Shown here in pieces: positions 1 through 64,000 of a stretch of DNA of 64,000 nt. A model generated the notes under the pieces. The model made no database searches. It had not been told where the DNA came from and worked only from the letters and a program-made list of their open reading frames with translations. How positions within the stretch are numbered: position 1 is the first letter of the stretch; each line of letters starts with the position of its first letter. Position numbers and translations under genes: made by a program. The stretch is taken from contig CAXHJY010000489.1 in assembly GCA_964016885.1 (NCBI GenBank), positions 62,001-126,000 of the forward strand, given 5' to 3'. This DNA comes from Eledone cirrhosa (taxonomy: Eukaryota).

Positions 1-3000
1 TGTTAGCGTTTGCATTAGTTTTAGTGTTAGTGTCTCTGTTAGCGTTTGCATTAATTTTAATGTTAGTGTCTGTGTTAGCGTTTGCGTTATTGTCTGTGTT
101 AGTGTATGTGTTAGCGTTTGCATTAGTTTTAGTGTTAGTGTCTGTGTTAGCGTTTGCATTAGTTTTAGTGTTAGTGTCTGTGTTAGTGTTTGCATTTGTT
201 TTAGTGTTAGTGTCTGTGTTAGCGCTTGCATTAGTTTTAGTGTTAGTGTCTGTGTTAGCGTTTGCATTAGTTTTAGTGTTAGTGTCTGTGTTAGCGTTTG
301 CATTAGTTTTAGTGTTAGTGTCTGTTTTAGCGTTTGCGTTAGTGTCTGTGTTAGCGTTTGCATTAGTTTTAGTGTTAGTGTCTGTGTTAGCGTTTGCGTT
401 AGTGTCTGTGTTAGCGTTTGCATTAGGTTTTAGTGTTAGTGTCTGTGTTAGCGTTTTCGTTAGCATTTGGGTTAGCGTTTGCATTAGTTTTAGTGTTAGT
501 GTCTTTGTTAGCGTTTGCGTTAGCATTTGGGTCAGCGTTTGCATTAGTTTTAGTGTTAGTGTCTGTGTTAGCATTTGCATTAGTTTTAGTGTCTGTGTTA
601 GCGTTTTCATTAGTTTTAGTGTTAGGGTCTGTGTTAGCGTTTGCATTAGTTTTAGTGTTACTGTCTGTGTTAGCGTTTGCATTAGTTTTAGTGTTAGTGT
701 CTGTGTTAGCGTTTGCATTAGTTTTAGTGCTAGTGTCTCTGTTAGCGTTTGCATTAGTTTTAGTGTTATTGTCTGTGTTAGCATTTCCATTAGTTTTATT
801 GTTAGTGTCTGTGTTAGCGTTTGCATTAGTTTTAGTGTTAGTGTCTGTGTTAGCGTTTGCATTTGTTTTAGTGTTAGTGTGTGTGTTAGCGTTTGCATTT
901 GTTTTAGTGTTAGTGTCTGTGTTAGCGTTTGCATTAATTTTAGTGTTAGTGCCTGTGTTAGCATTTGCGTTAATTTTAGTGTTAGTGTCTGCATTAGTTT
1001 TAGTGTTACTGTCTGTGTTAGCGTTTGCATTAGTTTTAATGTTAGTGTCTGAGTTAGCGTTTGCATTAGTTTTAGTGTATGTGTTAGCATTGGCATTAGT
1101 TTTATTGTTAGTGTCTTTGTTAGCATTTGCATTAGTTTTATTGTTAGTGTCTGTGTTAGCGTTTGCATTAGTTTTAGTGTTAGTGTCTGTGTTAGCGTTT
1201 GCGTTAGTGTCTGTGTTAGCGTGTGTGTTAGCGTTTGCATTAGTTTTAGTGTTAGTGTTAGCGTTTGCATTAGTTTTAGTGCTAGTGTCTCTCTTAGCGT
1301 TTGCATTAGTTTTAGTGTTATTGTCTGTGTTAGCATTTTCATTAGTTTTAGTGTTAGTGTCTGTGTTAGCGTTTGCATTAATTTTAGAGTCTGTGTTAGC
1401 GTTTTCATTAATTTTAGTGTTCGTGTCTGTGTTAGCGTTTGCATTAGTTTTAATGTTAGTGTCTGAGTTAGCGTTTGCATTAGTTTTAGTGCTATTGTCT
1501 GTGTTAGTGTTTGCATTAGTTTTAGTTTTAGTGTCTGTGTTAGCGTTTGCATTAGTTTTAGTGTCTGTATTATCGTTTGCATTAGTTTTAGTGTTAGTGT
1601 CTGTTTTAGCGTTTGCATTAGTTTTAGTGTTAGTGTCTGCGTTTGCGTTAGCGTTTGCATTAGTTTTAGTGTTATTGTCTGTGTTAGCGTTTGCATTAGT
1701 TTTAGTGTCTGTGTTAGCGTTTTCATTAGTTTTAGTGTTAGTGTCTGTGTTAGCGTTTGCATTAGTGTCTGTGTTAGTGTCTGTGTTAGCGTTTGCATTA
1801 GTTTTAGTGTTAGTGTTAGCGTTTGCATTAGTTTTAGTGCTAGTGTCTCTGTTAGCGTTTGCATTAGTTTTAATGTTAGTGTCTGTGTTAGCATTTGCAT
1901 TAGTTTTAGTGTCTGTGTTAGCGTTTTCATTAGTTTTAGTGTTAGTGTCTGTGTTAGCGTTTGCATTAGTTTTAATGTTAGTGTCTCTGTTAGCGTTTGC
2001 ATTAGTTTTAGTGATAGTGTCTGTGTTAGGTGTCTGTGTTAGGTGTCTGTGTTTGCATTATTTTTAGTTCTAGTGTCTCTGTTAGCGTTTGCATTTGTTT
2101 TAGTGTTATTGTCTGTGTTAGCATTTCCATTAGTTTTATTGTTAGTGTCTGTGTTAGCGTTTGCATTATTTTTAGTATTAGTGTCTGTGTTAGCGTTTGC
2201 ATTAGTTTTAGTGTTAGTGTGTGTTAGCGTTTGCATTAGTTTTAGTGTTAGTGTTAGCGTTTGCATTAATTTTAGTGTTAGTGTCTGTGTTAGCGTTTGC
2301 ATTAGTTTTAGTGTTAGTGTCTATGTTAGCGTTTGCATTAGTTTTAGTGTTAGTTACTGTGTTAGCGTTTGCATTAGTTTTATTGTTAGTTTCTGTGTTA
2401 GCGTTTGCATTAGTTTTAGTGTTAGTGTCTGTGTTAGCGTTTGCGTTAGTGTCTGTGTTAGCGTGAGTGTTAGCGTTTGCATTAGTTTTAGTGTTAGTGT
2501 TAGCGTTTGCATTAGTTTTAGTGCTAGTGTCTCTGTTAGCGTTTGCATTAGTCTTAGTGTTATTGTCTGTGTTAGCATTTTCTTTAGTTTTAGTGTTAGT
2601 GTCTGTGTTAGCGTTTGCATTAGTTTTAGAGTCTGTGTTAGCGTTTTCATTAATTTTAGTGTTCGTGTCTGTGTTAGCGTTTGCATTAGTTTTAATGTTA
2701 GTGTCTGAGTTAGCGTTTGCATTAGTTTTAGTGCTATTGTCTGTGTTAGTGTTTGCATTAGTTTTAGTTTTAGTGTCTGTGTTAGCGTTTGCATTAGTTT
2801 TAGTGTCTGTATTATCGTTTGCATTAGTTTTAGTGTTAGTGTCTGTGTTAGCGTTTGCATTAGTTTTAGTGTTAGTGTCTGCGTTTGCGTTAGCGTTTGC
2901 ATTAGTTTTAGTGTTATTGTCTGTGTTAGCGTTTGCATTAGTTTTAGTGTCTGTGTTAGCGTTTTCATTAGTTTTAGTGTTAGTGTCTGTGTTAGCGTTT

Positions 3001-3745
3001 GCATTAGTGTCTGTGTTAGTGTCTGTGTTAGCGTTTGCATTAGTTTTAGTGTTAGTGTTAGCGTTTGCATTAGTTTTAGTGCTAGTGTCTCTGTTAGCGT
3101 TTGCATTAGTTTTAATGTTAGTGTCTGTGTTAGCATTTGCATTAGTTTTAGTGTCTGTGTTAGCGTTTTCATTAGTTTTAGTGTTAGTGTCTGTGTTAGC
3201 GTTTGCATTAGTTTTAATGTTAGTGTCTCTGTTAGCGTTTGCATTAGTTTTAGTGTTAGTGTGTGTTAGCGTTTGCATTAGTTTTAGTGTCTGTGTTAGC
3301 GTTTGCATTAGTTTTAGTGTTAGTGTCTGTGTTAGCGTTTGCATTAGTTTTAGTGTTAGTTACTGTGTTAGCGTTTGCATTAGTTTTAGTGTTAGTGTCT
3401 GTGTTAGCGTTTGCATTAGTTTTAGTGTTAGTGTCTGTGTTAGCATTTGCATTAGTTTTAGTGTTAGTGTCTGTGTTAGCATTTGCATTAGTTTTAGTGT
3501 TAGTGTCTGTGTTAGCATTTGCATTAGTTTTAGTGTTACTGTCTGTGTTAGCGTTTGCATTAGTTTTAGTGTTTGTGTCTTTGTTAGCGTTTGCATTAAT
3601 TTTAGTGTTAGTGTCTGTGTTAACGTTTGCATTAGTTTTAGTGTTAGTGTCTGTGTTAACGTTTGCATTAGTTTTAGTGTTAGTGTCTGTGATAGCGTTT
3701 GCATTAGTTTTAGTGTTAGTGTCAGCTTTAGCGTTAGTTTTTTAA
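1..3745. repeat. Satellite array, 36-bp consensus GTTAGC-GTTTGC-ATTAGT-TTTAGT-GTTAGT-GTCTGT built from hexamers; runs off the window start
   Basis: Tandem periodicity is directly visible; units gain or lose whole hexamers; all long ORFs here are low-complexity readouts. Confidence 0.97.
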
Positions 3746-3833
3746 GGTGAGTATTAGTGCTAGTATTTATTTATTTTGCTGTTTATTGTTAGTTTTCTCG
3801 TTAATATTATTATTAGTGTACAGGTGAGTGTTC

Positions 3834-3948
3834 GGGTTAAGGTTAAGGTTAGGGTTAAGCTTACGGTTAGGGTTATGATTAGGGTTAAGGTTAAGGTTAG
3901 GGTTAAGGTTAGGGTTAAGGTTAGGGTTAAGGTTTGGGTTAAGGTTAG
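3834..3948 (+). repeat. Degenerate telomere-like array of mixed TTAGGG/TTAAGG
   Basis: ggttaaggttagggttaaggttagggttaagg... read directly. Confidence 0.85.
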
Positions 3949-4132
3949 TGAACCGGTTAGTGTTCAGATTAGTGTTAGTCTTCAGGTTATCGTTAGTGTT
4001 AGTTTTCTCTTTAGTGTTGGTGTTCCTGTTAGCTTTTGTGTTACTGTAAGTGTTTTATTTTGGGGCTTGCTTTTAGTTAACAGTTAGGTTTGCTGCTTTC
4101 CATGTAAAAAAGTTGATTCTTTCTAACTTAAT

Positions 4133-4440
4133 TGGTGTGGTGTAGTATGGTATAGTATAGTGTGGTGTGGTATAGTATAGTGTTTCGTAGTGTGGTGTGG
4201 TATAATATAGTGTTTCATAGTGTGGTATGGTATAGTGCGGTATAGTGTAGTGTGGTGTGATGCGGTATGGTATAGTGTTTCATACTGGTGTGGTGTGGTA
4301 TGATATGGTATAGTGTTTCATAGTGTGGTGTGGTATGGTATAGCGTTTCATAGTGTGGTGTGGCATAGTGTTTCATAGTGTGGTGTGGTGTGGTATGGTA
4401 TAGTGTTTTGTAGTATGGTGTGGTGTAGTGTGGCATAGTT
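4133..4440. repeat. Pentamer-based simple repeat (GTGTG/GTATA/GTATG)
   Basis: Direct inspection. Confidence 0.9.
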
Positions 4441-4484
4441 TGATTATAATAATGGGTTCTGAGTTGGGCACAAGGCCAGTTTAA

Positions 4485-4683
4485 TAATAATAATGGTTTC
4501 TAATTTTTTGGCACAAGGCCAGTAAATACCCCAGTGCATTACTGGTACTTTATTTTATCGATCCCGTAAGGATAAAAGGCAAAGTTAACCTCGGCGGGAT
4601 TTGAACTCAGAATGTAAAGGACCATAACTATGCTGTGATGCATGTTGTCTGATGCTCTACCAATTCTACCAATCCACCAGCCT
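4485..4683 (-). mobile_element. tRNA-derived SINE family 1 (central Nin/Deu-like domain, AAT tail)
   Basis: Minus strand: A-box-like tggtagaattgg, B-box gagttcaaatcc, body gttaactttgcctt..tcgataaaataaagtaccag; recurs at 15.4, 55.1, 56.5, 58.4 and 62.5 kb. Confidence 0.85.
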
Positions 4684-4684
4684 T

Positions 4685-4724
<40 letters not shown>

Positions 4725-4773
4725 GTAATAATAATAACAATAATAATAGTAACAATAATAATAATTGTGCTTG

Positions 4774-4817
4774 TTAATCTTCTTTATCTTCTTCTGTGCC
4801 TTTGTCTTCTCTTCCAT
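4774..4817 (-). pseudogene. Putative terminal exon, phase-1 reading DGREDKGTEEDKED*
   Basis: Acceptor ttttgtattcag|ATGG; exon start and intron flank are homologous to 5249-5430. Confidence 0.5.
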
Positions 4818-4959
4818 CTGAATACAAAAAAAAAAGGAATGTAAAAAATATATGTTGCCTATCTCTTGGACTTTACGAAGTGCTGAGGGGATAAAGTTAA
4901 TTTAAAAAGCAGTGTGCTCATGCACTGTGATCCTATCTAAACATATCTATAGGTCATTA

Positions 4960-5210
4960 CGTTACGTTACAGCTTACACCTATACCGATTTAGCTGGCCT
5001 CATCCAAGGTATATCTCGTTGGAGGTGTCTTGGGTAATTTAATGATAGGGACCCCAGTCCTATCATCTCATTTCTACAGCTGAGTAAGCTGGAGCAACGT
5101 GAAATAAAGTGTCTTGCTCAAGGAAAGAACACATCACCCGGTCCGAGAATTGAACTCACAACCTTTCGATTGCAAGCCCAATGCTCTAACCACTAAGCCA
5201 TGTGCCTTCA
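4960..5210 (-). mobile_element. tRNA-derived SINE family 2, (GTAAC)n-tail variant, with a 13-bp TSD
   Basis: A-box tggcttagtgg, B-box gagttcaattc, CORE-like ccttgagcaagacacttt; TSD ctataggtcatta (4947-4959) / ctataggacatta (5211-5223). Confidence 0.85.
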
Positions 5211-5248
5211 CTATAGGACATTAGGTTAAGATTAAACTGAAATCATAC

Positions 5249-5337
5249 CTTTGTCTTCTTTGTCTTTACTTTCTTCATCTTTGATTTCCTTGTCTTCGTT
5301 TTTGTCGTTGCTTTATCTTCTTTTTCTTCTCTTCCAT
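5249..5337 (-). pseudogene. Exon-like segment coding a D/E/K-rich peptide with an apparent 1-nt frameshift
   Basis: Acceptor tttttatatttag|ATGG and donor AAG|gtatga; 89 bp; DGREEKEDK continues as DKNEDKEIKDEESKDKEDK in a shifted frame. Confidence 0.55.
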
Positions 5338-5437
5338 CTAAATATAAAAAAATTGTAAACAAATATATATGTAGCTGATCTCTCAGACTTTCACGAAGTG
5401 CTGAGGAGATAAAGTTAATATAAAGAGTGGTGGGCTC

Positions 5438-5502
<65 letters not shown>

Positions 5503-5968
5503 AAACAAAAACAATAACGAAGAGTGCAGTACAGAGTGTTAGTATTAGGAGTGGGGGGGTACGTTTCAGACATAAACCCTTCATCAGGAGAAAAGTGGGA
5601 AGGAAAGGAGTTTCGAGGGTGTGAGGGGGAGTGGTGGAAAGACATTAAAAGGGGGGGGGGGGGTTAAAAAGAGGGTAAAAAAATTAAAATAAAACAAGTG
5701 GTGAAAGGGTGTGAGGCACACACACATATATATATATATATATGGTATGGTATAGCATGGTGTCATGTGGTGTGTGATACAGCATGGTGTGATATGGTGT
5801 GGTATGATGTGGTGGTGGAGACAACGTTAGATAAATGTTAACAATACACATGTAGCATCCACATGTCATTAAGTTAAGACAGGTGTAATCGTATCTATAG
5901 GTCATTAATGTAAGACAGGTGTGGCCCTATCTATATGTCGTTAGTTTAAAACTACACTGAGATCATAC

Positions 5969-6049
5969 CTTAAAATGATACTCAATGAGGTGTTTAATTT
6001 CTCAGATCCTTTGAAATAACTTCCTTTCTCTTATTGTAACTGGACACAC
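5969..6049 (-). pseudogene. 81-bp exon-like segment, stops in all three frames
   Basis: Acceptor tttctgttttctattttgcag|G and donor AAG|gtatga; downstream intron resembles that of the 5249 exon. Confidence 0.45.
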
Positions 6050-6084
6050 CTGCAAAATAGAAAACAGAAATGTTAGAGTGGACA

Positions 6085-6435
6085 ATGGTATGCTGTAGTA
6101 TGGTGTAATGTGGTGTAGTGTGGTGCAGGGTTATGTAGTGTGGTGTAGTGTGGTGTAATGTAGTGGAGTGTAGTATAGTAGAGAGTGGTGTGGTGTAGGG
6201 GACAGTGGTGTGGTGTAGTGTAGTAGGGTTTGGTGTGGTGCAGTGGATAGTGGTGGGGTGTAGTGTAGAAGAATGTGGTGTAGTGGAGTGTGGTGTAATG
6301 TATTGGAGTGTAGTATAGTGGACAGTGGTGTGGTGTAGTGTGGGTGTAATGTAGTGGAGTGTAGTAAAGTGGATAGTGGTGTGGTGTAGAGGACAGTGGT
6401 GTGGTGTAGTGTAGTAGGGTTTGGTGTGGTGTAGT
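6085..6435. repeat. GTGTG/GTGTA pentamer repeat with an internal duplication
   Basis: Direct inspection. Confidence 0.85.
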
Positions 6436-6438
6436 GCC

Positions 6439-7362
6439 ATGTGCTATCAACTAATCCAACCTCCAAGATGCTTAAAACTGACTTTTCTCTGCAGGAAAAC
6501 GGTGGAGTGAGTTGAGATGGTTCCCTGTTCACCCAGATAACCCCTTCTTACTCAGAATTTTCTCTACGATGCTATTTTCATGAGTTATCAGTGAATATGA
6601 CTTCTAAACCAGTTAAAAACAACTAGCTTTTGAGAAAAAGGAGAGGGAAGGGGGAAGGCTTTTGCAGATCTACACCCCATTCACAAGTTGTGGGACATAA
6701 TTATTTTCGGTATTTTTCTAATCTGACCTAGATGCTTCTAAACAACTTATTTCCCTGGGTTAGGTTTAGGGTAACGTTTAGGGTTTAGTTTAAGAGTTTG
6801 GATAAAGTTTACATTTTAGTTTTATGGTTGGGGTAAAGTTTAAGGGTTTGGGGTAAAATTTAGGGTTTAGTTATAGGGTTGGGTAAAGTTTAGGGTTTAG
6901 TTTTATGGTTGGGGTAATGTTTAGGCTTTAGTTTAAGGGTTGGGGTTGTGTTTATATTTATATTTAGCTTGGTTGTGGTTAGATTTAGAGTTTAAGGTTG
7001 GGGCTAAATTTAATTTTAATTTAGTTTTAGTCTTAGCACTAGGGTTTCCGAATCCCAGGAAGAAAAGTTGATTCATAGAAACTAACAGTTCAGATTAGTT
7101 GATAGCACACAAAAGAGAACCGAAGAAAAATCACTAGGGTGTATATCTACAAAACGACAATGTCTTTCCATCCCCTTTACCCCTCCTTTCTCTAGAACAA
7201 CTAGTCGTTTCCAACTGGTGTCGAGGTCATATTCGTTGATAACATACAAAAAATCTTAGAGAAAACTCCAGAGTTAAATGAGAGAAGCGCATCCACCTTA
7301 GTTTTCCAGGAAGAGAAAGTCAATAGCAAGCATCTTGGAGTTAGGATTAGTTGATAGCACAT
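6439..7362. mobile_element. Foldback/MITE-like element: diverged ~230-bp inverted arms around a telomere-like core
   Basis: Left arm atgtgctatcaactaatccaacctccaagatgc...; right arm ...gcatcttggagttaggattagttgatagcacat; similarity spans about 6439-6678 and 7135-7362. Confidence 0.75.
6757..7045 (+). repeat. Degenerate TTTAGGG/TTGGGG telomere-like minisatellite
   Basis: Repeating ggggtaaagtttagggtttagtt.. Confidence 0.75.
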
Positions 7363-7389
7363 GAATAAAAAGAGGAAAAAATGTTGGGT

Positions 7390-7580
7390 GTTATGTGGTG
7401 TGGTATAGTCTTCTCCCTTGGTGAGGTGTAGTATAGTGTGGTGCGGTGTGGTGAGGTGTAGTGTAGTGTAGTGTAGTGTAGTGTGGTGTGGTGTGGTGTG
7501 GTGTGGTGTGGTGTGGTGTGGTGTGGTGTGGTGTGGTGTGGTGTGGTGTGGTGTGCTGTGCTGTGTTGTGTTGTGTTATT
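7390..7580. repeat. (GTGTG)n/(GTGTA)n microsatellite
   Basis: Direct inspection. Confidence 0.95.
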
Positions 7581-7821
7581 ATGCAAGCACCTTTGATGTC
7601 ACATTAGGTGGTAACCGCAATAAAAAACAAGTAAATTTGTCACTTTCATGTCAATACCATGGTGTAATGTAAATGGTAGAAGTAGGTGTTCTGCTATAAA
7701 TTTACAATGATATGATATAGTATGGTATGGTCTGTTTTGTTATAATGTGTTTCCATATAAAGTAAGGACTTTAATTTCCACTTTGATTTAAGTCAGAAAA
7801 AAAAATTTTCTTTGTTTTTCT

Positions 7822-8020
7822 ATGTGTTATCAACTAATCCAACCATCAACATACTCGCAGTAGACTATACTTTAGCATGTTAACAAATATGACTCCCACT
7901 CCAATAAAAAATGACTAGATTTGTGAATGGTATTTCCACCCACTTTCGCTCTCTTTTTTCTACAAAGCTAGTCATTTTCGATAGGTTTCAAAGTCATATT
8001 CATTGATAATATGTGCAAAA
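7822..8020. mobile_element. Shorter decayed relative of the 6439-7362 foldback element
   Basis: Starts atgtgttatcaactaatccaacc; internal aatatgact..gactag / ctagtc..agtcatatt inverted pair. Confidence 0.5.
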
Positions 8021-8339
8021 AATAGTCAATTGTGAGCACCTTTAATGTCAGATTGGGTGGTAAGCACACACAAAATAAAAAATTATGTATGTGGTGTAGT
8101 TTTGTAAGGTTTAGTGTAGTTTGTTATGGTTTGGTGTAGTTATAACATGGAAAGCTATCATAAATTTACCAGGGTATGGTATAATCTGGTTTATTGTTGT
8201 GTAGGTTAGTGTGGTGTGTTGTGCTGTGTTATTGTGTTGCATTGTGATTCTCTTTAAATTAAAATCATTATCTTCTATATCTTAAAGAGTGACCTTAAAT
8301 ATAATTGCAATCAACTTTCTTCCTTGACTAATATTTGAT

Positions 8340-9425
8340 TTAGGGTTAGTGTTAGGCTAAGATTTACTGTTAATGGTAAGTTTATTATTAGTGACTGTGT
8401 TACTGTTAGCGTTATTGTTAGCATTACTGTTAGTGTTACTGTAACTGTTATTTCTAGCGTCACTGTTTGCGTCAGTGTTAGCATTTGAATAAGCTTCTAT
8501 GTAAACTTTTGTGTTAGTGTCTATGTAGAGTCTCTGTTAGCATCTGCGTCAGTGTTTGCATTAGTGTCAACATTTGTGTCAGCGTCTGCATTTGTGATAG
8601 TGATTGCGTCAGCATTTCCCTTAGCGCCTGTGTCAGCATTTGCGTTTGTTTCAGTGTCTGCGTCTACGTCAGCGTTTGCTTCTGAGTCAGCGTTATCATT
8701 ACCATACACGTTATCATTTGCATTCGAGTTTGCATCAGCGTTTGCGTCAGCTTCCACGTAAGCATTTGCACTAGAGTTTACGTCAGCGTCTGTTTGCGTT
8801 TGCGTAGGCGTTAGCATTAGCTTTTGTGTTTGCGACATTTCCTTCAGTATCTGTGTCACCGCCTGTCAGCGTTTGCGTTAGCGTCAGTATTTACGTCTGC
8901 CTCAGCATTTGCATCAGCGTTAGCTTTTGCATTAGTGTCTGCGTCAGTGTTTCCATTAGCGACTGTCAGCGTTTCCATTACCATCTGCGTCAGTGCTTCC
9001 ATTAGCATCTGCATCAGTGTTTGCGTTAGCGTCTGCATCAGTTTCCGTTCGCATCTGCGTCAGCGTTCCTATTAGCGTCTGCGTCAGCGTTTACCTTAGC
9101 AACTGCGTCAGCGTTTACATTAACGTCTGCGTCAGCGTTTACAATAACGTCTACGTCAGCGTTTCCGTTAGCATTAGCGTTTCCATCAACCTTTCCTGTG
9201 TCGTCCGCATCATTGCAGCATCTACATCAACAATTGCTTTGGGTCAGCATTTGCGTCAGCGTTAACGTTAGCTTTTGCTTTAGCGATCCGCATCAGCATT
9301 TGCCTTAGCGGCAACAATTGCGGCAGCACCAGCAAAACTTCCTCATCATTTGCGACAGCTTTTGCTTTAGCTTTAGCAATCCGCATCTGCATTTGCGTTG
9401 TAGATCAGCTTCGGCGGTAAGGGTA
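8340..9425. repeat. Old degenerate hexamer satellite (TTAGTG grading to GTCAGC/GTTTGC)
   Basis: Hexamer periodicity; begins with tagggttagtgttagg. Confidence 0.8.
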
Positions 9426-9426
9426 A

Positions 9427-9627
9427 ATGTTAACTTCTACGTCAGCATCTACGTTAACAACTACGTCAGCGTTTAAGTTAACTTCTACGTCAGCGTTTAA
9501 GTTAGCTTCTACGTCAGCGTTTAAGTTAGCTTCTACGTCAGCCTTTAAGTTAGCTTCTACGTCAGCGTTTAAGTTAGCTTCTACGTCAGCACTTAAGTTA
9601 GCTTCTACGTCAGCATTTAAGTTAGCG
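9427..9627. repeat. 24-bp minisatellite (gttagcttctacgtcagcgtttaa), about 8 copies
   Basis: Direct inspection; reads as LASTSAFK repeats. Confidence 0.92.
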
Positions 9628-11780
9628 TCTGAGGACCAGAAACAGGAGGTGTTCAAGATTGCGAGGCAGTGTGTCAGAGAGAATTGTGATGTCATTGGAG
9701 AGAAGTGTATCCGGAATGATAAAGGTGAGCTTGCCTTCATAAGTGCTGAGAAGAAAGATGCATGGACGAGCCATTATGATAGATTACTAAATGAGGAGAA
9801 TGCATGGGAAGAAGAGACCCTACTCCAAGTAGACCATATAGAGAGGCCAGCAGTACAAGTCAGCAGCAGCGTAGTAAGTAAGGCAATCAAAGATATGAAA
9901 ATGGGGAGGGCAACCGGTCCATCGGGTATAGCTGCCAAGATGCTGAAGGCATCTGGGTCTGTAGGTCACACTATAACCACACATATTGTTAACCAGGTAA
10001 TACTAGGTGTCATACCAAAAGATTGGTGCAGTAGCATCATTGTCAACTGCTACAAAGGTAAAGGTGATGCACTAGATAGAGGAAACTATAGAGGTATAAA
10101 GCTGATGGACCAGGTCATGAAAGTAACAGAAAGAGTTATAGCACAGTTAATTAGGGACCGGGTGAAACTAGATGAGATGCAATTTCGGTTTGTACCAGGA
10201 AGAGGGACCACTGATGCCCTCTTCCTTGTGAGGCAGTTACAGGAAAAGTACCTAGCTAAAAGTAAGCCACTCTACCTGGCATTCGTCGATCTCGAGAAAG
10301 CCTTTGACAGAGTTTCACGTGCTATAATCTGGTGGGCTCTTAGAAAACTAGGAGTAAATGAATGGCTTGTGAAAGCTGAACAAGCCATGTATAAAGGAGC
10401 AGTCACCAAAGTTAGGATTAGCAATGAGTATAGCGAGGAATTTAGCGTACAGGTCGGTGTCCACCATGGCTCTGTTCTTAACCCTCTCCTGTTCATCATA
10501 GTCCTGCAGGCAATAACGGAGGAGTTTAAGACCGGATGCCCATGGGAACTCCTGTATGCAGATGACCTCGCACTTATAGCTGAATCTATGGTAGAACTAG
10601 AGAAGAAATTCCAAACTTGGAAGAAAGGGTCTCAAAGTCAACCTGACAAAGACTAAGGTCCTTGTAAGTAGACGAGAAAACAGAACCCAGATCCTCTCAG
10701 GGAAATGGCCTTGCTCAGTATGTAGGAAAGGTGTAGGTAGGAACTCCATTCTCTGTCCCAAATGCAAACAATGGGTACACAAGAGATGTAGCGGGATCTC
10801 AGGAAGCTTAATTAAGAATGTAGGCTTCACATGTAGCAGCTGTGCTGAGACAGCAAGCAGCAAACAGCCACAGGAAACAAGTACCACCAATCTCTGGGAG
10901 GGCTCTGTAGAAACAGTAGACAGCTTCTGCTACCTAGGTAACTGAATTAGCAGCAGAGGTGGGTGTTCAGAAAGTACAATAACTAGGGTAAGAACGGGAT
11001 GGAAGAAGTTCAGGGAGCTACTGCCACTGCTAGCTACAAAAGGCTTTTCCCTCAAAATGAAAGGCAGACTGTATGATGCATGTATACGAACAGCAATGTT
11101 ACATGGTAGTGAGACCGGGCGCTGAAGGTGGAAGACTTACGTAGATTAGAAAGAAACGAAGCCTGCATGCTCCAATGGATGTGTAATAGTAATATATGCG
11201 AACCGCAAAGCATAAATAAATTGAGAGAGAGACTGAGCATAAGAGGAATCAAATGCTGTGTGCAGGAGAGGCGGTTGCGTTGGTATGGACATGTGATGCG
11301 TATGAAGGATGACAGTTGCATAAAAAGGTGCAGAGCCGTAGAAGTCAATGGAAACCGCGGAGTGGGGAGACCCAGCAAGACCTGGTATGAGGTGATAAAA
11401 GCTGACCTTACCCAATTACACCTCTCAACCGTGACCTCTGGCGTCACACAGTAATACAGAGTACCCGACCTCCCGAAGCTGAAGCATATAGACAATATGC
11501 CCCCACACCCTCCCACTGCAAAGTGGTCGTGGAGGTGCCACGGCAAAAAAGCACCCAGCCCACACTGTAAAGTGGACATGTAGGCGCCACGGAAAAAAAG
11601 CACCCAGCACTCACTGTAAATGAGGTTGTTGTTAGGAAGGGCATCCAGCTGTAGAAATCAAGCCAAAATCAGCCCCTGTATGAGTAAGGCATGGTCAGCC
11701 GACCAGACACTGCCCACAACAGGACAACCCGTCTAACCCATGCTAGCATGGAAGAACGGACGTAAAATGATGATGATGAT
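9628..11780 (+). mobile_element. 5'-truncated RTE-clade LINE (family A), defective RT plus 3' UTR and (ATG)n tail
   Basis: NYRGIKLM, AFVDLEKAFDRV, GVHHGSVLNPLLF, LLYADD; frameshift near 10620; RRLRWYGHVMRM. Confidence 0.95.
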
Positions 11781-11785
11781 ATATA

Positions 11786-11935
11786 CATATATTGTTATAC
11801 TTGGGGAGGGTCATATTGTAATGATATTGCCAGAAATAATAACAGAACACACTCACTGTTTGGTTGGTTTTCGCTTCTGTATCTTTTATATCTCACAGTT
11901 AATTCATTTGGTCCTCAATGTTTATCATTGACTGA
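11786..11935 (+). mobile_element. Fragment of a TATATTGTTATACTT-ended MITE family
   Basis: Similar to 28560-28695 and to the arms of 53692-54061. Confidence 0.65.
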
Positions 11936-12023
11936 CCAACGGTCAAAAATACAGATATAAACACACACACACACATATATATATATATATGGAAAGTTAT
12001 ATTTAAATTGTTGGGTTACATTG

Positions 12024-12089
12024 TATTTTTTCTGAAGAAGGCATAACATATTGTTAATATGATATCCCTGAAATATATATAATGAAATA
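12024..12089 (+). ncRNA. Type I hammerhead ribozyme
   Basis: tatttttt CTGAAGA agg..cct GAAA tatata TA atgaaata; one mismatch in stem I. Confidence 0.75.
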
Positions 12090-12129
12090 AATATGGTTTT
12101 ATAAATATAGTTTCCATTTATTTAATATC

Positions 12130-12173
<44 letters not shown>

Positions 12174-12539
12174 ATTGCAGCAACTCAATTTCGAGTAATG
12201 CCATCGATTGATACTTAGCCATGAGTGTCACAGGCGGCTTTTTAATCCTGATAGGGATTTCCCTATGCCTAGCAATACCATGCATCGCAAAAAATGTCAC
12301 ATATCACGTGATGCCTATGCTTGAAGCTTTTTTAAGTGAGGAAAGGCTTTGCATAGGGCCAATCCCACTCTTTGACCATCAAATGCATTTACTCCAAAAA
12401 TAGCAATGGACTACATCATTAGATGGAAACAAATCCATATGTTTTATATCAGAGTAACCTTCTCCTAGAGAGATATCTTAATGAAGACTAGGTGTCTATC
12501 ATGCAAAAATAGAATTTATCCAAAAGTTCTTGAACTTTA

Positions 12540-14575
12540 TGGCTTCTATCTCCCAGTCAGCCACCATCAAACCAGTTTCTTTCAATGTGTCCTTTACACA
12601 ATCCTTGAATTGAAGCCTTGGCTTGTTGGGTGGTCTCTTACCTTTACAAAGCTCGCCATACAAAGGTTGTTTTGAGATTCAATCATCTTCTATTCTGCAG
12701 AGGTGTCTGGTCCATCGCAAAGATCGTTGGTGGATGATAATCTCAATGCTCCAACACTCACTTCTGTCAAAGACTTCAGCATCACACACATGCAGCTGCC
12801 ACTTGATACCGAGTATCTTTCTGAGACAGTGCTGGTGAAATCGTTCCAGTCTTTGGATATGCCGTTTGTAGGCAACCCATGTCTCACAAGCGTACAGCAA
12901 AGCTGACAGTATACACTCTCGCCTTGGCCTTCATTGAGATTCCTTGCCTGGACCAAAGATGGTCGCTGAGCCTTCCAAATGACTCACTTGCTTTACTAAC
13001 ACGTAGACAAACTTCTGCATCCATCGAGTTGGTCACACTCAGAGTACTCCTCAAATACACAAATCTGTCAGCAACCTTCAGCTTTTGACTGTATACATAT
13101 ATGGAAGGTTCATTGAAAACTTTATCCAGAGCAGGTTGGTACATGACAGTCTTCTTCAGACTGTCAGTCCCAAAGCACTGCATGCATTGGAGAAAGAATC
13201 CATAAGGTGTTGCATGTCACTCTGGTAGTGTGCAAAGAGATCACAATGATCTGCATACAGAAATTCTCTGATTAAGGTACACAGTACCTTAGTGTTGGCA
13301 GCGAGGTACCTGAGCTTGCCAGAAGTGCGATATCTGAAATAGATACCATGTTGACAACTCTTGAAGGCTATTTTCCACCGAGAATGGCTCAGACAGTTTA
13401 CCTCCAATATTTACCCATGTCTGCATGTCATCATGGAAGAGCTTGAATATGTTCACAAATTTTCAGGACAGCCCAATCTCTCCAAAATAATCCACAAAGC
13501 CTTCCGATTTACGGTGTCAAATGCCTTGGTCAGATCAACAAAAACTTGGTATAAGTTCATGCACTGCTTTATGCATTTCTCTTGAAGTTGTTTGGCTGAG
13601 AAGACCATGTCAACAGTGCCTCTGCCATTTCTAAAGCCACATTGGGACTCAGGAAGTACCTCAACAGCATGTGCTATATCAATCTGTCCATCAATATCCT
13701 GCACAAGATCTTCCTAGCCACAGATAGCAGTGAGATACCTCTGTAGTTGCCACAACCATCTTTGGCTCCTTTGTAAAATACCACCATCAATGCATCTTTC
13801 CAGTCCTGTGGTACATCATCTTCATTCCAAACATTCACAAAGAGATCAGTGAGGTGGTTTAAGAAGTTATCACCAGCACACTTAAATATCTCGGCACTCA
13901 ATCCATCCATTCCAGGTGACTTGACGCTGTTTAATTTGGCAATGGCATTCACCACCTCATCAAATGAAGGAGGATCAGCCATTGCCAGCATTGTAGGTCT
14001 GGATATAATCGACCAGATGAACTCATCAATTTCTGATGGTCTGTTGAGAATCTCATCAAAGTGGTCATGCCACCTGATCAGGATTTCTTTCGGATCTGAG
14101 CAATTCCTTGCCATCTTTGGAGCAAAATGGGGATATTTGTGGACCGGTTGGACCATACACCTCCCTAAGCAGATTGTATAAGTGCTTTGTATCATGTCTA
14201 TCTGAGGTTTTCTGGGTTTCATCAGCTTTTTGTCTCCACCAGGTATCTTGCATGACTCTCAATTGATGTTGCACACGTACCTTGATTAGCTTGAAGATCC
14301 AGTCACTCCTGTCAGAACGTGTCTCACTCAACAATGATGTCAGCACTTTTTGTTTCTCTTCAAGCAAGATATAGATCACTGCATCATTTTCATCAAACCA
14401 GTCCTTATGCTTTCTATTGATATGATCTACAACTCCAGCACTGACATCATAGACGGTTTTCTTCAATGATACCCACTCAGGAGACTTCGACTGCTCTGCT
14501 CTGACTTCTGTCTTCAGACGAGCCACGTTTAGTCGTTTTGGAAGTGCAACCTTCTTCTCCCTTACTTTGGCAAAA
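12540..14575 (-). mobile_element. Decayed RTE-clade LINE, BovB-like family B
   Basis: NYRGISLLSVARKIL, PESQCGFRNGRGTVDM, FVDLTKAFDTV, FLYADHC, LYACETW; several frameshifts. Confidence 0.92.
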
Positions 14576-14829
14576 ATTTGTGAAATTATAAAACCAAAAG
14601 AACACACATACATATAGCAGTCAGTCAACGCGACCAGTTGCACATTTTGGCATGGGAGACTATTCATTAAATTTAAGATGAAAACTATCTCCGACAGTAA
14701 TGCCACAACTACCAGTCATATTGAATAACTGGATATTCTAACTATATCCACTGAAGAAATCTTTTATTGGAATTCGTAGATATATCCGACTAAATCCATA
14801 ATTCATTTTACAAGGATTTGCTACAAACA

Positions 14830-16000
14830 GCATGGCCGGACACAATATCAACAAAAACAATTTATCAAACACAAGGAACGTAAACAATATACCGGAGAAA
14901 ACCAGCGAGAAAATCAACGAGAAAAGTTAATTTATTCAGTTGTAGCTACAGAAGAAACCGAAATTATAAATCGCATTTCTCTTGGAGTTGCAAACTTGAT
15001 GATTTATTTAATTGTTATAAAATGGCGAAAAAAATCCCTCCGTTGGCTATATGAACAGAATGAAGCTACACTGGGACGAAATACATCCAAAGCTAAATCA
15101 TTTCACAGCGAAACAATTACGTCAACAAGCAACGTTTGTTCAACGTAAAAATGAGATAAATATTAATAATTGTAAGTCCCCCACAACAAACATGGAATCA
15201 ACACGTGCTACAGGTCGCCATGCTACTAGACTTCCTAGCAGCCAGGTCGAACAGTGCCTTGAAACAACTATGCCTGTAAGAAATTTGACACCACTTGTAC
15301 CATCTGAGTCTACCTCGACTGTTGTGGAAAACACTATCGATAATAATAATTGTTTCTACTTTTGGGAACAGGGCCAACAACCAACCAGCGCATTACTGGT
15401 ACTTTATTTTATCGATCCCGTAAGGATGAAAGGCAAAGTTAACCTCGGCGGGATTTGAACTCAGAATGACAATGGCCGTAAACGCCTGTTTATATGCCTT
15501 AGCAACGACAGTGAAGCATTATCTTGGTGTCAGCAGAGATATTAACAAGAACAAAACACCACAAAAAGTACCATCATATATAACTAAAATAGAAAAAAAG
15601 ATTGCTGACCTACGAAAAACTATAGGTTATGTGACAATGTTCTTTACATGCAAACAAAAACAAAAAACCTTCACTCCTCATCAACAAAGAGTGAAAAATA
15701 AAATAGAAACGATGTTTGGTGACAGTACAAGCAGAATTCTTCAATATAAGCTGATCACCCTCAAACAAGAATTGAGAGCTGTCAGCGAGAAACGTTGATA
15801 CCAGAAGGTAGATGAAAGAAAAGTGCTTAATAAAAGATTCAGGCGAAACCAAACATCAGTCTATAGAGATATGAAGGGCAAAATAATAAGTGTCCCAGAA
15901 AGAGATTCCTTTTGGAGAAAAATATGGGGTGAAAAGAAGAATTTCAACCAAGATGCAGTGTGACTAAAAGAAATCAAAAAGAACTATTGCTCCGACTTTC
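14830..16000 (+). mobile_element. N-terminal (pre-RT) fragment of a probable R4/Dong-like non-LTR element
   Basis: LKQELRAVSEKR..LNKRFRRNQTSVYR..FWRKIWGEKKNFNQDAV resembles the R4-clade pre-RT region (recalled, not searched). Confidence 0.55.
15347..15466 (-). mobile_element. 5'-truncated SINE family 1
   Basis: Nearly identical to 4536-4615. Confidence 0.85.
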
Positions 16001-16039
16001 AAAATATTGGCGTGTAAACAACAACAGCCACAAAATCAA

Positions 16040-16162
16040 GAACAGTAACTACTTGAGTGGGCCATGGTGTCCAAATTCTGATTTGAAAGACTTCGCCAGA
16101 TAGTGCTATTAAGTGAGACATGGCCTGGGCCAATACTGGCGGAAACCTATCAAAGTTATATC
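16040..16162 (+). mobile_element. 3' end of the CR1-group LINE family seen at 34410-37800
   Basis: Reverse complement of 34420-34540 (cttgagtgggccatggtgtc..gaaacctatcaaagttat). Confidence 0.85.
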
Positions 16163-16476
16163 CATGTTTATATTTCCTCCCAGCACGAAATATGAATTGA
16201 CCTTCTTCAACACTTAATTTTCAATTCTTTTTTAAATTCTAATTGTAATATTTATTATTTGCTAATATGGATTACATCGAAACCGGTAGTATTGTATATA
16301 CTTTATAAAACTCTATTTAAAAAAAAATTCTTCTTTTTCAATAATGTCACTTTGACGGCTCAAAGAAGAAATTTCCGTACATTCTTACTTTTTTCTATAA
16401 CCTGTTTTGTATAGAACATTACCAACTTTTCAAACATATAAATATATATATATATATACACATATATATATATAAA

Positions 16477-16640
16477 CAGTGAAATTCCGTTATTACGAAA
16501 TTCAAGGGCTATAAAATAATTCGTTATAACGAAACATTCTTTATAACGAAATTGACCGAAATAAATCGAGCTTTTGTTATTACCTCGGGGATAGAAAAAA
16601 TCGTTATTATGGTATTCGTTATAACGGAATTTTACTTGTA
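16477..16640. mobile_element. Tc1/mariner (pogo/Tigger-like) MITE
   Basis: TIRs cagtgaaattccgttattacgaa / ttcgttataacggaattttacttg in TA context. Confidence 0.75.
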
Positions 16641-17000
16641 TACATACTTACATATACATACATACATAATATATATATGTATGTATGTAAAAGTTAAACA
16701 GAAACAATAAAACAAACGGCACAGTACATGGAAGAAATGTATTAGTTTAACGCTTGAAATAGTAGGAAGCCTGTCTTAATATTTTGGACATTAGTCCTTC
16801 ATCACAAGTTAAAGTTAGAAATAAATGATAAATAGAAAGTAAAGGGTGATAAGAGTGAGGAACAGGAGATAATTGTGGAGGAAAAAATTACCCTTGCGTA
16901 TTCATTTTGGAGACATGTGTATACATATATATATTTATATATATATATATATAAAAACAAATAACGAAACGAAATTAAATTTCGTTTCGTATACGTGTGT

Positions 17001-17072
17001 GTATTCATATGCATACTAGTATTCATATGCATACTAGTATTCATATGCATACTAGTATTCATATGCATACTA
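17001..17072. repeat. 18-bp tandem repeat gtattcatatgcatacta x4
   Basis: Four exact copies; only one copy in the duplicate at 17521. Confidence 0.95.
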
Positions 17073-17315
17073 GTATTTCAGTATACATATGTGGATGTAC
17101 ATTTTTAACTTAATTGTTTAAGCGTCAGTCATACAAAAGTGAGTTACAAACGAAACGAAATTTAATTTCGTTTCGTTATTTGTTTTTATCGTCTCCGTTG
17201 AACCGGTACGTACTCACGTTCTATGCAAATTAGTCTGCCCACTACTAATTTTCATAGAAAAAGTATATAACGATATGTGCTTTTACGATTCTCTAGAAAG
17301 GCCGGAAGATAGGTA

Positions 17316-17360
17316 AATATTGCTGATGAGATGTAACAACATCGAAACTAGTTCAATATT
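17316..17360 (+). ncRNA. Minimal type I hammerhead ribozyme
   Basis: aatattg CTGATGA gatgt-aaca-acatc GAAA ctag TT caatatt; perfect stems I and II, palindromic stem III, GUU site. Confidence 0.88.
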
Positions 17361-17967
17361 CCTTGTCTGGCTTTCTGGAGAATAGAGGAAAGGTGTTTCC
17401 TCAAAAACCAGTATGACTCTAAAAACCGGTTTGTCTGTGTGTTTACATACAGAATAGCTGGACACTCACAGTAAAGTGACCAGTGAACAACTCGGTACAT
17501 CTACATATGTATACGTGTGTGTATTCATATGCATACTAGTATTTCAGTATACATATGTGGATGTACATTTTTAACTTAATTGTTTATATATATATATATC
17601 TATATATATTCAGAATGAATATTTATCCAAGAAATGATAAATTGGACTAACTTCCAGTAACATCAATATAAACGATTCTTTCTTCTCTGAAGATTCCATG
17701 CAAATATCACTAACAATGTATATTGTATTGATGAGACAGTGTAAGATGTAAAGTTTGTTTTTAAATGTATTGCCTTGTCCTCCATTCATTCTGATTATAC
17801 TTGCTCTCTTTACTTTCTGCGCTTAACTCTCATTAAATATTAACTTTTCTATAATATTTAACACTAAACCCCTAAGCATTGAGCACACTTCGCTTCCGTT
17901 ATTGGCGTCTAGTATACTGTGTCACAATTTTTTCTCTCTCCTCCACTCTTAAGATACATGTCGTTTC

Positions 17968-18004
<37 letters not shown>

Positions 18005-18137
18005 TGTTAAAACTTATATACATTCTATAATTAATTGATATAATAATTAATTACCGTTTTTGTGGCTTTAATTGTTTCTTCTTTTTTTTTCCTTTTGCTG
18101 GATAAAAATGTTGTCCGCATCATGCAAATACAAATAT

Positions 18138-18222
18138 CGTTTGAAATGAATCATGGGAATAAAAATGGTGTTTGAAATGAACGATGGGAATAAAATGGCG
18201 TTTGAAATGAACCATGGGAATT
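18138..18222. repeat. ~30-bp tandem repeat x3 (gtttgaaatgaaccatgggaataaaatggc)
   Basis: Direct inspection. Confidence 0.8.
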
Positions 18223-18357
18223 GAGACGTGATTTTTTTTTTTTTTTTTTTTTTTTTCGTGCTGTACACATTCCATCTATTCAAATTTGCTTCTTCCTCAA
18301 AGTGACTGAACACTACCATTCTCAACATCTGCTACTGTTTATATAAATATATATATA

Positions 18358-18702
18358 TAACGAAGTTCCGAAATTCACGTGTATTAAAAATAATTCGTTG
18401 TAACGAAAAATTCTTTATAACGAAATCGACGTAACATATCGAGCATGTGGCCGGAGATTGAAAAAAATTTCGGTATACTGAAAAATTCGTTATAATGGTA
18501 ATCGTTATAACGAAATTTTACCTGTATATACAGTGGAATTCCGTTATAACGAAATTCACGGCTATAAAAGAAATTCGTTGTAACTAAAAAATTCTTTATA
18601 ATGAGATCGACCAAAACAAAGCGAGCATCTGTTTGTTATTACCTCAGGGATTGAAAAAACATTTGTTATAATGGTATTCATTATAATGGAAATTTACCTG
18701 TA
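18358..18702. mobile_element. Two tandem copies of the pogo/Tigger-like MITE joined at TATATA
   Basis: ..ttttacctg tatata cagtggaattccgttataacgaa..aatttacctg ta; same family as 16477. Confidence 0.75.
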
Positions 18703-19129
18703 TATATTTGTATGTATGTATGTGTGTATCAGACTTATTCTTAGTACAATTTAACCTGAGATAGAGAGGCTACTTTCACTTCACTAAACACATCCTCCTC
18801 ATTGATCCCCCTCATTAAAAACCTATCTGGGTTGGCTGTTTTAGTGGTATACTATTGACTTCTCCAATATGTCTGATAAATTTGTACATTACTTTATTGA
18901 GTAGAATATATTTGCACATGTAGAAAGGTCTGTTTTGGGTGGTGGATTGGGGGACAATATGACCTTATCATTAATAATATTATTATAGTATAGTATATAT
19001 ATATATATGATATAGTAGTATATTAACTATCAAATGATACATTATATATAAATATAGTAAAATAAAAAAACATAATATATAAATTAATGATTTTGTCTAT
19101 TATATAATATTCATAATTTGTGTGTTGGC

Positions 19130-19217
19130 AGGTCGTTCTGGAAATAGGGGTGGGTGTGCTGAGGGTATTACGGGGCCATGAGTGTGCCAGTGGCCCCAAA
19201 AGTTTGAGAACCTCTGA
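19130..19217. mobile_element. Probable hAT-type transposon terminus
   Basis: aaaagtttgagaacctctg resembles Charlie/hAT ends; the other end was not found. Confidence 0.35.
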
Positions 19218-19439
19218 TCTAAGGTGACAATGAGATCAAACGTCGAATCTCGTGTTTGTAGAGCAAACGTCTTACACTCCTATATAAAGATTGTCATCAT
19301 AGAGAACTCTACACATTTCTTCAGGGGAATTAATCAGTAAGAGCTGAAAACAAGAGAAATCTCTTTGAAAAAAGTTTTTTTTTTTTTTCCGAATACTTTT
19401 TCAAAATAAAAAAAAAGCTTCAGGGACACTTACTCCCTC

Positions 19440-20280
19440 TGAAAGTGGTTAGTGCCTCGGCCTGGGAGGGCTTTATTGGGGTTGTCATTCATTTGGGTCA
19501 TATCTGTGGCCAGCTATCTGTCCATGTCAGAAGCATATTGAAATTTGAGTCTTGGAGCTTTACTGTTTGACAAGAGAAAGGGCAGCATAACATGAAGCAA
19601 TGTTCGCTCAGTAGCTGAGAATCTTTAGCCATGTTATGTAGTGGATAACTTGGGTCTATTGAGGCCTTAATGACCAACCCGCGTGTGTAATGATTTCTAT
19701 GAAGGGTGACATTAAAATAAGCAATGTGGGCTTAATAACTGAGAATCCCCAGCCATGTCATGGAGTGGATGACTTGGATCTATTGAAGCCTTGGTCACCA
19801 ACCAGTGTGTGTAATGCTTTCTATGAAAAGATGCAGCACCAATACCTCAGATCACAGGTAGACACTCAGTTGGTGTAGGATGGAGACATCTGTTGATGAG
19901 CCTTAAATGTTGTTTAGGGATGTATTTAGTTTCTACTTATGGGAGCTCCTGCTCCATACAAGGAAGTTGTACTCCGCAGCAGCCCTTAGACTAAAGCTAG
20001 GGCACTGGTACCTTGGGTGAGATATACTAACACCCCATGATGAGCTTGCCAAATGGCATCGAAGGTTTGTTCCTTGCAAATATCTCTGCATGTAAGAACT
20101 GAATGTGCTGCCTGTAAGTCAACTGTCAGTCCAATTTCACTTTAAGATATGTTGGTGTGGTATTATATGAGAGGGATGAACTATCACGGCCACTGAGATG
20201 CTGAGAGGCCTCCTTGGTATTCAGGTGGAATGTCATTGCAGTTGTCTTTGCCATGCTCAGCTTCAATCTCACAGTCTCAA
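19440..20280 (-). mobile_element. Heavily decayed Vingi/Ingi-like LINE, RT C-terminal region
   Basis: Minus strand RLKLSMAKTTAMTFHLNTKEA and PTYL-VKLD-QLTYRQH. Confidence 0.55.
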
Positions 20281-20344
20281 TATATAAATTAAATATACTT
20301 CACTGAGAAGATCTAATAAGATCAAAACATGTTTACTGCTTCCA

Positions 20345-20595
20345 TAAAGTTGGTTTATAATGAAGGACCACAGCCATTGTATTGTTATAAAATGTTCACA
20401 AAGTTGGCTTATAAACAAGGACCACAGCCATTGTATTGTTATAAAATATTCTACAATGTTGGTTTATAAACAAGGACCACGCTATTGTATTGTCTTAAAA
20501 TGTTCACAAAGTTGGTTTATAAACAAGGACCACAGCTATTGTATTGTCATAAAATCTTCACAAAGTTGGTTTATAAACAAGGACCTCAGTCACTG
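20345..20595. repeat. ~60-bp minisatellite x4
   Basis: aaagttggtttataaacaaggaccacagccattgtattgttataaaatgttcac repeated. Confidence 0.92.
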
Positions 20596-20596
20596 T

Positions 20597-22637
20597 CATC
20601 ATCATCAACACCGTGTTACGTTCATTCTTCCACGCTAGCATGGGTTAGATGAATTGTCTCGTTGTGAGCAATGCCAGGTCAGGTGACCATGTCTTGCTCA
20701 TACAGAACTGATTTTGGCTTGGTTTCTACAACTGGATGCCCTTTCTAACACCAACCTCATTTACAGTGAGTACTGGATGTCTTTTTACGGTGGAGCCTAT
20801 ACAACCCCTTTACAGTGAGGAGTCGGTGATTTTTTGTTGTAACACCTACATGACTACTTTACAGTGAGAAGGGGTGGGGGCATACTGTCTATAGGCTTCA
20901 GCTTCGGCTTGTACCCATGGGAAGTCAGGTCTTCTGTATTACGGCGTAATGCCAGAGCTCTCAGTCCTGTGTCATCACTTTTGAGCGGTGCAATTGGGCA
21001 AGATCAGCTTTTATCACCTCATCCCAGGTCTTATTAGGTCTCCCCACTCCAAGACTTCCATCAACTTTTAGTGCTCTGCACCTTTTTATGCAGCTGTCAT
21101 CCTTCCTATGCATCACCTGTCCATACCAGCATAATCTCCTCTCCTGCACACAGCATTTGATACCTCTTATGCCTAGTCTCTCTCTCAATTCGCTTATGTT
21201 TTGCCGTTCATATTACATATCCATCTGAGCATGCAAGCTTCTTTTCTTTCTAATCTATGCAAGTCTTCTGCACACAATGCTCAGGTCTCACTGCCATGCA
21301 CCATTGTTGTTTGTATGCAAGCATCAAACAGTCTGCTTTTAATTTTGAGGGGAAAACCTTTTGCAGCTAGTAGTAGTAGTAGCTCCCTGAACTTCTCCCA
21401 TCCTGTTCTTACCCTGGTTACTGTACTTTCAGAATACCCACCTCCACTGCTAATTCAGTCACCTAGATAGCAGAAGCTGTCTACTGTTTCTACTGAGCCC
21501 TCCCAGAATTTGGTAGTGCTTGTTTCCTGTGGTCGTTTCCTGCTTGCTGTCCCAGTGCAGCTACTACATGTGAAGCCTACATTCTTAGCTAAACTTCTTG
21601 AGATCCCATTACATCTATTGTGTACCCATAGTTTGCATTTGGGGCAGAGGATAGAATTTCTACCTGCACCTTTCCTACATACTGAGCAATGCCATTTCTC
21701 TGAAGGGATCTGGGTTCTGTTTTTTCTTCTACTTACGAGGACCTTAGTCTTTGTCAGGTTAACTTTGAGACCCCTTCTTTCTAGACACTGCTTCCATGTT
21801 TGGAATTTCTTCTCTCATTCCACCATAGATCTATGTACAAAAGTTCCCATGGGCATCCTGTCTTAAACTCTTCTTTTATAGCCTGCAATCCGATAATAAA
21901 CAGAAGAGAGCTAAGAACAGAGCCCTGGTGGATGCCAACCTGTATGCTAAATTCCTTGCTATAGTCATTGTTAACCCTAACTTTGCTGACTGCTCCCTTA
22001 TACATGGCTTGTACAGACTTCAGAAGCCACTCCGCTACTCCTGGTTTTCTAAGAGCCCACCAGATTATAGCATGGGATACTCTGTCGAAGGCTTTTTCCA
22101 GATAGACAAATGCTATGTAGGGCGGCTTACTTTTAGCTAGGTACTTTACCTGTAACTGCCTCACAAGGTAGAGGGCATCAGTGGTACCTTTTCCTGGCAC
22201 AAACCCAAATTGCATCTCACCTAGTTTTACCCGGTCCCTAATCAACTGTGCTATAACTCTTTCTGTTACTTTCATGACTTGGTCCATCAGCTTTATACCT
22301 CTACAGTTACCTCTATCTAGTGAATCTCCTTTACCCTTGTAACACTTGACAATGATGTTGCTGTGCTAATCATTTGGGATGATGCCATCTAGTATTACTT
22401 GGTTAACAATACTCGTACGTGTGGTTATGGTGTGACCTACCGACCTAGATGCTCTCAGCATCTCAGCAACTCTTCCTGATGGACTGGTTGCTTTCCCAGT
22501 TTTCATATCCTTAATTGCCTTACTAACTACACTGCTACTGACTTGTATTGTGTGGCCCTCTATGGGGTCCACTTGGGGCAAGGTCTCTTTCTCCCATTCA
22601 TTCCCCTCATTCAGTAATCTTTCATAATGGCTCTTCA
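20597..22637 (-). mobile_element. 5'-truncated RTE family A copy with internal deletion
   Basis: RT motifs in ORFs 21781-22287 and 22366-22638, 3' UTR and ATG tail. Confidence 0.93.
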
Positions 22638-22639
22638 AA

Positions 22640-23227
22640 GGAAGTGCTACTTAGCCACTTGTTAAAACTACTGTGTCAGTGCTGGGAAGAGTGAACAGTC
22701 CTGCAAGACATGAGAGACTGCAATATTGTCACCATCTATAAGAACAAAGGGACAGAAGCAACTGCAATAGCTACCGAGGCATCTCGCTGCTAAGTATTGT
22801 TGGGAAGGTCTTTGTCAGTGTGGGCCTGAACAGACTACAGAAAATCACTGAAAGTGTATACCCCAAATCTCAGTGTGGTTTCAGGTCAGAATACTCCATC
22901 ATCAACATGACCTTCTCCCTTCGACAGCTACAGAAGTGCCGAGAGCAAAGGCAACCACTCTATATCACCTTCAACGACATCATGAAGGCATTCAATCTAG
23001 ATAGTAGAGATGGCCTGCTCAAAATCCTTGCCAGAATTGGTTGTGCAGTCATTTCATGCAGATATAAAGGGTATCGTTCAACTTGGTGACTCTTCTTTGG
23101 AAGCATTTAATATAAGCAGTGGTGTGAAGCAGGACTGCATGTTAGCCCCCACTCTGTTTGGCACCTTTTTCGCAGTCATGCTAAAACATGCATTTGGAGA
23201 GTTAATTGAGGGTGTCTACCTCCAATC

Positions 23228-23228
<1 letters not shown>
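22640..23228 (+). mobile_element. BovB-like RTE RT fragment, head-to-head with the family A copy
   Basis: YRGISLLSIVGKVF, PKSQCGFR, SGVKQDCMLAPTLF. Confidence 0.88.

Positions 23229-23235
<7 letters not shown>

Positions 23236-23316
<81 letters not shown>
23236..23316. repeat. (TG)n microsatellite
   Basis: Direct inspection. Confidence 0.98.
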
Positions 23317-23319
<3 letters not shown>

Positions 23320-23502
23320 CTAAAAAAGGAAAAAAAAACTTAATTTGTAGTTCTAAACAATTTAATTTAATTTTATAATATATTATAATTTTAAAATTCA
23401 GTTTGGTAGATCTAGTAAGTACTTTGTTAACTTCGGTGGGGAGATTTTTTAAAGATTCTTGGTTAACTTTCCTGGAGAACTTTCTCACATTCATCGGTGG
23501 CG

Positions 23503-23503
<1 letters not shown>
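23320..23503 (-). repeat. Unclassified dispersed repeat, homologous to 33580-33765 (+)
   Basis: Shared gagaaagttctc..gttaaccaagaatctttaaaa..cccaccgaagttaacaaag..ctagatctaccaa. Confidence 0.7.
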
Positions 23504-23570
<67 letters not shown>

Positions 23571-23572
<2 letters not shown>

Positions 23573-26500
23573 TCATCATCATTTAACATCTATCTTCCTC
23601 GCTAGCATGGGTTAGACGGGAATTGTCCCACTTGTGGCAAGATTGATTGGGTGACCATGCCTCCCTCATATAGGACTGTATCTAGCAGGTTTTCTACGGG
23701 GCTTGATGCCCTTCATAACACCAACCACATTTACAGTATGGACTGGGAGCTTTTTACCATGTTACCTACACGACCACATTACAGCATGGACTGTGGTTTT
23801 TTTTGTTGTGACACCTACATGACCTAATTAGTTTGGACTGGATGTTGTGGTACCAACATAACTTTATAGAGAAAGGGAGTGGGAGGATGGAGCAGAGGTA
23901 ATGGGTTGTGGTGTGTGTTTGGTTTGGAGGGGGCCTACTGACTGTAAGTTAACTTTTCATGTAGGGAAGGCGGGCTTCTGTATTACTGCATGGCACCAAA
24001 AATCTTGATCCAGTGACATTGTCTTAGAGAGGTGCAAATGTGCAAGGTCGGAATTTATCAAATCGTCCCAGGTTTTTCTGGGTCTGCCTACTCCGTAGCT
24101 TCCGTCAATTTAGATCACCCTGCACTTTTTTATACAGTTGTCATCTTTCATATGCATCGCGTAACCATACCAACATAGTCTTCTCTCAAGTAAACAGCAT
24201 CTGATCCCTCTTATTCCTAATTTCTCACTTAGTTCATTTATGCTTTGCCGTTCACGTATATTACTATTACACATCCAACGGAGCATGCATGCTTCATTCC
24301 TTTCCAGTCTGCGCAGGTCCTCTGCACACAATGCCCATGTCTCACTGCCATGTAATATTGCTGTTTGTATACAGGCATCATACAATCTGCCTTTCATTTT
24401 TAGAGAGAAACCTTTTGTGGCCAACAGTGGTATAAGCTCTCTGAACCTTTTCCAACCCGTTCTGACTCTGGCTACTGTACTTTCAGAGCACCCTCCACCA
24501 CTGCTGATTTTGTCACCCAGGAAAGTGTCCACTATTTCTATAGAACCATCTGGGCAATAGAAGGAGCTAGTATCCTGGGAGCACTTGCTATTTATTGCAC
24601 CTGAGCATTGGCCACATATAAAATCTACGTTCTTAGATAGCTTGCCTGTGATCCCACTACATCTTTTATGTACCCATAGTTTGCATTTGGGACATAAAAT
24701 GGAATTTCTACCTACTCCTTCCTACACACTGAGCATGGCCATTTCCCAAAGGGCATCTGTGCCCTATTTTGTTTTCTACATACTAGAACATTAATCTTAG
24801 ACAAGTTAACTTTAAGGCTTTTGGGTTCTAGGCCATGCTTCCATGTTTGGAATTTCTGCTCTAGTTCAGCTGTGAGAGTTAGATCATCTGTGTATAGAAG
24901 TTCCCATAGGCAGCCGGTCCTCTGTTATAGTCTGAAGGACAATAATAAACAAGGGGGGGGGGGGCTAAGGACAGGGCCTTGATGAACACCAACTTTTACG
25001 CTAAATTCTTCACTATATTCATTGTTAATTCTAACCTTGCTGACTGTTTCTCTATACATAGCTTGTATATAATGACATTTCACGGCCTCATTTTTCATCA
25101 GTGACACTAAGTGCACCAACATAATTTTGGACATACTTATCTCCAACATCTTAATTTACACTGACACACTGCTCTGCAATGCGGAACACCTCACGTCTCT
25201 GATCCTCTCATCACAGAACATTGGCAAACCTCCTGCTTTCAGCTTCCCTGCATGCTAACTATACCTGACATCTAGCCCCTCTTTTAGTGGCTTAGTATCG
25301 GTCTCTACTCCCCCCATTTTTCAAATTCTTCCATGCTTGTCTTTTGTCTTTAATGGCTCTATCTACCATGCTGTTCCACCACCAAGTCACCCTCTGTGTG
25401 GTTGGAGCTTGCTCCAGCCACAAGTCTATTCAGTTGCTTGCAGTAAGTTGTCACGTAAGAACTTCCAGTTATCTTCTATGTCATACAATTCTAATTTGTC
25501 TTCTTTCTCATCATACACATCTTGGAGGGCTTTCCTAAATTTATATATATTTAAGTGAAAGGTCTTTTAGCTTCCAGACCTTCCTTTTCCATACTTCCTT
25601 TGTGTCTCATTCTATCTCTTGCTTACTGAGATGTCACTAAGAACTAACCTATGTTCTTCCTCGGAGTATGCCTTAGTATTTGAAACCATCTGCCTGTCTC
25701 GTTGCCTAATTAGCAAGAAGTCAATCTGGCTTATGTGCTCGCCTGATTGATAGGTTATTAGGTGGTTGGCAGGTTTCCTGAAGTTAGTGTTGCAAATGGT
25801 TGCATCACAAAATTCAAGAAGCTTGACTCCTTCTTCGTTTCTTGAGCCATAACCATGACCACCATGTACCCCAGTGTATCCATCCTGGAGCTGTCCAACA
25901 TGACCATTGAAGTCACCTGCTAGTATAACTAGGACTCTGTCCTCTGTCATTATGGTTGTCTCTGGAAGTTGGTCGTAAAAGCAGTCCTTCTCTTCTTTAC
26001 CTAGCCCCACTTGGGGAGCATTGGTAGAGATAATTGTCAGCAGTCTATTGCCTACAACTAATCTAATCTTAATTATACTATTACTTACTCTAATTACCTC
26101 TATTGTCTTGTTCATCCACTTCTCGGCCAGTAAAATGCCCACCCCTCCTAACCCATCATCATTTCCTACCCAGAGAAGCTTATAGCTAAGCTGTTTGCCT
26201 GAGGCACCTCTCCATCTCACCTCTTGCATGCAACACACATCCACATGTCTTCTCTCTAGCATCTCCACTATCTCACCAGATCTATCTCTCAGGGTGTCAA
26301 TATTAAGTGTGGCAACCCTGAGAGGCGACATCTTCCGTTGATTTTTGCCTTCTCTGCAAAGAAAAATATTTAGAATCATTAACATCATTATTATTACTGT
26401 TGTTGTTGTGCGATTGCTTGATGGTGATCGGGCAGTTCTCGTGCATTGCCGCACTAGCCACCACCTCACTACCGTGTGCAGCCCTAACATGGTTAGTGTT

Positions 26501-27030
26501 ATTGCTGTTTATACAGTTATTGCAATACTTGTCTGTTATGCTCGTAATTTTTTGGGGGCATTGATATACTGGATGGATGCCCTTCCTCTCACCAGCACCA
26601 CTTTACAGCATGGACTGGGTACTTTAATGCCACCAGCACTAGAGAGGTTGTCTTACTGGACTCAGGGGCCCTCTCCACCCCATTACTTTGGCATGTTTTT
26701 TAATGGCTGAATGCTACTTCCATTTCCTACATTTTACAACATGGACCAGGTGCTTTTATTCGTGCCACCAGCACTAGAGAGGTTGTCTTACTGGACTTAG
26801 GGGGCTTCTTCACCAATTTATTCAAGTGGTAGCTCTCCTAGACGGGTTGCCTACACTACGGCTTACGAAGCCTTTGTCCACCCCGTGACTGCTGTGAGCT
26901 TACCTGGATTTAAGATGCTATATGCACGAGGAAGTGACCAGCATACAGCATCAGGAATGTATATTGGAAGGTGGTGGAGGTGGGGTGGGATCCTAAATGG
27001 CGATTTCTTAACACAGCAAATATTTCTACG
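23571..27030 (-). mobile_element. Near full-span RTE (5' UTR, APE endonuclease, internally deleted RT, 3' UTR)
   Basis: LRVATLNIDTL, CMQEVRW, AGDFNGHVG, SQIDFLL; the sequence jumps from the KCHY region to IQAMY near 25068. Confidence 0.88.
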
Positions 27031-27057
27031 CATGTAAATATATACATATATACATCT

Positions 27058-28085
27058 CATCATCATCATCATCATCATCATCGTTTAACGTCTATATTCC
27101 ACGCTTGCATGGGTTTGGACGGGAGTTTTCCCACTTGAGGCAAGAGTGGTTGTCTTGCTCGCATAGAACTGTCTGGCGGGTTTTCTACGGCTGGATGCCC
27201 TTCCTAACACCAACCACATTTACAGTGTGGAACTGGGAGGTTTTTACCGTGTTACCTACACGGCCACATTACAGCGTGGACTGTGTGTTTTTTTTTTGTC
27301 GTGACACCTACACGACCTCATTTGTTTCGGCCTGGATGTTGTGGTACCAACATAACTTTACATTGAAAGAGGCGGTGTGGATGGGGTGGAGGTAGTGGGA
27401 CGGGGTGTATTTTGTTAGAGGTGCCTACTGACTGTAGTATGTTTTACTTTGTATTTAGGTAAGGCGGATCTTCTCTATTACTGTGTACCGCCAAAGGTCT
27501 CGGTCCAGTGACATTGTCTTGGAGAGGTGTAAGTGTGTGAGATCGGAATTTATCAAGTCGTCCCAGGTTTTTCTGGGTCTGCCTACTCTGTGGCTACCGT
27601 CTATTTTTATTGCCCTGCACTTTTTTATACAGCTGTCGTCTTTCATGCGCATCACGTGACCATACCAACGTAGCCTTCTCTCGAGTAAACAACATCTGAT
27701 CCCTCTTATTTCTAATTTTTCCCTTAGTTCGTTAATGCTTTGCCGTTCACGTATATTACTATTACACATCCAGCGGAACATGCAAGCTTCGTTCCTCTCT
27801 AGTCTGCGTATATCCTCTGCACACAATGCCCAGGTCACACTGCCATGCAACATTGCTGTTTGTATGCAGGCATCATACAGCCTGCCTTTCATTTTTAGGG
27901 AGAACCCTTTAGCGGCTAATAGTGGTATAAGCTCTCTGAACTTTTTCCATCCAGTTCTGACTCTAGCTACTGTACTTTCAGAGCACCCTCCCCCACTGCT
28001 GATTTTGTCACCCAGGTAACGGAAGCTGTCTACTATTTCTATAGAACCCTCTGTGCAATTGAAAGAGCTAGTATTCTGTGGGCAT
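27058..28085 (-). mobile_element. RTE 3' fragment with (ATG)n tail
   Basis: ORF 27455-27892 RRLRWYGHVMRM..GRPRKTW. Confidence 0.93.
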
Positions 28086-28140
28086 CTACATACCTATATA
28101 AACATTTATGTATATATAGACACACCTGTACATCCGACTC

Positions 28141-28207
<67 letters not shown>

Positions 28208-28211
28208 TATT

Positions 28212-28483
28212 ATCATCATCATCATCACCGTTTTACATCCGTTTTTCCACGCTAGCATGGGTTAGACGGGTTGTCCTGTTGTGGGCAGTAGCCGGTCGGC
28301 TGACCATGTCTTGCTCATACGGGAACTGATTCTGGCTTGATTTCTACAACTGGATGCCCTTCCTAACACTAACCTCATTTACAGTGAGTGCTGGGTGCTT
28401 TTTTTCCGTGGCGCCTACATGTCCACTTTACAGTGTGGGCTGAGTGCTTTTTTGCTGTGACGCCTCCACAACCACTTTGCAGT

Positions 28484-28487
<4 letters not shown>
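28212..28487 (-). mobile_element. RTE family A 3' UTR-only insertion
   Basis: Reverse complement of 11512-11780. Confidence 0.9.
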
Positions 28488-28525
<38 letters not shown>

Positions 28526-28559
28526 TATAGATATATATATATAATTATATATATATATA

Positions 28560-28695
28560 TATATTGTTATACTTGGGGAGGGTCATATTGTTGTAATAAT
28601 ATTGCCACAAATAATAACAGAACACACTCACTATGAAGATATAAAAGATGCAGAAGCGAAAACCAACCAAACAGTGAGTGTGTTCTGTTATTATA
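28560..28695. mobile_element. Rearranged MITE fragment with internal inversion
   Basis: taataacagaacacactcact / agtgagtgtgttctgttatta. Confidence 0.6.
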
Positions 28696-28752
28696 TATAT
28701 ATATATTTATATATAATATATAAGATCAAAAGATGGTTCAATGAGTTCCATG

Positions 28753-28823
28753 TATTTTATTATGCGCATTTCAAAAACAAATATCATCATGCAATAACAT
28801 TTGTGTTTTCATCAGATAAAATA
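28753..28823 (-). ncRNA. Type I hammerhead ribozyme
   Basis: Minus strand: tattttat CTGATGA aaac-acaaatgttatt-gcat-gatgatatttgt-tttt GAAA tgcgca TA ataaaata. Confidence 0.88.
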
Positions 28824-29065
28824 GGAGGACATGATATGAAGGTTAAAAACACTTGTGGATAGTGCAGTTTTAAATCAACATATGAAAAGTAGTTTTAGAT
28901 TGATGTGTGATATATTATGTATACTCCAGTCCTACAAACTGTAGAGTGCTTCTTATCCGATATCTGCATTGCTTTATTGTACTACAATAAAACTTACCTC
29001 CTACATATATTTATATATATATATCTGAACATTTCAAAAATCTCTACGGAATTAAAATTGAATAC

Positions 29066-29957
29066 TTCATCATCATCATCATCATCATCGATTAACATCT
29101 ATCTTCCACACTAGCATGGGTAAGATGGGTTTGTTCCATTTAGAGGCAAGTTGCGTTGGGTGACCATGCCTCGCTCATATAGGAGAGTTTCTGGCTGGAT
29201 TTCTATGGCTGGATGCCCTTCCTAATGCCAACCCATTGACAGTGTGTGCTGGGTGCTTTTTGTCATGTCACCTACACGACCACATTACAATGTGGACTGG
29301 GCACTTTTTGCTGTGACACCTACATGACCGCTTTACAGTGTGGACTGGGCACCTTTGTCAGGTCATTGACATGGCCACTTTTCAGTGGAGCCTGTGCACT
29401 TTTCTCTTGGGACTAGGGAAGATGGAGGAAGCTTGGGGGAAAATGTGTACAGGAGAGTAGGGGAGGTATGGTTACCGCTAAAGGAGGTGAATGAGAGGGG
29501 ATAGAAGGTTGAGGAAGGTGTTGCCTACTAGGTATAAGCCTCAGCCTGAGAATAATAGAGGATGGGTCTTCTGTAAAACTGCATAGCATCAGAGGTCGCG
29601 GTCTAATGCCATGCCCTTTGAGAAATGTAATTGTGCAAGGTCAGCTTTTATTATCTCATCCCAAGTCTTCCTAGGCCTGCCCACACTACGGCTACCATCG
29701 ACTTTGAGCGCTCTGCACCTTATTATACAGCTGTCACCCTTCATATGCATCACATGTCCATACCAACGCAATCTCCTCTCCTGCATCCAACAACTGATCC
29801 CGCTTGTGCCTAATTTCTCACGCAGTATATTTATACTTTGCTGTTCACGTATATTGCTATTGCACATCCAGCGAAGCATGGAGGCTTCATTTCTTTCCAA
29901 TCTTCATAGGTCTTCTGCACACAGTGCCCAGGTCTCGCTGTTGTGCAACATTGCTGT
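29066..29957 (-). mobile_element. RTE 3' fragment
   Basis: ORF 29589-29900 plus 3' UTR repeats and ATG tail. Confidence 0.9.
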
Positions 29958-29984
29958 ATATGTATATATATATATATATGTATA

Positions 29985-30540
29985 TAAAATCCCCAAAAAA
30001 AACCCATAAGAAACCCTCAAATTTGGGAATATACAAAAACACAAGAAATGAAGAATTCTCACACAATAAATAATCATCAACCAGAAATCGGAGAATCCCA
30101 AACACACAATTATACACAAACTAAATACTGAACACCAGAACCAGATACAACTACTATCAAAACCCCAAGAACAATTACCTGTGGCAAAATCAAAGACATA
30201 TGATGACCGAACGGAACAACAGAAGAACTAGACCCCCATATATCTACCACCAATCAAAATACTACCGTTCAGAAAATTATCAACATGAAATGCCAGCGAA
30301 CAGAATATTTCAGCACAACAGAAACACCACTACCTCAAATGGGAATTATTATTTTTTAGAACAAGGTGCCTCCCACCAAATGAAAGGAAAAAAGAAAAAA
30401 ACACCACCCTTCAAGTGGCACCCGATGAGAAAACTCTGAAGGAACCAAAAATAATCAACATATCGGTCAAAAAACTAACACAACAGGAAATAAAATTGCT
30501 AGAAAATGGACTGAAATTCACACCCACTCCAAAAGCGATT
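29985..30540 (+). mobile_element. Penelope-like element, N-terminal fragment
   Basis: IINISVKKLTQQEIKLLENGLKFTPTP matches the typical pre-RT motif of Penelope-like elements. Confidence 0.7.
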
Positions 30541-30656
30541 CATATGTGTGTGTGTATATATATACATATGTGTATGTATGCATATGCATATGTGTGAGAT
30601 AGATATGTGTATATATATGTATGTGTATGTGTATATGTATGTGTGGATATGTATAT

Positions 30657-30880
30657 AGTTTACTCAGCTGTAGAAATGAGATGATAGGACTGTGGTCCCT
30701 ATCATTCCACTGCAAAGTGATCAAGGAGGTGCCACGGCAAAAAAGCACCCAGCACTCACTGTAAATGAGGTTGGTGTTTGGAAGGGCATCCAGCTGTAGA
30801 AATCAAGCCAGAATCAGTTCCCGTCCCACCCTTGCAAGCAGGGAAAAGCGGACGTAAAATGATGATGATGAAAATGATGA
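30657..30880 (+). mobile_element. 5'-truncated SINE family 2 (RTE tail)
   Basis: Matches 32866-33095. Confidence 0.9.
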
Positions 30881-31112
30881 TATATGTAGTATATATATAT
30901 ATGTATATGTAAAAAAAATATATATATGTAGGAGGTATAAAATGTGTATATATGGAATATATATGTGTATGTATGTATATAAAATGTGTGGAATATATAT
31001 GTGTATATATATATATATGTATATGTGTATATGTGTGTATGTATATGTGTGTATGTATATGTGTGTATGTATATATGTGTGTATGTATGTATAAAATATA
31101 TGTGTGTATGGG

Positions 31113-32690
31113 ATCATCATCATCATCATCAACGTTTAACGTCCGTGTTCCACGCTTGCATGGGTTTGGACGGGGGTAGTCCCACTTGAGGCAAGAGTGA
31201 TTGTCTTGCTCGCATAGGACTGTCTGGCAGGTTTTCTACAGTTGGATGCCCTTCCTAACACCAACCACATTTACAGTGTGGGTCTGGGAGGTTTTTACCG
31301 TGTTGCCTACACGGCCACATTACAGCGTGGACTGTGTGTTTTTTGTCGTGACACCTACACGATCTCATTTGTTTCGGCCTGGATGGCGCGGCACCAACAT
31401 AACTTTACATAGAACGGGGTGGTGTGGATGGGGTGGGGGTGGTGGCGGGACGGGGTGTATTTTGTTAGAGATGCCTACTGGCAAGGCGGGTCTTCTCTGT
31501 TACTGAGTACCGCCAAAGGTCTCGGTCCAGTGACATTGTCTTGGAGAGGTGTAAGTGTGTGAGGTCGGAGTTTATCAGCTCATCCCATGTTTTTCTAGGT
31601 CTGCCTATTCCGTGGCTACCGTCTATCTTTATTGCCCTGCACTTTGTAATACAGCTATCGACTTTCATGCGCATCACGTGTCCATACCAACGCAGCCTTC
31701 TCTCGAGTAAACAACATCTGATCCCTCTTATCTCTAATTTTTTCCTTAGTTCGTTTATGCTTTGCCGTTCACGTATATTACTGTTACACATCCAGCGGAG
31801 CATGCAAGCTTCGTTCCTCTCTAGTCTGCGTATATCCTCTGCACACAATGCCCAGGTCTCACTACCATGCAACATTGCTGTTCGTATGCAGGCATCGTAC
31901 AACCTGCCTTTCATTTTTAGGGAGAACCCTTTAGCAGCTAATAGTGGTATAAGCTCTCTGAACTTTTTCCAACCAGTTCTGACTCTAGCTACAGTACTTT
32001 CAGAGCACCCTCCCCCACTGCTGATTTTATCGCCCAGGTAACGGAAGCTGTCCACTATTTCTATAGAACCCTCTGCGCAATTGAAAGAGCTAGTATTTTG
32101 TGGGCACTTGCTGCTACTTATTGCACCAGAACACCGGCCACATGTAAAGTCTATGTTCTTAGTTAGCTTACCTGTGATCCCACTACATCTTTTATGCACC
32201 CATACTTTGCATTTAGGACATAAGATGGAGTTTCTACCTACGCCTTTCCTACATACCGAGCACGACCATTTCCCAGAAGGGACCGCCGCCTTGTTTTCTT
32301 TCCTACAAACTAAAACTTTGGTCTTAGCCAGGTTAATTTTAAGTCCTTTTGACTCTAGGCCGTGCTTCCATGTTTGGAATTTCTTCTCTAGCTCGGCCAT
32401 TGATTCCGCTATGAGTGTCAGGTCGTCTGCGTATAGGAGTTCCCACGGGCAGCCTGTCTTGAACTCCTCTGTTATAGCCTGAAGGGCAATAATAAATAGT
32501 AGGGGGCTGAGAACAGAGCCCTGATGGACGCCAACTTTTACGCTAAACTCTTCACTATATTCGTTGTTAATTCTAACCTTGCTGACTGTTTCTTTATACA
32601 TGGCTTGTATAGCCCTCACAAGCCATTCGTCAACGCCTAGTTTTCTAAGAGCCCACCAGATAATGGAGCGGGGGACTCTGTCGAAGGCGG
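31113..32690 (-). mobile_element. Young 5'-truncated RTE; uninterrupted RT C-half plus PHD-like finger through to the stop codon
   Basis: AFDRVPR..GVHQGSVLSPLLF..LLYADD..CSVC..CPKC..HKRC..CGRC..RRLRWYGHV with no stops; the annotated N-terminus comes from a SINE and microsatellite. Confidence 0.96.
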
Positions 32691-32744
32691 TATATGTATA
32701 TATACATATATATGTATATGTATGTATATGTATATATATATATA

Positions 32745-33097
32745 TGGAGGCACATGGCTTAGTGGTTAGAGCATTGGCCTGACAATCAAAAGGTTGTGAG
32801 TTCAATTCTCAGACCGGGTGATTTTTTTTTTTCCTTGAGCAAGACACTTTATTTCACATTGCTCCAGTTTACTCAGCTGTAGAAATGAGATGATAGGGAC
32901 TGGGGTCCATATCATTCCACTGCAAAGTGGTCGTGGAGGTGCCACGGCAAAAAAGCACCCAGCACTCACTGTAAATGAGGTTGGTGTTAGGAAGGGCATC
33001 CAGCTGTAGAAATCAAGCCAGAATCAGTTCCCGTCCCACCCTTGCAAGCAGGGAAAAAGCGGACTTAAAACGAAATGATGATGATGATGATGATGAT
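32745..33097 (+). mobile_element. Full-length SINE family 2 (tRNA head, CORE-like domain, RTE-derived body and tail)
   Basis: A/B boxes, aggaagggcatccagctgtagaaa, (ATG)n tail. Confidence 0.92.
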
Positions 33098-34237
33098 ATA
33101 TATGGGTGTGTATGTGTATGTATGTGTGTATGTATATATATATGTATGTATGTATGTGTTGATATGTGTGTGTATGTGTATGTGTTTGTATGTAATATAT
33201 ATGGACTGTAGATATATTTACATATAGGAAAGTGAATATGTGAGCCAGCATCTCTCCCCCCCCCCCACACACACACACACTTCCTCTCCCAAACTAATAT
33301 CAACAACACATCTTTGACAAATGTTCCCAAACTATCCTTCTTTTCTCTTTTTTCTGTCATCCCATTCTTATCAAAAGACATGTATCTTACACCTCATTAA
33401 AACCCAGACAAGCACCTAAATTCATCTTTGATGCAGAAATTTGTAGAAGATATTCTTTATGGATTTGGAAGGATGGATTCAGCTATGCCATTATATACTC
33501 ATCAAAGGTCAGCTAATGAAATAAAACCAGCAGGAGAGTATGTTTACAACCACCTTCTCAAACCTGATCTCAGTTTGACAATCGCCACAGACAGATAAAT
33601 GCGAGAAAGTTCTCAAACCCAAGTTAACCAGGAATCTTTAAAATTCTTCCCACCGAAGTTAACAAAGAACTTACTGGATCTACCAACTCATAATATTATA
33701 ATATTATAAAATTAAATCAAATTTTTAACACTACAAGTGAAATCATTCTTTTCCTTTTTTTCAAATATACCTAACTGTACCAAGGATCTCACACATTTTC
33801 CAATATATATATATAAGGTTTTTTTTAATGAAAAAGATGCGATGTCCTACACAAGTAAAATTATAAGGAAAAGAAATCAAAAATGCAACTGGAGTCTTTT
33901 TAAGAATATTTATTCATTTCCTTTACCAGTTTCACAGTTCTTATGTTTTTCAAAAGTAGAATTGAGTTGGAGGGTTTGTGGAGAAAAACCACAAACCCTC
34001 CAGACATATCTGAAGAACCTTCGAATGCAGAGTCGGGTTTGATCTGTAACAGATCCTGCCTCGAGCTTATCAACGGAGAAACATATGTAATATGCTAATA
34101 AATTGTAGTTTGATGCATTATTGATTCCTCCTTCTTTATACTAGTATACTCTGCTCTGCACGAGCATTGAGTGCTCAACCGGCATACTGCCTACGGATGC
34201 ATTTACCTGCAACCCTACAGCAACTATATATATATAA

Positions 34238-34314
34238 GAAAAGAGTCAGGATCCCAATGGCTGAGCTCCGGCCGAAACAGCTAGAGTTCAGCCATCAGGG
34301 TCCTGACTCTTTTC
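34238..34314. other. 31-bp-arm hairpin enclosing a hammerhead 3' half
   Basis: gaaaagagtcaggatcccaatggctgagctc / gagttcagccatcagggtcctgactcttttc; loop cggccGAAAcagcTA. Confidence 0.7.
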
Positions 34315-34409
34315 CTATTACCCACTCTACTATCCAGTATCGAGTACTTTGGTGCGTTATGGTCCACCTGGTTACTTACCACACTTCCTTCATCATATAT
34401 ATATACTTA

Positions 34410-37400
34410 TATAACTTTGATAACTTTGATAGGTTTCAGTCAGTATTGGCCCAGGCCATGTCTAACTTAATATCACCACCTGGCAAAGTCTTTCAAATCA
34501 GGATTTAGACACCATGGCCCACTCAAGTAGGGAGTTATTGTCTGCAGAGATATATCTGGGTGTAGGAGGTTTATCTGGGATTTCTTGAAGGAATTTGTTG
34601 AAAGATTTCTTGAACTTTATAGGGTCTGTTTCTGTTTTAATGTGTTTTGGTGTAATGTTAAAGAGAGCAAGGCCAATTGAGGTGAAGTAATTGTGCCGTA
34701 TTGTTGTTATTTGATGCAAGTTTGAGTTTTGTTGTGGGCGGATAGCACAGGGCCCAAACCTTGGGTATAGTTTAATGGTGATGCCAACATCATTCGGGTA
34801 ATTCTGATGGAATATTTTCCACATCATGCAGACAATGTAGCACTCATGGCGGCGTTGGAGAGAATAAAGGTTGAGCTTTTCTAATCGATTCCAATAGTCA
34901 AGGCCTGTCATGCCATCTATCTTTTTTGTAATTGATCTTTGGGGTGCTTCAACTTTCATGATACTTTGTTTTGTATGGAGAGACCACAGTGGACAACAAT
35001 ATTCAAGGTGGGGTCGGGCAAAAGTGGAGAAGTGAAGGATAACAGTGTGGATATCTCTCGACTGGAAGGTTCTGAGAATCCAGGAACACATTCTGCGGGC
35101 CATGTCAACTTCGCTGTTTATATGAGTGGCCCTGCTTATGTTGTTGTCCACAATTACTCCCAAGTTTCTGATGTTGTTGGATGTCATGAGAGTTTCACCT
35201 GAAAGAAGAGAGTGTGGGAGTTTCAGGGCATCCTCTTTTCCTAACTGGATTAACTTGAATTTATCCTCATTCAGCAGCATATTGTTATATTCCACCCATT
35301 GGATAACAGCCATTAGATCTGATTGGTGGCTTGTCTGGTCACCCACTCCATTGATGACCTGGAGCTTGAAATCATCTGCAAAGATTCTTATACTGCTGTG
35401 CTTGATGATGTCAGCAATATCATTAATATAATGAAAAGAAGTGGGCCCAACACAGTGCCTTGTGGGACACCACTACTGACTTTGGCTGGGCTGCATTTTA
35501 CTCCTTCGATTACATTTTGGGCTCTGTTTGACAGGAAACACTTGATCCACTGCAGCAACTTTCCAGCAACACCAATGTTGGATAGTTTTCTCAGTAGAAT
35601 GTTGTGTTCAACCCTGTCAAAAACGTTGCTGAAATCAAGGTAGATGACATCAGTGTTGGAGCCCTTTCCCAAGGCTCTCAAAATGTCATCAAAGTGATGC
35701 AGTAGCTGCGTTAGGCAATCCCTTCCATTATGGAACCCATGTTGGTTGGAGTTCAGCAGATTGTTGCTTTCAAGAAAGTGAGTTATTCATGATCTCACCA
35801 CACCCTCAAATACCTTAATGATATGAAAAGTGAATGAGATCGGACGGTAGTTCACTGCAAGGGATTTGTTTCCCTTTTTGAAAACTGAGACAACAGACTG
35901 GGACAGAAAGTTTTCAGGAATATAGCCAGCATCCAGTGAGTTCCTCCATAGGTTAGCAAGAGGAGATGTAAGTTGGTGTTGACACACCTTCAGGACACAA
36001 GCAAATCAAGACCTACTGCTGAATTGTGTTTAGTTTCTTTTATTGCCACTAAGACATCAGGAGCGCCAAACGTTATGTCCAATATAGTGTGTTGGGGATT
36101 AACATGACTGATACAGCCCATATCAGCCATACAGGATTGCTGAAAACAGCAGTATTGTTTTTGCAGTACCTCCCCCATGGTTTTCTTGGAGAGTGCCATT
36201 TTCATCAATTAGAGGGCCTACAGTGGAGCCAGTAAAGTTGTGTTTTTTCATAAATGAAAAGAACACTTTGGGATTAAGTTTGATTTTCTCAATGGCCCAG
36301 GAGTCTTCACCTGTTCTTTGATTGTTGATAATGGTGTTTTGGTGGTTGTGTTTTTTATACTCTAGTGATGTAATGGCAGTCAAATGGGTGTGTTGCTGCT
36401 GGCAGTATTTAAGTTTGTTGATTTTTTTGTTAATTCTTTTAATTTTTCTGGTAAGTGTTCTTCTATTTCTAGGGATTCTGTACTTAGATTTGTTCACAGA
36501 TCTTAATGGAGTTTGTTTTGCACATATAGTTGTTACAGTGTCTACAAATGTCTGCCAGGATATTTTGATGTTAGTGGGTGTGTGAGTGTGTGTGAAAGAC
36601 CAATCGACATATGCAAGATCATGATTGATCGTTTCCCAGTTTGCATTATGAAGATCCATAGTGTCAAATGGATGAACTGGAGAGATGTTATCGGGTTTAC
36701 TTTTTGGACAGTGGAATCACAGAGAACCATGTCATGGTCTGAGAGTAGAGTTTTTTCCATTGCTAACATTGTGGATAGTGCCAATGTGATTACTGAACAT
36801 TAGGCCCAAGATGTTTTTGTGGCACCTTGTTGGTTTGAGCACAAGTTGGGACAGAAAAAACTCATCCATAAAGTCAAGAAGTGATTCTACTGCCTCTTTG
36901 TCAGGGGTTGAGGTGGGAAAACCTGGTATCAAGCTGTTTGTGAACCAGTCAACACCAGGGAGGTTGAAGTCCCCCATCATTAAGATGTTGCCAGGGTGAC
37001 ACTTTTGGATGAAACATTTTATGCTGTTGAGGCATTCCTTGGAGCATGGTAGAGGCGTTTGGGGTGCCCTGTAGAGCCCAACTACTATTAAGTTGCTGGT
37101 TTTACTGAACACAGTGACTGCTTCACACTATCCATTGGAAAATATGTTCTTAACTTCTGTTGAAAAAGAATCATGTACAAAAATGGCAGTCCTGCCCTTT
37201 CTTCTGCCAGCACAATCTGCACAGATAGCTTTAAAATTCTTCACTCTCACCTCGGCTTACAAGTGGAGGTTATTGAGATGGGTCTCGGTGAGGACGAAGA
37301 AAGAGATGTAGTTAGGATGGTCATCAACCTAATTCTCAAGAAATTTGATCTTCCATTTTTGAGTATTGTTGGAAGGGCTGATGCCTTGAGTATTAAACAA

Positions 37401-37800
37401 AAATGTTGAGGCTAAAGTGGCAGCTGATTTTGATTGTTTTGGGGATTTGTTTGTTAATGGTAGCAATGAAAGTTTGCGCAGCAGGGTGGTAGTGGAAGGT
37501 GGTGTTGGGTGGTGGCTAAAATGCTTTTTGCAGTTTATTTGCTAGATTCATTATGGCTAAAAAAGCGTTTTCCTGTTTAGGGAACTGTAAGTGTCTATAG
37601 TTGTGGGTTTTATATTGGGTAGGAGTCCCATTTTTATTTTTATTTGTACAAGTCCCCGGAAGATGAGTAAAAGGACAATCACACTGCAGACATAATCTGT
37701 CTTGCTGGGAATAGCGGCAGATTTGGAAAAATTCAGAGTTAGCTGTGTGTGTATATTTATGTTTTTTTAACATTTGGTGAAGTTATTGGTGGTGGTGGTG
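34410..37800 (-). mobile_element. Near full-length decayed CR1-group LINE (ORF1 remnant, APE, RT, ATCAAAGTT-repeat tail)
   Basis: Cys/His motif ICRY..CLQCDCPFTH; VGLYRAP, MGDFNLP; NYRPISF, YLDFSNVFDRV, SGVPQGTVLGPLLF; RPHLEYCCPLWS. Confidence 0.92.
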
Positions 37801-38049
37801 GTGGTGGTGGTGATATTATTTTGGAATATGTGCTTTGGTGTCGGATGTTGTTGTTTGTAGAGATTGAATGTTTTCTCCCGGGTAAATGAGTGAATTTGCA
37901 GTCTCTTGCCATACATAATCTATTACATAAAGAATAGCGGCAAATGATAGCGCTGTGAGTGGGTGTGTGAGAGGTATAGATGATAATTTGTGTAGGTTTG
38001 GGTATCTGGTGTGAGCTGTGAGAGGTAAATTCCTATACATACATATATA

Positions 38050-41045
38050 TATAAATATATTGAAAGGAAGAGCAGGAGAAATCGTAGAGACGGTAGAGCG
38101 AAAGGAAATTGATGTATGATGTGTGCAAGAGTCTGTTAGAGTCCTTGTAGGCAAAAGTCAGTGCTACAAATTTTTCTGCGTGGGAAATGACAATGGGATG
38201 GGTGGTGTAGGTATACTATTAGCTGACAAATGGATAGATAAGGTAATCTCAGTGAACAGGGTGAACGCAAGAATCATTAAACTCAAACTAGTCCTGAATA
38301 AAACAATTGCCGCAATAATATCAGCTTACGCACCCCAATCGGGGTTGCCAGACGAACTTATGAATAGGTTTTACAAGTTCCTTATGCACACTACTGCCCT
38401 AACAAACGACAATGACTTGCTAATAATTGCAGGAAATTTTAACGGACACGTAGGTAAACACTGTGATGGCTTCTATAGAGTCCATGGAGGCCACGTGTTT
38501 GACGCAAGAAAGGAAGAAGGCTTCAGGCTTCTGGAATTCTGTGATGCCAATGACATGTCGATATGTAACACAAACTTCAAAAAACCCAACAACCATCTGA
38601 TCAGGGGTGCATTCTAGACAGATAGAGTTTATCCACATCAGAGGACATGATAAATGGACAGTCGTAAACACAAAAGGAATGTACCTCCCAACATAACTTA
38701 GTTGTCAGCGACCTCACTGTCAGAACTAGATGAGCTTGGAAACAGAAGGACACCTGGAGAAGAAATATCTGGAAGCTGAAAGACCCCTCAGCCAGTAACA
38801 GATTTAAAGATATTTTACTCGACGCCTATGACAGTAAAGAAGAACAGATAGAGATATTCAATGTAGAAGAGCACTCAGAGTTCCTAAAAAAAAAAATAAC
38901 CTACTAAAGGCGACAGACGAGATCTGTGGTTGGAGCAAGACCACAGGCAGGAGGAGAGTGATTTGGTGGTGGAACAATAAGGTAGATGAGGCAGTTAAGG
39001 CTAAGAGAGAGGCATGGAAAGAATGGAAGAATGGGGGAAGCAGGGTACATTACATAGAGACCAGGAGGGAAGCTAGGTGACAAGTATACTTAGCTAGAAG
39101 GGAAGCAGAGAATAGAAAATTCAAGCATGTTTTGCAACGTGAGGACCATAAACAGGAGGTGTTCAGGATTGCGAGGCAGTGTGCCAGAGAGAATTGTGAT
39201 GTCATTGGAGAGAAGTGTATCCGGAATGATAAAGGTGAGCATGCCCTCACAAGTGCTGAGAAGAAAGATGCGTGGAAGAGCCATTATGAAAGATTACTAA
39301 ATGAGGAGTATGCATGGGAAAAAGAGATCCTACCCCAAGTAGACCCTATAGAGGAGCCAGCAGTACAAGTCAGTAACAGTGTAGTAAGTAAGGCAAGCAA
39401 AAATATGAAGACATGGAAGGCAACCGGTCCATCGGGTATAGCTGCCGAGATGCTGAAGGCATCTGGGTCTGTAGCTCACACCATATCCACACGTATTGTT
39501 AACCAGGTAATACTAGAGGGTGTGATACAAAGGTTAGGAGCAGCAGCACCATTGTCAACTGCTACAAGGGTAAAGGTGATGCACTAGATAGAGGAAATTA
39601 TAGAGGTATAAAGATGATGGACCAGGTCATAAGTAACGGAAAGAGTTATAGCACAGTTGATTAGGGACCGGGTGAAACTAGATGAGATGCAATTTGGGTT
39701 TGTGCCAGGAAAAGGCACCACTGATGCCCTCTACCTTGTGAGGCAGTTACAGGAAAAATACCTAGTTAAAAGTAAGCCGCTCTCCCTGGCATTCGTCGAT
39801 CTGGAGAAAGCCTTTGACAGAGTCCTCCGTGCTATAATCCGGTGGGCTCTTAGAAAACTAGGAGCAGATGAATGGCTTGTGAAAGCTGTACAAGCCATGT
39901 ATAGAGGAGCCATCAGCGAAGTTAGAATTAGCAATGACTATAGCAAGGAATTTAGCATACAGGTCGGTGTCCACCAGGGCTCTGTTTTTAGCCCTCTCCT
40001 GTTCGTAATAGTTTTGCAGGCAATAACAGAGGAGTTTAAGACCATGGGAACTGCTGTATGCGGATGACCTCGCACTTATAGCTGAATCTATGGTAGAATT
40101 AGAGAAGAAATTCCAAACATGGAAGCAGGGATTAGAAAGAAAGGGTCTCAAAGTGAACCTGACAAAGAGTAAGATCCTTGTAAGTAGACGAGAAAACAGA
40201 ACCCAGATCCCCTCATGGAAATGGCTTTGCTCAGTATGTAGGAAAGGTGTAGGTAGGAACTCCATCTTCTGCACCAAATGGAAACAATGGGTACACAAGA
40301 GATGTAGTAGGATCTCAGGAAGCTTAACTAAGAATGTAGGTTTCACATGTAGCAGCTGCGCTGGGACAGCAAGCAGCAAACAGCCACAGGAAAAAAGCAC
40401 CACCAAACTCTGGGAAGACTCTGTATAAACAGTAGATAGCTTCTGCTACCTAGGTGACCGAATTAGCAGCGGAGGTGGGTGTTCAGAAAGTGCAATAACT
40501 AGGGTAAGAATGAGATGGAAGAAGTTCAGTGAGCTACTGCCACTGCTAGCTGCAAAAGGCTTTTCCCTCAAAATGAAAGGCAGACTGTATGATGCGTGTA
40601 TACGAACAGCAATGTTAGATGGTAGTGAGACCTGGGTGCAGTCTGTAGAAGACTTGCGTAGATTAGAAAGAAACGAAGGCTGCATGCTCCGATAGATGCG
40701 TAATAGTAATATACATGAACAGCAAAGCATAAACGAATTGAGAGAGAGACTGAGCATAAGAGGAATCAAATGCTGTGTGCAGGAGAGGAGGTTGTGTTGG
40801 TATGGATATGTGATGCGTATGAGGGATGACAGCTGCATAAAAAGGTGCAGAGCACTAGAAGTCGATGGAAGTCGCGGAGTGGCGAGACCCAAGAAGACCT
40901 GGGATGAGGTGCTAAAAGCCGATCTTACCCAATTACACCTCTCAAGGGCAATGACACACGACCGTGACCTCTGGCGTCACCAGTAATACAGAAGACCCAA
41001 CTCCCCACGGGTACAAGCCGAAGCTGAAGCATATAGACAATATAC
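38050..41045 (+). mobile_element. Near full-ORF RTE family A copy, defective, 3' UTR lost
   Basis: APE (ISAYAPQ, AGNFNGHVG), RT (FVDLEKAFDRV, YADD) and C-terminus; many stops and frameshifts. Confidence 0.94.
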
Positions 41046-41469
41046 CCTCAATTACATATTTATTTACATAAAATACAAAATCAACATCCCTCGTAACTCA
41101 TATTATAAACAACTAATAATTGTAAATTATCCTTTTAATAATAATAATAATAATAATAAAAATACATATGCTATTAAAATATATATAGATATATATATTA
41201 AAACCACTACAATATAATAAGATAAATACTTATAAAAATAATTCTCCATATAAATATATACATAGATAAATGTTCGAATATATTTCCCCAAAATTAACGT
41301 TATATGTGGTCTTCCTTTATCTTTCCTTTTCTTTTTTTCTTTTTTCCTTCTTCTTTCTCTCTTATTATTATATATCTAAACTTTTCATAGCGTTTAAAAT
41401 AACATTTTTTCAATTATTTACATATTCATTTGCATATTCATCCATAAGTTTGAACAATCCGTTCTATAT

Positions 41470-42812
41470 TTATAATAATAATGAAAATATTGTGTACAGT
41501 GCTCAGGTGCACTACAACTCATCAAAAGTGTATGTTTAGTACATAGGGTAATGTACAAACGTCAGGAAAATGAACAGTGCATGAGTCATGATATACACAT
41601 GTGTGCATGTGTATGGAAGGGGTACATCAGGTATAGTTTTGGTGACTTTCGGGAAGCATGAGGGTTTTAAAGGATGCAGTGTCTCGGCAGCTAACAACTG
41701 ATGCAGTTTGTTCCAATCTTCAGCAACTCTAAGCGTGAAAAAATGTTTCCGAAAGTCATGGGAGCTGTGCTGTTTTCTGATTTTGTAGGCATGTCCACGT
41801 GTGTTAGACACATGGAGATCAAAAAGGTACTCAGGGTTGTTGTTGGCGAGATGGTTAATAACTTTGTGGGTGTTTACCAAGTCCATTGCCAGATGTCAGA
41901 GCTTTAATGAATCCATGCCCAGGAAAGCAAGGCGTTCAGAGTATGGTAGGTGTCTGATGGACGGTATGCGCTTGGTTGCACGTCTCTGAACAGTTTCCAG
42001 GAGGTCAATGTTCTGAGCAAGACAGGGGTTCCAGACTGATGATGCGAATTCCAAGTGTGGTCGTACTATAGCTGTACATAGATGGCTGGAGAGCAGCTAA
42101 CAAAGGTCTTTCTGAGTGATGCCAAGACACCCTCGGCCTTCTTGACAATCTTAGAGACGTGCTTTATCCAAGGCAAATTGCTGCTGACAGTAATGCCCAC
42201 ATCACGTTCACAAGAGGACTTCTTGATATCAGTGTTGTGGAGGGAGTATGTGGATGCTGGATTTTTCCTCCCAAAATGCATGGTGGTACACTTGTCCACA
42301 GCCAGCTTCAGTTGCCAGTCTGTGATCCATTGCTGCATTGTGTCCAGGTTTGATTGTAGGAAAGAGTTGTAGATTTCAGGATCAGTCCTTTTGATTTCAA
42401 GGTACAGCTTGATGTCATCTGCATATTTCAGTACCGTGGCATTCTTTAAGTTGGCATCTATGTCATTAATATATGCCACAAACAAAAGGGGACCAAGAAC
42501 AGATCCCTGTGGTACACCAGATGACATCTCATATGGTGAAGAATGCTGTCCTAGAACCGTGACTACCTCTTTTTGGCTGAGAATGAAGGATTTCAACCAG
42601 TTAAAAAGATCATCCCTCACACCCATTGCAGAGAGTTTCGCCATAAGTGTTTTGTGTGGCACAGAATTAAAAGCCTTAGCGAAGTCAAGGTAAACAACAT
42701 CCACCCATGAGCCGCTGTCAGTGGTCCGGGTAATGTCTTCAAGGAACTCGATAAGCTGATCACAGCAGCTGGAGTTAGGGATAAATCCAAATTGCGAGGG
42801 AATATTCAACTG
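41470..42812 (-). mobile_element. CR1-clade LINE RT and 3' end (second family)
   Basis: VYLDFAKAFNSV, SGVPQGSVLGPLLF, KYADD, NTRGHAYKI, FFTLRV. Confidence 0.93.
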
Positions 42813-42861
42813 ATAAGGTATGATTTTCCTTGGCTATGTCAAAATTTAAAAACACACTTTG

Positions 42862-42924
42862 TATTTTATCTGATGAAAGCGTACCAAAGTGTTTTGGTAC
42901 CCTTGAAATGTATATAATAGAATA
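42862..42924 (+). ncRNA. Type I hammerhead ribozyme
   Basis: tattttat CTGATGA aagc-gtaccaaa-gtgt-tttggtac-cctt GAAA tgtata TA atagaata. Confidence 0.9.
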
Positions 42925-42981
42925 AATATGGTTTTATAAATATAATTTCCATTTATTTATCATTATATATATATATATGTA

Positions 42982-43328
42982 TCATTTCATTTTTCATTTC
43001 ATTTTACGTCCGCTTTTTCCCTGCTTGCAAGGGTGAGACGGGAACTGATTCTGGCTTGATTTCTACAGCTGGATGCCCTTCCTAACACCAACCTCATTTA
43101 CAGTGAGTGCTGGGTTCTTTTTTTGCCGTGGCACCTCCACGACCACTTTGCAGTGGAATGATATGGACCCCAGTCCCTATCATCTCATTTCTACAGCTGA
43201 GTAAACTGGAGCAATGTGAAATAAAGTGTCTTGCTCAAGGAAACAACACATCACCCGGTCTGAGAATTGAACTCACAACCTCTTGATTGCAAGGCCAATG
43301 CTCTAACCACTAAGCCATGTGCCTCCAT
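42982..43328 (-). mobile_element. Full-length SINE family 2
   Basis: Reverse complement of 32745-33070. Confidence 0.92.
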
Positions 43329-43455
43329 ATATATATATATGAGTATGCAGATTGGAGCACTCGACGAAGTGTGCATGTTGGTTTGGTTACTCCGGAGTAA
43401 TGTAAAGTAAAATAAAATAAATAAGTCAAATGTTTAAAATTTGGCTTCGTTTATT

Positions 43456-43510
43456 ACTGCTATATATATTTCGGTGACAGCCATCTTTGGCTGTGACCTC
43501 TTCAGGCAGT
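43456..43510 (-). ncRNA. Type I hammerhead ribozyme downstream of a Penelope GIY-YIG fragment
   Basis: Minus strand: actgc CTGAAGA ggtc-acagcca-aaga-tggctgt-cacc GAAA tatata TA gcagt. Confidence 0.9.
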
Positions 43511-44279
43511 CCGAATTAGTGTGGTAGAGACGGGTACACATCTTGTTGAGGTGTTTAACTTTGTCAATACTCTGATATGCCCAGTTCCTGGTTGGGTTGT
43601 TATTTCACTGAGGGACTGGAATCATATGAATTTAAACAAATGAATTTCAGCGTCAAAGGGCCTCTTCTCCTCTCATTGGTCAGTTGTTAGAACATTCCTC
43701 AGTCAAAAATCTAAAGAAATTTGTTCTGAGGCAAGCCAATCTGTAGTTGTTGTTCTTGTTATTGTTAGGTACATCTGACCTCCATTCTTATGTTGGTAGT
43801 GGTGTTGTTGTTGGAACAAGATGGTTCTGCCATGTATATGAAGAAATAGAAGGCAATAAAATGAAGAAAACAGAAAATAAATAATAAATAGAGAATAAAT
43901 GAAAAATTAATGAAAAAGTAATGAAAAAGTAATGAAAAATGAAAATGGAAAAAGAAAAATGAAAATGAAAAGTGAAAAATAAAAATGAAGATTCAAATAA
44001 AATAAGATAAAATGTGATGAAATATGTTGTATAAAGTGGTAGGAGGAACAAGATGGTAAAAGAATAAAACGAAATAGGATAATCAAATAAAATGTGTGTG
44101 TATTATAACCAATCTCAACTTAAATATAAATATAAGGTGATAAAGTGAAGAAAACAGAAAACAAATAACAAATGAATAATGAGAAATCAAAAATGAAAAA
44201 TCAAGTAAAGTAAAATGTGTGAGTGTTATAAAGATGTTGACCAAATTATAAAAGCTGTGTCAGAATCAATCTCTAGGCT

Positions 44280-45560
44280 ATCATGGTGTCTGCTCAGCTT
44301 GGCTTGGTCCCTATGGCTTGAGGGGAGTTCCCAACCTATGGTGTTGTTACTGCCCATATATCTTGAGGGAGGTCTGGCCGAGAGGTGTCTACATGTTCAG
44401 GAGAAGTCCTTATAGCTTGAGGAGAGTTCAATCTTATTGTGTTGCTACTGTCCATATATCTTGAGGAAGGTCCCGGCCCTGAGGTGTCTGCATGTCCCAA
44501 AGAAGTCGGTTCTGGGGTTTATCAGGCCGCTTCCACCTCTTAGTATCTCGAGGGTCTCGTTCAGACATAGTTTGCATATGCCAGATCCCCCTTTATCGGG
44601 TGGTACTTTCCTGATTATGGACCAGGCCAGAGAGTACGGGGTCCTGTCCAGCTTAAGCTTCCAGATCAGGTCGGAGAGAGCCGTACTTTTCCTTTTGGCC
44701 TCCTTATTGAAAGAATGGCGATGGTTATACCAGCGGTCTTTAAAGCTCGTTGATGTGGCTCCTATGTAGAGGTGTTCGGAGTTGGGGGTTTTTACCCCTA
44801 CAACCGTATACTAGGTTCTTCTTAAAGCATTCATTACCAAGGGGGCATGATTCGGGGTTTCTGCAGTTGCAGAGGGTGGTCGACCTCTGCGTGCCTAGAG
44901 TGGGGTTCCCGTTAAGTGTTACATGGTGGTCTCCCCGGGTACGGTGGGGGGTCCCCGGGTCTGTTTGGGTTTCTTGGGTGGGCACTGGGTCCCCCTTCTC
45001 TCCTTCCACATGGTTCTGCTGAGTGCTTGTATTGCCATCTCTGGTTGTGTGTGGTTTTTAAGCCTACTCCTGTTGATGCTAGCTATGTGTTGGGCCAGAT
45101 TTCTCGTGGTGGAATACGAGAGCTTCACAGTGTGTCTGTTGAAGATCTTGTGGTATCTATGGTCCCTCGGGAAGCATTTATCAAGTGCTCCAAAGAATGA
45201 TCGGGCCAAGCTGTTCTTTAGGGCCGCTGAGTAGGGTGGGTTGTACCACGTGATTTTTCTGTGTCTCCTCCTATATGTGTGGGTTGGGGGCGTCGTGAGT
45301 TGTTGGAGATTTGTTGGGTTGCTGGTGGTTCCCGCATTGTTGCTTCCCCTTTGGGCACTATGCGTTTTGCTATCTTCACGGCCCGAATCTGTGAGGTGGT
45401 CATTGCCCGTGCTGAGAGATCCACCATGGGGTGGTCACCCGTTGCCCCCCACGTGTTCTGCGGTTGGGGTCGTTGGGCCCGGGGTGGTTAGCAACACCCC
45501 TGAGACTGCTACTCATATTGGGTTTCATCTCATGGTTAAGCGTACTCGTCACCAACGCCC
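44280..45560 (-). mobile_element. Penelope-like element 3' coding part (linker and GIY-YIG), frameshifted
   Basis: HRYHKIFNRHTVKLSYS, CNCRNPESCPLGNEC..LVY, YIGAT..FKDRWYNH, CKLCLNE. Confidence 0.88.
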
Positions 45561-45607
<47 letters not shown>

Positions 45608-45610
<3 letters not shown>

Positions 45611-45988
45611 AGGTACATGGTTAGAGCATTAGCCTTGCAATCGAAAGGTTGTGAGTTCAATTCTCAGACTGAGTGATGTGTTGTTTCCTTGAGCAAGACA
45701 CTTTATTTCACATTGCTCCAGTTTACTCAGCAGTAGAAATGAGATTTTAGGGACTGGGGTCCCTATCATTCCACTCTAAAGTGGTCATGGAGGTGCCACG
45801 GCAAAAAAGCACCCAGCCCACACTGTAAAGTGGAATGAAGGCGCCACGGAAAAAAGCACCCAGCACTCACTGTAAATGAGGTTGGTGTTAAGAAGGGCAT
45901 CCAGCTGTAGAAATCAAGCCAGAATCAGTTCCCGTCCCACCCTTGCAAGCAGGGCAAAGCGGACGTAAAATTATGATGATGATGATGA
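45608..45988 (+). mobile_element. SINE family 2 with two internal 48-bp units
   Basis: Homologous to 32745; A-box partly deleted. Confidence 0.9.
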
Positions 45989-46011
45989 TATAGATATATA
46001 TACATATACAG

Positions 46012-46056
<45 letters not shown>

Positions 46057-46137
46057 GGTTTGTTGGTTCACTACTGGATAGAACTGGTCATTCCGTATGG
46101 TCAATCTCGATGTAATATATATATATATATATATATA

Positions 46138-47103
46138 TCATCATCATCATCTTCGTTTAACGTCCACTTTCCACGCTAGCATGGGTTAGACAGGAGTTGT
46201 CCCACTTGAGGCAAGGTTGTCGGGTGACCATGTCTCACTCAAGTAGGACTATCTGGCAGGTTTTCTACGGCTGGATGCCCTTCCTAACACCAACCACATT
46301 TACAGTGTGGAACTGGGAACTTTTTACCATGTTACCTACATGGCCACATTACAGCGTGGACTGTGTGGTTTTTTTTTTGTTGTGACACCTACACGATCTC
46401 AATCTCGATCTCATTTATCTCGTTTATTTGGACTGGATGTTGTGGTACGAACTTTACAGAGAGGGTGGTGTTGTTGGGAGTGGGAGGATAGGGTAGAGGG
46501 TAGTGGATTGGGGTGTATATTTGGTTAAGAGGTGCCTACTGACTGTAGGTTTCGCTTTGTACATAGGCAAGTCGGGTCTTCTGTATTACTGCGTAACACC
46601 AAAGATCTCGGTCCAGTGACATTGTCTTAGAGAGGTGTAACTGTGTAAGGTCGGAATTTATCAAATCGTCCCAGGTTTTTCTGGGTCTACTTACTCCGTA
46701 ACTACCATCAATTTTGATCGCCCTGCACCTTTTTATACAGCTGTCATCTTTCATGCGCATCACGTGACCATGCCAACGTAGTCTTCTCTCGAGTAAACAG
46801 CATCTGATCCCTCTTATTCCTAATTTCTCACTTAGTTCATTTATGCTTTGCCGTTCACGTATAGTACTATTACACATCCAACGGAGCATGCATGCTTCGT
46901 TCCTTTCCAGTCTACGCAGGTCCTCTGCACGTAATGCCCATGTCTCATTGCCATGTAGCATTGCTGTTCGTATACAGGCATCATACAATCTGCCTTTCAT
47001 TTTTAGAGAGAAATCTTTTGTGGCCAACAGCGGTATAAGCTCTCTGAACTTTTTCCATCTGGTTCTGACTCTGGCTACTGTACTTTCAGAACTCCCTCCA
47101 CCA
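46138..47103 (-). mobile_element. RTE 3' fragment
   Basis: ORF 46536-47027 plus 3' UTR. Confidence 0.93.
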
Positions 47104-47396
47104 TAAAATTATATATATATAACTATATATATATGCATGTGTCTGTTTTTGTACATAGAGCAATAAAAAAGCAGAAGTTAGGTATAGATAGTTAGTTCAT
47201 TGTTTTATGATCGTTTCAGAAGGCCCATTGATTGATGGAGATTGATGTATCGACTAGCATGGTAGTGGTTAAGTTATTACCTATATCTAGTCTCAAAATT
47301 CCTGTTCAATCGGCCGTCTTACTCAGAAGACGGCTGATTGAACAAATTATATATATGTTGGGTTGTAAAATTATAAGTATAAAAATGGAGGGGGAA

Positions 47397-48530
47397 TATC
47401 AGGTGTAATATTGGCAAATTTCAGGAAGCATGGAAGCTTTGAAGGATGTAGTGTCCTGACAGCTAACAACTGATGCAGTTAGTTTGTTCCATGCTTCAAC
47501 AACTCTGAGTGTGAAAAAATGTTTCTGAAAGTCATGGGAGCTGTAATGTTTTCTGATTTTGTAAGCATGTCCACGGGTGTTAGACCCATGGAATTCAAAA
47601 AGGTACCCAGGGTTGTTGTTGGAAAGATGGTTAATAATTTTGTGGGTGTTTACCATGTCACTTGATAGATGTTGGAGCTTCAATGTATCCATGCCCAGGT
47701 AAGCAAGGCGCTCAGAGCATGGTTGATGCCTGATGGAAGTTATTCGCTTGGTCACACATTTCTGAACAGTTTCCAGATCAATATTCTGAGCAAGTTAGGA
47801 ATTCCAGACTAATGATGTAAATTCTAAGTGTGGACACGCCATAGCTATATACAGCTTTAAATATATAGTTGGAGAGCAGCTAACAAAGATCTTACTGAGC
47901 GATGCTAAAACACCTTCGGCCTTCTTGAGAATTTTAGAGATGTGCTTTGTCCAACACAAATCGCTACTGACAGTAATGCCCAGGTCACGTTCACAAGAAG
48001 ACTTCTTGAGATTAGTGTTGTAGAGGGAGTATGTGGACACTGGGTTTTTTTCCTCTCAAAATGCATGGTGGTACACTTGTCTACAGCCAGCTTGAGTTGC
48101 CAGTCCATAATCCTTTGCTGCATTGTGTCCAGGTCTGATTGCAGGAAAGATCTACAGCATACAGGATCTGACCTTTTATCTCAAGGTATAGCTTGATGTA
48201 ATTTACATATTTCAGCACTGTGAGATTCTTCAAGTTGGCATCTAAGTCATTAATATATGCAACAAACAAAAGGCACCAAGAACAGGTCCCTGTGGTACAC
48301 CAGATGTCATCTCATAGGGTGAAGAATGTTGTCCTAGAACCGTGACTTTTTTCGCTCGAGAATGAAGAATTTTAACCAGTTATAAAGATCATCTCTCACA
48401 TCCATTGCACAGAATTAAAAACTTTAGCAAAGTCAAGATAAATAACATCCACCCATGAGCCACCATCAGTGATTCAGGTAATGTCTTCGAGAAACTCGAT
48501 AAGTTGGCCACAGCAGCTGAAGTTAGGGAT
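47397..48530 (-). mobile_element. Decayed CR1 RT fragment, same family as 41470-42812
   Basis: Colinear similarity; WQLKLAVDKC, NTRGHAYKI. Confidence 0.9.
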
Positions 48531-48699
48531 TTACTGATGGGATGATGCCATACATGTATTACAATTGTCTGTATTACATGTATTTTGCTTGACTGATACT
48601 GGAGCTTGCTAAGGTCAATGATGCTGGCAACTAATTATCCAGTGAAGATTTTTATTTTATGCATAACAACACATATGCACACATGTCCCTCTGTAAGCT

Positions 48700-49145
48700 G
48701 AAGACACAGCCAACATCCTAGTGTTGTAGGCTGGTGCCATGATAAAATCTACCCAGATACTTGATAAAGTTATAATGCGGTGCCCCAATAAAATGCTCTC
48801 AATCTACATTGTAAAGAGGAAGTAGTGGTGCCATGGTAAAAAACACCCAGTTAACCCAGTAAGTTGATTATGCTGGGGCCACAATTATAAGCACCCAGAC
48901 CACCACATTATAGAGTAGTGGTATCAGTGCCATGATAAAAAGCACCTAGCTTACTCTGTAAAGTAGTAGTGGTGGTGCTATGATAAAATTCTTCCAGAAG
49001 ATTCTGTAAAATGGTTGGTTGGTATTAGGTAGAACATTCAGTCAGAGAAACCATAAATGGAGCTAGACATAGACACAGAATATGGCAACATGTCTAACCC
49101 ACACCAGCATGGATACTAGACATTAAATGGTAATGATGATGATGA
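48700..49145 (+). mobile_element. Old RTE-3'UTR/SINE-tail relic with several decayed ~50-bp units
   Basis: Repeated ggtgccatgataaaa..cacccag; ends tctaaccc..agcatgg..gacattaaatg..gatgatg. Confidence 0.7.
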
Positions 49146-49629
49146 CACATATACAGACATACTGAGTGACACAGACACACACACAGATATACATGTGTGT
49201 GTGTGTGTATGTTCATTAAACTGTATTATTTAGTGTTTCAACAAAAGAATCATTAAAACTGGTTGGATAAACAATATTATTTCCCTCCATAGCATTGAAG
49301 CAATGACAGGAGAGAGAGAGAGAGCGAGAGAGAGAGAGAGAGACACAATAATAACAACAACAGAGATGACAACAACAATAACAGCAGCAATACCAACAAC
49401 AACAACAGTAACAACAGTAGTAACAGAGAGCACCAGAGTTAATGACAAGACCAGAAAAAAAACTTAAAAAAAGACAGTAGCTCATGATTTCTTGGAAACC
49501 ACAGTTTTGGTGGTGATTTTGATATCAGGAAGATGTTGAGAGAGAGAAAATGATGATGATGATGATGATGGTGATAAGGTGATAGTTTGTACAAAGCCTT
49601 GTGTGTGTTTATTCTGTGTTTTTTTGTTT

Positions 49630-49900
49630 TTGTTTTTCCAGACATTTTTCTGATCTTCTTATTGAGTTGCTGAACCACACCCATCCAGTGTTGCACACTG
49701 AACCTTACCTGGGGTTTTAAGGTTTCAAGGTCGTTAAGTGTGCATGAATCATTGGAACAAACTAGAAGGTGCTCCATAGTTTGTAATTGCCCGCATTGTC
49801 AGTTGGAATAATCATCAGTGGCATATCCCCATTTCTGAAGGTTGGCTACACAACATGCTACTTTTCTGGTCAAAAAGGGGTGCACATTATACATGAATGA
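49630..49900 (-). mobile_element. Vingi/Ingi-like LINE 3' end (C-terminal zinc knuckle)
   Basis: Minus strand NLQKWGY..QCGQLQTMEHLLVC..CTLNDL. Confidence 0.6.
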
Positions 49901-50234
49901 GCACAATACACAGAAAAATACAGTCTTTAGGTCAAGTCTTTGGTTTAACCATTTTGATACCAACCCACCTAAAACCAGCTCTGGTTCTATTTTAAAGTGT
50001 TCCTATTTAAATTAATTCTAACATAATATTCTATAAGAACCTTTTGATAAGCTGTGTTACAAATACTATCTTAATAATGAAATAATAAGTAAATCCCTCT
50101 AAATTCTTCATTAATTTAATTCAAACACAATGTATTATATTAGAAATATGGCAATGAAAGGGTTAGGATAGCTTCTTCTCTCCATCTCACCATGTCTCAG
50201 AAACTTTGGAAACTATCATAGACTCTACTTTTTC

Positions 50235-51067
50235 TTCCCTAACTAAAGAATTTATCTACCGAACCCTCCCATACTTTGATAGCACTTGTTTCCTGTAGTT
50301 GTTTGCTGCTTACTGTCCCGGTGCAACTGCTACATGTAAAGCCTACATTCTTAGCTAAACTTCTTGAGATCCCACTACATCTCTTGTGTACCCATAGTTT
50401 GCATTTGAGGCAGAGGATGGAATTTCTACCTACACCTTTCCTACATACTGAGTAAGGCCATTTCCTTGAAGGGATCTGGACTCTGCTTTCTCTTCTACTT
50501 ACTAGCACCTTAGTCTTTGTCAGGTTGACTTTGAGACCCCTTCTTTCTAGGCCCTGCTTCCATGTTTGGAATTTCTTCTCTAGTTCCATCATGAATTCAG
50601 CTATGAGTGTAAGATCATCCGTGTACAGGAGTTCCCATGGGCAGCAGTTCTTAAACTCCTCTGTTATAGCCTGCAGTATGATAATAAACAGGAGAGGGTT
50701 AAGAACATAGCCCTGGTGGATGCCTACCTGTACACTAAATTCATCGCTATAATCATTGTTAATCCTAACTTTGCTCATCTACTCCTAGTTTTCTAAGAGT
50801 CCACCAGATTATGGCACAGGGCGCTCTGTCGAAAGTTTTCTCCAGATCCTCAAATTTCAGGTAGAGTGGCTTACTTTTAGCTAGGTACTTTACCTGTAAC
50901 TGCCTCACAAGGAAGAGCACATCAGTGGTGCTTTTGCCTGGTACAAACCCAAACTGCATCTCATCCAGATTTACACTGTCCCTAATCAGTTGTGCTATAA
51001 CTCTTTCAGTTCCTTTCATGACCTGGTCCATCAGTTTTATATCTCTATAGTGTCCTCTATCTAGTGC
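50235..51067 (-). mobile_element. RTE family A internal RT fragment
   Basis: ORFs 50239-50778 and 50765-51031. Confidence 0.92.
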
Positions 51068-51089
51068 ATATATGTATACATATATATAT

Positions 51090-52670
51090 ATTAGAGAAGA
51101 AGTTCCAAACCTGGAAGTATGACCTAGAATCAGAAGGTCTTAAAGTTAACTTGTCAATGACAAAAGTTCTAATATGTAGAAAGGAAAACGGCCCAGATTC
51201 CTTCAGGGAAATGGCCTTGCTCAGTGTGCAAAAAAGGAGTAGGTAGAAGTTCGATCCTATCTCCCAAATGGAAGCTATGGGTACATAAAACATATTGTGG
51301 GATCACATGCAGGCTATTAAAGAATGTAGAATTTATAACAATGCACAGGTACAGTAAGTAGCTAGAGCTCACAGGATACTAGCTCCTTCAAATACCAGAT
51401 GGCTCTGTAGAAATAGTCGACAGTTTCCATTACCTGGGTGACCAAATAAGCAGTGAAGGAGGGTGTTCCAAAAGTACAGTGGCCAAAGTAAGAATGGGAT
51501 GGAGAAAATTCTGGGAGCTACTACCGCGGCTAGCTACAAAAATCTTTTCTTTCAAAATGAAGGGCAGATTGTATGAGGCATGTATACAAACAGCAATGTT
51601 GCATGGTACTGTGGCAGAGGATCTGCAAAGATTGGAAACAAATGAAGCCTGCATGTACCAATGGTTGTGTAATAGTAATATACATGACCAACAAAGCGTA
51701 AATGAACTCAGAGAGAAATTGGGCATAAGAGGGATGAGATGCAGTGTGCCAGAGAGGAGATTGCTTTGGTATGGCCATGTGATGTGTATGAAGCATGACA
51801 GCTGTATAAAAAGGTGCAGGGTGTTCAAAGTTGATGGAAGCTATGGAGTAGGAAGACTTGGAATGAGGTGATAAAAGCTGACCTTGTACAATTGCACTTC
51901 TCAAAGACAATGACACAGGATGGAAATCTTTGGTATTATGCAGTAATACAGAAAACCTGCCTTCCCATGCACATGGATTAAAGAATACATACATCTAGTA
52001 TGCACCTCTTAACCACTATCCTCTCTCCCCCTTCCATACATCTCCCACACCCTATCACTCCCCTCACATCTGGTCATACCACCCTTCACCCATGCCTTTA
52101 AACCCCCTGCCCCAGTCCACACTGTAAAGTTGTAATGTTGGTATCATGATAAAAAGCTCACAACTCAGACTGTAAAGTGGTCATGCTGTTATCACAATAA
52201 AAACACCCAGCCCACACTGTAAAATGTTTGTGTAGGTGTCATGACAAAAAGCACCCAGCCCACACTGTAAATTGGTTGTGTAGGTGTCATGACAAAAAGC
52301 ACCCAGCCAATACTGTAAAATGTTTGTGTAGGTGTCATGACAAAAAACACCCAGCCCACACTGTAAAATGTTTGTGTAGGTGTCATGACAAAAAGCACCC
52401 AGCCAACACTGTAAGATGGTCATGTAGGTGTCATGACAAACAACACCCAGCCCACACTGTAAATTGGTTGTGTAGGTGTCATGACAAAAAGCACCCAGTA
52501 CACACTGTAAATGTAGTTGGTGTTAGGAAGGGCATCAAGCCATAGAAACCAAGCCTGAAACAACTCTGTATGAGCAAAACGCGGTCACTTGACCCGACTT
52601 GCTGTGAATGGGTCAACCTGTCTAACCCATGCTAGCATCGAAGATAGACATTAAACGATGATGATGATGA
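51090..52670 (+). mobile_element. RTE 3' fragment with expanded 3' UTR array
   Basis: LEKKFQTW.. through the C-terminus, UTR and ATG tail. Confidence 0.9.
52105..52520 (+). repeat. 48-bp tandem array inside an RTE 3' UTR (about 7 clear and 2 degenerate units)
   Basis: aaaagcacccagcccacactgtaaa..tgtgtaggtgtcatgaca. Confidence 0.92.
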
Positions 52671-52687
52671 TATATATATATATATAT

Positions 52688-52688
<1 letters not shown>

Positions 52689-52719
<31 letters not shown>

Positions 52720-53392
52720 TTTACGTCTGCTTTTCCCTGCTTGCAAGGGTGGGACGGGTCTTATTCAGCACAGCATCTCTCCACTCGTCACGATCCTTCG
52801 TCATCTCCACCGTGAGCTTCAATGATCTGAGGTCTGTTCTCACCACCTCCGCCCATGTTTTTCGTGGTCTACCTCTACCACGTCTTCCTTCAACTGGCAA
52901 TTCCTGGCACTTCTTCACCCATCGGTCATCCTCCATGCGCATCACATGTCCATACCACCTCAGTCTCCTCTCCCGTATACTACATTCCATCTCTCTCAGA
53001 CACAGTTTCTCTCTCAACACATTTATGCTGGGTCGTTCACGCACATTTACACTGCACATCCAATGGAGCATGCTTGCCTCATTTCTCTCCAGCCGTCGCA
53101 TATCCTCTGCAGTTGCTGCCCATGTCTCACTACCATGCAGCATCGCGCTCCTCACACAGGCATCATACAACCGGCCTTTCGTACGCAGGGAGAAACCCTT
53201 CTTCGTCAACAGAGGAAGCAGCTCCCTAAACTTCTTCCAACCCGTCCTTATTCTAGATACTATGGCCTCGGAACACCCTCCTCCCATGCTAATCTGATCT
53301 CCTAGGTACCGGAAGCTATCCACCACTTCTATAGCGCTCTCCTGCATCTGAAAAATGTGTCTATCAATGCGACTTCCACTGTCTAATTTCCC

Positions 53393-53397
<5 letters not shown>
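52689..53397 (-). mobile_element. RTE family C 3' fragment; ORF runs directly into the (ATG)n tail, with no long UTR
   Basis: Uninterrupted 208-aa ORF ending KTRPTLASREKQT*. Confidence 0.93.
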
Positions 53398-53438
<41 letters not shown>

Positions 53439-53691
53439 TACAGAACATCTTCTAAAGCTAGAAGGCTTCACCTAGCTTTAGGTTGCTTAACTAAGAATAT
53501 ATCCCCAGGGAAAAATGCTGCTTGTGAAGTGTTCATCTAAATTACTTTATTGATATCTACTCCTCAGTGATTTTCTATAAGATGTTCTATATGTATTTGC
53601 TTCTTTCAATGAGAATATTTTTACCATTTTATTTTCAGTGAGATGTCATGTATATTGGTGACAAATTTACCTATGTATAATATTATATATA

Positions 53692-54061
53692 TATATTGTT
53701 ATACTTTAGGAGTATCATGCTGCCAATAAGAACACTTGTTGGTTTTCCCTTCAATGTATTATAAACTTCCTGCTGGTTACTTTAATACCTGGATGGTCGT
53801 TTATTTGTTTATTGTCAAAGCTCTTACATCAAACATTCTGTGACCTCCCCAGTGTCTAATTTGTTATTTTTCTGTCTTACACCATCTTGTTTTCTGTCCT
53901 ACACCATCTTGTTTTCTGTCCTACACCATCTTGTTTTTGACAAACAAATAAACAACCATCCGGTTATTAAACCAAATGGAAGTTTATAATACATTGAAGT
54001 GAAAACCAAAAGATGCATGTGTTTTTATTGGCAGCATCATGATCCCAAAGTATAACAATAT
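53692..54061. mobile_element. MITE with ~125-bp TIRs and internal 22-bp repeats x3
   Basis: atattgttatacttt..atgctgccaataa..cttcaatgtattataaacttcc / ggaagtttataatacattgaag..ttattggcagcat..aaagtataacaatat. Confidence 0.82.
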
Positions 54062-54734
54062 CTGTTTCAGCATACGTTTTCACATAAGGAACTTTACAAA
54101 ACAAAGTATAAATATATATGTAATGTGTATAGTAATAATAAGTATGGAGACCAAAATCCGAAGAGGACTCGATAAAGATTTTTTATATATATTATAAAAG
54201 TATATATATAAACCCGTAGAGCAAATATTTATGGATAGTACAGATTAAAGTGTAAGCAAAGAATTTCTGCTTTCACCCTATTACGGGATATATGGAGATT
54301 TTGTTGCTACTATGAGCATTGCCTAAGACACCAGAAGAAATTATTTCACTGGGATTCCCAGTGGGTGGTTTGAAGGAGATTTAATGTTATTTGTAATAGG
54401 TTTTTTTGTCATGTTTATATGTGTGTTTATATATATATATATATGTGTGTGTGTGTATCCTGTAACATAGGGTTTATTTTTTCTTTAAAGAGATCGCTAA
54501 AATAAGCGTCTATCAATGTTAACAAAATTGATTGAAAGCAGACTACAATTGCTGGTGAAGAAAGAAACACACACACACATATTTATGTGTGAGTGTATGA
54601 TTTTTGTATGTGTGTGTATAAGTTTATAGTATACAATGATGAACTTTCTTTCCACCTCTTCCATATAAAGCATGAAACTGATAAGACTTTTTATATCTCT
54701 GTTTTTTTCATTTCCTTGACCTATATATATATAT

Positions 54735-54978
54735 GTGAAGGTACATGGCTTAGTGGTTAGAGCATTGGGCTTGCAATCCAAAGGTTGTGAGTTCAATTCT
54801 CGGACTGGGTGATATGTTGTTTCCTTTATTTCACGTTGCTCCAGTTTACTCAGCTGTAGAAATGAGTACCGGCCTGCCCGCCCAGCGTTATCTTATGGCT
54901 AAAACAACACAACGTGCTGTGACCAGTGGCGACGATTGGCACCCGACAGACTGGTCGGTCAAGGTGATCAAGGTGATA
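54735..54978 (+). mobile_element. SINE family 2 head with a third tail type (ending tcaaggtga repeats)
   Basis: Same A/B boxes; diverges after gtagaaatgag. Confidence 0.75.
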
Positions 54979-55730
54979 TATATATATATATATAATTGTG
55001 TCTAGTTTAGGCACAAGGTCAGCAATGTTTGGTGTGGGAGGGAAAGTTGATTAAATTGAACTCAGAATGTAAAGGGCCGTACTCTATGCCGCGAAGCATG
55101 TTGTCCGACGCTCTACCGATACTGCCAATCCACCATAACTTTTCATTGAAAGTATACTGGAATATTGTTTCTTGGTTCAGCATTAAAATAAATAAAACAT
55201 AGATTTGGGTTTTCTTTCTATCATAAAATATAATACAATGTATGATTTGAAGGAGGTTTGGCTGTTGTATCTAGCATTTTCTTTTATATAAATTTCAAAG
55301 TTCGGCTGCCGTTTCTAGCAGTTTTGTTAACCAATAAGATGTCCACAAGCAATGTCGAAAGTTACATATTTACCTCCCTTTGACCGTAACATCATTTATC
55401 TTCATAACTTTCATAATAATTCTTATATGTTGTTGCATTTTTATAGACATACTTATTAAAGTGTAGAGATACTTATTAAAGATTACAGGGCTGGAAGGTA
55501 ATATATAAATTTGAAGTAGATTTGACCAAGACTAGTATATGTGATTAACGGTATATTTCTATGTTATTCATCTCATTTTTTCACAAATTAAATGTATCTG
55601 TGGCCAGAGGCAGATTTCTTTGCTACTACAAGCATTACCTAAGTCACCAGAAAAAAACTTATTTCACTGATGTTGCCGTAATTTTACAAAAGTGTGTGGT
55701 TTGTGGGAGACTTATCGAGGGGGCAGCCAT

Positions 55731-55795
<65 letters not shown>

Positions 55796-56368
55796 TATAT
55801 ATACATACATATATATATATCACCATCATCATCACTGGTTTACGTCCATTCTTCCATGCTAGTATGGATTAGACGAGTTCTCCTGTTATAGGCAATACTA
55901 GGTCAAGTGACCATGCTTTCTTTATACAGATCTGATTTTTCCTTGGTTTCTACAGCTGGATGCCCTTCATAACGCCATCCTCATTTACAGTGAATACTGA
56001 ATGCTTTTTGTCGTAATACCTCCACGACAACTTTACAGTATGGAGTGAGTGTTTTTTGTTGAGACACCTATACGACCACTTTACAGTGTGGGCTGAGTGT
56101 TTTTTGTTGAGACACCTATACGACCACTTTACAGTGTGGGCTGAGTGTTTTTCATCGTCATACTTACACGACCCCTGTACAGTAGAAGGGTCGGGTGAGG
56201 CAGGGCATACTTTATATATGCTTCAACTTCAGCCTGTGTCCATGGCAAGTCGGGTTTTCTGTATTACTACCTAACACCGGAGATCTCGGTACTGTGTCAT
56301 CACCTTTTCGAGGTGCAATTGGGCAATATATATGCGTGTGTGTGGGGCGTGGGGGGCGTGTGTGTATG

Positions 56369-56399
<31 letters not shown>

Positions 56400-56496
56400 G
56401 TGTTGCCCAATTCACCTCTCAAATGCGATGTTAAAGGCAATGTCGAAAGTTACATATTTACCTCCCTTTGACCGTAACATTATTTATCTTCATAAC

Positions 56497-56597
56497 CCGC
56501 CGAGGTTAACTTTGCCTTTCATCCTTCCGGGGTCGATAGAATAAAGTACCAGTAATGCACTGGGTTATTGCTGGCCTTGTGCCAAAAAGTAGAAACA
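56497..56597 (+). mobile_element. 5'-truncated SINE family 1 with an 18-bp TSD
   Basis: attatttatcttcataac at 56479-56496 and 56598-56615; empty sites in the paralogous blocks. Confidence 0.92.
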
Positions 56598-56953
56598 ATT
56601 ATTTATCTTCATAACTTTCATAATAATTCTTATATGTTGTTGCAATTTTATAGACATACTTATTAGTGTGTAGAGATACTTATTAAAGATTACAGGGCTG
56701 GAAGGTAATATATAAATTTGAAGTAGATTTGACCAAGATTAGTATATGTGATTAACGGTATATTTCTGTTATTCATCTCATTTTCTCACAAATTAAATGT
56801 ATCTGTGGCCAGAGGGAGATTTCTTTGCTACTGCAAGCATTACCTAAGTCACCAGAAAACTTATTTCACTGATGCTGCCGAAATTTTACAAAACTGTGTG
56901 GTTTGTGGGAGACTTATCGACGGGGCAGCCATGATATATATATATATACATAC

Positions 56954-57033
<80 letters not shown>

Positions 57034-57824
57034 GTTATCGTTATGGCAGTCCACTTAGATGTAATTCAGTTGGAGTAGTTCGTGTAGTGGATAGTATTAA
57101 CGTGTGGCTTAGCTTGACTCAACAAGACGTTTCCCTAGTGATGCTGCGAGTTCGCGGTGATTTCTATGTAGTTTATACTTGGAGTAATAATAATTCAAGA
57201 AAGAAGAGTGACATAGTTCGCTATACAATAAGGGCTTTATTCAAATTGCTGACAATTGTTTCTTTGATCTGGTAGGTCTAGAGTTCGCTGTACGCCTGAT
57301 TATGCGCCAATCGATCTCCAATACTTTGTTTATAACGAGTCGTTTTTATCAGAGCGGGCGAAATGAAGGCATGGTTTGAAGGCAAAATGAAGGCATGGTT
57401 TTTATATAGGTGTGGTATTAAACCAGAACAATAATATCAATGATAAAATAAAATAACTAGATAGAAAATAGTTAAAATAATAACATCAATATAAGTAAGA
57501 GATAAAGTATAATGAAGAATCTAGCATGTTAAACAAACTGATATGATACGGATGTATGGAATTGACGTTTGAAAACTATATCTATATATATATCTCCATC
57601 ATCATCACTGGTTTACGTCCATTCTTCCATGCTAGCATGGATTAGACGAGTTCTCCTGTTATAGGCAATACTAGGTCAAGTGACCATGCTTTCTTTATAC
57701 AGATCTGATTTTTCCTTGGTTTCTACAGCTGGATGCCCTTCATAACGCCATCCTCATTTACAGTGAATACTGAATGCTTTTTGTCGTAATACCTCCACGA
57801 CAACTTTACAGTATGGACTGAGTA

Positions 57825-58117
57825 TTTTTTGTTGAGACACCTATACGACCACTTTACAGTGTGGGCTGAGTGTTTTTTGTTGAGACACCTATACGACCAC
57901 TTTACAGTGTGGGCTGAGTGTTTTTTGTTGAGACACCTATACGACCACTTTACAGTGTGGGCTGAGTGTTTTTTGTTGAGACACCTATACGACCACTTTA
58001 CAGTGTGGGCTGAGTGTTTTTTGTTGAGACACCTATACGACCACTTTACAGTGTGGGCTGAGTGTTTTTTGTTGAGACACCTATACGACCACTTTACAGT
58101 GTGGGCTGAGTGTTTTT
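57825..58117 (-). repeat. Six near-identical 48-bp units in an RTE 3' UTR relic
   Basis: gttgagacacctatacgaccactttacagtgtgggctgagtgtttttt at period 48; two units in the paralog at 56058. Confidence 0.95.
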
Positions 58118-58289
58118 TATCGTCATACTTACACGACCCCTGTACAGTAGAAGGGTCGGGTGAGGCAGGGCATACTTTATATATTCTTCAACTTCAGCCT
58201 GTGTCCATGGCAAGTCGGGTTTTCTGTATTACTGCCTAACGCCGGAGATCTCGGTACTGTGTATCGCCTTTTCGAGGTGCAATTGGGCA

Positions 58290-58336
<47 letters not shown>

Positions 58337-59202
58337 TGTGTTGCCCAATTCACCTCTCAAAGGCGATGTTAACCTCAGCGGGATTTGAACTCAAAAGGTA
58401 AAGGGCCATACTCTATGCCGCGAACCATGTTGTCCGACGCTCTACCGATACTGCCAACCTACCATAACTTTTCATTGAACGAATACTGGAATATTTTTTC
58501 TTGGTTTATCATTAAAATAAATAAAAAAGAAATTTGGGTTCTCTTTCTATCATAAAATATAATACAATGTATGATTTGAAGGAGGTTTGGCTGTTGTATC
58601 TAGCATTTTCTTTTATATAAATTTCAATGTTCGGCTGCCGTTTCTCGCAGTTTTTTAACCAATAAGATGTCCACAAGCAATGTCGAAAGTTACATATTTA
58701 CCTCCCTTTGACCGTAACATCATTTATCTTCATAACTTTCATAATAATTCTTATATGTTGTTGCATTTTTATAGACATACTTATTAAAGTGTAGAGATAC
58801 TTATTAAAGATTACAGGGCTGGAAAGTAATATATAAATTTGAAGTAGATTTGACCAAGACTAGTATATGTGATTAACGGTATATTTCTATGTTATTCATC
58901 TCATTTTCTCACAAATTAAATGTATCTGTGGCCAGAGGGAGATTTCTTTGCTACTACAAGCATTACCTGAGTCACCAGAAAAAAACTTATTTCACTGGTG
59001 TTGCCGTAATTTTACAAAAGTGTGTGGTTTGTGGGAGACTTATTGAGGGGGCAGCCATCATATATATATACATACATACATATATATATATACACACATA
59101 TATGTGTATATAGATATATATATATATATGAGCGGAACAAGTAAACATTAAACAATCTTTTAAATAAATTAAAATACGATTTAAATATTTACCTCTTCTA
59201 GT

Positions 59203-59282
59203 GCCATGACCGACGGTTTCGCTTATCAAAAGATTGGAAATTTAGAGAATTTCCAATGGAAAGATATAGCTCTTCAGATAGC
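59203..59282 (-). ncRNA. Type I hammerhead ribozyme with a long stem II and GUC site
   Basis: Minus strand: gctat CTGAAGA gct..attggaaatt-ctcta-aatttccaat..agc GAAA ccgtcg GTC atggc. Confidence 0.82.
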
Positions 59283-59583
59283 TTTTCCAAATCTACTAGA
59301 CATAAGTCCATATAGATGTAGATATATCACCCTCTGCCCAGTGAATGAATCAAGCCGTTAAAATGACCCACACACTTATTGGACCGTTAGAAAAAGTGGG
59401 AATTATAGACTCGCTGATATTTCCTGCTGCTAGAAATAGCAGCATGATACAGCATATTTTTTTCTCTACATTAAGGAGAATTAGATAAATGATATAGATA
59501 TCCCAGTAGGTACTAGGTACCCACGGAAATATATATGGTGTCTATAATAGTGGTTGTTCTATGGTACTAATTTGAGATACCAG

Positions 59584-59628
<45 letters not shown>

Positions 59629-59647
59629 CATATATATATATACATAT

Positions 59648-59890
59648 ATCACTATCCTCATCACTGTTTTACGTCCATTCTTCCATGTTAGTATGGATTT
59701 GACGAGTTGTCCTGTTATAGGCAATACTAGGTCAGGTGACGATGCTTTGCTCATATAGAACTGATTTTCCCTTGGTTTCTACAGCTGGATGCCCTTCCTA
59801 AGGCCATCCTCATTTACAGTGAATACTGGGTGCTTTTTGTCGTAATACCTCCGCGACCACTATACAGTATGGACTGGGTATTTTTTGTTT
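59648..59890 (-). mobile_element. RTE 3' UTR fragment
   Basis: Homologous to 55820-56055. Confidence 0.85.
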
Positions 59891-60139
59891 TCGGCCAATG
59901 CTATCTTTAAATTACTGGGGTCGGGGTACTGAGGCTACAAAGGCCCGATGGGCTGCCTCGGGGTAGGCGAAAGGGGAAAAACGAAAAGGAAGAGGATAGG
60001 GAGTGGAAGGAAGTGATAGGAATAGACAAAGGGAAGAAGAAAATAGAAAGGAAAAGAAAAGAGGTACATCTACCTATGTTAGCTGGGGTTTCCCCTATCT
60101 TGTTCGGCAAGTGGGGAAAAAGAGGATGTTGCTGCCATT

Positions 60140-61050
60140 GTCTACCCACCCGGGTCATTAGGGGGTTTGAGGGCGAGGTAAGTCCTATGCAATCGGTGTT
60201 TGCATGCAGTTACCAGTTCGTCCTTTTTGTTTAGGAGTTGGTCCTTCGTAAACAGCATTTGTAATGTTTCCTCCGAGCATAAGTTACATGGACAGTGTCC
60301 TCCCGTGTAGGAGTTAGCCCTGGACAGTAAGTTCCAAGTAAGATTGTATGTTATGTTATTATCTTGGAGGTCCCAGATGTGGCGCGAACGTGTAGTGGCA
60401 TGTCGCCGGGCCGGGTTTCGAAACGTATGTCGGTGTTGGTAGAGCAGGGTCTTAAAGTCACAAGCGGTTAATCCTATATAAGCTTTGTTGGAGGTGTCCG
60501 TCCTCACGTTGCATTGGTAGATCACGTTACGTTCTCGGCATCTGTTGTTGAGGGGGCACGTAGATCTATCAGGGCAGTTACACCTCCTGGTCGGCTCTCC
60601 ACTAATGTCTAGGTTGTTTCTTCCATAGAGGTTGAGTTTTTTGTTGTTTGAGGAGGCGATGATTTGTGCGAAGTTGGGTGTGGTGCTGTAGGAGAGTTTG
60701 ATAGTGTTTTTGTCGATTATGTTGTGGTAACGGTGTTGTGGTGGGAAGTGTTTTTCGAGGAGCCTAAAGAAAAATTTTCCCGATAAGTGTTGCCACCTCA
60801 GCATTGTGGGGAGGGTTGAACCACGTTAGTGGCAGCGTCGCTTGCTGGTTCCGCTAAGGGAAGCTGGATAATCTGCTCATTAGCGGACAAACGATATATG
60901 CGGAGGGAGATGTTTTTAACCGGGTTATTGGTGATGTTTCTAGGATGGTTAGAGCGGAGGTGGATGTCGTTTGGTTTTTTATATGGGTAGTACAGATAAT
61001 TTTCGAGGTTGAGGGTAACGTCCAGGAAATTGACTCGGGTTAGATAGAAA
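60140..61050 (-). mobile_element. Penelope-like element: RT thumb remnant and GIY-YIG endonuclease
   Basis: VNFLDVTLNL..PYKKPND, IKLSYSTTPN, CNC..CPLNNRC..VIYQC..YIGLT..HRH, CNLCSEE. Confidence 0.92.
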
Positions 61051-61950
61051 TGCATAAGATAATATACCTACAATAACAACATGGCCAGTAATTCGGTGGA
61101 ATTTACATTTAACAAACCTATTGACTATAAACGACTAAAAAAATCCCATGGTTAATAGCTGTAAGTTGCAAACAACATATACACATACATACGAACTACA
61201 ACACAAAAACACTTGAATGAAAATCACCTATCCAACTCTATCACGTGCTTTGCATTACACCTCACATAACAAATACCTACATTATCACCACATGCCACTC
61301 TAACAAATTGCACACTATCTTAAACATTTCTAACAATTATAACATGCTTTAACACCCCACACAAAATATGCTTATTTCAACTGCATTATAGCTCTTTCCT
61401 CATACATGTCTTATTGACTGTATTGACTCCTGCATTGTACACCACTTTTCCTTGCTTATAACTTTTTTGGCTGTACTTTTTGCTTATTCCTCTTACACTT
61501 TCAACCAGTGCTGCCTGTAATTGTGTTCTCTCAAGCATAACATCTTTTTAACTCCTGACTCTCCAGATGATGCCTATGATACTAACAACAATTATGTACC
61601 CTAAATGTTCTGAATGACTAGGATTTTAGTCACATGTTTCGATATTCCCTATGCTCCGATGATTCCAGACTTTCCTCTGGAAGAAACAATTGGCAGCAAA
61701 TAAATGTTCTAAACTAAAATTTGATCGTTTTAACACTTTGTATCTTGGCTCTGTAAAACACTTGAAAATTTGCATTGAGCCTTTTGTCAATCCTGTAACC
61801 GGCTAGTACTTAGTACTACCCTCCATATTTATAGTTGTATTAAACATATATATATATAATATTTAATATAGAAATAGCTTCTACAGGACTAGAGCTGTTA
61901 AATTCGAATGAGTACCTTACTTACTGTGGTTACCCCTGATTGAACCCAGG

Positions 61951-62158
<208 letters not shown>

Positions 62159-62465
62159 TAAAATAACAGATTAAAGTTTAAGCAAAATCGCTGCTTTCAC
62201 CCTTAACGGGATCTTCTGAAACTAAAAATATCAATCTGTGAACGCAGAAGTAAATATTTCGAAAAACGTTGCAACCGAACGAAAACAGGAAGATGATACT
62301 TTGGTTCGTGAAGATGTTCCCTGGCAATGAACGGAAAAAAGCGAAGATAATACATCGTTATGTGGAACGGTGAGAACAATTACACGCAAAGACAAACCCA
62401 CGTTTATGGTATAAAGGAAGTCGTAGACTAATATTCTATTTAGGAAACCGAATGATTCGCGGCTT

Positions 62466-62699
62466 CAAAGTTAAGAATAATTGTTTCTACTTTTGGCAGA
62501 AGCCCAGCAATTACTCAGTACATTACTGGTACTTTATTTTATCGACACCGTAAGGATGAAAGGCAAAGTTAACCTCGCCTGGATTTGAACGAGGTTAACT
62601 TTGCCTTTCATCCATACGGGGTCGATAAAATAAAGTACCAGTAATGTACTGGTTAATTGCTGGGCTTGTGCCAAAAGTAGAAACAAAGTTAAGAATAAT
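62466..62699. mobile_element. Head-to-head pair of SINE family 1 3' halves inside one 16-bp direct repeat
   Basis: caaagttaagaataat at 62466-62481 and 62684-62699. Confidence 0.85.
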
Positions 62700-63429
62700 G
62701 TAAATAAATTAGTAGAACGAAAATGACAGAGGTTATTGAAACCAACAATAATTAAATATATACATACACGCATCCACGCATGTGTGTATACATATAATTA
62801 TATAAACGTATATAAATATACACACATAAATACGTAAATAACGCACACACACACATACCTACAGGTAAATACACATATGTTCCCTAAAAGTACGTGAACC
62901 AAAACACAAAGTACACATATACACACCTTACATACGTGCAAACACGCATACACACACAAACACGAAATACACATATACACATAACCATATACACATGTAC
63001 CAGTATATATAATATAATATATACATCTATAACAAATACAAGCAAATATAGGTACGAGAAAGTATACGTGCCTTCACAAAACATACAGGTAATATATACT
63101 TACCTATACAAATAAGTAATGGTATAATCATAAAATATACTTAGCTACCAAATCAAGACGTAAATTATCTGCATATTTTTCGTACTATCCGTTAGGGTTT
63201 AATGTGGGGCTGAAATACAGGAAAGTTTTATGCAATTTATATTTACAAGCCGAAATTGCCTCAGAATTTTTTTTAAGATGTGGTCATTGGCGTAGAGTAT
63301 TTCCAGGGCTTCAGCGGCGCAAAGATCTTTTAATTCCGTTATACGATCTAGCTCTAGATAGGATCTCCCAATGTAAAATTTATTGGGTGTGGTTGTCTTT
63401 TAGACTCCAGATATAAGCTGAAAGTGACG

Positions 63430-64000
63430 TCATATTCCTTCTTAAAGGGTTAAGAAAAGAATGGGTGTACATGTAAAGAGGCTGCTTGAATCTATTGGCG
63501 GTTAACCCTATGTAGGCCCTAAGAGCCGTGGGCGTTTCGACCTTACATTTGTAGACAATGTTACTGGAGAGGCATTTCCCGGATAGAAGGCAGTCAACCC
63601 GATTTCTACAATTAAAGTTAGTACTAGCTACAGGGTTGCACGTGTTCCTACGGCTAGGTAATTTAGCTAAATTTGAAGCAGTGATGTTATGTTAAGAGTC
63701 GTAGAGTAAAATATTTTAATGGTATTTCTATTAAAAATGTTATTATATTTATGTGCTGAAGGGAAATGCTTCTTAATAAGGGAGAGAAAGATCTTAGTTA
63801 ATGGTGTGGCCACCTCCATATTATATGGTGGGTTATACCGTATAATGCGTCGGGATCTATTTTTCCTTGGTCTATGCTCATACTTAGTATATGCTACCTT
63901 ATCGACATATCCACTCCGAGCAAGAGCTTCATTGTAATATGTGGAATGGTCAGTGAAAATATGCTCGTTTGTAGATAGACGGGAAAGCTTCAAAGAAACG
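63430..64000 (-). mobile_element. Penelope-like element fragment, continues past the window end
   Basis: RLSTNEHIF..YNEALARSGY..YNPPYN..KYNNIFNRNTIKIFYS; downstream AYIGLT. Confidence 0.88.

Follow-up and report, generated by a model that had tools for sequence, protein, structure and literature searches.

How did several telomere-like arrays and satellites come to lie side by side in the genome of Eledone cirrhosa, with one inverted motif at their edges? We analysed a window of 64,000 nucleotides (contig CAXHJY010000489.1, positions 62,001-126,000 of the forward strand); all coordinates below are those of the window. Only three TTAG-rich arrays passed a density scan of the window. All three lie on the plus strand, in agreement with the initial annotation, which had placed TTAG on this strand in all arrays. 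The arrays and the element interrupting one of them are the following.

1-3735, plus strand: 36-bp satellite composed of six derived hexamers, 108 copies, with its left end beyond the window.
3736-4099, plus strand: degenerate hexamer edge of unit E0.
6760-7053, plus strand: telomere-like core of unit E1, G/T-rich on the plus strand only (3% C).
8330-9629, plus strand: middle of unit E3, a hexamer array with 12-, 18- and 24-bp units, whose divergence grows away from the tip.
9630-11790, plus strand: 5'-truncated LINE of the RTE type, which cuts E3 and lies outside the element.

The TTAG density is 50-94 per kb in the three arrays, 22-30 per kb in 8481-9630, and 3.2 per kb in 9631-64000. Exact TTAGGG, which we take to be the telomere repeat of the host, is rare, with six occurrences in 3736-4100, four in the 6760-7053 core, one in 1-3735, and none in 8481-9630. 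The other array hexamers carry about two to three mismatches each, and there are no CCCTAA hexamers. The most telomere-like block of the E0 edge is (GGTTAGGGTTAA) x9.5 at 3835-3948. The E1 core has a higher-order unit of about 30-31 bp, the 36-bp satellite contains a recent duplication (1118-2024 against offset +1242, 98.9% identical), and the E3 middle contains a young 24-bp array (9429-9630, 8.4 copies, 92% matches). Both ends are visible only for the 6760-7053 array, as the 36-bp satellite continues beyond the window and the LINE at 9630 truncates the 8330 array. This LINE is 88.8% identical to a copy at 39140, and the hexamer array does not resume beyond it.

The four motif strings quoted in the initial annotation are present at their positions, and the motif was found at all four intact edges of the three arrays, which upholds the proposal that it bounds them. 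When both strands of the 64 kb were scanned, with gaps, for the 20-mer 7054-7073, the best non-self matches were 8309 (minus strand, score 13), 6740 (minus, 12) and 4118 (plus, 12), and the next-ranked scores were 10. Ungapped matching of the 19-base motif, done within 120-bp local regions against 3000 shuffles, gave 16/19 identities at 4100 (reached by no shuffle), 15/19 at 6740 (reached by two) and 14/19 at 8309 (reached by 25; one gap is needed here). The 11-mer core of the motif is weak when taken alone (seven matches against 2.84 expected; 3/100 shuffles).

The motif is the inner tip of a larger arm structure and the head of a subunit of 60-75 bp. It also heads outer subunits at 7306 and about 6495, distant from the TTAG arrays. 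The complete structure is seen in E1.

6438-6759, minus strand: E1 left arm, subunits a3, a2, a1 (anchors 6460, 6601, 6727), with the motif as the inner tip 6740-6759.
7054-7385, plus strand: E1 right arm, subunits a1, a2, a3 (anchors 7089, 7226, 7341) and an A-rich tail.

The E1 arms of about 320 bp (6438-6759 and 7054-7363) are identical in 222 of 293 alignment columns and align end to end (score 217 versus a shuffle maximum of 71). The single-strand DNA fold has z = -6.43 (0/20 shuffles). Each arm consists of three related subunits with anchors spaced by 115-141 bp, and the left tip runs straight into the core (...CCCTGGG, then TTAGG). The ends are ragged, the left arm having no A-rich tail. 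A profile search found 13 subunit copies in 4100-8326, in both orientations. The copies align nearly gap-free, with 32 of 78 pairwise scores equalled in no more than 5 of 500 shuffles. In the subunit tree they are grouped by position rather than by side: all four a2 copies cluster together (support 0.987), as do all four a1 copies (0.81), each of which adjoins a TTAG array; the a3 copies form no single clade. In 12 copies whose similarity is only 35-77%, two conserved blocks keep a fixed spacing.

The remaining copies belong to three further units and one orphan.

4100-4131, plus strand: right inner tip of E0, a truncated a1 subunit.
7582-7639, plus strand: orphan a3-type subunit, sister of the 8015-8088 copy (leave-one-out E 1.4e-5).
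7800-8088, no strand assigned: E2, a coreless hairpin with arms 7800-7924 and 7962-8088, two subunits per arm.
8273-8326, minus strand: left inner subunit a1 of E3, with the motif at 8309-8326 (leave-one-out E 0.011-0.02).

The E2 arms of about 125 bp are identical in 85 of 119 columns, and the fold has z = -5.23 (0/200 shuffles). With two hairpins and long, internally repeated arms, the foldback anatomy is stronger than the initial annotation had seen. The a2-a3 spacer is missing from both arms of E2, where the anchors stand 50 and 54 bp apart (115-141 bp in E1), as expected if the arms were copied from each other. E0 and E3 retain only a1 or a part of it. The middle is absent from E2 and measures 0.3 kb in E1, over 1.3 kb in E3 and over 4 kb in E0; it has no coding signature. 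It is highly improbable that only the 6438-7363 palindrome is real and that the motif occurs at 4100 and 8309 by chance. The 4100 copy is indeed short and was missed by the subunit profile built without it, and the 8309 copy has only the modest E-value and ungapped match given above. However, both rank among the three best of about 128,000 positions, have the orientation predicted and lie at array edges, and the homology of the 4100 junction with the 7054 junction (7040-7074) extends to 26 of 35 ungapped identities and continues in register into the first hexamer of the array. Sequences resembling the left tip, at 54334, 55652, 56854 and 58980, belong to a separate local duplication and were missed by the subunit profile.

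The units are separated by TGGTG/TAGTG pentamer arrays, which contain no TTAG, are bounded by the same arm subunits and were absent from the initial annotation.

4133-4439, plus strand: array of TGGTG/TAGTG/TGGTA pentamers.
About 5743-5815: shorter pentamer array.
6067-6436, plus strand: pentamer array adjoining the E1 left arm.
7387-7580, plus strand: nearly pure (TGGTG)n array.
8085-8245, plus strand: degenerate pentamer array (lag-5 autocorrelation 0.47-0.55, under the threshold of the density scan).

The region can also be read in the reverse layout, in which the pentamer arrays would be the middles between the arms.

The explanation we prefer, giving it about an even chance, is that the region consists of at least four old, non-autonomous, non-coding DNA transposons of the foldback type, clustered head to tail, whose hexamer middles grew separately into 24- and 36-bp satellites. 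The copies would have been inserted into a TGGTG/TAGTG microsatellite, or duplicated together with it; insertion into the pentamers would hide any target-site duplication. The subunits with their two blocks are putative transposase-binding repeats, by analogy with elements that have long terminal inverted repeats (TIRs) and two or three direct repeats per arm. The middle would be free to vary, from none in E2 to the long arrays of E3 and E0. The cores would have expanded by slippage and unequal exchange, and point changes in the hexamers, CpG decay included, would have been fixed and re-amplified as higher-order units, separately in E0 and E3. The arms would have decayed for roughly 40-50 My at an octopus rate, and a younger LINE cut E3.

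The initial annotation had derived the satellites from the telomere-like core. A common hexamer seed is plausible, judging from the base changes: the number of mismatches per hexamer relative to GTTAGG, going away from the 8309 tip, is 2.1, 2.7, 2.8, 3.1 and 3.0, and the 36-bp satellite and the 8481-9200 array have derived hexamers in common. Descent of the 24- and 36-bp units from one higher-order ancestor was rejected, since none of seven segments showed similarity above that of hexamer-order shuffles (the best score was reached by 28 of 300). Thus the two units are alike only in their hexamers and would have separate origins. End-to-end telomere fusion was rejected because the E1 core has no CCCTAA half.

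It is very improbable that the arrays are remains of Thr-Asn, Ala-Asn or Ala-Asp repeat exons of a decayed or non-coding minus-strand gene, with the hairpins being selected RNA structures of its transcript. Both large arrays do have a stop-free minus-strand register, but column frequencies predict only 0.98 and 0.48 stops there. The satellite substitutions (38 non-synonymous, 11 synonymous) match the opportunity (83 and 24), and the register breaks 12 times in 940 bp. On these three grounds a protein-coding origin was rejected. The minus strand does contain three exon-like pieces with good splice signals in 4760-6050, and the core is in frame with an ATG preceding the 7073 tip. Mismatches between the arms favour minus-strand G-U pairs, 29 to 13 (p = 0.02). 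However, this bias is weaker with other gap costs (33 to 19), and at the CpG site of the satellite the decay shows this strand bias too (13 to 4, the copies not being independent), so that mutation asymmetry suffices to explain it. No Pfam family was found, and no protein relatives: the translated E3 array gave none among 116 candidates and the translated tip and core none among four, both being weak probes. The translated arm, also a weak probe, had one match among 1.84 billion proteins (E 7e-4, 34% identity), which was taken as noise. A structured RNA family was rejected, as none of seven Rfam matches in 3700-13000 reached the gathering score.

The initial annotation had postulated a family of elements. 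That it is a dispersed, mobile one is not supported: we found no arm copy in the remaining 54 kb, no informative target-site duplication and no transposase. In 9631-64000 there are no subunit copies (best profile E 8; no anchors at up to four mismatches). E2 has no target-site duplication of at least 4 bp, and the 8-bp match at E1 is microsatellite on both sides; the ends are old and uncertain. Several a1 and a3 tails end in ...TG, with TA next in only one, and the element ends are not fixed. Neither a transposase nor a Rep/helicase was found among 116 window ORFs (the 150 longest of 177 filtered ORFs, reduced to 114 by removal of antisense duplicates, and two from the repeat region), in which the only domains were those of LINE and Penelope elements, along with two weak matches below threshold. 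A gapped 25-base pattern, a weak probe, had no matches in prokaryotic genome contigs, a set that does not include the host genome. We found no published description of the element, sequence strings included; it may sit unnamed in the O. vulgaris consensus library (Zenodo), Repbase or Dfam.

Since all copies lie within 4.2 kb, local amplification explains them equally well. A non-mobile local structure is a less likely alternative. A 120-bp unit would have been tandemly repeated and folded into a palindrome, its central break healed by telomeric repeats in register on the GGG tip, and the block, pentamer spacer included, then copied in head-to-tail order, as in subtelomeric mosaics or interstitial telomeric scars. 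The confinement of all 13 subunits to 4100-8326, the direct passage of the left tip into the core, the G-richness of every array on one strand, the regular alternation of units with pentamer arrays, and the lack of a target-site duplication or transposase in the window are all consistent with this, and short interstitial telomeric repeats at double-strand breaks are documented (PMC8537989, PMC6410037). However, the units are not simple copies: their arm content differs, and the deletion common to both E2 arms is absent from E1, so that arm-to-arm copying would be needed after the units split. The blocks conserved at fixed spacing in diverged subunits resemble binding sites, and the core is far from pure TTAGGG.

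Quite improbable is a concatemer of non-autonomous, rolling-circle elements of the Helentron type (the HINE, DINE-1, pearl, DTC84 kind), with the pentamer microsatellite and the central array as modules of one element. The described HINE, DINE-1, Cg_HINE, pearl and DTC84 elements, with mollusc as well as insect examples, do have inverted repeats together with a microsatellite and a central array that can expand (PMC4067079, PMC7492417, PMC3879986), and the units here are arranged head to tail on one strand with pentamer arrays and hexamer-derived middles. However, elements described in these sources have sub-terminal inverted repeats of 11-15 bp, a 5-10-bp palindrome (stem-loop) near the 3' end and microsatellites mostly of 4-mers, e.g. 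GTCY, whereas the symmetry here is 125-320 bp, in E1 with symmetric 320-bp arms. No G/C-containing hairpin with a stem of at least 5 bp was found near seven of the eight tested ends; the stems that were hit are A/T runs, except for one 5-bp stem at 6483 in the E1 left arm. On the long symmetry and the stem-loop scan, together with the missing Rep/helicase, this reading was rejected.

The foldback cluster has parallels among known elements. Of the features by which foldback elements are defined in PMC4079207, long terminal inverted repeats, internally repetitive arms and a variable non-coding middle are present. By the account given there, Tetris of Drosophila virilis is likewise non-coding, with long internally repeated arms, a variable middle, many rearranged and partial copies, and a role as a source of kb-size satellites. 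It also has 8-10-bp target-site duplications and dispersed copies, no informative counterpart of which was found in the window, and the likeness is one of anatomy. Its satellites come from the arm repeat TIR-220, whereas here the source would be the telomere-like, strand-asymmetric middle. The Xenopus miDNA4 and Xstir MITEs, as reviewed in PMC12628747, have an internal array that grows and outlives the decaying inverted ends to yield classical satellites. They are high-copy and dispersed, with a captured satellite monomer, whereas here there are a TTAGGG-like seed, several unrelated higher-order units and a local cluster only. Tetris and miDNA4 are precedents for elements that yield satellites.

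Known Tc1/mariner elements of the Bari or IR-DR type have direct repeats shorter than the 60-75-bp subunits, and the long-TIR elements of this group make TA target-site duplications at defined ends; here neither a TA duplication nor a transposase was found. Bari3, a long-TIR Tc1/mariner element, is described with two or three direct repeats per arm (PMC4120734); here there are three mirrored subunits per arm. The Mutator-like MuTAnT, which targets TA microsatellites and thus also has microsatellite on both sides, is a plant element with a dinucleotide target, a known autonomous partner and 218 copies according to PMC4486113, whereas here targeting would be deduced from a single place in the genome. 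Interstitial and subtelomeric degenerate telomeric sequences, as presented in PMC6410037, similarly form one-strand TTAGGG-like runs in repeat-rich regions flanked by mobile elements and satellites. However, each run here begins at a shared, position-conserved arm tip.

Conversion of transposons into satellites is well known; the telomere-like seed and the pentamer spacers are the new aspects. Satellite birth is usually inferred from end products, and at this locus four stages adjoin one and the same arm tip: a missing middle, a telomere-like core of 0.3 kb, a 1.3-kb array that diverges outward and includes a young 24-bp unit, and a 36-bp satellite that is homogenised and longer than 3.7 kb. 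Should the arms mark a dispersed family, satellite evolution from a single seed would be naturally replicated in its copies, which would also give rise to interstitial telomere-like signal in cephalopod chromosomes; if they are local, the region is an old repeat scar of modest interest. An unlikely, more far-reaching variant is a cephalopod foldback family that homes into TGGTG/TAGTG microsatellites, with a seed that telomerase first wrote on the GGG tip of a broken palindrome, acting as a genome-wide satellite factory in which each copy turns the telomere hexamer into its own 12-, 24-, 30- or 36-bp satellite. In that case the origin of interstitial telomeric repeats and satellite birth would be joined in one mobile unit, and every copy would be an independent replicate of satellite evolution with a known seed.

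Two minor observations concern annotation of the region. The stop-free minus-strand frames, 544-679 amino acids long, are liable to mislead gene predictors. The best non-microsatellite Rfam match, below the gathering score, is a piece of a tRNA-like SINE at 5143-5200.

A density scan of the window found three TTAG-rich arrays, every one on the + strand: a satellite array running from the window start (36-bp satellite, 1-3735), the telomere-like core (6760-7053) of a palindrome at 6438-7385, and a hexamer array at 8330-9629. The initial annotation had proposed that one shared inverted motif bounds such arrays. Its four motif strings are all present where it placed them, and the claim is borne out and extended, the motif being found at all four intact array edges. 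Of the remaining two edges, one is the start of the window and the other is set by a 5'-truncated LINE starting at 9630, beyond which the hexamer array does not continue. With the copy at 7054-7073 as the query, a gapped scan of all positions on both strands yielded 8309 (-), 6740 (-) and 4118 (+) as the top non-self matches. Local shuffles equalled the match in 0 of 3000 cases for the 4100 copy, 2 of 3000 for 6740, and 25 of 3000 for 8309. Compared without gaps, the right junction at 4100 is identical to the one at 7054 at 26 of 35 positions, reaching into the first array hexamer. The 11-mer of the motif by itself gives a marginal signal, and the 4100 copy was not reported by a subunit profile built without it. 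Chance similarity fails the tests run against it and is a most improbable explanation of the matches at 4100 and 8309.

The motif forms the inner tip of a pair of inverted arms, 6438-6759 and 7054-7363, which align end to end. The arm alignment scores 217 against a shuffle maximum of 71, with 222 of 293 columns identical and a single-strand fold z of -6.43. A second, coreless hairpin lies at 7800-8088 (85 of 119 columns identical, fold z -5.23). Each arm of the palindrome consists of three related subunits of 60-75 bp (a1, innermost, to a3) spaced by 115-141 bp. Each arm of the coreless hairpin has two, spaced by 50-54 bp, and thus the same spacer is absent from both its arms. Subunit copies number 13, seven on the + and six on the - strand, when a lone a3-type subunit at 7582 and the 4100 and 8309 tips are included; their boundaries were set by eye. 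For 32 of the 78 subunit pairs the similarity was equalled by at most 5 of 500 shuffles. In the subunit tree all four a2 copies cluster by position, as do all four a1 copies, and the five a3 copies split into two groups. A profile of all 13 recovers 12 at E 3e-5 or better, which is circular as the same copies built it; leave-one-out profiles recover the 7582 copy at E 1.4e-5 and the 8309 copy at E 0.011-0.02. No run gave a match better than E 5 over 9631-64000.

Other inverted structures were observed in the window. Short inverted modules based on TTCGTTATAACGAA recur at 16420-17100 and 18350-18700, an arrangement reminiscent of a MITE family that has several subterminal sites; a perfect 18-bp repeat occurs 4.3 times at 17001-17077. 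At 62510-62660 two copies of the SINE piece present at 4489-4605 are joined head to head into a short palindrome. The region 54300-59100 contains three to four partial copies of a locally duplicated 2-3-kb block.
~54330, 55645, 56850, 58975: small hairpins, one per partial copy of this block; every partial copy also carries a 48-bp LINE-tail repeat

All three TTAG arrays are hexamer-based and in telomere register, and exact TTAGGG is rare in them. Hexamers deviate from GTTAGG by 1.8 mismatches on average at the satellite-side edge near 4100 and by 2.0 in both the core and the 36-bp satellite; in the array starting at 8330 the average is, going outward, 2.1, 2.7, 2.8, 3.1 and 3.0. The 36-bp satellite and 8481-9200 have derived hexamers in common, but not their sequence along the array (none of 7 segments outscored shuffles), and thus the higher-order units would have arisen separately. 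An internal duplication at offset 1242 of the 36-bp satellite is 98.9% identical, so this satellite is still turning over. A genome-wide factory of telomere-seeded satellites is rather doubtful. Tandem repeats were also seen in the 3' tails of LINEs and SINEs, where a 47-49-bp unit has 2 to 8 copies, differing between insertions; within the duplicated block the 48-bp LINE-tail repeat has grown to 6.7 copies (57797-58118).
11514-11620, 28378-28484, 45772-45876, 52111-52511, 55997-56184, 57797-58118: sites of the 47-49-bp tandem unit

The units are separated by pentamer arrays, G-rich on the same strand as the TTAG arrays.
4133-4439: TGGTG/TAGTG array
~5743-5815: TGGTG/TAGTG array
6067-6436: TGGTG/TAGTG array
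7387-7580: TGGTG/TAGTG array
8085-8245: TGGTG/TAGTG array
From left to right the region consists of the satellite, a right tip, a pentamer array, the left arm, the core, the right arm, a pentamer array, the lone subunit, the hairpin, a pentamer array, a left tip and the hexamer array. The pentamer scan picked up one further G-rich stretch, at 37689-37906, which contains no subunit. Between the units, three exon-like pieces on the minus strand (5968-6049, 5240-5337, ~4760-4817) all have good acceptor sites; two have similar donor sites, and in one each of the three frames contains stops. Two of the three are Lys/Glu/Asp-rich and paralogous to each other (4800-4919 against 5320-5437, 79%). These pieces probably represent a decayed or non-coding gene.

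Minus-strand frames are open in both large arrays, as expected from their composition, which predicts 0.98 and 0.48 stops where none is seen. Substitutions in the satellite are 38 non-synonymous and 11 synonymous, against opportunities of 83 and 24, and the 8330-9629 array has 12 register breaks within 940 bp. Arm mismatches within 6438-8088 are biased 29 to 13 toward G-U pairs on the minus strand. We do not accept this bias as selection, since it shrinks under other alignment settings and decay of satellite CpG sites leans to the same strand; both may be a trace of minus-strand transcription or replication asymmetry. Derivation of the arrays and hairpins from a gene or an RNA hairpin fails the tests run against it and is quite improbable. 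At 9427-10656 (+) a young 24-bp array runs in frame into the truncated LINE, creating a chimeric ORF of 409 aa that a gene predictor could call.

The sequence features suggest, with about even confidence, that the region is a cluster of foldback-type elements, non-autonomous and now decayed, which we place in no superfamily. Arms, subunits, middles and spacers are directly observed. The subunits would serve as transposase-binding sites, the copies would have moved or been duplicated along with a pentamer spacer, and the middles would have been enlarged by slippage and unequal exchange. The initial annotation had likewise proposed a foldback family giving rise to new satellites, which is partly supported: the inverted arms, subunits and hexamer-based middles agree with it. 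Mobility is not supported by the results. A scan of unit ends gave no informative target-site duplication, no transposase was found among 116 ORFs of the window, and the remainder of the 64-kb window contains no arm or subunit copy outside the cluster. Proxy searches covering prokaryotic contigs and, in translation, protein sequences were likewise blank. The main alternative, a non-mobile palindrome healed at its GGG tip with telomeric repeats and amplified locally, is a tentative possibility. A Helentron is improbable, failing the tests run against it. An octopus substitution rate of 0.0036 per My (PMC13282606) would date the divergence of the arms in the foldback-type cluster to roughly 40-50 My ago and that of the LINE pair to roughly 17 My ago, both dates being dependent on the host.

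Tetris (PMC4079207) and miDNA4 (review PMC12628747) resemble the locus: their inverted ends enclose expanding repeats or lie inside them, and the repeats become satellite DNA. Arms built of three subunits are reminiscent of Bari3 (PMC4120734), and the microsatellite setting of MuTAnT (PMC4486113). The setting of mollusc HINE-type elements (PMC4067079, PMC7492417, PMC3879986) is similar, but their defining ends were not found at the locus. Interstitial telomeric repeats were compared using PMC6410037. The portions of PMC13282606 that were covered and a term search of its supplement gave no mention of such an element. No description was found in the literature searched; Repbase, Dfam and bioRxiv supplements may contain the family. 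The route from transposon to satellite is known; new in this variant of it, for which there is one locus, are the telomere-like seed, the arms of three subunits and the pentamer arrays that space the units.

The window is animal DNA rich in repeats. Among the 116 ORFs searched, credible Pfam matches are limited to LINE reverse transcriptase, endonuclease and PHD domains plus a single weak match to GIY-YIG. One LINE ORF has its top hit at 66% identity; relatives of this ORF include an Octopus bimaculoides entry (66% identical across 70% of the query), Hydractinia entries (53-54%), and an entry labelled as a bacterial assembly (73% over 66%). The host is likely an octopus.
44448-45434 and 60142-60825, minus strand: Penelope-like fragment(s), presumably so for 60142-60825, with a weak GIY-YIG match (E 8e-4)
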